The notes under the pieces: generated by a model
The model's database searches: none
Seen by the model: only the letters and a program-made list of their open reading frames with translations
What the model was told of the DNA's origin: nothing
Shown: piece by piece, positions 1 through 34,796 of the stretch
How the letters are laid out: every line of letters starts with the position of its first letter
Position numbering within the stretch: the first letter of the stretch is position 1
Source: a virus
Taxonomy: Duplodnaviria; Caudoviricetes
DNA length: 34,796 nt
Strand: one strand, 5' to 3'
Virus record (IMG/VR): IMGVR_UViG_3300042360_000143
Location: 1 to 34,796 of that record
Position numbers and translations under genes: made by a program

Positions 1-111
1 GAGCAGCTTATCACCCGCAGCGACGGCAAACCATCAGTGGCACCCGCCACCGATAAGCGTCCAGCAATGGACGTAAAACCTGTCTTGGACGATTTCCAAG
101 GCTTAATCTAA
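1..111 (+). CDS. 3' end of DUF2800 (Cas4-like PD-(D/E)xK) phage nuclease, 5'-truncated
   Basis: Frame 1 reads EQLITRSDGKPSVAPATDKRPAMDVKPVLDDFQGLI* (TAA 109-111). The GKP..AP..DKRPA ending and the position before DUF2815/PolA match APSE-like modules. Confidence 0.7.
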   Translation, partial: EQLITRSDGKPSVAPATDKRPAMDVKPVLDDFQGLI

Positions 112-139
112 CTGCAAACTGAAGATTGGATAATGTAAA

Positions 140-724
140 ATGGCTACTCAAGTACTGCTCAAGAACGTAACGCTTGCCTTCCCCGCACTGGGCGAACCGC
201 AGGCATTCGGCGAAGGCGAACCGGCATACGGTGCTAAGTTCCCCATCGAGCCTAACTCCGAAAATGCTAAGCTTATCGAAGACGCCATCAAGGCCGAGGC
301 GAAAGAGGCGTGGAAGGACAAGGCAGACAGCGTGCTGGCTATGCTCGTCGAAGACGGCAAAGTCGCGTACTCGCGCCGCGAGTATCGCTCGAAGAAGACC
401 GGCGAGCCTTACGCTGGCTTCGAAAAGACGTTCTACCTCGGCACCCGTAACGCGTCGGTTCAGCCGTCCGTATACGACCAGTACGGCGACCCTGTCGTCG
501 GCAAGGCCGAAATCACCCGCAAGGCGTTCAGCGGCGCGGTTGTGAATGCGTCTGTCGAAGTGTGGGCGCAGGACAACAAGTGGGGTCGGCGCATCAACTG
601 CTCGCTGCGCGGCATCATGCTGACCGGCGAAGGCCAAAGCTTCGGTGGCGGATCGAGCCCAGCATCTGCTGATGAGTTCGCGTCCTTCGCTAAGGCCAAG
701 GCAGACGCAGACGACGTCCTGTGA
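140..724 (+). CDS. DUF2815-family phage ssDNA-binding protein (T7 gp2.5-like)
   Basis: 194 aa with L.FPAL, SGAVVNAS, WAQDNKWGRRINCSLRGI, GEGQSFGGG and an acidic tail (ADADDVL); lies in the replication module. Confidence 0.85.
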   Translation: MATQVLLKNVTLAFPALGEPQAFGEGEPAYGAKFPIEPNSENAKLIEDAIKAEAKEAWKDKADSVLAMLVEDGKVAYSRREYRSKKTGEPYAGFEKTFYLGTRNASVQPSVYDQYGDPVVGKAEITRKAFSGAVVNASVEVWAQDNKWGRRINCSLRGIMLTGEGQSFGGGSSPASADEFASFAKAKADADDVL

Positions 725-975
725 GCATAATCGGCCACAACTCCAGCGAAGAGCAACTGCGCCTCTTAATCGAGCGTGTTGAGCGTCTGGAGGAAGAAGA
801 AAAGGGCATTCGCGATGACAAGAAGGATGTCTACAGCGAAGGCAAGGCCCTCGGCTTCGACGTGAAGATCATGCGACAAATCGTCCGCCTGCGGAAGATG
901 ACTAAGGATGATCGGGCGGAGATGGAGGCCATACTGGAGACCTACAAAAAGGCTCTTGGCATGGATCTGCTCTAA
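721..975 (+). CDS. gapR: GapR / DUF2312 nucleoid-associated DNA-binding protein
   Basis: 84 aa; EQLRLLIERVERLEEEEKGIRDDKKDVYSEGKALGFDVKIMRQIVRLRK...LETYKKALGM is the DUF2312 signature; GTGA overlap with the SSB gene. Confidence 0.92.
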   Translation: MSIIGHNSSEEQLRLLIERVERLEEEEKGIRDDKKDVYSEGKALGFDVKIMRQIVRLRKMTKDDRAEMEAILETYKKALGMDLL

Positions 976-984
976 CTGTATAAG
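956..984 (+). promoter_or_regulatory. Putative sigma70-type promoter
   Basis: TTGGCA (956-961), 17-nt spacer, TATAAG (979-984). The predicted start (~990-991) falls at the 5' arm of the first hairpin. Confidence 0.55.
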
Positions 985-987
985 ATT

Positions 988-1104
988 GGTGCGTCGGTCT
1001 CTATCCACCCTTAAGACCGACGCACCTCTATTCTGGCGAGCCGCGCGTGGTGCGGGTGCTCCTGCGTTGCTGATACACGATCGCGCGGCTCACCAGAATA
1101 GAGG
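988..1104 (+). ncRNA. Candidate structured regulatory/antisense RNA (two hairpins)
   Basis: Perfect 13-bp stem 988-1000/1014-1026; 23-bp stem 1025-1047/1082-1104 with one mismatch; loop 1056-1078 is complementary to 4187-4209. Confidence 0.65.
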
Positions 1105-1113
1105 AGTATCAGC

Positions 1114-1413
1114 ATGACTAAACTAACAATCCCACAGATCCGCGACTTGATCTCTGAACTGACCGATGAAGGCACAAAGTTGGCCCGTCGGCAGTATGAG
1201 ATAAACTTGCGCATAAACGCGTTGATGCAGGAGACGTATCGCCGCAGCTACAGCCGTGCGCCTACAAAGAGCAAACGCATCACGGCAGACGTGCGCGCGT
1301 CCGTTCGGGCTATGGCGGAAGCCAACCCCGACATGTCTCACCAAGAAATCGGAACCGCGCACAACATCAATCAGGGTCGCGTCAGCGAGATCTTGCACGG
1401 ACATCGGGGATGA
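1114..1413 (+). CDS. Small protein with C-terminal helix-turn-helix
   Basis: 99 aa, GAGGAG RBS, N-terminal coiled coil, HTH-like PDMSHQEIGTAHNINQGRVSEIL; ATGA overlap with the polymerase gene. Confidence 0.75.
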   Translation: MTKLTIPQIRDLISELTDEGTKLARRQYEINLRINALMQETYRRSYSRAPTKSKRITADVRASVRAMAEANPDMSHQEIGTAHNINQGRVSEILHGHRG

Positions 1414-3380
1414 CTACACTTTGGCTTGACCTTGAAACCTACAGCACCGTGCCGATTAAGCACGGCGCGCACCGCTACGCCGAAGAGGCCGAGGTGCTGC
1501 TTGTGGCGGTCGCAGTAGACGGCGAGCCCACGCAGGTGTGGGACTGTACGCAGGGCCACGCTGATTGGCGCAAGCGCCTGCAGGCGCTGATCAACGCAGC
1601 CGACACCGTCGTCATCCACAACAGTGCGTTCGATCGCACCGTGCTGCGCCACTGCGGCGTGCACGTGCCGTTGGAGAAGGTCGAAGACACGATGGTTCTG
1701 GCGCTGGCGCACAGCCTGCCTGCGTCGCTTGGCACGCTCTGCGACATCCTCGGCGTGCCCGTCGATAAAGCTAAAGACAAGTCGGGTAAAAAGCTGATAC
1801 AGTTGTTTACCAAGCCGTGCCCTCGGAACTGGAAGATACGGCGCGCAACGTCGGAGACGCATGCAGATGAGTGGACCAATTTCGTCGAATACGCCCGCCT
1901 CGATGTGGACGCGATGCGAAACATACACGGACGCATACCAAGATGGAATTATACACATGGTGAGCGCCACCTTTGGCAACTCGACCAAGGAGTTAATGAC
2001 CGTGGTATCGCCGTCGATGTTGACCTCGCGCAGGCAGCAATCCGAGCTTTTCGACGAGCTTCTGGATCTCTGGCCACTCGTGCGTCAAGCCTGACTGGCG
2101 GCGCGGTTCCCAACACAACGCAGCGCGAGAAGCTCCTGCAGTACCTGCGCACGTCACGCGGGCTTGAGCTGGAAGACCTGACGAAGGCGACCGTCGAGAC
2201 CCTGCTGAAGGGTGAACTGGACCCGCTGACGCGCGAGCTGCTTGAGATCCGACAACAGGCCTCGGCCACGTCGCCTGCGAAGTACGGCGCACTGATGGAC
2301 GCGGCCTCGGCCGACGGTCGCTTGCGCGGGACGATGCAGTTCTGCGGCGCAGCTCGCACAGGCCGTGACGCGGGGCGTATCTTTCAGCCGCAGAACCTAC
2401 CCCGATCGCCCGACTGGTTCGACGGCGACGTGCAGGAGCAGACGATTATTGCCTTTAAGGCGGACTGCGAAGACATCCTGTACGACAACGTCAGCGAGCG
2501 CTGCGCCTTCGCCGTGCGCGGCTGTCTGGTCGCCGCCAAGGGCAAGAAGTTCGCCATCGCCGACCTGTCCAACATCGAGGGGCGCGTGCTTGCGTGGATG
2601 GCGGGCGAGGAGTGGAAGATCGAGGCCTTCAAGGCGTACGATCGCGGCGAGGGCGCAGACCTGTACAAGGTCACCGCCGGGCGCATCCTCGCCAAAGATC
2701 CGTTCGACGTGACGAAGGCCGAGCGCCAGACGCAGGGCAAGGTGCCTGAGCTCGCTGGAGGCTACGGCGGCGGCCTCGGTGCCTACCGCAAGATGGGCGG
2801 CGCAGTGTTCGACGCAATGGACGACGAGACCATCATGGAGATCGTGCACGCGTGGCGTAAGGCGCACCCTGCGACGAAGCGCTTTTGGTACGACATCGAG
2901 GGCGCGGCGCGCGCCGCCGTGCGTGCAGATGGCGAGAGCTTCGGCGTGCGCGGCGACATGGTGCGCTTCGACCGCATGCAGGGGCCCGACGGCGTCTGGT
3001 ACGTGCGCTGCCGCCTGCCGTCTGGCCGGTACCTGTGCTACCGCAGCATGCACATCAACGAGGACAGCAAGCTCGTGTACGAGGGCATGAACCAGTTCAC
3101 GCGCAAGTGGGAGCTGCAGGAGACGTACTACGGCAAGCTGGTCGAGAACATCGTGCAGGCCGTGGCGCGCGACGTCTTCATGACGGGCATGCGCCGCGCC
3201 GAGGAGAATGACTATCCCGTCGTCCTGCGCGTGCACGACGAGCTCGTGTGCGAGGTGCCCGACCACAAGGGCTATGACGCCGACACGTTGGCGGCAATGA
3301 TGTCGACGAACCCGAGCTGGTCGATAGGCCTGCCTTTGTCTGCTGCGGGCTTCGAGGGCCTGCGCTACCGTAAGGAGTGA
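1410..3380 (+). CDS. Phage DNA polymerase, family A, with 3'-5' exonuclease (APSE-like)
   Basis: Exo motifs WLDLETYS, HNSAFDR, YARLDV; ARTGRDAG; motif A IADLSNIEGRVLAW; motif B RQTQGKVPELAGGYGGG; motif C LRVHDELV. Confidence 0.95.
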   Translation: MTTLWLDLETYSTVPIKHGAHRYAEEAEVLLVAVAVDGEPTQVWDCTQGHADWRKRLQALINAADTVVIHNSAFDRTVLRHCGVHVPLEKVEDTMVLALAHSLPASLGTLCDILGVPVDKAKDKSGKKLIQLFTKPCPRNWKIRRATSETHADEWTNFVEYARLDVDAMRNIHGRIPRWNYTHGERHLWQLDQGVNDRGIAVDVDLAQAAIRAFRRASGSLATRASSLTGGAVPNTTQREKLLQYLRTSRGLELEDLTKATVETLLKGELDPLTRELLEIRQQASATSPAKYGALMDAASADGRLRGTMQFCGAARTGRDAGRIFQPQNLPRSPDWFDGDVQEQTIIAFKADCEDILYDNVSERCAFAVRGCLVAAKGKKFAIADLSNIEGRVLAWMAGEEWKIEAFKAYDRGEGADLYKVTAGRILAKDPFDVTKAERQTQGKVPELAGGYGGGLGAYRKMGGAVFDAMDDETIMEIVHAWRKAHPATKRFWYDIEGAARAAVRADGESFGVRGDMVRFDRMQGPDGVWYVRCRLPSGRYLCYRSMHINEDSKLVYEGMNQFTRKWELQETYYGKLVENIVQAVARDVFMTGMRRAEENDYPVVLRVHDELVCEVPDHKGYDADTLAAMMSTNPSWSIGLPLSAAGFEGLRYRKE

Positions 3381-3384
3381 GATT

Positions 3385-3654
3385 ATGACAACCGAATACA
3401 ACATAACATTTCTGTATGGATTTATGGAGCCGGACGGTGGCGCATCGTTCAGTTTCAACGCTGACACGCCCCGCAAGCTGATCTTGACCAAGGAGCGGTG
3501 CTTCGAGGCCGCCAATGCCGACACGGCGACTGTGCTGGTCAAGGACGGAAAGCCCAAGGCTAAGTGCGATGCCGATCGCGCATATCTACACTACATCATC
3601 GACTGTTGGCTTGACGGCAAGCCAGTCGACCTGCAGCCGAGTGAATTGGGATAG
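3385..3654 (+). CDS. Hypothetical protein
   Basis: 89-aa ORF with AAGGAG RBS, tightly packed after the polymerase gene. Confidence 0.7.
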   Translation: MTTEYNITFLYGFMEPDGGASFSFNADTPRKLILTKERCFEAANADTATVLVKDGKPKAKCDADRAYLHYIIDCWLDGKPVDLQPSELG

Positions 3655-3655
3655 C

Positions 3656-3877
3656 ATGTTCACGCAACTAAACCCGTCGATACCGATGGACACGGCCAAG
3701 GGCGCGGGTCTGGCGCTGGCCGTCATAGACTACGGACTGGAGCACAGCCTGCTCTGGGTCGTCGCGCTGGACGCCACCGGCGAGATCTGGTGCGTGCCAA
3801 ATGCCGACGTGCGTGCGCGGAAGAACTGGTCCGCAGGGCGGCACTTGGATCTGCGCCCCGGAGAGTGGGTGGAGTGA
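3656..3877 (+). CDS. Conserved phage hypothetical protein (73 aa)
   Basis: ATG 3656 directly after the previous stop; MFTQLNPSIPMDTAKG...IDYGLEHSLLWVV.LD.TGEIW..PN..VR..KN pattern recurs in environmental phages. Confidence 0.75.
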   Translation: MFTQLNPSIPMDTAKGAGLALAVIDYGLEHSLLWVVALDATGEIWCVPNADVRARKNWSAGRHLDLRPGEWVE

Positions 3878-4167
3878 CGCCCGCAGGCCGCCTGCAGGAC
3901 CATCTCAAGCACGTCGTGCAGAAGAGTGGGGGCCAGTACCGCAAGGTGCGTTGGGAGGGCCGCAATGGCTGCCCTGACTGCTTTGTGTGGTGGACGTGGC
4001 CGCACGTCGCCTTCATCGAGATCAAGGCCGACAAGGACCGCGTCAGCAAGGTGCAGGATCAGGAGATCCAGCGCATGCGGAACTACGGCGTGCCAGTGTA
4101 CATTGCGCGTTCGAACGAAGAAATCGACGAGATTGTAGAAAAAGTGCGAAAGGGTATTGCAAGCTGA
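3874..4167 (+). CDS. VRR-NUC domain nuclease (Holliday junction resolvase-like)
   Basis: GTGA overlap start; GRNGCPD...FIEIK...S.VQ PD-(D/E)xK motifs; standard position between PolA and the helicase. Confidence 0.88.
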   Translation: MTPAGRLQDHLKHVVQKSGGQYRKVRWEGRNGCPDCFVWWTWPHVAFIEIKADKDRVSKVQDQEIQRMRNYGVPVYIARSNEEIDEIVEKVRKGIAS

Positions 4168-4185
4168 TGTTGCATGTGCCACTAG
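4157..4185 (+). promoter_or_regulatory. Putative promoter for the 4215 ORF/helicase
   Basis: TTGCAA (4157-4162), 17-nt spacer, weak -10 CACTAG (4180-4185); predicted start ~4191; intergenic gap present. Confidence 0.35.
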
Positions 4186-4214
4186 GGTGCATCAGCAACG
4201 AAGGAGTACACGAC

Positions 4215-4367
4215 ATGGCAAAGAAACGCACCAAGGCAGAACTTAAGGCAATGGCATACGCCATAGCCGACGAAGTCGAGACCCGCGCCGAGGCTATCTG
4301 GCAACGCGCACCGAAGCTCACGTACGAGCAATGCCAGAGTTTGGCGCTACTGCAGATGCTCAAATGA
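4215..4367 (+). CDS. Small basic hypothetical protein (50 aa)
   Basis: AAGGAG RBS at 4201-4206; MAKKRTKAELKAMAYAIADE...; ATGA overlap with the helicase gene. Confidence 0.7.
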   Translation: MAKKRTKAELKAMAYAIADEVETRAEAIWQRAPKLTYEQCQSLALLQMLK

Positions 4368-5728
4368 CCTTCACCCCACACGACTATCAGAAAGAGGCTA
4401 TGGCGCACCTGTACAAGGTGCGCCGTTCCGCATTGTGGATGCCGATGGGCGGCGGGAAGACCGTGTCCACGTTGACCGCGCTCGACAATCTGTCGACGGT
4501 CGAGGACGTCTTCCCTGTTCTGGTGCTGGCACCGCTGCGCGTAGCGAAGTCGACGTGGCCTGACGAGGTGGCGAAGTGGCCGCATCTGGGCCACCTGCGC
4601 GTCAGTGTCATCACCGGCACGCCGAAGCAGCGTCAGGCTGCGCTCGACGCGCCAGCCGACATTTACTGCACGAATTACGACAACCTCGTCTGGCTGCGCA
4701 CCGCCCTCGGCGACGCGTGGCCGTTCAAGACGGTCGTGGCCGACGAATTCACGCGCCTGAAGTCCTACCGCATCCGTCAGGGTGGGTCGAGGGCACGGGC
4801 GCTGGGTCAGGTGGCGCACACGCACGTGACGCGCTTCATCGGGCTCACAGGGACGCCAGCGCCGAACGGCGTCAAAGACCTGTGGGGGCAGATCTGGTTC
4901 CTCGATCAGGGCGAGAGGCTGGGCAAGACGTTCAGTGCCTTCGAGAGCCGCTGGTTCCGCAAGGGATACGACGGCTACAGCCTCGTGCCGCACGATCACA
5001 CGCAGGCCGAGGTGGAGGAGAAGCTGAAGGACATCTGCCTCACGGTTCAGGGCCTGCAGGTTGACGAGCCAATAACGACGTCAATCTATGTCGACCTGCC
5101 TCCGAAGGCGCGCGTCGCGTACAACGAGATGGAGGCCGAGATGTTCGCCATCATAAACGAGGAGGGTGTCGAGGCACCGAATGCCGCCGTGCGCACGCAG
5201 AAGTGTCTGCAAATCGCCAACGGGGCCATATACACGAATGACGTAGGAGAGTGGGAGGATGTACATGCCGCGAAGTTGGACGCACTGGAGAGCATTATTG
5301 AAGAGGCCAATGGTGCGCCTGTTATCGTTGCCTATAACTTCAAGCACGATCTCGAACGTCTACAGGCTCGCTTCCGTCAAGGCAGGGTGCTGGACGCTGA
5401 CCCTGATACGATCAGGCAGTGGAACGCCGGACGGGTGCCGCTATTATTCGCTCACCCTGCGTCGGCGGGGCACGGGCTTAACCTCGCGGACGGGGGCAAC
5501 ATCCTCGCATTCTTCGGCGTCAACTGGAACTTAGAAGAGCACATGCAGATCATCGAGCGCATCGGCCCCATGCGGCAGAAGCAGGCGGGCTATGATCGAC
5601 CGGTGCACATTTACCCGATCCTCGCGCGCAACACGGTCGACGACATGGTCATGGAGCGACTGTCGTCGAAGAAGAGCGTGCAAGAAATACTATTGGAAGC
5701 ATTGAAGCGGAGAAAAGAACATGATTGA
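4364..5728 (+). CDS. SNF2-like superfamily 2 helicase
   Basis: HDYQ Q-motif, MPMGGGKT (I), VADEFT (II), LTGTP (III), SAGHGLNL (V), QIIERIGPMRQ (VI); start taken at ATG 4364. Confidence 0.93.
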   Translation: MTFTPHDYQKEAMAHLYKVRRSALWMPMGGGKTVSTLTALDNLSTVEDVFPVLVLAPLRVAKSTWPDEVAKWPHLGHLRVSVITGTPKQRQAALDAPADIYCTNYDNLVWLRTALGDAWPFKTVVADEFTRLKSYRIRQGGSRARALGQVAHTHVTRFIGLTGTPAPNGVKDLWGQIWFLDQGERLGKTFSAFESRWFRKGYDGYSLVPHDHTQAEVEEKLKDICLTVQGLQVDEPITTSIYVDLPPKARVAYNEMEAEMFAIINEEGVEAPNAAVRTQKCLQIANGAIYTNDVGEWEDVHAAKLDALESIIEEANGAPVIVAYNFKHDLERLQARFRQGRVLDADPDTIRQWNAGRVPLLFAHPASAGHGLNLADGGNILAFFGVNWNLEEHMQIIERIGPMRQKQAGYDRPVHIYPILARNTVDDMVMERLSSKKSVQEILLEALKRRKEHD

Positions 5729-5903
5729 ATTATCGAGGTACCAGCGATGGGCCAAGCAAGAGCGGGAGCAAGGCCCAAACTTTGAGCCGACGTACACCCC
5801 AGCCGAGTTGAAGCAGATAGCTGGGGCCGCGCGGCAGTGGTCGAGGAAGGACTTCGAGCCTTACGGCCGATCGCCCTCCTCGGCCATAGCCGTCGACGAA
5901 TAA
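5721..5903 (+). CDS. Hypothetical protein (60 aa)
   Basis: GGAG upstream and overlaps the helicase stop; its 3' end overlaps the convergent gene by 43 nt. Confidence 0.4.
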   Translation: MIELSRYQRWAKQEREQGPNFEPTYTPAELKQIAGAARQWSRKDFEPYGRSPSSAIAVDE

Positions 5904-8116
5904 CCCAAGGCAGCAAGGGCCGCCGCGAACGGAACGCCATTGCGTATCATTTCGACCGCTTTAGGCCAGTCGGCCTCGGCGAAGAACCGACGCGTGTTTT
6001 GGATGTCGCCACGGTACGACGCGCCCATATCGTTCTTACGGTTAAGGTCGCGCATGTACTTCTCGCGCAGGGCGTTGCGGATGCCTTCGCTTTCGCTGAT
6101 GTCCATCGCGACTGACTGCGGGTTCTGCGCGAACTCCTCAAGCAGGCCGCGTGTGGCCTCGCCGGAGTAAGGCGCAGTCGGTTCGATGCCCTCGTCGCCC
6201 CATTTACCGATGGCAGGCGTGTACAGGGCCGTGCCGCCAGCGGGTGTGGCTTTGCTTGGAAACGCAGCTTCGAGGCGCGCCAAGTCGAGGTCGCGCAAGG
6301 ACGACGGGCTTTCCGCAGGATTGTACGGGAACACGTACGCCCCACGGTTTGTGGCCGTGACGCCGTACTTCGATGCGTTGTCGCCTAGACCTTCGATTAG
6401 TGCTTGCAACTGCTCCGATGTTGGCTGCACGCCAGCTTCCGCCGCGCGGGCACCGCTGTCCATCAAAATGGCGTTCTTGCCGGGTAACGATCGGCGGGTG
6501 TTTGGCAAGTTCGCCGCAGAGGCCTCTTGCGCGTCCGCTACGCCACGGAAACGCGCGGCCACCGACATCGCACCTTCGCTCAAGGGCGATATGCGCCCGC
6601 CACCGCCGCCGGTGGGGTAATCCATAAGCGGCCTTGCGATAGACAGCGGGTTGAATTCAAAGTCACCCTGCATGTTTTGGTACGCGCCGGAGCTCTGCAC
6701 AGTCGGCAGTTGGCGTAGGCCAAGGGCGGAGTATATAAGATCTCGGTCGCCTTCGCCGACACTTGCGGGCATATCACCCATCATGCCAAGATCCATTGCG
6801 GCGCGTTCAGGCACTGGCTGCGACCACGAGCCTTGGTTGCCGTACGCTATCTTCTCTTCGGGTGTCATGCCGAGGACGTCGGACATGTGGCCGGTGGACG
6901 CGCCCGGCGTCATCTCGTACGTTTCGCTAAGGGCATGCTTGGGGAAATAATCCGCAGGGGTCATGTTGGCCTCGCGAATGGCGGCCGTCATACCTTCGAT
7001 AGGCTCACCGCCGAAACGCCCTGTCGGGCTGCTCCCACGAGAGTAGAGATCCTGCGCCTTGCCGTAGACCCAAGGAATTTCTTGCATCTGCTCGCCGCGC
7101 CAGTCGGTTATCCCGCCCATAGCGCGCTGGTTTGCGCGCTGTGTCATTAGGCCGGTCTCCATGTCCATGACAGGGTGCATTGTGCCGCTAACGGCTGCCT
7201 TCCAAGGCTCGCCGCTTGGATCTGTGTAACCCATGCCCTGCGCCCAACGGAAGTCGTTAACGCCGAATAGCCTTTTGCCGGAGGCTTCAGGCGTCAGGCG
7301 AGGATCTTGCTTGTTCTTGTACTCGCCGGTTTTGTCGCCAAGTACCGCAAAGCGGTTTTCGGCAACGGCATTGTCGAGGGCGCGTTCGCCCGCGCCACGG
7401 TAGGCCATAGCGGGCTCGCCAAGGGCGCGGGAATTGAGGTGCTTAAGCACAAAACCGAGTTCGCTTTCTGGCGACACGCCAGCGCTGTACACGCCGTGCT
7501 GCTCCAACGAGCGGTCCAACTGATACGGCTCGTTGCTGACGGCCATGCCAGCGCGTGCGCGGTCGTACCAGTTTCCGAGGTTCTCGGGATCTGCAAGTGC
7601 GATGGCGTCGGACGCTTGCTGGACGTTGGCGTCCAAGTCGCCGCGCATTACACGTAAGTCTGCGGGGCCGCTCACGGTGCGAGGGAAGCCGATGTAGCCG
7701 CTTTCGGTCCGCTTCAAATGCTCACCGGCGTTACCGGCGCGCAGCACGGCCTCGGGCCCTTGCTCCGCTTCCATTTGGCGGTAAATTGTGGGCTCGACGC
7801 GACCACGTTTGCCGCTGATTTGTTTCTGGCTTTGGTTAGTGTCGGCCTTGGCCACTTTGGTGCGGCGCTTGGCTTCTTGCTTCTGCTTGGAGCCAAAGCG
7901 CTCGTACACAGCAAGCTCCTGCGGCGTGTACGCACGCGTCGGCTCGGCTTTTGCGGCGAGCGGTTTCTTCGCCGCCTTCTTCGCAACAGGCTTAGCGGCG
8001 AGATCCGGCGCGCCAACGGCACGACGCAATGGCTTCTCAATCGCGTCGGGGATGTAATCCGACGCGAGCTTCAGCGCCTCTTCTACTGCCAGCCGCTTTA
8101 AGCTCTTCTTCGCCAT
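5861..8116 (-). CDS. Putative internal virion/effector protein with possible HhH-glycosylase-like domain
   Basis: 751 aa, last gene of the late operon; basic N-terminus; WY..YSAGVSP..GDK..NDFRW..GY..W..EQMQEIPW pattern; hydrophobic C-terminal helix. Confidence 0.6.
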   Translation of the reverse strand: MAKKSLKRLAVEEALKLASDYIPDAIEKPLRRAVGAPDLAAKPVAKKAAKKPLAAKAEPTRAYTPQELAVYERFGSKQKQEAKRRTKVAKADTNQSQKQISGKRGRVEPTIYRQMEAEQGPEAVLRAGNAGEHLKRTESGYIGFPRTVSGPADLRVMRGDLDANVQQASDAIALADPENLGNWYDRARAGMAVSNEPYQLDRSLEQHGVYSAGVSPESELGFVLKHLNSRALGEPAMAYRGAGERALDNAVAENRFAVLGDKTGEYKNKQDPRLTPEASGKRLFGVNDFRWAQGMGYTDPSGEPWKAAVSGTMHPVMDMETGLMTQRANQRAMGGITDWRGEQMQEIPWVYGKAQDLYSRGSSPTGRFGGEPIEGMTAAIREANMTPADYFPKHALSETYEMTPGASTGHMSDVLGMTPEEKIAYGNQGSWSQPVPERAAMDLGMMGDMPASVGEGDRDLIYSALGLRQLPTVQSSGAYQNMQGDFEFNPLSIARPLMDYPTGGGGGRISPLSEGAMSVAARFRGVADAQEASAANLPNTRRSLPGKNAILMDSGARAAEAGVQPTSEQLQALIEGLGDNASKYGVTATNRGAYVFPYNPAESPSSLRDLDLARLEAAFPSKATPAGGTALYTPAIGKWGDEGIEPTAPYSGEATRGLLEEFAQNPQSVAMDISESEGIRNALREKYMRDLNRKNDMGASYRGDIQNTRRFFAEADWPKAVEMIRNGVPFAAALAALGYSSTAMAEEGDRP

Positions 8117-8118
8117 GA

Positions 8119-11100
8119 TTACCGCCTTATTGCTGCTAGGGGTTTAGCGGCGGCTTTACGTACCGCCAGCCCCGCCTTAGTGTTTGCGAGCCGCCGACCA
8201 GCGGCACCCGCGCCTGACATGCCGCCGTAGAACGCGGCATTGATAGGAGCCTCCTCGCGGATTGTGCGGGGCACATCGCGCATCGTCTTTGCCTGCCCTG
8301 CGGCATACAGCGCGCCTTGGCCCAAGTCGTCGGCCGCACCGGCAAGGAAGCGTGCCGCACGAGGTGCGCTGGCGAGGGCCCGCGCGCCGCCGAGGCTTGG
8401 CGCGGCCAGCGAGCCGCCAAGCATGCCCGCAGCCTCGAGGGCCATAGCAGTCTTTGGGTTAGCTTCGCCGTACCGCTCCTGCATCATGCGGATACGGTTG
8501 ACTTCGTTACGGTATGCGTTTGGGTCTTTGGCCGCGAGTGTGCGCAAGCGCGCCTCGATCTCGTCGCCGAAGCCGAAGGTCAGGCCTTGCCCGAACGTGC
8601 GAGCTGCGTTGGCGTAGTCGTAGCCTGCTTTTGGCTGGCCGCCCTTCTTAAGCCGCTGCACGTGGCCGCCACGGTACATGCCGAGTTCGGGGTTGTCGTA
8701 ATCCTCACCAGTGTCGGCGTAAAACATGCGGCCGGTGTCTGGCTCGAAGGTTACCTCACGGCCCGTAAGCTTGTCGACTACAATGCCCTCTGGGGACGCG
8801 TTGATGGCGTCGATCGACACCTCGTCGACCACAGGCGCTTGCGGCGCAGCTTGTGGTGCAGCTTGCTGGTACCGCGCCAAAAGATCCTCTGCCGAGGTCT
8901 GCTGTGGGTAGCCGTTAACTGCGGTAACCTGCACCTCATCTGGCTGGGAAGCCTGCTCGATGGCGTTCGCCGCGCCCACGACCCCGTATGCTGGCAGACG
9001 ATATTTCGACGCAAGGTTTGTAACAGTGTCGGCGAACGGCGCGGTGCGGCCTGCCAAGTTTTGCGCAAAGTCGGAGACCCCACCGGCAAAGCGCCCACCA
9101 GCGTACGCCGCCTCGCCGACAAGGCGCGGCGATGTCAAAGGCAACGCTATCAGTGACGTGCCGCCAGTCGGTATTGCGCCCATAACACCGCCGCCTGCCG
9201 TTACAGCACCGAGGCCGCGTGGCGTGGTAGCGTTTAACTGTTGACCGGCAAGTGACGGGAACATTGTGTCTGCTCCGGCTTCCTCAATGGTGCGGCCGAG
9301 ATCAGCGCGGCGTCCGTAATTGGTGTTTGCGTTGTTGCGCAAGATAGACTGTAACTTGCGGATGCTGGTATCGACGGGAGCGCCACTCTTCAACGAGAGC
9401 GAGCGCTCGATGTCGGCCAGCTTTTCGGCCGCAGTCTGGTACTCCTTCATGACCTTAAAATAGCCGGGTGCTTGCTTGCCTATGACGTCGCGCACTTCGC
9501 CATAAATGCCAGTCGCGATCGAAGCTGCGCGTCGATTGTTGTCGGTGGCAAAATCGTTGGACAGATCCCCGAGGCGTTGCTTCAGCCCGTCCATACCTTC
9601 TGGCGTGTGGAACTGCGCAGGGTCGCCTGCGGCCCAATCGTCCACGATGCCCTTGGCCTTTTCGTACACGGCAGCTGCAGACGGGTTCTTAACCTTGTCG
9701 CCCATGTACGCGCGGTCGCGCAACTTGCCCAGTCGGTCGTAGATGGGCTGGAATTCGAGAATAGTCTTGTCCTTGGCAACATCGACCATGCCGTTGCGGT
9801 ATGCCTCCGAGGCATCCTTGCGCATGTTGCCGACGGCCTCGCGCGCCTGCGCGAGAATGTCTTCCATGTCGCCGCCGCCACGCATGTTTTCGACGAAGGC
9901 CTCGCCCTTAGTGCCGCCTGCCTTACCGGCGCGAACCGCCTCTTTGACGGCTTCGGTGCCAGCGCCAGTCGTGACGCCGAGGACGTTTGCGCCGACTTCG
10001 CCGGTCGCTTTTGAGACGATGTTGCCGAGTTGAACAGGCATTTTTGCGACGCGTGTGGCCAAGCGTACCGGGTCGAGTAGTTTGCTTAACTCGGTGGCCT
10101 TCGCAACCTTACCCACCGCGCCGAGGCCTCCAGCAACCGTGCTGGCGTCCATCAGGATCTCGGCGGGGCGTTCGGCAAGCGCCTCAAGGAAACCTTGCTC
10201 GGTGCCGTACTGATTGGCGTAATGCTCGCCGATGGCGGCGATGGTTTCGCCGTCCGTGACGCCGATAATATCGCCCGCCACTTTGCCCATAAACTGCGCG
10301 GTCTCGGGCAGGTTGACGGTCAGGGCCTTGCCCGTCTCGGCGAAGGTCTCAAGCGCGCTGTATGGAAGGTTGACGAGGCCACGCGCAGACGCGCCGAGTA
10401 GGCCCATGTCTTCCTTAACCTCTTTATCCACCAGATCATAGCTAAAGCCGCCCCAACCGACGTCCTTGTTCATGTTGTCGACGGTGGTCTTGCCTTGGAC
10501 AAGCGCGTCGGCCATGAAGGCCTCGTCCGTTGGCACGCCAGCCTTTATCGCGCCGTCCATAACAACGGCGGCGTAAGTTTCGGGGGTCAGTTTCTTTTGG
10601 TCGTACAGCGCTCGAATGCGGTCTTCCGTCTCCTGCGGGAGGCGATAGCCCTTGACTTCGTTTGGCGCTAGTTCGCGGCGGATTGAAGCTTCTACCTCGT
10701 CCACGCCGCGCGGCTTAACACCGAGTGCTACGAGTTCTGAAGGCAATTTCCCCTCGGCCATGCCCGAAAGGAGCATGTCAAGCATCGCGTACTTGCCCTC
10801 GATAGCTATGTCACTGTCGCCAGCTTCAGGAATGTAGGCCTTGAAGACCTCCATTTCCTTGTCACTGTCGCCTTCTTTTGCGGACTGGGCTACGAGAGGA
10901 CGGATAAGGGGCAAGATGGCTGCGTTGGTTTTAGTAAATCTTTCAAACTGCGGTATGGCAGGGATTATGCCGCCAAGGCTCGGCTTGTCAAAGTACTCCC
11001 CGTAACCGAAAGCGCGGGACGCTGGGTTGCCTTTAATGTCATTCTTGTACAACTGTATGCTGTTCAGCATCTGCGCGCGCACGACGGCAGCGCGAGACTG

Positions 11101-11364
11101 CGCGCCTTTCGTTTTGGCTTCGAGTGCGACTTCAGTTGCGCTCTTGGGTGGGCCTTCCCTAGCTTCACGCTCCGCCTTGTCAGCATTAGCTTCCGCCGTT
11201 CGCGCGTCTGCTTTTGCTTTGCGGATGTCGTCTGCCATAGTCGCTCCGGTGAGAGCGATGTCCTGACCGCGCTTGATGCCTTCCTGCGACGTCTTGGTCC
11301 CTTCAGGGCTGCTGCTCTCGGCGGCCTTAGCCGCTTTGAGGTCTTTTGACCAAAAATCTGCCAT
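8119..11364 (-). CDS. Large internal virion (DNA ejection) protein
   Basis: 1081 aa, helical and Ala/Gly-rich; AGGAG RBS; TSPRLVGEAAY and GQGLTFGFGDEIEA motifs typical of podovirus ejection proteins; position after the nozzle gene. Confidence 0.7.
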   Translation of the reverse strand: MADFWSKDLKAAKAAESSSPEGTKTSQEGIKRGQDIALTGATMADDIRKAKADARTAEANADKAEREAREGPPKSATEVALEAKTKGAQSRAAVVRAQMLNSIQLYKNDIKGNPASRAFGYGEYFDKPSLGGIIPAIPQFERFTKTNAAILPLIRPLVAQSAKEGDSDKEMEVFKAYIPEAGDSDIAIEGKYAMLDMLLSGMAEGKLPSELVALGVKPRGVDEVEASIRRELAPNEVKGYRLPQETEDRIRALYDQKKLTPETYAAVVMDGAIKAGVPTDEAFMADALVQGKTTVDNMNKDVGWGGFSYDLVDKEVKEDMGLLGASARGLVNLPYSALETFAETGKALTVNLPETAQFMGKVAGDIIGVTDGETIAAIGEHYANQYGTEQGFLEALAERPAEILMDASTVAGGLGAVGKVAKATELSKLLDPVRLATRVAKMPVQLGNIVSKATGEVGANVLGVTTGAGTEAVKEAVRAGKAGGTKGEAFVENMRGGGDMEDILAQAREAVGNMRKDASEAYRNGMVDVAKDKTILEFQPIYDRLGKLRDRAYMGDKVKNPSAAAVYEKAKGIVDDWAAGDPAQFHTPEGMDGLKQRLGDLSNDFATDNNRRAASIATGIYGEVRDVIGKQAPGYFKVMKEYQTAAEKLADIERSLSLKSGAPVDTSIRKLQSILRNNANTNYGRRADLGRTIEEAGADTMFPSLAGQQLNATTPRGLGAVTAGGGVMGAIPTGGTSLIALPLTSPRLVGEAAYAGGRFAGGVSDFAQNLAGRTAPFADTVTNLASKYRLPAYGVVGAANAIEQASQPDEVQVTAVNGYPQQTSAEDLLARYQQAAPQAAPQAPVVDEVSIDAINASPEGIVVDKLTGREVTFEPDTGRMFYADTGEDYDNPELGMYRGGHVQRLKKGGQPKAGYDYANAARTFGQGLTFGFGDEIEARLRTLAAKDPNAYRNEVNRIRMMQERYGEANPKTAMALEAAGMLGGSLAAPSLGGARALASAPRAARFLAGAADDLGQGALYAAGQAKTMRDVPRTIREEAPINAAFYGGMSGAGAAGRRLANTKAGLAVRKAAAKPLAAIRR

Positions 11365-11381
11365 TTTAATCTCCTGCGCCC

Positions 11382-12038
11382 TTATTGTTTCGGGATAACT
11401 TTACCGGCATCTGGGCCGGAAGGCACTACGTAATACTCACCAAGGGGGATCGCCTCGTATTCGGCCCTATTCTTCGGGCGGTGCACTTCGTTCGGTATTT
11501 CACGGACGGCCCCCTTTGCGTCGAGGTCGTATCTGAACGGCGCTTTAGTGCTTTTCTTAAACATCGGCGCTGCCGTCTTCACGAGGTCCGCCGCAGTCTG
11601 CGCACGCTTGACGCCGTAGCCGCCAGTTGTCTCCATGTATTGGTCCTGTAGCGCAGCCAGTTGCGCGTCGCGCTGCTCGCGGGCCTTGCGCTCGGCCTCA
11701 GATATGTCGCTGAAAGCGCCGGAGATCTTGCCTACAGTGCCTGCAAAACCGCGATAGTCCCTCGGGGCCAGAAGCGCCTTGGACAGCATGAAGAGCTGCT
11801 CGGACTGCGTCGGGCCTTGGTTGCGCTCTTTGATGCGAGCCTCACCAGCCTCAAAACGCTTCTTGGCGCTATCTTCTTGCTGGGCCAGTGCGCGCATTTG
11901 CTGCCCGTACAGTGACTGCAAGAGGCCCGGCAGCTTCGCTTGGTCGCCAAGTTGCGCGAAGTCGATGTCGCCTTTAGCAGCCAAGTCGGCCATTGACTGT
12001 GCTCGGTCGTCGGCTTCCGTGTCGTCCTCGTACATCAT
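11382..12038 (-). CDS. Putative internal virion protein (coiled coil)
   Basis: 218 aa, coupled by TAATG to the upstream gene; charged helical stretches; within the ejection cluster. Confidence 0.6.
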   Translation of the reverse strand: MMYEDDTEADDRAQSMADLAAKGDIDFAQLGDQAKLPGLLQSLYGQQMRALAQQEDSAKKRFEAGEARIKERNQGPTQSEQLFMLSKALLAPRDYRGFAGTVGKISGAFSDISEAERKAREQRDAQLAALQDQYMETTGGYGVKRAQTAADLVKTAAPMFKKSTKAPFRYDLDAKGAVREIPNEVHRPKNRAEYEAIPLGEYYVVPSGPDAGKVIPKQ

Positions 12039-13108
12039 TAAACTCCCAACAGCTTGCTGAGCGCTGAGCCAGACTGCGCGTTACCCAATATGCCGCCAAG
12101 AGCCGCCAGCGCGCCGCCGACTGTCTCGGCTGTGCTTGGTGGTAGCTTCTCTTGGTAGCCGAGTGGCACGATGCCTTCTTCCTTGCTTGCCTTTGGTACG
12201 CCGCCTGCGACGCCACCGAACGTCTGCAGCATAGCATTGATCTGCTCTTGCGGATAGCCCTGCTGACGCAGGAAGTCGCTGTATGCGACGTCGAGGTTCT
12301 TCTGCGCCTGACCCTGCTGTGTCGCGCCGACTTGCTGCAGTGCGCCCGCGCCGGTGAGGCCGAGGTTCTGCGCCTGCGCGCCAAGTTCGCCAAGCTGTCC
12401 TGCGCCAGCAAGCTGACGCGACAGATCCTGCCCGCCGAGGCTGCCTGCCGTCGAGGCGAGTGCCGCTTGGCGCGACAGGTCTGTGCCCGCAAGGCCTGCG
12501 GCCTGCGTGTAGCCGGATTGGAGCGCTTCAGTCTGCTTGCCGAGGATGTCGGCGCTGGTGTCGCGAACGGCACGCGCGGTGTCGGTCAGCATCCCCGATG
12601 GAGTGCCGCTGCCGTTGCGGCCACCGAAGCCGAGCTGGCCCGCTTGGATGTAGCGGCCCTCGATCTGCGGCATGATGTTCTCGGTAAGGTTGCGTGTGCC
12701 CAACTCGCCGATGCGGTTGACGACAGCCTCATTGTACGGGTTCATGTACTGGTTGATGTTGGCGACGCTGGTCTGGCCTGCCGCGCCGAGGTACGGCTGC
12801 GCTACGTTAAGGCCGCCCGGCGCGTTGATCGCGCCCTGCGTGGCCTGCGTCGCGGCGTTCAGCGCGGGCTGGTAGGCCGTGGCCGCTTGGCCGGTCATGC
12901 CGAAGCCTTGCTGCATCGTTGGCGAGAACTCGGCTACGCGCGGCCCTTGGTACGTCGGCAATGGCTGCGCGGCGAGCGCCTGCTGATTGGACAGCAACTG
13001 CATGGCGTAGTTCGTGTACCAGTCGGGAAGCACAGTCTCGCTGGTGAGCGACTTAAACGTCGAGCCCGTGGGCAGCTGCCCGTTATTGAGAAAGTCGGTA
13101 AGCGCCAT
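12038..13108 (-). CDS. Internal virion (pilot/ejection) protein
   Basis: 356 aa rich in Q/A/G; QYMNPY and GFGG motifs; C-terminal glycine-zipper helix VGGALAALGGILG. Confidence 0.7.
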   Translation of the reverse strand: MALTDFLNNGQLPTGSTFKSLTSETVLPDWYTNYAMQLLSNQQALAAQPLPTYQGPRVAEFSPTMQQGFGMTGQAATAYQPALNAATQATQGAINAPGGLNVAQPYLGAAGQTSVANINQYMNPYNEAVVNRIGELGTRNLTENIMPQIEGRYIQAGQLGFGGRNGSGTPSGMLTDTARAVRDTSADILGKQTEALQSGYTQAAGLAGTDLSRQAALASTAGSLGGQDLSRQLAGAGQLGELGAQAQNLGLTGAGALQQVGATQQGQAQKNLDVAYSDFLRQQGYPQEQINAMLQTFGGVAGGVPKASKEEGIVPLGYQEKLPPSTAETVGGALAALGGILGNAQSGSALSKLLGV

Positions 13109-15765
13109 TATGCTTTTCCTCCGGCCAAGTAATGCTCTGGCCTCTTTGCGTTATCACTGAATTTGCCGCGAGCAAGCTTCTTGCCCTTCTGCTTGCGGAC
13201 TTTTACGCGGAAGCTGTCGAGCAGCTTCGCGCCTGCCTTGTTCGATCCGTTGCCGAGGAGGGCCACAGTCTCCGCGTCGATGACGTACTCGCCGTCGGAC
13301 AGGAGCGCGGGGATCTTGTCGTCGCGACCGTCACCGGCACCCTCGACGGCAAAGCCGCCACGCGCAAAGCGCATGTCGTCGACTTCAGGGGCGTACATCG
13401 ACGGGCCTCTAGGCTCCTCCGGTATTGGCGTCGTGATCGGCTGCGGCAACGCAACCGGCGGCGTGGCTACGCGCATTGGCTGCGGCGCAAATGCGTCCTC
13501 GGCGGTTGAGCCTTCATAGCCGGTGTACGCGCGGCTGGTGTTCGGCGCGCCTTGTGTGGCGTAATCGAAGAAGCTCTGCTCTGGGCCGTAGCCGTAGCGG
13601 TAGTAGTCTTGCGGGCTGCGCATGCCTTGGCTTGCGAGTGTGGACGCAGGGAGCGCACCGCCGCCGACGCCGCCCTGCAGGGTCGATGCGGGCAGTTGCT
13701 TGCTGAAGAGCGAGCTAAGGCCGCCCATGCCTGCGGGTATGGTGCCGGTAGAGCCGCCGCCCTTGCCGCCGCCGCCCAAACCGCCAAGCAAGCTGGATGC
13801 AAGACCGGCGAGGCGCAGGTAGTCGGCGATGTCTTTGGCGGTGAGCTTTTTATCGGCCTCGGCGGGCTGCGTCATATCCGGCAAAGGCTTCTCAACGCCC
13901 CATAAAACTGGCGGTGTAGTAGTCTGCCGCCCAGTGACTTTAATAAGGGGCTCTTCGGCTGGCCCGTTAACCGCACGCAGTACTTCCGGCGACAGCGCGC
14001 CGTCGGGGATGGTTACATTTGGCGAAAGTGGATTTCGGAAGCGATTGCCTTCCGCCACAATCTCACCGGTAGCGGTGTCCACCCCGTCAATCACGGAGCT
14101 AAGTGGCCCGCGAACGTCGCTGGTTGGGATAGATATGTTTGGCGAAACCGCGTCGAGGCGCTCTCCCGTTACCTTGATGATGTCTTCGGCGGGGGTTTCC
14201 GCTGCGGGAGGTTGCTCAACCGGCGGCTGAACGACCTCGTTAACAACCTCCGGCGGAAGACCGCTTGGGATGTTTACGAATGGTGCAAGCGTAATTTCGC
14301 GGCCAGTCACCGTTGCTGCGGGGGGTTCTTCCTGTGCGACGGGTTCGGTTGCGGGCTGCTCCGCACGGAACATCTGGTCGAAGGCCGACACCGGTCCGGT
14401 AGGCGCGCCGAATACGTTTCCGACGTCCACGCCGGCCAGATTGCCGAACTTGCCGCCAATGACTTTGAGGCCGTCGTACGGATCTTGCACTTTGGGTGGA
14501 GCTGGTTGCTGAGTGCCGCTTGGTGCGCCGCTGAACGGTACCGCTATAGAAGGCGCGGTGTACCCAGTCACAGTAGCCATGACGTTAGGGTCAACGGCAC
14601 CCCCGCCGCCGGTGCCTGTAGAAGGCGCGGCACCTTGGCCTATACCTAAACTTTCCTGAATGCCCGGCGCGGCATACGCAAGAGCGCCGGAGGCAGCGCC
14701 GCCAAGGAGCGAGTTCTTCAGGCTCTGTCCGGTGGCCAAGCCACCTACGGTCGCGCCGATGCCGGTGCCAAGTGGTTTAGCCAAATTGCCTAAATCACCT
14801 ATTGCTGGTATCTTAGGTATTAGTGCGCCCCCAGCGGCAGTAAGGCCACCTAATGCGGCACCTTTAAGGACATTCTGGCCTTTAAGCGCAGAACTTGCCC
14901 CACCTGTGAGCGCCCCAAAAGCAAGCTGACCCCCAAGAGTTTTAGCAAAATTAGCGCCAAGCAAAGCTGCGTTAACACCCGGTATAGCCATCATCGCCAA
15001 TGGCAGCACGGTACCCGCCACATTGGCGATTTGGCCCAGCGTGCTCTTGTTCTTCTTCTCGTACGCGACGGTCGAATAGTTGCCAGTCGGATCTGCGGTC
15101 TGGATGCTGTAGTTCGCCTTGCGACCAAACTGGTTCGTCAAGCCCTGACCCAATTCAGTTGCCTTGCGCGCGGCGTCGAAGCCGGTGCCTTCGAACACGA
15201 TCTGGTTGGTGCGATGGTCCACAAGGCGCACCGGCTGATCAGCCCGCACCGCGAAGGTGTTGCCGCCCGTCTGCGACGTGGGGTTGCCTTTGTTAGATAA
15301 CGGCGCGCCGATATACTGAAGATTAGGGTCGGGTTGATATATGCCGCCCATCGGGCCGCCACCGAAGTTCGAGGCGAAGTTTAACCCGCTCAAGTCCAAG
15401 CCAGCCAAGCCACTAAAGTCAAACGTGCTAGGGTCGAATGGCACCTCGGCAGGCGCGGCCTCTTGCGTCATCGGCTCCACGGCAGGCTCGTACTGCGGCT
15501 CGGCGGGCGGAAGCAGCATGCCGCCGCCTGTGTCGTACGGCAGCTCGCCATAGTTGCCCATGTCGTACATCATAGGCTGCTCGACAGGCATATACTGCTC
15601 GAGGGGTGGGGTATACTGGTACGGCTCGCTGTAGCCGCGCGTGTCACCGTCGCCGTAGCCGCCCATGTCGTACATCATAGGCTCGCCGTATTGCACACGT
15701 CCGCCTACGGCGTAGCGCGGCACAGACGTCCGCAGGTAGTTACTGAAGCCGGGGATGTAGTTCAT
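13108..15765 (-). CDS. Putative internal virion protein with glycine-zipper region, ~40-aa repeats and C-terminal FARGG..DKIPALLSDGEYV domain
   Basis: Start reassigned to ATG 15765 (ATGA overlap), giving 885 aa. The C-terminal GG..GDGRDDKIPALLSDGEYV motif is the type also seen in tape-measure/ejection proteins. Confidence 0.7.
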   Translation of the reverse strand: MNYIPGFSNYLRTSVPRYAVGGRVQYGEPMMYDMGGYGDGDTRGYSEPYQYTPPLEQYMPVEQPMMYDMGNYGELPYDTGGGMLLPPAEPQYEPAVEPMTQEAAPAEVPFDPSTFDFSGLAGLDLSGLNFASNFGGGPMGGIYQPDPNLQYIGAPLSNKGNPTSQTGGNTFAVRADQPVRLVDHRTNQIVFEGTGFDAARKATELGQGLTNQFGRKANYSIQTADPTGNYSTVAYEKKNKSTLGQIANVAGTVLPLAMMAIPGVNAALLGANFAKTLGGQLAFGALTGGASSALKGQNVLKGAALGGLTAAGGALIPKIPAIGDLGNLAKPLGTGIGATVGGLATGQSLKNSLLGGAASGALAYAAPGIQESLGIGQGAAPSTGTGGGGAVDPNVMATVTGYTAPSIAVPFSGAPSGTQQPAPPKVQDPYDGLKVIGGKFGNLAGVDVGNVFGAPTGPVSAFDQMFRAEQPATEPVAQEEPPAATVTGREITLAPFVNIPSGLPPEVVNEVVQPPVEQPPAAETPAEDIIKVTGERLDAVSPNISIPTSDVRGPLSSVIDGVDTATGEIVAEGNRFRNPLSPNVTIPDGALSPEVLRAVNGPAEEPLIKVTGRQTTTPPVLWGVEKPLPDMTQPAEADKKLTAKDIADYLRLAGLASSLLGGLGGGGKGGGSTGTIPAGMGGLSSLFSKQLPASTLQGGVGGGALPASTLASQGMRSPQDYYRYGYGPEQSFFDYATQGAPNTSRAYTGYEGSTAEDAFAPQPMRVATPPVALPQPITTPIPEEPRGPSMYAPEVDDMRFARGGFAVEGAGDGRDDKIPALLSDGEYVIDAETVALLGNGSNKAGAKLLDSFRVKVRKQKGKKLARGKFSDNAKRPEHYLAGGKA
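15556..15683. repeat. 23-bp perfect direct repeat within CDS
   Basis: gcccatgtcgtacatcataggct at 15556-15578 and 15661-15683, encoding PMMYDMG twice. Confidence 0.9.
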
Positions 15766-15998
15766 GAGCTTGTACCTTCGAGCATCGGATATACACGCAT
15801 TCCCCACTCACGCCAATCCGAGAACTGATATGGATCGGGAATAATTTGCTGCGTAAATGGCGAGGCACGCAACAGCCCTATAGCCCAGCCTTGCCACGCG
15901 GCCTCTTCGGGCGGTGACCCGAACGACCACGCGTCGTTGACGGACAATACGACCGAGGAGGCCCAGTCTTGCCAAGTCATGCCGCGAGGGTCGATCAT
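15762..15998 (-). CDS. Small Trp-rich conserved virion-cluster protein
   Basis: 78 aa; WQDWA/WQGWA/PDPYQFSDWREW; ATGA overlaps on both sides. Confidence 0.75.
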   Translation of the reverse strand: MIDPRGMTWQDWASSVVLSVNDAWSFGSPPEEAAWQGWAIGLLRASPFTQQIIPDPYQFSDWREWGMRVYPMLEGTSS

Positions 15999-17770
15999 CC
16001 CAGTGTCGTCCCGTCGCCGGACTGGACGTGTGCAAGCACAAGGCCCATCTGATAGTCGCCGCCGAGAGTGTTGCTCTCGAAGCGGAAGCGCAGCTCGCGG
16101 CGCTGTGTCTTCAGGAAGACGACCTGCTCCTGCGGCGTCTGCGGGTTCTCAACGAATGTCATGATTATGCCGTTGACTTCAGGCGCACGAGCGTTGGCGC
16201 GGCCCATAACCTGCACCGTCATGTCGCCGCTCTGCACGAAGTCTGGCTCAAGCATTAGTACCTGCAGCGACTTGTTAATCTGCGACGTGGCAGGCAGGGA
16301 CAAGTCGGCAGTCTCGAAGAAGGACTGTATGGGGTTGAGCGTCAGGCCGTCAATCTCGTCGGTGCCGACCTCGTGAACCCAGAACTTGTACGGATTGTCG
16401 AACGTCATGTCGAACGTGGCCGCGCTACCAGAGCCGCCAGTCACGCTGACAGGGTTGACTGGGATCTCCGTGTACTGGCCCGCGTTGGTGATGGTAACGC
16501 CGGTGATGGCCCCGCTGCCGCCGACAGTTGAGACCGTCAACTCCGTGCTAATTTGGCCCAGACCCCCAACGAGGGTGAGCGTGTCGCCGACAGTGTAGCC
16601 GGTGCCGCCCGCAAATACTCCAGCCCCAAAGGCCGCAGCCTCCTGCGGCTCAACGCCAGACAGGAGCGGCTTGCGGAAGACGGCGGGGAAGAGGCCCGCA
16701 CCGCGTCCGCCATTGGGCAGCTCGGTGTCGTACCACGTATTCTCGCGCACGTTGTAGATGACGGCGTGGTTCGGCTCGATGCTGTCGCCGAACGGGAAGC
16801 ACCACCAGATCTCGCCGAAGCGCGGAACCTTATACGCGAACACCTTCTGGCGCTGCGCGTAGTTTAGGTTGTCGAAGAAGAAGTTGATGTTCATGTTGTT
16901 TTCGACTTCGCGCACGACGCCGTTGAACGTCAGGAAGCGATCGGTGCCAATCCAGTAGAAAATGCCGTCGTACTCGATGACGGACGCGGCCGACAGGATC
17001 GAGGACTGTGTGCTGATTGTGTCGAACTGGAACACCGCCGTGCCGCCGACATAGGTGCCGCGAATGAGGCTGTCGGCTGACCAGAAGAGGCCCGACGGGC
17101 TGTTGCCCGGTCCGCCGCGCAGCGGCATGCCTTTGACGACCTTCTGGCCGGTGATGTACGCATTGCCTGCGCCAGAGCTGGTAAAGTCTGCGGGGTCGTT
17201 CGGCACGGACCACGCCGCGTAGCCGTCGTTGCCGAAGGCAAACGTGTACGGCGGCAGCGTGACGACGCCGCCAGTGACGTTGAAGTTTGCGGGCACCGTG
17301 GTGACTTGCGTCAGGGCAGACGTACCGAGGAGGTCGCCAACGAAGAGCGCGCCGCCGTCGCTGTTGCATATGCAGTTCAGGTTCGGCGCGACTTGCGCGA
17401 CGATCTGGTTGCCGTTCGTCGTGTCGTACGCCGTGGCGAACTGCCAAAGGTTCCCTGCGTCTGGGGTGAAGCCCGACGCCGGTGTGCGGTCGGTAATGAC
17501 GCTCGTGTTGTACGTGCCGTCGATGAAGAAGCGTTCAAGGCGGTTGGCCGATCCGGCGTGGACGTAGGTCAACAGATCCTGCGTATATTCTGCGAGCGTG
17601 CGCGGCAGGCCGCGCAGGAACTTGTTGATCGAGCGGTAGCCACCAATTTTACGCGGCAGGCCGCGCTGGAAACGGACCCACTGCCCGTCAACGTACTGGT
17701 CGCCCTCGAACTTCGTCCCATCCCGCTTGATGCCGGGCTTGGACATTATCTGTACGATCTGTTCAGCCAT
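15995..17770 (-). CDS. Tail nozzle / DNA stabilisation protein (P22 gp10 / T7 gp12-like)
   Basis: 591 aa beta-rich; PGIKRDGT, WVRFQRGLPRKIGG, FGEIWWCFP, YNVRENTWY, RELRFRFES; position before the ejection genes. Confidence 0.75.
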   Translation of the reverse strand: MAEQIVQIMSKPGIKRDGTKFEGDQYVDGQWVRFQRGLPRKIGGYRSINKFLRGLPRTLAEYTQDLLTYVHAGSANRLERFFIDGTYNTSVITDRTPASGFTPDAGNLWQFATAYDTTNGNQIVAQVAPNLNCICNSDGGALFVGDLLGTSALTQVTTVPANFNVTGGVVTLPPYTFAFGNDGYAAWSVPNDPADFTSSGAGNAYITGQKVVKGMPLRGGPGNSPSGLFWSADSLIRGTYVGGTAVFQFDTISTQSSILSAASVIEYDGIFYWIGTDRFLTFNGVVREVENNMNINFFFDNLNYAQRQKVFAYKVPRFGEIWWCFPFGDSIEPNHAVIYNVRENTWYDTELPNGGRGAGLFPAVFRKPLLSGVEPQEAAAFGAGVFAGGTGYTVGDTLTLVGGLGQISTELTVSTVGGSGAITGVTITNAGQYTEIPVNPVSVTGGSGSAATFDMTFDNPYKFWVHEVGTDEIDGLTLNPIQSFFETADLSLPATSQINKSLQVLMLEPDFVQSGDMTVQVMGRANARAPEVNGIIMTFVENPQTPQEQVVFLKTQRRELRFRFESNTLGGDYQMGLVLAHVQSGDGTTLG

Positions 17771-18333
17771 TACAGGGCGTCCGCGCTAAGGTCTACAGTC
17801 CACGTATCAAGCACCGTGGCAGTGCCGGTGCGGCGAACTTGGAATGTTAGTTGGGCATACACGGAGTTTCCTGATCCAGAAATATCTACGAACCAAGCGG
17901 GGTTGCCGGATGTCGCTACCCAACTGCCAATCGTGCCAACAGGAGGGTTACCGGTGTAAGTAGCGTAAACTTCGTAGTTTCCACCTTGGCTGGTGGGCGT
18001 GCACCACTGCTGTACGTACATGTAAGAGCCGCCGTTATACTGTTCGTATACCTGCCCGTTGGCAGCACCGGCACCAAAAATAGCATATCCTGCTTCAGAA
18101 TAACCCCCAGCACTGGCGTTTACCGAGTGGTCGTTAAAGTCCACGACCACACTGCTCTTACCGTAGAAGTTGGTCGGCACGATGATAGCGCCAGACGCGA
18201 CGCCCGCCAGTGTGCGGACATCGGTGTCGTTCAGCGAAACCGTGGCGGTAGCGGATTTACCCAACTCAAGGTTGATGGACTGCCCCGCAGTGCTGCCACC
18301 CAAGCTGATTGGGCCTGAAGAGTTGAGCGTCAT
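17770..18333 (-). CDS. Putative fibre-tip adhesin / receptor-binding protein
   Basis: 187 aa; N-terminal MTLNSSGPISL...ELG...NFYGKS module usually found right after S74-processed fibres; aromatic-rich beta C-domain. Confidence 0.55.
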   Translation of the reverse strand: MTLNSSGPISLGGSTAGQSINLELGKSATATVSLNDTDVRTLAGVASGAIIVPTNFYGKSSVVVDFNDHSVNASAGGYSEAGYAIFGAGAANGQVYEQYNGGSYMYVQQWCTPTSQGGNYEVYATYTGNPPVGTIGSWVATSGNPAWFVDISGSGNSVYAQLTFQVRRTGTATVLDTWTVDLSADAL

Positions 18334-21300
18334 TATTTAGCTCCCCGTAGCTCGTCCAGTTCTGCCTTTAACTCTTTGATGGCCGCGAATGCCACGGCGA
18401 CCAGTTTCTCGTAATCAACAGCCAGTGTGCCATCGTCGCGGGTGCGAACGGCCAATGGGAACATTGCCTCCACGTCCTGCGCGATGACGCCGAAGTCGCT
18501 CTTGCGGACGAAGTAGTCGTCCTCGCCGCCATGCTCTGCGATGTAGGCATCGGTCCAGTCGAAGGTCTTGCCGCCAACTGTAGTCACGATGGTGAGGGCG
18601 TTCTCGATTGGACGCACGTTCTCTTTCAGGCGCGCATCGGACGAGTAGAACGCCGTGACGTTGTTGGTCGCACGGATCTCGCCCGCAGTGCCTGAACCAG
18701 CGGTGCCGACGCCGAGGCTGTTGACCTGATAGTTGTTGCTTGTGTTCAGCGCGTTGGCTGTGGTCGCCGTTGTGGCAGTCGTGGCTGACGTCGCGCTCGT
18801 GGCTGACGTTGCGCTGGTCGCCGATGTGGCCGTCGCCGCGTTGCCGCTGATGTTGATGCCCCAAGTGCCGCTTGCGCCCGAACCTCCACGCGATGGGACA
18901 TCAAGCGCGGTTTGCGCACCGCTTGCGGTGCTGGAGCCTGTGCCGCCGTTGACGACGGCGACGGTGCCGGTAAGCTTAGAGGCCGCCAGCGACGCGATGA
19001 AAGACGGATCAGAATAGCTGGCCGTCGTCACGACGCCGTTGGGCACGCTCGCGGCGGTGCCGCTGATGCTAATGCCCCACGTGCCGCTTGCGCCCGAGCC
19101 TGTTGTGGATGGCACACCGAGTGCAGACTGCGCAGTGGCTTGTGTGGTTCCGCCGGTGCCGCCGTTGCCGATCGCAAGCGTGCCGCCAAGAGTAAGCGTG
19201 CCGGACGTTGTGATAGGACCGCCGGTCAGGGTCATTCCAGTCGTGCCGCCGGAGCCGCTGACACTGGTGACAGTACCCGCGCTGCCTGTGGCAGAGATAG
19301 TGATCGAACCAGCGCCGTTGGAGATGCTGATGCCAGAACCGGCAGTAAGCGTCGCCTTCGCGAGTGTATTGCCAGTGCTGTTCCCGATGAGCAGCTGCCC
19401 GTTGGTGTACGTCGTCTGGCCGGTGCCGCCGTTGGTGACGGCCACAGTGCCAGTGACGTTGGCTGCGTTGCCGCTAATGTCGCCAGTTATCTTCGTGCCA
19501 GCGAGTGCCGTGATCCACGTCGGGTTGGAGTAGGAGCCAGTCGTCACGACGCCGTTCGTCGCCGTCGCTGCGTTACCGCTGACGTTAATCGCCCACGTCC
19601 CGCTGGCGTCGCCGCCGGTGCGCGTCGGCACATCGAGTGCGGTGCGTGCGAGGGCTGCCGTAGTCGCGCCAGTACCGCCGTTGGCGATGGCGACCGTGCC
19701 GGTGACGTTGGCGGCGCTGCCGCCTATGTTACCCGTGATCTTTGAGCCCGCGAGTGATGTTATCCAAGCCGGATCTGCGTACGAGCCCGTTGTGACGACG
19801 CCATTCGTGGCGGTGCCCGCGTTTCCTGTGACGTTGATGCCCCACGTCCCACTTGCGCCAGATCCAGTGCTCGAGGGGACGTCGAGTGCAGAGCGTGCAC
19901 CAGACGCAGTAGTGGACCCTGTACCGCCGTTGGCGATGGCGAGTGTGCCCGCGAGGGTGATGGTGCCCGCGCCGGTGACAGGTCCGCCGGAAGTGGTCAG
20001 GCCTGTCGTACCGCCGCTGACGTCTACTGACGTTACGGAGCCGCCGCCAGCTGTGGACGATATGGTGATACCGCCCGCGCTGTTCGTGACAACGATACCG
20101 GAACCGGCACTGAGGGTCGAGAGGTTGTAGCCTGTGCCGTTGCCGATCAGAAGCTGCCCGTTTGTGGGCGTGGTCGCAACACCGGTGCCGCCCTGTGCGA
20201 CAGTGAGCGCGGTGGTCAAGCCCGTGAGAGAGGTGATGTCGGAGTTCGCACCTGCGGCTGCCGCGCCGAGCGTGAGGCGTGCGCCGGAGGCACTGGTCGC
20301 GCCAGTGCCCCCAGACGCTATCGCGAGCGTTCCGCCGAGTGTCAGCGTGCCCGAGGTTGTGACCGGCGAGCCGGTGAAGGATAGGCCGGTTGTGCCGCCC
20401 GATGCGGCCACCGACGTTACAGTACCAGCACCGGCGGTGGACGTGATGGTGATGCCGCCCGCGCTGTTCGTGATGCTGATGCCCGAGCCAGCCGTCAGGG
20501 TCGCCTTCGTGAGCGTGTTGCCTGTGCTGTTACCGATGAGCAACTGCCCGTCGGTGTATGTAGTTTGACCCGTTCCGCCGTTGGCGACAGGCAGAGCAGT
20601 GCCCGACAGCGACACGGCAAGCGTGCCGGACGTCGTGATCGGCGAGCCTGTTACGGACAGGAAGGACGGTACTGTCAGCGCGACGCTGGTAACCGAGCCT
20701 GAGCCCGTGCCGACGCCCACGCCGTTGATGAAGAGGCCCGTGGCATTGATGGTGCCCGCGCCCTGCGCGCCAGCCGTAGGCGCGCCGATCTGGATGCCTG
20801 CCGCGTTGGTGAGCGCAGTGATGTCTGCGTTCGAGCCGCTTGCCGCAGCGCCGAGGTTCGTGCGTGCGCCGCCAGCGGTCGTGGAGCCGGTGCCGCCCTG
20901 CGCGACGGTCAATGCCGTCGTGAGGCCCGTGATTGACGTGATGTCGGAGTTCGCGCCTGCGGCTGCCGCCGAGATGGTTGAGCGCGCACTCGCGGCAGTC
21001 GCCGCAGTGAAGAGCGCAGCGCCGATGCCCGTCGCGCCCAAGTTGGTGCGCGCCGAGGTTGGGTTGTTTGCGCCGGTGCCGCCCTGCAATACAGGTAAGA
21101 TGCCCGCGAAGGGCGCGGATGTAGTTGCCGAGATGATGTCCGTACCGTCGCAGTACAGGATCGCGGTCTCGCCCTGAGTAACCAGTGTGGCTGCGCCGCT
21201 GGCGGTCTTGATGCCGAGCGTGAACGCGCCGGTCGTGGCGTTGTTTACCCAATACTGTTGGACCGTTGCGGGCACGACGATGTTGGCGTTGGACGTCAGC

Positions 21301-22133
21301 GTGCCGTTGAACTTGTACGCGATGCGGTTCAGCTCAGATCCAGAGAGCGTGTACGTGCCGCCGGTGACGGCGATGGTCGTGTAGTCAAAGGCGAAGACGG
21401 CCTGCTGTCCGAGGCCGATGGTGTACCACTGGACGCCGTCGCTGACGACCACGGCGCTGTCGCCCGGCTGCAGGCGGAGTGTGGACGACGCGTTGATAAG
21501 CTCCGTGCCGGACGGGTCGATGGTCAAGTCGCCTTGGCCGCCGTTGCGGACCTGCACGAACCAGCCGTCGCCAGCGCCGACGGCCGTAGGCAAGTTCAAC
21601 GTGCCGAGGCCGCCGTTCCAGACAAAGACCTTAGCGCGGTCAGGGGCCGTGAGGCTGTAGGGCGTGATGGAGAAGTCAACGACTTCGTAATTCTGTGCGA
21701 GTTCCGAGCCGTCTGCGATCAGACCGGCACCGGCGAGGGCCGCAGCTTGTGCCTGCGCCACGGCAGCGCCGTAGCGGAATGTGCGCCAAATACCGCCGAC
21801 GGTGGTGTTGTTGATGAGGTACGCCTGCCACTGCTCGCCTGCGCCAATGCTCAGAATTGCGTTGCCTGCGGCGTTGTCGATGGTGATGGTATCGGGGCCG
21901 AGGTTGTTGAACAGGATTGTCTGGCCGACGCTGACGGCAGTCGCGTCAGGAAGCGTGACGGTGAACGGCCCTGTCGGTGTGATGTCGATGATGCGCGCGA
22001 CGACGCTGTCGCCCTCGCCTGCGCCAACTGGCCAGTTAAGCGCGATGTCGTCGGTGAGCGCCAGCGAGAGGTAGGAAACGTCTGCGGGGTATATCGTCGT
22101 GCCGCCGAAGACTTGAGTGAAACTGCCAGACAT
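18333..22133 (-). CDS. Tail fibre protein with C-terminal peptidase S74 intramolecular chaperone
   Basis: 1266 aa; many (L/V)A(I/V)ANGGTG repeats, SAT tandem repeats; SSDARLKENV...GVIAQDV...VDYEKL...AIKEL. Confidence 0.9.
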   Translation of the reverse strand: MSGSFTQVFGGTTIYPADVSYLSLALTDDIALNWPVGAGEGDSVVARIIDITPTGPFTVTLPDATAVSVGQTILFNNLGPDTITIDNAAGNAILSIGAGEQWQAYLINNTTVGGIWRTFRYGAAVAQAQAAALAGAGLIADGSELAQNYEVVDFSITPYSLTAPDRAKVFVWNGGLGTLNLPTAVGAGDGWFVQVRNGGQGDLTIDPSGTELINASSTLRLQPGDSAVVVSDGVQWYTIGLGQQAVFAFDYTTIAVTGGTYTLSGSELNRIAYKFNGTLTSNANIVVPATVQQYWVNNATTGAFTLGIKTASGAATLVTQGETAILYCDGTDIISATTSAPFAGILPVLQGGTGANNPTSARTNLGATGIGAALFTAATAASARSTISAAAAGANSDITSITGLTTALTVAQGGTGSTTAGGARTNLGAAASGSNADITALTNAAGIQIGAPTAGAQGAGTINATGLFINGVGVGTGSGSVTSVALTVPSFLSVTGSPITTSGTLAVSLSGTALPVANGGTGQTTYTDGQLLIGNSTGNTLTKATLTAGSGISITNSAGGITITSTAGAGTVTSVAASGGTTGLSFTGSPVTTSGTLTLGGTLAIASGGTGATSASGARLTLGAAAAGANSDITSLTGLTTALTVAQGGTGVATTPTNGQLLIGNGTGYNLSTLSAGSGIVVTNSAGGITISSTAGGGSVTSVDVSGGTTGLTTSGGPVTGAGTITLAGTLAIANGGTGSTTASGARSALDVPSSTGSGASGTWGINVTGNAGTATNGVVTTGSYADPAWITSLAGSKITGNIGGSAANVTGTVAIANGGTGATTAALARTALDVPTRTGGDASGTWAINVSGNAATATNGVVTTGSYSNPTWITALAGTKITGDISGNAANVTGTVAVTNGGTGQTTYTNGQLLIGNSTGNTLAKATLTAGSGISISNGAGSITISATGSAGTVTSVSGSGGTTGMTLTGGPITTSGTLTLGGTLAIGNGGTGGTTQATAQSALGVPSTTGSGASGTWGISISGTAASVPNGVVTTASYSDPSFIASLAASKLTGTVAVVNGGTGSSTASGAQTALDVPSRGGSGASGTWGINISGNAATATSATSATSATSATSATTATTATTANALNTSNNYQVNSLGVGTAGSGTAGEIRATNNVTAFYSSDARLKENVRPIENALTIVTTVGGKTFDWTDAYIAEHGGEDDYFVRKSDFGVIAQDVEAMFPLAVRTRDDGTLAVDYEKLVAVAFAAIKELKAELDELRGAK

Positions 22134-22135
22134 CT

Positions 22136-22789
22136 TTAAGCCTCCTTACGAGTGGCGCTGCGGTCGAGTATCTTGGCGAGGTCTTCGCCATTCAACATGC
22201 CAGCCGCACGGTCGTACATATTTTGCCATACAGGGATGCGCTCGTCGTTCTTCAGGAATGGCGTCGCCTCTAGGAGGGTGGCATACAGAAGGATTTCGGG
22301 TGCGTTTTCGGTGAGCCAGTTTGTCTGCGCCTCCTCGTCGAGGAGCGGCGGCAGTTGGTAGTACAGGATCTCGATTGGGTAATCTACGTCGGGTGTCGGC
22401 GCGACGAGCCAGTGATTATAGTCATAGTCGCTGTAGAATATCGGTTGCGCGGTTTCGGTGGCGTCGGGCCAATAGCTGCGCAAATAATCGTAGCTGCGCG
22501 TGAACAGCGCCGTGCGGCTGTTGTTGTCTGCGCCGGTGCCGATAAACATCGACACGGTGTCGCGCCACCTGTCGGGCTTATCCACTACGGGATTGCCCGC
22601 AGATAGTTGCGCAGTGACGACGTTGATGAAGCCTTGGATCTTCAGCTCGCGGGCGATGCGACGCTCGGCGAGGTTGATAAGGCGCGGGATCTGCTCGAAG
22701 ACGATTGGGTCGGAGGCAAGCGTATCCCCACGCTCAAGGTAGCGCTGCACGTCCTGCTTTAGAGATGTAAACGTCATCGCAGTGGCCAT
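22136..22789 (-). CDS. Head-tail adaptor (tail tubular protein A / SU10 adaptor-like)
   Basis: 217 aa; IPRLINLAERRIAREL, PTPD..Y.IE..YY, TNWLTENAPEILLYATLLEA.PFLK.DER. Confidence 0.8.
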   Translation of the reverse strand: MATAMTFTSLKQDVQRYLERGDTLASDPIVFEQIPRLINLAERRIARELKIQGFINVVTAQLSAGNPVVDKPDRWRDTVSMFIGTGADNNSRTALFTRSYDYLRSYWPDATETAQPIFYSDYDYNHWLVAPTPDVDYPIEILYYQLPPLLDEEAQTNWLTENAPEILLYATLLEATPFLKNDERIPVWQNMYDRAAGMLNGEDLAKILDRSATRKEA

Positions 22790-22828
22790 AATACGCCCCT
22801 ATAACAGATTTAAGTTAGAATAACAGCC

Positions 22829-22857
22829 TTCGCCGCGCCAGTCGCGGCGAATTTGTT
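22829..22857. terminator. Intergenic hairpin, possible terminator or processing site
   Basis: ttcgccgcg-ccagt-cgcggcgaa (9-bp stem, 22829-22851). The T-rich tail (tttgtt) is on the + strand, opposite to the flanking genes. Confidence 0.5.
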
Positions 22858-22859
22858 GA

Positions 22860-23045
22860 TTACCCAGCAAGGTACTGTGAAAGCAGACCGGCGATCGTCG
22901 CAACGACCGCTAACCCGCCCGCGAGCTTGGCTTTCCAGCCGAGGGCAGGCTTTGCTTCCGCGTCCATTGGCAGGATCTTGCCTACAGCCTTCTTGAGGAT
23001 GGCCTTCTCGGCTTCCTTCTGGATGAGTTTCTTCAAATTAAGCAT
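22860..23045 (-). CDS. Small basic protein with C-terminal transmembrane helix (lysis accessory/holin candidate)
   Basis: AAGGAG RBS, ATG 23045, 61 aa ending LAGGLAVVATIAGLLSQYLAG; follows the endolysin gene. Confidence 0.65.
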   Translation of the reverse strand: MLNLKKLIQKEAEKAILKKAVGKILPMDAEAKPALGWKAKLAGGLAVVATIAGLLSQYLAG

Positions 23046-23056
23046 AGTCGTTCTCC

Positions 23057-23677
23057 TTACAACCAAGAAGCATATTTCTTGGTTTTCAGTTTGCGGTCAG
23101 CCAACCCATGCGGATTTTTGCTGCCGTTAATTCTGGAACTCAGTGCTAGGATCGAGGCGTCATTGATGCCCTGATCGCAGATGCCCCACAGCTTGTTTGC
23201 GTCGAAGAACCACAGGGCGCTTTCAAAGCCCAGTTCAGTAGCCACAAGGTCTGGATTGTCCAAAATCTCCTGTTCGCGACCAATGTACCGGCCAAATGCG
23301 CGGTAATTGTTCTTCCCGGTGAGTTGGAGGGGGCCTCGACCCTTGTATGCGAACCCTTCGCCCGACGCTTCGTCGCCGTTACCCATGCGGTTGGCGTAGG
23401 CGCGGTTAGCAATGCGTTGCGGCTGGCGTTCATAAGCCTTGGCTATTGCGTCTGTCTGAAAGTACTTCCCAAAAATGCCGCGCAGACCCTTCGCGCCGTA
23501 GTTCAGGTTCTCACTGAACGCCTTGAAGTTGCCGCTTTCATGCGCGCACTGAGCGAAAAAGTGGGCAGCGCGGTTGGGCGACAGCTTGTAATAGGCCGCA
23601 GCGGCCTTCAGCGTGCCGGGGCCAAAAGCCCCGTCAGCCGTTACGCCAATCTTCTTCTGAAGTTCAATCATGCTCAT
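23057..23677 (-). CDS. Endolysin, glycoside hydrolase family 19, with short N-terminal PG-binding motif
   Basis: LQKKIGVTADGAFGPGT; FFAQCAHESGNF..ENLNY; YKGRGPLQLTGKNNY; start at the ATGA overlap (23677). Confidence 0.92.
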   Translation of the reverse strand: MSMIELQKKIGVTADGAFGPGTLKAAAAYYKLSPNRAAHFFAQCAHESGNFKAFSENLNYGAKGLRGIFGKYFQTDAIAKAYERQPQRIANRAYANRMGNGDEASGEGFAYKGRGPLQLTGKNNYRAFGRYIGREQEILDNPDLVATELGFESALWFFDANKLWGICDQGINDASILALSSRINGSKNPHGLADRKLKTKKYASWL

Positions 23678-24183
23678 TTGCCAGCACTCCGCCAATCAGG
23701 GAAATCGTCTGCGTCGACCACACCGTCGCCATTCGCGTCATACCGCATATCGTTGCGGTACTTCTCCCACGGCTCCATATCGTCATCGTCGTCATCTTCA
23801 GGTGTGTCGATGAAGACAGTGGCCTGCGGGTCGTCATACGCCTTCGGCGCGGCCATGTCAGGTGTAAGCGGCAAAGGGTCTGGTTGTGGCGCTACGGGGG
23901 CCACAGGCTCTGGTTCTGGGTCATCACGGTCTTCCGGCGGTGGTGGGACCAGTTCGCCCTTCATGCCCATGAGCGTGGCGTAGGAGCCAGCGACAGCGCC
24001 GACGACCGAAGTCATGACGTAGGACAGCAAGCCGAAGACATCCTTATTATCTATGACTTCGTTGCTCACGAACAACCCCGCGATCATGGCGACGGTGATC
24101 GTGCAGATGACAAACGCCATCGTGCGCGCAGCCATCAGAAGCGCCTTGATGCGGGCGTCCATTAGTTTATCTTCCATGTTCAT
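23674..24183 (-). CDS. Two-TM membrane protein (holin candidate) with Pro/acidic linker and EF-hand-like loop
   Basis: Two hydrophobic helices at the N-terminus; DANGDGVVDADD near the C-terminus; coupled to the endolysin gene. Confidence 0.7.
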   Translation of the reverse strand: MNMEDKLMDARIKALLMAARTMAFVICTITVAMIAGLFVSNEVIDNKDVFGLLSYVMTSVVGAVAGSYATLMGMKGELVPPPPEDRDDPEPEPVAPVAPQPDPLPLTPDMAAPKAYDDPQATVFIDTPEDDDDDDMEPWEKYRNDMRYDANGDGVVDADDFPDWRSAGK

Positions 24184-24701
24184 TCCTTTCCGGCCAGCGG
24201 GTTCGCCAGCGTCTTTTGAATACGTGCAGCGGTCTCGGTCTCAAGTTCCTTGATCCGACGCTGTTGGTCCTTATCCTGCTCGCGCAGTTGGTCTATGATA
24301 GCGCGCTGCATCGCCATGTTCTGCGCGTCACTGTTCCGAACGCTGCTCGACACCGCATCGACCGTCTGGCGTGTACCGCTGACGCTGCTGGAGATCGAGC
24401 CGGTCATGTAATTCAGGGCTTCGCTGTTAATCTTGGTCAGACGCTCGACGCTCGTGACGCGCTCATCCAACACCGAAATGCGGCCCTCGATGCCAGACAG
24501 GTCGGGCGGCACATATGCCGCTGTGACTTCCTGCATGGTCAGGAATTGCTGGTACACTTGGAAGCCAGCCCACAGCCCGCCGATAACTGTTGAAAAGGCA
24601 GCAAAGATAATGGCTATTTTGCCGCTGCTTAAGCCGCCAATGTTAAAACTGAAGCCGCTCTCGTCGAACGAGACCTTTGGCTCCTCATCTGTACTGCTCA
24701 T
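24180..24701 (-). CDS. Single-TM coiled-coil membrane protein
   Basis: 173 aa; IAIIFAAFSTVIGGLWAGF TM, long heptad region, C-terminal LANPLA. Confidence 0.75.
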   Translation of the reverse strand: MSSTDEEPKVSFDESGFSFNIGGLSSGKIAIIFAAFSTVIGGLWAGFQVYQQFLTMQEVTAAYVPPDLSGIEGRISVLDERVTSVERLTKINSEALNYMTGSISSSVSGTRQTVDAVSSSVRNSDAQNMAMQRAIIDQLREQDKDQQRRIKELETETAARIQKTLANPLAGKE

Positions 24702-26325
24702 CTACCATCTCCTGCCAACGGGCATCGTTTGTCTGCATCATGCGATACAATTCAAAGTTTGCGTCTCGCAGCACACGTCTGCGGTATATATCACGTATTG
24801 CGTAAAAGTCAGCCCTATCTTGTAACGAGGCCTGTGTGTACGCAGCGAAGCCCGGCACGGCACCCATCTCCGAAATTGTTTCGCTCTGACCTTCTGCCAT
24901 TTCGCTTTCTGATTTCTCAGATGACGCGGTTGCTGTAACGGGCGCTGCGCTGCTTTGACCGCCGACATTGTTCAGTATCTCGAATGTGGTGGACATCGAC
25001 ATAGGGCTGCTTGCCGAGACAGCAGCGTCCAGTGGTGATGAACCGACGCCAGAACCAACCCCGCCGCCAGCCGAAGTGCTTGGCCCGAAATCAACGCGCA
25101 TTTGAAAACTGCCGAAACTTTGCGACGATTGCGACCCGCTTTCAAACGCCGATGTTTGGCTGGCTTCTGCCGCCTCTTCAAAGAATGCGGATTGCTGCCC
25201 GCTTTCTTCCAGCGCCGTAGCAAGCTGATTGGATGCTTCTTGCTCAAATGCGCCAGACGATGCGTCTTGGCCCCCTACGGCGTTCTCTGGGCCCTCCAGT
25301 TCCAGTGATGCCAGTGCTTCCGTTTCGTCAGCGGTAGCGTCCTCTTGGCCTTGCGCTGCCAGCGCCGCCAATTCGTCCGGCGACAGTCGCTCTGCATTGG
25401 AACTGGTATCGTCTAAATCCCGATCCGAAATCAATTCCTCAAGGGCGTCCTCCTCGGCAGGCTCCTCGTCCGCGACAGGCTCGTCCGTTTCGGCTTCAAG
25501 CGATGCTTCTGCTGTCTCCAACGCCTCTTGCGCGGTTTCAAGCACCTGTTCGATGTCAGCGACGTCTTCAATCGGAACTTCTTGCTGCGTTTCTTCCATT
25601 GCCGCCTGTTCAACGGAGGCGACAGCGGCTTCAAGCGCGCTCTCAGTCGGATCAGGTGCGCCGACGTTGACGGCGGCTGGCGGGCAACTTGGGTCCATTG
25701 GCGTCACGTTGCAATCAACAGCAACGACCTCTGGGACAGGCGCGATCCACGACAGGAGGCCAGACTGGTTCTGTAGGAACTGCGCGTTGCGACCGTAGAA
25801 AAGCGGTATGTTGTCGTCCGCAGTTGGGCCAGTGATGCCTGCGGTAAAATCACGGTAACCGGAAAAGCCAAGGTTGCCGAAATTCAGTTGTATCTTGCCG
25901 TCGGCAAACAGGCCGATCTCGAAGGTGCTACTGTTGTTCGTGCCGAACTCGTTCACGCCGTACCAGCCGAAGAGGATTGAGCCGTCGTCGCGGCGGTAAT
26001 ATGGATTGCCGGTGTAGCTAATCAGGTCAGACCAGTAGGCGTAAATGGTGTTGCGCTGCGCCATTTCGATGGGCTGGCCGTTGCAGCACAGATGCGCGCC
26101 GCTCTGGAACGACACAAAGCCATTGCTCGAAACCCACGCGTCGGTGAACGTCTGGCCCCAATACTCAAATTCAAAGCCAAGGCTGACGTTCCGCGTGCCA
26201 TCGTCACCCAGATTGAGGGGCGTCATTGTGGTAGGCGCGCCGTTGATTTGCGGGGGGATTAAGGCAGGCTCATAGGTCTGCGCACGCAGAGGCGTTGCGC
26301 AAGTCAGCAGGAGGGCCGCCTGCAA
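24685..26325 (-). CDS. Exported protein with nidogen (NIDO)-like domain and long acidic low-complexity region
   Basis: Signal-like N-terminus (..PLRA/QT); LGDD...LGFEFEYWGQTFTDAWVSSNGFVSF..IYAYWSDL; C..TPMDPSCP; start codon uncertain (TTG 26325 or CTG 26349). Confidence 0.75.
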   Translation of the reverse strand: MQAALLLTCATPLRAQTYEPALIPPQINGAPTTMTPLNLGDDGTRNVSLGFEFEYWGQTFTDAWVSSNGFVSFQSGAHLCCNGQPIEMAQRNTIYAYWSDLISYTGNPYYRRDDGSILFGWYGVNEFGTNNSSTFEIGLFADGKIQLNFGNLGFSGYRDFTAGITGPTADDNIPLFYGRNAQFLQNQSGLLSWIAPVPEVVAVDCNVTPMDPSCPPAAVNVGAPDPTESALEAAVASVEQAAMEETQQEVPIEDVADIEQVLETAQEALETAEASLEAETDEPVADEEPAEEDALEELISDRDLDDTSSNAERLSPDELAALAAQGQEDATADETEALASLELEGPENAVGGQDASSGAFEQEASNQLATALEESGQQSAFFEEAAEASQTSAFESGSQSSQSFGSFQMRVDFGPSTSAGGGVGSGVGSSPLDAAVSASSPMSMSTTFEILNNVGGQSSAAPVTATASSEKSESEMAEGQSETISEMGAVPGFAAYTQASLQDRADFYAIRDIYRRRVLRDANFELYRMMQTNDARWQEMVDEQYR

Positions 26326-26335
26326 AGCGTATGTC

Positions 26336-27352
26336 TTATTTCTCGGCAGGGCGAAGCTCGACGTTCTCGGTCCACGCGGCGCGGGCTTCGTCGCCGATTA
26401 AACCCATGAACGGGCAGGGCGTACCGGCCATTTCCATCGCGCCGAATACGCGGGGGTCTTGGCACAGGAGGCTCACGGCGGCGACGCGCATGCCCATGTC
26501 GTACAGGGTCTTCGACAGCTTCATCCGCTCGCAGTTCTGATCGCGAACGGTGCGGCCTGCCGACAGGCCGATTATCTGCGTCTGCACTGCGCCAGACTGG
26601 CCGGTGGTGCAGAGGTCTTGGCTGTAGGACATCATGGACGGCGCGATGGCGCTGGGCGGTGGCGACTTGATGTTCTGGTCGATAACCTGACGATTGACGC
26701 TCTCGCTGTAGCTCTTGCTGTCGGACACGTTGACGTTGTTGTTCTGGTTGACGTTGCGGTTATCGCTGCTTGTCGTCTGGTTGATCGTGCTGGTGTCGTT
26801 GTTCGTGTTGTTGGTGTTTACGGTGCTGTTGACCGTCTGGTTGACGGTGCTGTTGCTGACATCCGTATTGAAATTGCGGTTTGTCGCCTCGGATGTGCTG
26901 GCGTTGGTGTTCTGGTTGATGTTCGTCATCGTGCCAGAATTGATGTTCGTGTTCTGGTTGATGTTCGTCATCGTCCCAGTGTTTTGGTTTATGTTGGTGT
27001 TGGTCGACGAACTGACGTTGTTATTGTTGTTCGTGTTCAGCGACGTGCTCGTGCTGGCATTCACGTTGTTGTTCGTGTTGACCGACGTGCTGGTGCTATC
27101 GTTGGTGTTGAAGTTTGTGTTGGTGTTCACCGACGTGCTGGCAGACGTGCTGTTGTTGTTATTCGTGTTCGTTGACGTGCTGGTGGAATTGTTGTTGTTC
27201 GTGTTGGTGGACGTGTTGGTGTTGTCCGACGTGCTGGTTGTCGTCGTGGTGTAGACATACTCCGTCGGAGCAACCGACACAGGCGCGGTCTGTGCGAGCA
27301 CCATGCTACACCAGCCAAGAGAGACAAGAACCCAATACCTTTTAATCATCAC
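26336..27352 (-). CDS. Exported protein with Thr/Asn/Ser 14-aa repeats and C-terminal four-Cys domain
   Basis: Sec signal MMIKRYWVLVSLGWCSMVLA/Q; ~180 aa of T/N/S repeats; PPPSAIAP..DLC..NCERMKLSK.L...GM.VAAVSLLCQD.RV..AM.MAGTPCP. Confidence 0.85.
   Translation of the reverse strand: MMIKRYWVLVSLGWCSMVLAQTAPVSVAPTEYVYTTTTTSTSDNTNTSTNTNNNNSTSTSTNTNNNNSTSASTSVNTNTNFNTNDSTSTSVNTNNNVNASTSTSLNTNNNNNVSSSTNTNINQNTGTMTNINQNTNINSGTMTNINQNTNASTSEATNRNFNTDVSNSTVNQTVNSTVNTNNTNNDTSTINQTTSSDNRNVNQNNNVNVSDSKSYSESVNRQVIDQNIKSPPPSAIAPSMMSYSQDLCTTGQSGAVQTQIIGLSAGRTVRDQNCERMKLSKTLYDMGMRVAAVSLLCQDPRVFGAMEMAGTPCPFMGLIGDEARAAWTENVELRPAEK
26907..26974. repeat. 26-bp perfect direct repeat with 42-bp period
   Basis: gtgttctggttgatgttcgtcatcgt at 26907-26932 and 26949-26974, defining the 14-aa repeat unit. 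Confidence 0.9.
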
Positions 27353-27576
27353 CGATCCGCCTTGTTATCCAATTTATCCTCAATCCGACGAAGGTGGATC
27401 ATCACCTCCTTGAACCTCTCGTCAATGGTGTTGAACTTCTCATCGCCAAAGCCGAGACGCGCCTCGAGCAGCGTCAGCTTATTGGTGAGGTTCACCCAAA
27501 CAGTTATCAACGCCCCCACGAAAGTGAGGGCGGTGATAACAAAACCAAGGACGGTGAAGAGGGTTGCGGTGTCCAC
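27349..27576 (-). CDS. Small single-TM coiled-coil protein (holin-like)
   Basis: 75 aa; long N-terminal hydrophobic helix, then LRRIEDKLD coiled coil. Confidence 0.7.
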   Translation of the reverse strand: MDTATLFTVLGFVITALTFVGALITVWVNLTNKLTLLEARLGFGDEKFNTIDERFKEVMIHLRRIEDKLDNKADR

Positions 27577-27938
27577 TATTTCAGGTTCCGCAGCTTATAT
27601 ACGGCGGTCAGGTACACTTCCGTGACGCCATCGACCAAGTTGGCCACTGCGCGGTTGCCCTCGCAGATGTCCTCGTGGTTCTCTTCGATCCAGTCCGCAT
27701 CAGCCTCTAGGAGCTTCAGCACGTCACGCTCAGTCACCTTCGGGGCTGGTATGTTCCCGATGAGGCTGAACGCGCCTTGGTAGGCTTCTACGAGACGGTC
27801 GATTGCGTCGATGACGTCGTCGTAGAAGCGGCCCAATGTCTTGTGCTTTGCGAAACTACCATCACCCTTGGCGCGCCAGTGCTCAAAGTGCGCCACGTTG
27901 CGTGCGTAGAACACGCGGCTGATGAGTTCCTCGATCAT
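27576..27938 (-). CDS. Ferritin/Dps-like protein (DUF5856-type)
   Basis: HFEHW...FAKHKTLGRFYD...IDRLVEAYQG...YKLRNLK carries the Dps-like H/D/E metal ligands. Confidence 0.8.
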   Translation of the reverse strand: MIEELISRVFYARNVAHFEHWRAKGDGSFAKHKTLGRFYDDVIDAIDRLVEAYQGAFSLIGNIPAPKVTERDVLKLLEADADWIEENHEDICEGNRAVANLVDGVTEVYLTAVYKLRNLK

Positions 27939-27939
27939 G

Positions 27940-28143
27940 TTACGCGCCGGTTGGGGCGAGCTGGGCGTTTGCTTGGCCCATGATCTTGCGCAGCAGCGGG
28001 TCAGATACCTTGTGCGGCAGCTCCTGCAATGCGGCGAGGACGAGGTTCACGTCGTTGACCAATAGGTCCAACTGTACGGTTGGCTCCTGTGGTGCGGCCT
28101 GAGCCTGATTGTCTACGTCGAGGTGGTCTAGTTCTTTATTCAT
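27940..28143 (-). CDS. Conserved small tail-fibre-associated protein
   Basis: 67 aa; DVNLVLAALQELP...LLRKIMGQA helix hairpin; AAGGAG RBS. Confidence 0.7.
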   Translation of the reverse strand: MNKELDHLDVDNQAQAAPQEPTVQLDLLVNDVNLVLAALQELPHKVSDPLLRKIMGQANAQLAPTGA

Positions 28144-28532
28144 GCTGTCTCTCCTTCAGTGGTGGGTGGTGTTGGTGTCGGGGTTGGTTCATCCCACGGG
28201 AAATCGCCATTAGGGACGTCCACTACTGGGTCTTTGATTAGCGCAATCTGCTTGTTGATTTGCGCATCGACGTGCTCCTTGTAAGAACCGACAACAACGG
28301 CTTCTATCCAACCAAGGACATCGGCTTCTGTCAAGTCTTCATAGGGAATGAACGTAGCCGGGTCTACGGTCGTGAGCGAGAACGGCGTAGCGCCGTTGAA
28401 CGTGCCGCTGTCGCCGTCTTCGTCCGTGCCGGTGCAGGTCCATGTGGTCTGCACGACGACGTTGTCGATGTCGAGAGCGACATCCGTGGTCTTCTTCAGG
28501 GACGTTACCGCCCAAGTGTACGTAAGTGCCAT
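28140..28532 (-). CDS. Tail-fibre-associated protein (assembly/chaperone-like)
   Basis: 130 aa; YTWAV..L, VVVQT.W.C.GTD, FIPYEDLTEA.VLGW, C-terminal FPW; a family that commonly follows S74 fibres. Confidence 0.7.
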   Translation of the reverse strand: MALTYTWAVTSLKKTTDVALDIDNVVVQTTWTCTGTDEDGDSGTFNGATPFSLTTVDPATFIPYEDLTEADVLGWIEAVVVGSYKEHVDAQINKQIALIKDPVVDVPNGDFPWDEPTPTPTPPTTEGETA

Positions 28533-28534
28533 AT

Positions 28535-31500
28535 TTACTTTCCTTCCAATTCGGCCACGCGGGCTTCGAGTTCCTTGATTGCTTCTATTAATACACCAAC
28601 AAGGTTACCATAGGCAACAGAGAGCGTGTCGTTGTCACCCGTGCCTTGATGAACCGCTTGCGGCATCACTTCCAACATCTCTTGAGCGATAACGCCGACA
28701 CCAGCTTCGCCGGTATCTTTACGTGTGTATGTGACGCCGCGCATCTTACCGACGAGACCAAGCGCGTCACCAATGGTCTCAACGTCCTTTTTGAGACGGG
28801 CATCTGAATAGGCCGTGACGTTTGCTGTAGCTACAACATTTCCAGAGCTATCAATCGTCATGGTGATGGAGCTAGAATTGTTGCGGAAGTAGTGAATATT
28901 AGCGTTATAATAATTATTCGGGTCGGCGGTTCCACCAAGCCACAACTTGGTCGCCCCATTAACGTCGCAAAACTGCGTCCATACGCCGCTATCCAAAATA
29001 ATGGCACTGTTGCCAGATGAATGTTGAATGCCAGCAGCGCGGACAGTGCTAAGGACCGAAGTGCTGTTTGGGTCAACGAAGAATGCAGTGTTGTTATAAT
29101 CGTAAAAGATAGGCGCACGCATATCGCCGATGGCGCGCATACTTGGGTCAAGCGATGCTTGAAACACGCCGTTCTGGATGAGCATTAAACCGTGTGTAGA
29201 CAGGTTTGCAGCGGGACCGCCAGCACTGGGGTACGAAAACCATAGGCCGTAGGCGCTGGCTAAACTAGTTCCATCTGCGTTGCCTTTGTACGCATCACCT
29301 AAAGCCCAAACAAGCTGGTATCGCGTTGATGAGTAGGTACCGACGATACCAAGACCGTAATTACCGAAAGTATGGAAGCCTTGTTGGCTGGAGGTGTTCC
29401 AGTTAGAAGTGCTGGCCCCGTCGAAGTAATAACCCGTGTTGTTGCTGTCGTAGAAGATAGGTGCGCGCAGTGAGCCACCACCTTGCGCGTAATCCCCCGC
29501 GATTGTCAGAGACAGCGTGTTGCCACTCCAAAAGGTATATGTGCCAGCAGAACTACCGCTCGACTGGAACTGCACGTTGGTGGCGCTGACACTAGGCGTG
29601 GGCGCGCCGTCATAACCGGTCCTAATCCAGAGGCTTTGGGTGCCAGTGGTGCTGAGTAATTGAATACCTGCTGCGCCATTTTGGTTAACCCTAAAATCAC
29701 CAAGAACATTTGAGCCAGCGTTAGGGTCGATATAATAGGCGGTGTTGTTGCTGTCGTAAAACAAGGGCGAACGCATATCGACCGGAGCAGTCACGTATCC
29801 ACTTGTGTGCATCAACAGCCAAGAACTGGTGCGGACGCCGTTAAAACCAGACGAACATCCACCAATCCAGAACGTGTTTCCGGTGTCGATGCCCATGCCC
29901 ATCGCGTGTTGACCAGCGCGGGTGAAACCAAGGTATGAATAGTTTGCATCAGTGCGGCGAGTGATACCCAAAAGGCCGTAAGGGTCTGGCGATACTGCCG
30001 CTTCGTCGTATACGTTCAATCCTATACCGACATTTATCTGCTTAGTGATACTGGTGCCAGCGGGGTCGATATAATAGCCAGTGTTATCTAAGTCGTAGAA
30101 AAGCGGCGAACGGACACTATTCCCAGCATACAAAATCTGCTCGACGCGTACATTAAGGTCGCCTTCGCCTACTGAGAACAGCGTATTACCAGTGGTAATT
30201 TCCTTAAAACGGAAGCCTCCATAGCCATTGTGAGCATAAAAACGCTGGCCTGTATACCACTTAAAATCCAACTTACTGTAGTTGCCGCCAAAATTTTCCA
30301 TATTGGTGGTGATGTGGTAGTTTGTCGAGGCGTCGCCGCCCGTGGAGCCAAAATATAGCTTTCCAGTGGCAGCAGCGTTGTAAGCCAACGTGCTTCCGCT
30401 ATCACCAACAAGAAGCGAACTTAAAGAAGAAGTGCCAGCAAAGTCACCGTAGTACGCGGTGTTGTTGCTGTCGTAGAAGATAGTCGCACGGACGTCGTTG
30501 GCTACGACGAAGTTTCCAGTGTTTATCCGCAACGCTATTGTCGCAGAGCCGTTGGTTATGTCGGCGCTGTTGCCGTTAACCCAAAACACCATGCCGCTCT
30601 GAGCTTCGGTGTAATCAACGCCGATAGCGGAGTATTTGACGCTTCCTGAGTTCATCACAATGACAGGGAATTGGGATGCAAGGTATAGCGCCCTGTTCCA
30701 ACCGCCAGACATTGTAGTCCCGCCGTTAATCTGGACTTGCCCTACTAGATTTGAACCAGATGCGGGATCGACATAATACGTAGTGTTGTTGCTGTCGTAG
30801 TATATCGGCGAGCGGATATCGGTATTTATGGTGACGTTGCCATAGTTAACCGCCATCTGCTGTTGCCAGCTACTGCCGTTGTTCGCCCAGTGAGCAAGAC
30901 CGCCGCCAGAAATGGCATCGATAGCGCCGATGGCAGTGCCGCCGTTGGTCCACCAGACAGACGGCACGGTGCCATTGCCGTCGAAGGCCACGACACGATT
31001 TGTGCCGCGACCAGTAAGGACGTTGCTAAAGGTTGTTCCTGCGGGTGTGAGGTTGCCGTTACCCGCGTTTAGCGCACCTTCAATCAGCAGCCCGTTGGTC
31101 GCTACCGCTGTCGCGGCAAGATTGCTTCCGATGGTTGTCCCGCCGTTGATGTGGAGTTTTTTGTTAGCGACGTTCGACCCACCGCCGCCAATGCAGAATG
31201 TGGAGTTTGCGCCGTTGTACCAAATAAAGTCGCTACCCGCGACATCCGCCCAAGAAATGCCCGCCCACGAAGTGCCGTTACCGTTCAGGTATAGCTGCAC
31301 GTCATTGCTGTTCTGGATAGTCAGAGTGCCAGTAAGCGTCCCGCCAGTGAGCGGAAGGTAACTGGCTGGGTTAAAGTTGCCCGCGTTCCAAATAGAGTAG
31401 TAGCTACCGCCGACCTGTAGGTACGCGTCATTGACGCTGCCGACGCCGAGGATTGTTTGCCCTGAACCACCACCACGGATGAACTTGGTGCTGTCTCCGA

Positions 31501-34500
31501 GGTTAATCTGGTTGAAGTTAGAAGTGCCCGCTGGGTCTGCATAATACGCAGTGTTATCGGTGTCGTAGAAAATTGCCGAGCGTATCGAGGTAGTATTATA
31601 TACGTACCCGTCCAACATGCTAAACGGGAAGTTATAGCCGTTGTTCGCGCTGTTCGGTGTGATGAAACCCACCCCGTTGCGGAACATGACCTCATTGCCT
31701 AAGCCGGAGAACGAGCCGCTTGGGTTCGCTATAGGATCGACGTTGATGCACGGTGTGTTGTTGCCACTTGTCGAGCCAACTATAAGGGCGCTGTAGCCTG
31801 TTGAGTATCCAAAGTTACTGGCGCGCACCGCGTTCATCGAGATATTCGAGGGGCTGGTGACGTTTATCTGGCTCTTAACGTCCAACACTGCGCTTGCTGA
31901 AGCCGTGCCGATGGATACGTTGCCGCTGTCACGGCACATAATGACGTTGCCGCCAGTGAAGTCCGCGCCGCCCTCTACGTTCAGCTTACCGTAACCAGAA
32001 GTGCCGGTACGGTTTATCAGTAAGACGCCGCTGCTGTCGAGGACCATGCGGTCCCCTCCGGTGCTTGAATACCAACGAAGTGAGTTATCGGCAGCGTTGA
32101 AATAGTTTGAATAAGACCACCCACTGCCGCTCAGGGCGACACCAACATTGCCACTGGATACGCGAAAGTTTCCGCTACCCTGAACCGTCAGCCTGTCGCT
32201 GACTGAAGTCGTTCCCACCCCGACATTCGTGCCGTTGTCGTAGATAACCGACGCAGAGACAGCCGACGTGCCGTTACCCTTGAGGACGTAGCCCGACGAC
32301 AAGGTCGTTGCGCCTGTGCCGCCGTTGGCGACGTTCAGCGTGCCCGCAAGCGTGATCGTCCCGCTGCTGGTGACCGGACCGCCGGACGTGGTCAGGCCGG
32401 TGGTGCCACCGCTAACGTCGATGCTCGTTACGGTGCCTGCGCCACTCGGGGGCGAGGAGATAGTGAAGTTCGGGTACGTGCCTGTCACGGTCGTAGCGCC
32501 AGACCCTGTCAGCGACACAACCTGATCTGGGGCCGTGTTGGTGACGGTGATGGAGCCGGATGCCGTGATCGGGCCGCCAGAGACGCTGACGCCGGTGCCC
32601 GCCGTCAGGTTGACGCTGGTGACGGTGCCTGTGTTCGACGTGAAGCCAGACGGGTTGCTCGCGGGGTACGCTCCGAGGTTCGTCAGAGCCGTTGCCGCGC
32701 TCGTCGCGCCTGTACCGCCATTGGCGATGGCGAGTGCGCCAGACGTGATCTGCGATGCAGCAATAGCGATTGCAGACGACGACGCGGACGTGAGCTGGCC
32801 TTGCGCGTTGACTGCGATGACAGGCACGGACGACGCGCTGCCGTAAGTCGATGCGGCTACGCCTGTGTCCGTGATGCTGAAGGTCGTGCCCGTCAGCGTC
32901 AGGCCGGTGCCCGCCGAGTACAGAACCGGCGCGGCGAACTGCGAGAAGACAATCGCCGTCGTGCCGACGGTGATCGGCAGTGGCGTCTGCTGCACCCACG
33001 ACGTGTTGGCCTGCGTCGATCCCGCAGTGACAAGGAAGAAGTCGCCCGCGTCGATCTGGTCAACGCCTGAGCCTGAGCTGTCGAAGTCCGTTGCGCGGGT
33101 CAGGATATACGGTGCAGCGCCGCTGCCGGTCTGCGTTACGGTGTAGACGCCGTTGTTCGCCTGCGCCGCCTCGTTCTTGACCAAAATGCGGTTGCCCACC
33201 ACCGCAGCTACGCCATCGACCGAAAGCGCGCCGTTGGCGTTGGCCGTGAGCGTCGCGCCGACGCCGCTGGTGCCGTTGTTGTACGTGTTCGCAGGCAGAG
33301 CCGCAGCCGTCGCCAAGCGCACGGACTGGTGGAAGTTGATGCCCGACGCGATGCTGTCGGCATACGCCTTGTTGACGATGTCGGTGCCGTTGACTGGCGA
33401 CGTGCTGATCGTGCCTGTGGTGAGCGCAATCGACGTGATGTCGGTGTTGGCACCAGAGGCCGCCGCGCCGAGGTTCGTGCGCGCCGTGCCCGCAACGCTC
33501 GCGCCGGTGCCACCATTGGCCACAGCAACGATACCGGTGACATTTGAGGCCGTTCCGGTCGTATTCTGGTTGAGCGTCGGTATGTCCGCCGCAACGATAG
33601 CGCGGAACGTCGGCACGCCAGCCGAGCCATTCGGTGCCGCGAGGACCGTGTTGGCCGTCTGCGACGCGAAGTTGGACGGAAGGACGGCAAGCGTCCCGCC
33701 GAGTGTCAGCGAGCCTGCGGACGTCACTGTGCCGCTCAAGCTCAGGCCGCTGACGGTGCCGGTGCCTGAGACTGACGTCACCGTACCTACGTTCGACGTG
33801 TATCCGGCAGGGTTGCTCGCAGGATACGCACCAAGGTTCGTTAGCGCAGCGGCTGCGTCGGTCGCGCCAGTACCGCCATTGGCCACAGCGAGTGTGCCGT
33901 TGAGGGTCAGTGTGCCTGCCGACGTGACTGGGCCGCCGGTAAACGACATGCCCGTCGTACCGCCGCTGGCGTTGACGCTGGTCACGGTGCCTGACGTGCT
34001 GTCGTTCGATGTGATTGTGAAGCTAGGGTACGTGCCGGTTACGGTTGTCGTGCCTGCGCCTGTCAGCGACACAACCTGATCGGGCGCGGTGTTGGTGACA
34101 GTGAACGACGGATACGTGCCTGAGACCGAGATCGCAGTGCCTGCCGTCAGGCTGACGGTCTGATCGGGAGCGGCGTTGACGAGAGAGCCACCAGAGAGCG
34201 TCAGGCCCGTACCGACACTGATTTCCTGCGCCGCGCCGACCGATGCCGTAGTGCGGCCCAGAAGCCGCGCAGAGGCCATCGTGAGGCCGCTGGTGGTGTA
34301 AGGGCCCGGCTCAACGTAATCGATGCCTGCGGTGGCCGCAGACATGCCAGTTCCGTCGCCCTTGAGCATGCCGGTGACGGTCGTCGAGAGCGTGATATCG
34401 GGAACCGTGGCGGGGTTTGCGACAAAGCCCGCGAAGCCATTAGCGGTGCTCACGGAAACCGAGGTCACCGTGCCAGTCCCGAGGATCGTCTGCCACTGGG

Positions 34501-34795
34501 GCTCGTCCGTGCCAGCGGACACGAGGACTTGGCCCACAATGCCGGGGTTGGTTAGCGCAAACTTTGAGCCCGTCGAGTATACGACGGCACCGGCAACGGG
34601 AGAGAGGGCGTCGCCAGTGCCGCCGCGACCCAAGGGGAGCGCGCCTTGGGTTTGGCTTGTGTCGGACAGGTTCACCGCTGGGTGGACGTGGTCCCCGCGC
34701 GATACGGTGATGGCCGTGCCCGCCGACGCAGTGCCGAGTGCAGATGGCGTTGCCGCAGAGAAATTGGCCGCAAGTGTGACGTTACTGGTAAGAGC
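28535..34795 (-). CDS. Very long tail fibre with C-terminal peptidase S74 chaperone, 5'-truncated
   Basis: The frame stays open beyond 34675 to the window edge (ALTSNVTLAANF...SRGDHVHP), so the protein is at least 2086 aa; ANGGTG repeats, RILVKNE..NGVY..LTRATD domain, YSDARLKKDV..GVIAQE..VAYGNL..AIKEL. Confidence 0.92.
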   Translation of the reverse strand, partial: ALTSNVTLAANFSAATPSALGTASAGTAITVSRGDHVHPAVNLSDTSQTQGALPLGRGGTGDALSPVAGAVVYSTGSKFALTNPGIVGQVLVSAGTDEPQWQTILGTGTVTSVSVSTANGFAGFVANPATVPDITLSTTVTGMLKGDGTGMSAATAGIDYVEPGPYTTSGLTMASARLLGRTTASVGAAQEISVGTGLTLSGGSLVNAAPDQTVSLTAGTAISVSGTYPSFTVTNTAPDQVVSLTGAGTTTVTGTYPSFTITSNDSTSGTVTSVNASGGTTGMSFTGGPVTSAGTLTLNGTLAVANGGTGATDAAAALTNLGAYPASNPAGYTSNVGTVTSVSGTGTVSGLSLSGTVTSAGSLTLGGTLAVLPSNFASQTANTVLAAPNGSAGVPTFRAIVAADIPTLNQNTTGTASNVTGIVAVANGGTGASVAGTARTNLGAAASGANTDITSIALTTGTISTSPVNGTDIVNKAYADSIASGINFHQSVRLATAAALPANTYNNGTSGVGATLTANANGALSVDGVAAVVGNRILVKNEAAQANNGVYTVTQTGSGAAPYILTRATDFDSSGSGVDQIDAGDFFLVTAGSTQANTSWVQQTPLPITVGTTAIVFSQFAAPVLYSAGTGLTLTGTTFSITDTGVAASTYGSASSVPVIAVNAQGQLTSASSSAIAIAASQITSGALAIANGGTGATSAATALTNLGAYPASNPSGFTSNTGTVTSVNLTAGTGVSVSGGPITASGSITVTNTAPDQVVSLTGSGATTVTGTYPNFTISSPPSGAGTVTSIDVSGGTTGLTTSGGPVTSSGTITLAGTLNVANGGTGATTLSSGYVLKGNGTSAVSASVIYDNGTNVGVGTTSVSDRLTVQGSGNFRVSSGNVGVALSGSGWSYSNYFNAADNSLRWYSSTGGDRMVLDSSGVLLINRTGTSGYGKLNVEGGADFTGGNVIMCRDSGNVSIGTASASAVLDVKSQINVTSPSNISMNAVRASNFGYSTGYSALIVGSTSGNNTPCINVDPIANPSGSFSGLGNEVMFRNGVGFITPNSANNGYNFPFSMLDGYVYNTTSIRSAIFYDTDNTAYYADPAGTSNFNQINLGDSTKFIRGGGSGQTILGVGSVNDAYLQVGGSYYSIWNAGNFNPASYLPLTGGTLTGTLTIQNSNDVQLYLNGNGTSWAGISWADVAGSDFIWYNGANSTFCIGGGGSNVANKKLHINGGTTIGSNLAATAVATNGLLIEGALNAGNGNLTPAGTTFSNVLTGRGTNRVVAFDGNGTVPSVWWTNGGTAIGAIDAISGGGLAHWANNGSSWQQQMAVNYGNVTINTDIRSPIYYDSNNTTYYVDPASGSNLVGQVQINGGTTMSGGWNRALYLASQFPVIVMNSGSVKYSAIGVDYTEAQSGMVFWVNGNSADITNGSATIALRINTGNFVVANDVRATIFYDSNNTAYYGDFAGTSSLSSLLVGDSGSTLAYNAAATGKLYFGSTGGDASTNYHITTNMENFGGNYSKLDFKWYTGQRFYAHNGYGGFRFKEITTGNTLFSVGEGDLNVRVEQILYAGNSVRSPLFYDLDNTGYYIDPAGTSITKQINVGIGLNVYDEAAVSPDPYGLLGITRRTDANYSYLGFTRAGQHAMGMGIDTGNTFWIGGCSSGFNGVRTSSWLLMHTSGYVTAPVDMRSPLFYDSNNTAYYIDPNAGSNVLGDFRVNQNGAAGIQLLSTTGTQSLWIRTGYDGAPTPSVSATNVQFQSSGSSAGTYTFWSGNTLSLTIAGDYAQGGGSLRAPIFYDSNNTGYYFDGASTSNWNTSSQQGFHTFGNYGLGIVGTYSSTRYQLVWALGDAYKGNADGTSLASAYGLWFSYPSAGGPAANLSTHGLMLIQNGVFQASLDPSMRAIGDMRAPIFYDYNNTAFFVDPNSTSVLSTVRAAGIQHSSGNSAIILDSGVWTQFCDVNGATKLWLGGTADPNNYYNANIHYFRNNSSSITMTIDSSGNVVATANVTAYSDARLKKDVETIGDALGLVGKMRGVTYTRKDTGEAGVGVIAQEMLEVMPQAVHQGTGDNDTLSVAYGNLVGVLIEAIKELEARVAELEGK
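29057..31583 (-). repeat. Seven R(S/A)xx(F/Y)YDxxNTx(Y/F)(Y/F)xDxxxxS junction repeats in the distal fibre
   Basis: Seven copies in the translation; the 17-nt core gtgttgttgctgtcgta is exact at 29436, 29742, 30459 and 30783. Confidence 0.9.
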
Positions 34796-34796
34796 G

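Follow-up and report, generated by a model that had tools for sequence, protein, structure and literature searches.

The window, the whole 34.8-kb stretch of viral DNA analysed here, is a fragment in which a two-hairpin leader separates a GapR-like gene from the DNA polymerase operon, and a second leader, complementary to the loop of hairpin 2, precedes a small ORF and a helicase. The features at the two sites are as follows.

721..975, + strand: GapR-like gene (PF10073, E 7e-32); its last codons hold the -35 box of the hairpin promoter.
955..983, + strand: predicted alphaproteobacterial sigma70 promoter CTTGGC-N17-GTATAA, +1 near 990.
988..1024, + strand: hairpin 1, variable in sequence, stem always stable.
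1025..1104, + strand: hairpin 2; its stem of 23 bp contains an invariant 1x1 mismatch (C1037.A1092) and, at its base, buries the downstream SD.
1037..1094, + strand: predicted released 58-nt RNA, with RNase III cuts after G1036 and C1094 (window shuffle p 0.002).
1056..1063, + strand: anti-SD/anti-spacer seed GUGCUCCU, carried by a small inner hairpin; it tracks the post-SD bases in relatives.
1066..1074, + strand: anti-tag seed GUUGCUGAU, predicted to be mostly single-stranded (mean unpaired probability 0.62).
1101..1116, + strand: SD GAGGAG (GAGG stem-paired), spacer UAUCAGC and AUG of the next gene; the SD is buried in the stem.
1114..1413, + strand: HTH-like gene of 99 aa that overlaps the start of the polymerase gene and is optional in relatives.
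1410..3380, + strand: family A DNA polymerase, by sequence/profile match.
3874..4167, + strand: VRR-NUC nuclease gene, with the -35 box of the target promoter inside its 3' end.
4156..4184, + strand: predicted promoter ATTGCA-N17-CCACTA, a member of a genome-wide family.
4191..4217, + strand: target leader, unstructured, with the tag AUCAGCAAC at the predicted +1, SD AAGGAG at 4201-4206 and AUG at 4215.
4215..4367, + strand: 50-aa ORF, which belongs to a large pool of exchangeable small genes after such leaders.
4364..5728, + strand: SNF2-type helicase, without its own SD and joined to the 50-aa ORF by an ATGA overlap.

An E. coli-type promoter scan of positions 1-7000 returned 0 sites. CTTGGC-17-GTATAA (955-983) and ATTGCA-17-CCACTA (4156-4184) both fit the alphaproteobacterial consensus, given as CTTGAC-N17-CTATAT in the available part of PMC2873474. 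These fits put a predicted +1 near 990 and at 4191, in agreement with the promoter-like sequences that the initial annotation had placed before both sites. A lenient pattern found a -10-like box at 77/92 distinct gapR ends, most of which also carry a near-fixed [AC]TTGG[CA] 17 nt 5' of it. The hairpin RNA forms the 5' leader of the HTH/polymerase message; no terminator-like site was found before 6233, and an SD and AUG lie directly 3' of the hairpin 2 stem. A 69-codon frame across the hairpins (908-1117) was considered as a leader peptide and rejected, having no family match and 1-2-nt indels in close relatives.

The long hairpin has arms at 1025-1047 and 1082-1104 and a 34-nt loop. It is a single long stem with a branched top, and the fold of 976-1120 reaches -72.2 kcal/mol (z -6.6), a stability equalled by 0/200 shuffles. 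Across relatives, 18 of 20 stem pairs vary on both sides in a compensatory manner, and G-U combinations outnumber A-C by 11 to 4 when the mismatch column is excluded. The 1x1 mismatch is unpaired in all 35 sequences (C.A in 25, U.U in 10) and would become U-G in 25/35 if read on the other strand. Hairpin 1 is predicted to act as a 5' protector and 3' barrier; in some outgroup phages it is followed by a terminator-like T-run.

Recounting the duplex between loop positions 1056-1078 and 4187-4209 reproduced the reported 20 Watson-Crick pairs, 1 G-U pair and 2 mismatches. As had also been reported, the target spans the SD of the 50-aa ORF, the end of which overlaps the helicase ATG at 4364. Both antisense segments are predicted to be exposed in the loop, one seed mostly unpaired and the other on the small inner hairpin; RNAcofold is unable to model loop-loop pairing and gave no information on it. 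Within the window alone, the evidence against a chance pairing is modest. At least 20/23 identities on either strand were reached by 4/1000 shuffled loops within the window, and in a raw duplex scan the 4187-4209 site was top on the + strand, narrowly (-39.4 vs -38.5), and was outscored by two minus-strand sites. Among the 89 SD-bearing start codons of the window, the target came first at -39.0, followed by -31.2 (mean -20.5, sd 4.8). The doubt about chance is removed because loop and target are conserved in relatives.

The target proved to be one copy of a repeated leader tag. Exact AUCAGCAAC with SD and start occurs in 3-5 copies on the replication-gene strand in each of 6 near-complete genomes, and one further genome holds 8 tag copies within a 20-kb stretch. 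The window contains only the copy at 4191, and the near-identical genome G006 has a second ~2.3 kb upstream of the window. The suggestion that other leaders might carry the tag was thus borne out, with 3-8 dispersed leaders per relative, and the loop is an antisense copy of the tag in each multi-copy genome examined. The tag sits at promoter +1 and is strictly oriented; it is multi-copy, adjoins starts of non-structural genes and has a lone inverted copy, which is the layout of the SAS motifs discussed below. Some tags lack a promoter and are placed after a stop codon or hairpin, which points to reading at the RNA level. We infer that the tagged genes are early solely from where they lie and how large they are. 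A leader is missing in 20 of the 90 distinct VRR-NUC-to-helicase intervals, and in only 7 does the 50-aa ORF come first. The originally proposed C4-like switch, directed at the small-ORF/helicase unit, therefore does not stand as the main role, the target being multi-copy. Among 60 clusters of first genes, 2 were left out of the Pfam scan because they probably represent false starts. The helicase, having no SD of its own here, could be reached by the RNA via translational coupling.

Loop/target covariation in relatives, which the initial annotation had proposed to look for, was seen, and it gives strong comparative support to a putative trans-acting antisense RNA. Of 164 distinct promoter leaders, 147 agree with the loop class of the genome in which each lies. 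Loop class ACCAACA is matched by 23/23 leaders, the inserted-base class YCAAGCAA by 7/7, GTCAGCA by 5/5, CTCAGCAA by 4/4 and ATCAACAA by 2/2; in the commonest class, 17/123 leaders deviate from the loop. GUUGUUGGU and ACCAACAAC form a natural loop/tag pair, and AUCAAGCAA is another natural tag; such orthogonal pairs are ready-made compensatory mutants. In a polymerase tree of 106 tips the matched changes lie on different branches, in at least 5 separate lineages. In a loop-swap test on a leader chosen by position, independently of the loop, in 31 hand-picked, related genomes, binding was stronger with a genome's own loop than with a swapped one (centred -6.2 kcal/mol, permutation p 1e-5; 10/11 disjoint pairs). 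Only two seeds track the tag, the middle of the loop following the inner stem. The second seed tracks SD-flanking bases at a variable distance from the 9-mer, and basal clades have only the anti-SD seed. The G-U asymmetry on the 9-mer is about 2% either way. The hairpin is present in L285 and L354, and at the post-primase positional leader the tag is missing in all 7 hairpin-less rows compared. Genome G045 (52% complete) is without hairpin 2, yet it has four AUCAGCAAC leaders; the tag persists there without this loop and may have a role of its own.

Hairpin 2 is likely cut by host RNase III, judging from the fit of sequence and structure. RNase III sites are described as having G-C pairs between the cuts and A-U/U-A pairs three positions outward (PMC6212723, available part). 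The 23-bp stem compares with a length of about 22 bp for RNase III and has 89% of cells paired; columns 11-12 are G-C in 34/35 and 32/35 sequences, column 8 is U-A in 34/35, and column 15 is A-U or U-A in 28/35. On the RNase III pair matrix of E. coli, the best register is identical in 32/35 sequences (column shuffle p 0.0007) and agrees with 6/7 held-out basal stems. The + strand outscores its reverse complement in 35/35, and only 21/35 stems are individually significant. At least 5 bits were reached by 0/85 hairpin-1 stems vs 54% of hairpin-2 stems, the hairpin-1 controls being shorter. RNase III is reported to free an occluded RBS in adhE and lambda cIII (PMC5371410, as far as available).

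The reading that we favour, and consider rather probable, is that an RNase III cut would free the SD of the polymerase operon and at the same time release a 58-nt RNA silencing all messages that carry AUCAGCAAC and an SD. Transcription would proceed from the predicted 955-983 promoter and from an upstream tagged promoter, and the two hairpins fold with the SD buried, as covariation and folding show. RNase III would cut after 1036 and 1094, the free GUUGCUGAU seed would nucleate on the unstructured tag, and the anti-SD seed would then cover the SD and spacer, a pairing predicted for the cell. The messages turned down would be those of small accessory genes, the exonuclease-SSB-GapR operon and the 50-aa ORF with its coupled helicase. 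Positions 1107-1115 are complementary to the loop and form a self-target, through which the polymerase operon itself may also be turned down, more weakly. The build-up of RNA could serve as a negative-feedback timer in a phage without integrase. Neither PF00589 nor PF00239 (integrase/resolvase) was found in 5/5 complete relatives, so lysogen immunity, once put forward as a role, is unlikely; an invertible DNA segment was rejected as too short and without a recombinase in the same genomes.

The loop might instead act in the reverse direction, the tagged messages being triggers that bind it and lift a cis repression of the polymerase operon, so that replication awaits earlier transcription. The polymerase-operon SD is fully paired, and cis repression would combine the stem over the SD with pairing of the loop to its downstream start region at 1107-1115, two complementary segments that change in step among relatives (centred -2.7 kcal/mol, p 5e-5, 47 related loci). 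However, the cis pairing is weak or missing in several clades, and the SD sits in the lowest part of a GC-rich stem of 23 bp, which is probably too far from a loop duplex, and too stable, to be opened by it. With the full stem in place no pseudoknot can form, as 2 nt would need to bridge 23 bp, and such pairing would cover the trigger's own SD too. We regard this reading as unlikely; a mixed version, in which triggers titrate the RNA off the polymerase start after cutting, is possible. The shared inverted protein operator offered initially is weakened by complementarity that extends over the SD and following bases at variable spacing, and now appears quite improbable. The 9-mer would then be a protein site (an operator or stoperator at +1, or bound by an RNA-binding protein) and the loop copy an inverted site or decoy. 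The strict orientation at promoter +1 and the tags kept in G045 agree with it, as does the concerted change of all copies of a genome, expected of any single reader, but basal clades pair only at the SD region, and -35/-10 boxes are missing from the minus strand at the loop copy, which lies in the exposed loop of a + strand RNA structure.

The RNase III fit is independent of tag pairing and CA-rich enhancers are known (PMC3879156, in the part available), so hairpin 2 could be merely a T7-like processing site and the tag a translation enhancer or favoured initial sequence, the match being an inverted-duplication leftover kept by gene conversion. The loopless tags of G045 would fit, whereas the restriction of covariation to two seeds, with the middle following the inner stem, the matched changes in at least 5 lineages and the missing tag in all 7 hairpin-less rows do not, and we consider this account very unlikely. 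Least probable is the earlier version, an RNA that works without processing or as a terminated piece of the leader and is aimed specifically at the helicase unit. The single tag copy in the window and the dependence of the helicase on ATGA coupling speak for it; however, the window is a fragment and G006 has the further upstream copy, the leader is missing before the helicase in 20/90 intervals, and no terminator follows the hairpin.

A blastn search with 950-1120 gave no cultured phage matches. Caulobacter Riverwalk phages are the closest relatives in culture (helicase 66%), and the loop and tagged promoters were not found in those examined. A prophage search of genome contigs returned no close one and 3 loci at 40-46%. 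When viral contigs were scanned with a loosely defined DNA pattern, most matches were unrelated. Contigs of one RNA-recorded run (stretch share 0.20) and three probable DNA runs were rejected as expression evidence; late genes are covered too, and strand and level are not given. The element was described nowhere in the literature searched, whose coverage mostly excluded subscription journals. Phage antisense RNAs in the available part of one review have one phage target, host genes or cis action (PMC12197685). If true, the favoured reading describes one RNA that co-evolves with a leader tag spread over the genome, a protein-free timing regulon in a phage without integrase that is coupled to the activation of DNA replication.

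Comparison with known RNAs upheld part of the proposed analogy to C4 and CI. The window has 0 Rfam matches at E<=1 and is in that sense sequence-unrelated to the C4/CI models; 0 models reached the gathering score in 5 relatives, and RF01695 matched 0/5 genomes, its control likewise matching nowhere. The exposure of antisense segments in loops, as predicted here, agrees with C4 and CI; the dispersed targets do not, those of C4 and CI being confined to the RNA's operon. C4 and CI RNAs have a tRNA-like, RNase P-processed fold, and the C4 precursor is reportedly an RNase P substrate, whereas the stem here fits RNase III and has no tRNA-like fold. DicF is said to be a prophage sRNA made with RNase III; unlike the RNA proposed here, it targets host ftsZ. 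C4 targets ant mRNA for lysogeny, whereas here 3-8 dispersed leaders, with only a partial self-target in the own operon, are found in phages without integrase. Like C4 of P1/P7, the proposed RNA is encoded by a phage and would reach ribosome-binding regions in trans via loop-exposed complementarity, and divergence of C4 sequence is described as giving heteroimmunity (PMC12197685, available part). P4 CI RNA is likewise processed from an untranslated replication-operon leader and pairs with its own transcript (PMC4825925, as available), but it acts by premature termination through flanking seqA/seqC, whereas here mainly other messages would be bound, with their SDs covered. RNase III sites of T7 mRNA, lambda cIII and E. 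coli adhE share the long stem and a cleavage that frees an RBS or matures phage mRNA, although, in the available parts of those accounts, the hairpin that is cut out does not regulate phage genes (PMC5371410, PMC3867540). The G/U-rich seed of GcvB silences a C/A-rich element just 5' of the SD in many mRNAs (PMC3879156, same part); unlike here, where a near-invariant tag co-evolves with the seed and no Rho-independent terminator with a U-tail occurs before 6233, GcvB is a host RNA, Hfq-dependent and independently terminated, with loose targets.

A broader proposal is tentative and, to our minds, rather doubtful. A gene-set tag would be a leader "address", shut off by one RNase III-released RNA whose production activates the polymerase operon; clade tag variants would be exclusion groups against superinfecting relatives; and the design would have arisen separately in cluster K mycobacteriophages, explaining the SAS repeats left unexplained in 2011. 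SAS is an oriented multi-copy motif that takes in the SD and recurs ahead of small non-structural genes; four phages carry one inverted copy, and the function of the motif is left open in the available part of the report (PMC3203893). Sequence, phage and host are unrelated and those phages are temperate; SAS and the tag, which share a layout with unrelated sequence, are thus analogues and not homologues. The Hammy paper does not mention SAS. This culturable parallel makes the SAS question testable in M. smegmatis. An exact anti-SAS loop was found in only 4 of the 9 phages examined, Hammy having an anti-SD loop and 4 having other loops. In Anaya, Angelica, Peanam and LilPharaoh there are two hairpins, and the inverted SAS copy forms the loop of the second.

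The left end of the window holds a replication module encoding SSB, GapR, an HTH-like gene product, DNA polymerase A, VRR-NUC, a 50-aa ORF, and an SNF2 helicase. The window itself, a fragment of viral DNA, spans 34.8 kb. Its relatives from viral and metagenome collections are phages of 53-60 kb; among cultured phages the nearest are the Caulobacter Riverwalk phages, with 66% in the helicase. The presence of GapR and the type of promoter hint at a host among the alphaproteobacteria. No tyrosine integrase or resolvase was found in five complete relatives. The elements considered here are the following.

988-1024: hairpin 1
1025-1104 (+): hairpin 2, upstream of the polymerase genes
1056-1078: loop of hairpin 2, complementary to 4187-4209
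4191: tag, a leader sequence shared by several phage gene starts, before the 50-aa ORF and helicase

The initial annotation described this pairing, the hairpin, the Shine-Dalgarno sequence (SD), and the ATGA overlap, all of which were found as stated. Judged on the window by itself, such a match is only moderately unlikely, with 4 of 1000 shuffles equaling it. The target site is not singled out when duplex energy is compared over all window positions and is the best among 89 SD-bearing starts. The predicted duplex energy is -28.5 kcal/mol versus opening costs of 6.1 (loop) and 1.1 kcal/mol (target). A weaker pairing is predicted between the loop and the start region that lies downstream of it in its own transcript.

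A survey of 223 loci with gapR yielded 120 distinct downstream regions. Most begin with a -10 box past the gapR stop codon and continue with hairpin 1, which varies, then hairpin 2 and an SD; the gene behind these is a polymerase, an HTH gene, or another gene depending on the relative. Judged from 35 aligned sequences, hairpin 2 is a real RNA element: both sides of the stem have changed in 18 of 20 pairs, and 89% of cells pair versus 41-51% in slid controls. One stem position is unpaired throughout (C.A in 25, U.U in 10). A model built from these sequences recognized the hairpin in nine basal loci, where the + strand scored higher, and had no match in the other 21 sources searched. No terminator was found downstream, and hairpin 2 is therefore read as the leader at the 5' end of the polymerase-operon message. 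In the predicted fold it fully pairs the GAGG of that operon's SD.

The stem was scored over ten core positions with E. coli RNase III pair counts (PMC6212723, Table S4). The best register is identical in 32 of 35 stems and agrees in six of seven held-out basal stems. The window stem scores 7.1 bits (p 0.002 by pair-order shuffle), and shuffling columns over 12 rows of the 35-row alignment gave p 0.0007. Scores were lower for both sets of controls, hairpin-1 stems and reverse strands. Cuts are predicted after G1036 and C1094. A stem-loop of 58 nt would be set free by them, and the remaining mRNA would begin with AGAAUAGAGGAG, restrained by no more than a 10-bp remnant (-13.8 kcal/mol).

Comparison of relatives indicates that loop and tag co-evolve. 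When tags are sorted into six classes, 147 of the 164 distinct promoter leaders fall into the class of their own genome's loop. The nonstandard classes are pure (23/23, 7/7 with a one-base insertion, 5/5, 4/4, and 2/2) and occupy different branches in a 106-tip FastTree phylogeny of the polymerase. Among the 17 mismatching leaders, seven start with G, giving a G-U pair, six differ at the first base, and four differ internally. A further seed in the loop is complementary to the SD together with the bases that follow, as in GTTTGCTCCT with AGGAGCAAAC, TGGTACTCCT with AGGAGTACCA, and TGTCCCTCCA with TGGAGGGACA. At the positional post-primase leader, a genome's own loop did better than a swapped one in 10 of 11 disjoint pairs; since the genomes were hand-picked and related, the permutation p of 1e-5 makes this look more certain than it is. 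A wobble-asymmetry test on loop and tag gave no discrimination.

The distribution of tags points to a gene set, not a single gene, as the target. The pattern TTGCA...CARCAAC is present in 10/10 and 24/34 contigs of relatives, with few exceptions on the strand of the replication genes, and reversed-pattern controls are near zero. Six near-complete genomes carry three to five exact tags, each with an SD and start codon behind it. Some copies are promoter-less and come after a stop codon or a UUCG hairpin. The first genes after tags fall into 60 clusters, and most of their proteins are small (median 89 aa); a Pfam scan of 58 clusters gave matches in two, both DUFs. One tagged promoter lies directly 3' of the primase gene, and its operon runs into the hairpin itself.

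Several features of these leaders were observed in passing. Promoter-less tags at L108:379, L111:16814, L115:5175, L120:5598, and L123:5172 (stretches of relatives) lie directly 3' of a conserved GGGGGC-TTCG-GCCCCC hairpin without a U-tract, possibly a processing or stabilizing site. An imperfect inverted repeat, TGCAA-N7-TTGCA, overlaps the -35 box and spacer at window 4158-4174 and recurs in many tagged promoters; it may serve as the operator of a DNA-binding protein of the phage, one candidate being the product of the gene upstream of primase (L127:1746-1961), assigned as Cro-like by eye. The VRR-NUC-to-helicase gap (window 4168-4363 and relatives) is a hot spot of promoter-bearing small-gene cassettes, from 0 to 2.1 kb with up to three promoters, and the helicase start mostly overlaps or abuts the preceding gene.

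One observation speaks against the antisense model proposed below: the relative genome G045 has hairpin 1 with a T-run and no hairpin 2, yet four tagged leaders.

L473:7645, 7876, 8964, and 13404: G045 tagged leaders; in three of four a small GGGGC...GCCCC hairpin stands between the tag and the SD

Comparable inserts are found in three loop-bearing stretches (L301, L314, L075). In G045 the hairpin may have been lost recently or moved elsewhere, as this genome is 52% complete and groups within phages that bear the hairpin; the tag may also have a function of its own. Two sister loci each retain one decayed tag.

Our model, which we consider probable, is that RNase III would gate the polymerase operon and that the same cleavage would free an antisense RNA silencing tagged messages, as negative feedback. 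Activation of a trigger type, with the same loop and tags, is unlikely. A protein site or decoy is less likely still. A processing site with a relic match to the tag would share the conserved RNase III register, and loops and tags have changed together; we regard it as improbable. A switch specific to the helicase, as initially annotated, is the least probable: the leader precedes the helicase in 68 of 90 VRR-NUC-to-helicase intervals but is missing in 20, and the 50-aa ORF comes first in only seven. The antisense reading is supported by the conserved pairing and loop-tag covariation, and its predicted scope is the tagged gene set, wider than the helicase unit.

As far as sequence can tell, the element is real and conserved, and it is probably a new form of phage antisense control. 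It shares with C4 the pairing, here predicted, of a loop to a ribosome-binding region, with GcvB the seeding on a CA-rich element, and with T7/adhE sites an RNase III cut, likewise predicted. It belongs to none of these RNA families, and the suggested search for C4-like families in Rfam gave no match in the window or in five relatives.

A possible parallel exists in cluster K mycobacteriophages, for which PMC3203893 describes multicopy start-associated sequences (SAS) and one inverted copy, leaving their function open. In cluster K1, the inverted-SAS hairpins lie near the right genome end.

L481:19800-19910 (JF704106, about 59800-59910): inverted-SAS hairpin
L482:13560-13680: inverted-SAS hairpin
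L483 and L484: inverted-SAS hairpins

In Anaya, Angelica, Peanam, and LilPharaoh, two hairpins occur in succession and the inverted SAS forms the loop of the second (unpaired probability 0.94-0.99), whose stem changes preserve pairing. The exact anti-SAS loop is kept in these four of nine phages examined; of the other five, Hammy has an anti-SD loop at the same place and four have different loops, so the parallel is a lead only.

In the late region of the window, a 338-aa protein with Asn/Thr-rich repeats (26339-27352, -; phrog_20531) and, amid structural genes, a 120-aa ferritin/Dps-like protein (27579-27938, -; DUF5856, phrog_858) were noted. Two ORFs, one of 2046 aa (28535-34675, -) and one of 1266 aa (18333-22133, -), are very long and rich in repeats and are probably tail fibers. 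In the relative G001, a GroES-like co-chaperonin gene (L105:8646-9068) adjoins the portal gene.

Follow-up and report, generated by a model that had tools for sequence, protein, structure and literature searches.

A podophage protein family with repeated TonB-box-like motifs and its possible use of the host Ton motor

TonB-dependent bacteriocins present a TonB box of their own in a disordered segment that is pulled by TonB-ExbBD, and colicin B is able to drag single-stranded DNA in, as described in two sources (PMC12927319, PMC8546555). In the group B colicins, pyocin S2 and klebicin C, a foreign protein offers its own box, as is proposed here for an 885-residue phage protein; these bacteriocins have a single N-terminal box, receptor-binding and toxin domains and entry via a host pore, whereas the phage protein has many internal boxes and is proposed to arrive via the phage nozzle. 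With its internal, repeated boxes, its virion-gene neighbours and no colicin domain, the protein was ruled out as a bacteriocin of the group B colicin type.

The phages T1 and phi80 are long-tailed. Their infection needs both TonB and PMF, at irreversible adsorption to FhuA, and the accessible text of the source mentions no phage-encoded box for them (PMC11658791), in contrast to the box array in the 885-residue protein. For short-tailed phages, the available part of a review on podophage ejection contains no occurrence of TonB (PMC8954989). The ejection proteins gp14-16 of T7 and gp7, gp20 and gp16 of P22 resemble the 885-residue protein in their place after the nozzle gene, their hydrophobic helices and their position in a cluster of large genes; the protein is, however, four times the size of gp14, and searches with it gave no sequence or fold match to the T7 or P22 ejection proteins, the one link to a characterised protein being a short C-terminal match to tape measure proteins.

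The host TonB box, as found in Plug (PF07715) proteins such as FhuA and BtuB, shares with the phage motif the consensus acidic-acidic-Ile-Val-Val-Thr-Gly/Ala-x-Arg/Lys after an Ala/Pro/acidic linker, and the likeness extends to the style of the host family. Unlike the transporters, which have a single box near the N-terminus, the 885-residue protein has no signal peptide, plug or barrel, and the phage boxes are internal, number up to eight and are relaxed at positions +3 and +5. A TonB-dependent transporter identity was ruled out, as neither Pfam nor NCBIfam gave a Plug or receptor family match and the structure model shows no barrel.

A described counterpart is gp066c of the RW cluster (proposed Riverwalkvirus), which shares the N domain, Gly-rich helices and C-terminal region described below and has five box-like strands by eye, two of them above 8 bits. 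It differs in its length of 580 residues and in having boxes of Caulobacter style, of which four out of the five carry Pro at +6, and is annotated as hypothetical or tape measure; the available text of the RW paper holds no receptor or TonB data, with no occurrence of the latter term (PMC11053796). Searches of the open PMC and bioRxiv literature yielded no phage protein with a TonB box of its own among the papers listed, which included work on T5 and FhuA, on transporters and ecology, on bacteriocins and on pesticin; a preliminary description of this DNA had likewise been aware of no such phage system.

Gene context and anatomy of the 885-residue protein

The window analysed here is the whole of virus record IMGVR_UViG_3300042360_000143 (34,796 nucleotides), a linear record of 34.8 kb with an estimated completeness of 61%, in which a tRNA search found none. 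Its late operon runs, on the minus strand, from an SU10-type adaptor (22136..22789; PF24175, E 7.6e-31) through a tail fibre and a 187-residue gene to a podophage nozzle (15995..17770; match to nozzle gp16, 8ZKK, E 2.7e-9; 60% identical to the RW orthologue), and continues with a 78-residue gene, the gene of the 885-residue protein (13108..15765) and a DNA ejection gene (12038..13108; phrog_4287, E 4e-12; 56% identical to its RW counterpart), followed by genes for 218, 1081 and 751 residues. The 885-residue gene thus sits two genes past the nozzle and adjoins the PHROG ejection gene, whose product has no box sites in 98 homologues. The closest cultured relatives of the virus are the Caulobacter phages RW, GB2A, RLK and KcrB; the order of nozzle, small gene, 885-residue orthologue and ejection gene is the same in RW, with gp066 as the syntenic orthologue. 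The preliminary description had called the product a putative ejection protein, and the podophage tail-gene context supports this as probable: its gene follows those of a short-tail adaptor and nozzle and lies next to other ejection genes, and the protein is predicted to lack a signal peptide and to have hydrophobic helices that insert into membranes. We therefore regard it as probably the first of the ejection (internal virion) proteins of a podophage whose host is an alphaproteobacterium, and synteny suggests that it is probably packaged in the virion.

Of 7994 proteins scored, 322 belong to the family at E<=0.001, and the C-terminal pattern of the protein recurs in about 1600 stored IMG/VR stretches. 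At least half of the sampled words of the gene were present in 19 of 24 listed sequencing runs, all 19 being lake or freshwater metagenomes (one RNA run, with only 0.06 of the sampled words, was left out). MAG names attached to relatives were rejected as hosts, since they span unrelated phyla and were taken to be mis-binned phage contigs.

The 885 residues are counted from an ATG that agrees with the starts of homologues, and the structure was modelled as an AlphaFold2 monomer from an alignment of 61 sequences. No signal peptide or N-terminal hydrophobic stretch was found, and the sole hydrophobic peak above 1.5 lies at residue 253. The model gives, with confidence, a small α/β domain (the N domain; residues 141–240, 15046..15345, minus strand) with pLDDT of about 90–97 over residues 151–240; a Foldseek search against the PDB gave no match at E<=0.001. 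It is followed by Gly-rich hydrophobic helices (residues 241–375, 14641..15045, minus strand; 21% Gly, 8 charged residues), modelled with moderate confidence as helices at 242–372, which by analogy with T7 gp14 (PMC8954989) are likely a membrane-inserting segment. The linker that bears the array is predicted to be disordered, the monomer model having no secondary structure over residues 373–633 and pLDDT there lying below 50 nearly throughout, although a poor alignment may also lower this confidence; a self-contained fold of the repeats, which would have spoken against the original proposal, does not appear in this model. Beyond the linker lie a second helix and a Gly run (residues 641–670, 13756..13845, minus strand; model helix 643–660), where YLR patterns are enriched, and a conserved basic C-terminal region (residues 796–885, 13111..13380, minus strand) which at its start is similar to a repeat found in tape measure proteins. 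The latter region has PHROG tape-measure matches and a short match to tape measure gp16 (8ZDO, E 0.0047), a likeness that fits an internal virion protein without proving it; its model is of low confidence and partly helical, with pLDDT 59. DNA binding by this poorly folded region has no support beyond its basic helix. Foldseek against viral models matched only uncharacterised homologues, searches of Pfam, NCBIfam and PHROG placed no named domain over the repeats, and a profile of the box segments matched PDB entries only at chance level.

The motif array and host TonB boxes

The preliminary description had listed six TonB-box-like peptides on the minus strand. All six translate exactly, and their Val-to-Val spacings of 36, 51, 46, 39 and 39 residues are confirmed, as is the placement of the array between the Gly-rich helical region (241–375) and the helix at 643–660; the motifs span residues 395–614. 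Host boxes for comparison were taken from transporter genes fetched by Plug family from alphaproteobacterial genomes, with the N-terminal motif found without phage sequence, and formed two sets, one of 136 mixed alphaproteobacterial boxes (128 used in the profile, 8 sites dropped) and one of 89 from the order of genome G300 (Sphingomonadales). Against the sphingomonad-order profile the best match is motif 4, DIIKVTGER (14158..14184, minus strand, as for all six), which scores 11.3 bits, ranks first of 877 positions and lies at the 12th percentile of true boxes. Motif 5, GEIVAEGNR (14041..14067), is second at 7.1 bits and the 4th percentile, with EEILVEARK and DDIVVSGKR among its aligned relatives, and motif 6, PLIKVTGRQ (13924..13950), is fourth at 2.5 bits, its aligned relatives including DEIVVTGQR at 26 bits. 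The others are weaker: motif 3, PAATVTGRE (14296..14322), is a degenerate variant at -1.0 bits whose aligned relatives include DIIKVTGQL and EAIVVSGNK; motif 1, VMATVTGYT (14557..14583), is degenerate at -3.3 bits; and motif 2, DGLKVIGGK (14449..14475), reaches -4.1 bits with the host profile and 14.6 bits with the phage profile, and is of the family type.

Overall the motifs rank 1, 2, 4, 5, 11 and 12 of 877, with p = 0.003–0.03 in shuffles of the region, a result for a profile built after the weak mixed-profile result and the GapR match were known. With the mixed profile they reach at most 5.2 bits and p = 0.05–0.09 at best. Thus motifs 4 and 5 score as host boxes, as had been proposed, whereas the other four, all below 3 bits with the sphingomonad-order profile, do not in this copy; likewise, the suggested scoring of a host profile against shuffled controls gave a family far above chance and, with the mixed profile, a weak result for this copy. 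Four of the six match the family motif, for which the 885-residue protein was itself in the training set. Because few motifs score with either host profile, the copy of the family's array in this window is partly degenerate.

The family signal was assessed on 262 proteins reduced to 63 representatives, each below 50% identity. The N domain is present in 38 of the 63 and marks the clade carrying most boxes: with the sphingomonad-order profile these 38 proteins have 64 sites of at least 8 bits against 3.1 in shuffles, with at least one site in 30 and at least two in 19. A DTML-type clade has no sites in 9 proteins, and the remaining 16 representatives have 6. A plain pattern count over 88 of 121 proteins gave 340 linker matches against 71 in shuffled linkers, and 23 in 48,527 residues elsewhere. 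Sites of at least 10 bits occur at 1.67 per 1000 residues in the family, 0–0.17 in other phage proteins and 0.09 in the host background.

The likeness also holds in the reverse direction. When only the 37 phage linkers were used for training, with a local background, the motif obtained reads DEIVVTGSK and has 112 sites in 33 of the 37 proteins. When applied to transporters, with about 650 positions covered in each, barrel strands included, it gives the TonB box top rank in 113 of the 136 mixed and 78 of the 89 sphingomonad-order ones, where chance would give about one. The mean column correlation is 0.82. In structures of TonB, the bound strand presents one face. The phage motif keeps positions +2, +4 and +6 and is relaxed at +3 and +5, as would be expected for such a strand. 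According to PMC11658791, box activity is governed more by local secondary structure than by side chains, which loosens arguments from sequence. The survey of homologues for repeat number that had been called for gave 1 to 8 sites per protein, six of 37 having one and four none; the Manatee Spring phage orthologue has a single box-like site, which scores 9–12 bits by host profiles and 3.3 by the phage one.

In the 22 proteins with at least three sites the median gap is 40 residues and the minimum 19, with 66 of 80 gaps at 25–60 residues and a gap CV of 0.20 against 0.54 under random placement. The regularity that the preliminary description had remarked on therefore recurs in the family, and the gaps are mostly below the roughly 50 residues, or about 20 nm, that pulling on the BtuB box unfolds according to PMC5413942, so the spacing fits a ratchet; regular gaps would also be expected from tandem duplication. 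Within one protein the boxes are 38% identical and the flanks 13%, and a comparison of the 885-residue protein with 113 close homologues gives 55% identity at core positions and 39% in spacers. Taken together, these comparisons indicate that the family carries a genuine, selected TonB-box mimic, and we consider it probable that the motif binds TonB in some role, counting together all readings that involve TonB.

Predicted host and box style

The phage encodes a GapR-like protein (721..975, plus strand; PF10073) that groups with Sphingomonadales GapR and serves as a host indicator. Its best matches among 301 genomes are in G152, G039 and G300, and among plasmids on an Erythrobacter plasmid; the ExbB of G300 is 83% identical to a Sphingomonas protein, and G152 belongs to the same order. 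These matches make a sphingomonad the likely host, and the alphaproteobacterial host assumed earlier is supported.

Host boxes differ in style between families: the residue immediately preceding the core is V, I or L in 43 of 46 boxes from Caulobacteraceae and in 5 of 60 from sphingomonads. GapR is present in 24 of 30 phage records searched, and a tree with Caulobacteraceae and sphingomonads as the only references places 8 phages, including RW, on the Caulobacteraceae side and 16, including the virus of this window, on the sphingomonad side (support 100/98). Using phage sites found with a neutral core, and with two duplicates and three site-less proteins dropped, V, I or L precedes the core at 14 of 17 sites in 7 Caulobacteraceae-side phages and at 5 of 40 in 13 sphingomonad-side phages, a comparison that takes GapR as the host proxy and includes one cultured phage, RW, whose GapR lies on a long branch. 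One sphingomonad-side phage, L090, shows the opposite style. A weak tree of the phages gives three label changes and is compatible with a single origin; as the phages are related, p-values of this test overstate the evidence. Box style thus appears to track the predicted host, being Caulobacter-type in RW and sphingomonad-type here, and may help to predict hosts of uncultured phages.

Mechanistic readings of the array

Some 130 residues separate the N domain from the first site, which falls inside the Gly-rich helices or where they end, and about 270 C-terminal residues follow the array. Since the protein has no signal peptide, its boxes could meet the periplasmic domain of TonB only after ejection. 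We propose that TonB-ExbBD grips successive boxes of the ejected chain and pulls, in the manner of a colicin, a reading to which we give even chances. The protein would leave through the phage nozzle N-terminus first, with the N domain and Gly-rich helices in the lead and passing into a membrane, the helices in the manner of T7 gp14; the linker would follow, each box adding a strand to TonB's C-terminal domain, and with spacing below one stroke each pull would expose the next box. TonB-ExbBD would in this way draw the C-terminal residues into the periplasm together with a cargo, which may be the remaining ejection proteins or the end of the DNA. According to PMC12927319, bacteriocins ten times the length of a stroke manage with a single box, so pulling does not call for an array.

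The same motif evidence would also suit a multivalent tether, in which the protein, in several copies, binds many TonB molecules anchored in the inner membrane and so keeps this membrane beneath the nozzle, or draws it there, during assembly of the DNA channel, without processive pulling. Given where the first site lies relative to the Gly-rich helices, a pull on it would act on the anchor, and the variable copy number of the boxes, 1 to 8, also suits a tether. A spacing near one stroke length would be unneeded, though permitted, for tethering, and in the bacteriocin cases covered by the accessible parts of PMC12927319 energised TonB pulls on the boxes that it binds; we judge this arrangement unlikely.

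A strand might instead dock on a phage partner, such as the nozzle, another ejection protein or the protein itself, during packaging or tube assembly, its likeness to TonB boxes having arisen by convergence towards a strand of acidic and hydrophobic residues. Some colicin boxes may end in Pro. None of the 225 host boxes has Pro at +6 or Lys at +3, and Glu at +5 occurs in 3, whereas Lys at +3 and Pro at +6 are common in phage motifs, the latter being seen in RW; such non-host residues favour a phage partner, as does the refolding of ejection proteins through tape-like segments described in PMC8954989. A generic strand would not, however, single out the TonB box from about 650 positions as the best match in 83–88% of transporters that are themselves rich in β-strands, nor would it follow the style of the host family, and we hold this docking to be quite unlikely.

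Two further partners or purposes are, in our estimate, both distinctly improbable. The boxes might act as a decoy that jams TonB after entry and blocks TonB-dependent superinfecting phages or the import of nutrients or toxins; TonB-box peptides have reportedly been pursued as TonB inhibitors (PMC9841981), and an array would increase avidity. Yet without a signal peptide the periplasm would receive no more than the few copies from the virion, the number of copies of an ejection protein in a virion is probably too small to titrate TonB, and the gene is located in the late structural operon. The partner might otherwise be TolA or another TonB-like transducer, as the Tol route is used by Tol-dependent colicins and filamentous phages and the N-termini of alphaproteobacterial TolB are related strands, one of which scores 10.1 bits and one, of sphingomonad type, 3.7 bits. 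In the 27 TolB proteins parsed from 47 loci, a set that mostly misses those of sphingomonad type, only one N-terminus reaches at least 8 bits against 72 of 89 transporters, the median score is -4.8 against 13.9, and 100–103 of 108 phage sites fit the transporter profile better; the TolB consensus in these loci is thus not matched, and the boxes were rejected as TolB-type TolA-binding N-terminal strands.

That the array is a chance pattern, or what is left of a transporter gene fragment that was captured, multiplied by tandem duplication and now has no function, is highly improbable: the weak scores in this window and near-identical recent duplications in some relatives (5 of 207 repeat pairs) would suit it, but boxes stay alike beside flanks that are near random, the excess over shuffles is 20-fold, a DNA repeat search found no clear repeat across the boxes of this window, and the protein matches no Plug or receptor family.

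Pulling by TonB-ExbBD bears on how short-tailed phages move ejection proteins across the periplasm. The movement by TonB of chains much longer than one stroke is called perplexing in a 2026 review (PMC12927319). If pulling occurs, it would add a new source of energy for phage entry, and a virion protein with evenly spaced TonB boxes would be a natural substrate on which to test processive pulling, with a cultured pair, phage RW and C. vibrioides CB15, at hand. More tentatively, and as something less likely than not, we suggest that a widespread set of freshwater podophages of Caulobacter and sphingomonads may power ejection via the host Ton motor by means of a host-tuned ladder of boxes spaced just under one stroke and hauled hand over hand, with a second ejection protein providing one more handle. 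The 1081-residue protein of the operon (8119..11364, minus strand) has a single box-like motif, DEVQVTAVN (8914..8940, minus strand), which scores 6.0 bits and ranks first within that protein, and 8 of its 56 homologues have one site each of at least 10 bits.

Box-like site in a second large protein

A single TonB-box-like site was found in the gene for a 1081-residue protein (window 8914–8940, minus strand), the product of which is probably a second large ejection protein. One such site is also present in its counterparts from phage records L003, L011, L013, L117, L132 and L135, and in some of these relatives it scores 18–20 bits (e.g. EQITVTGTR, EEIVVTATE and PEIVVTAPR). The site is positioned close to one or other end of the protein.

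Variation within the 885-residue protein family

The acidic N-terminal region of the 885-residue protein contains a repeated PMMYDMG peptide, encoded by a 34-nt direct repeat that is 91% identical between its copies (window 15545–15578 and 15650–15683). A sister clade (L058, L059, L060, L063, L066–L068 and L072) retains the conserved C-terminal region and has a different N-terminal domain, which bears a DTMLAHINP motif; no TonB-box-like sites were found in this clade. Orthologues in L050 (10075–11994, minus strand) and L078 (233–3220, plus strand) contain low-complexity linkers that are strikingly high in Cys, and the C-terminal motif occurs twice in these proteins. The abundance of Cys is possibly a sign of atypical codon usage or of a linker that binds metal.

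Tail fibres and other window genes

Two long tail-fibre genes, encoding 1266 residues (18333–22133) and 2046 residues (28535–34675), both on the minus strand, each end in a Peptidase_S74 chaperone domain, suggesting that the phage has two receptor-binding proteins. Also on the minus strand are genes for two proteins with signal peptide-like starts, one of 338 residues with a long Asn/Thr/Ser repeat (26336–27352; phrog_20531) and one of 546 residues that is very acidic and for which no family match was found (24685–26325), together with a small ferritin/Dps-like gene (27576–27938; phrog_858, DUF5856) that sits amid structural genes. The nucleoid protein GapR is encoded at 721–975 (plus strand), as it is in most phage records of this set, and the GapR tree divides these records into a Caulobacteraceae-side and a sphingomonad-side group.
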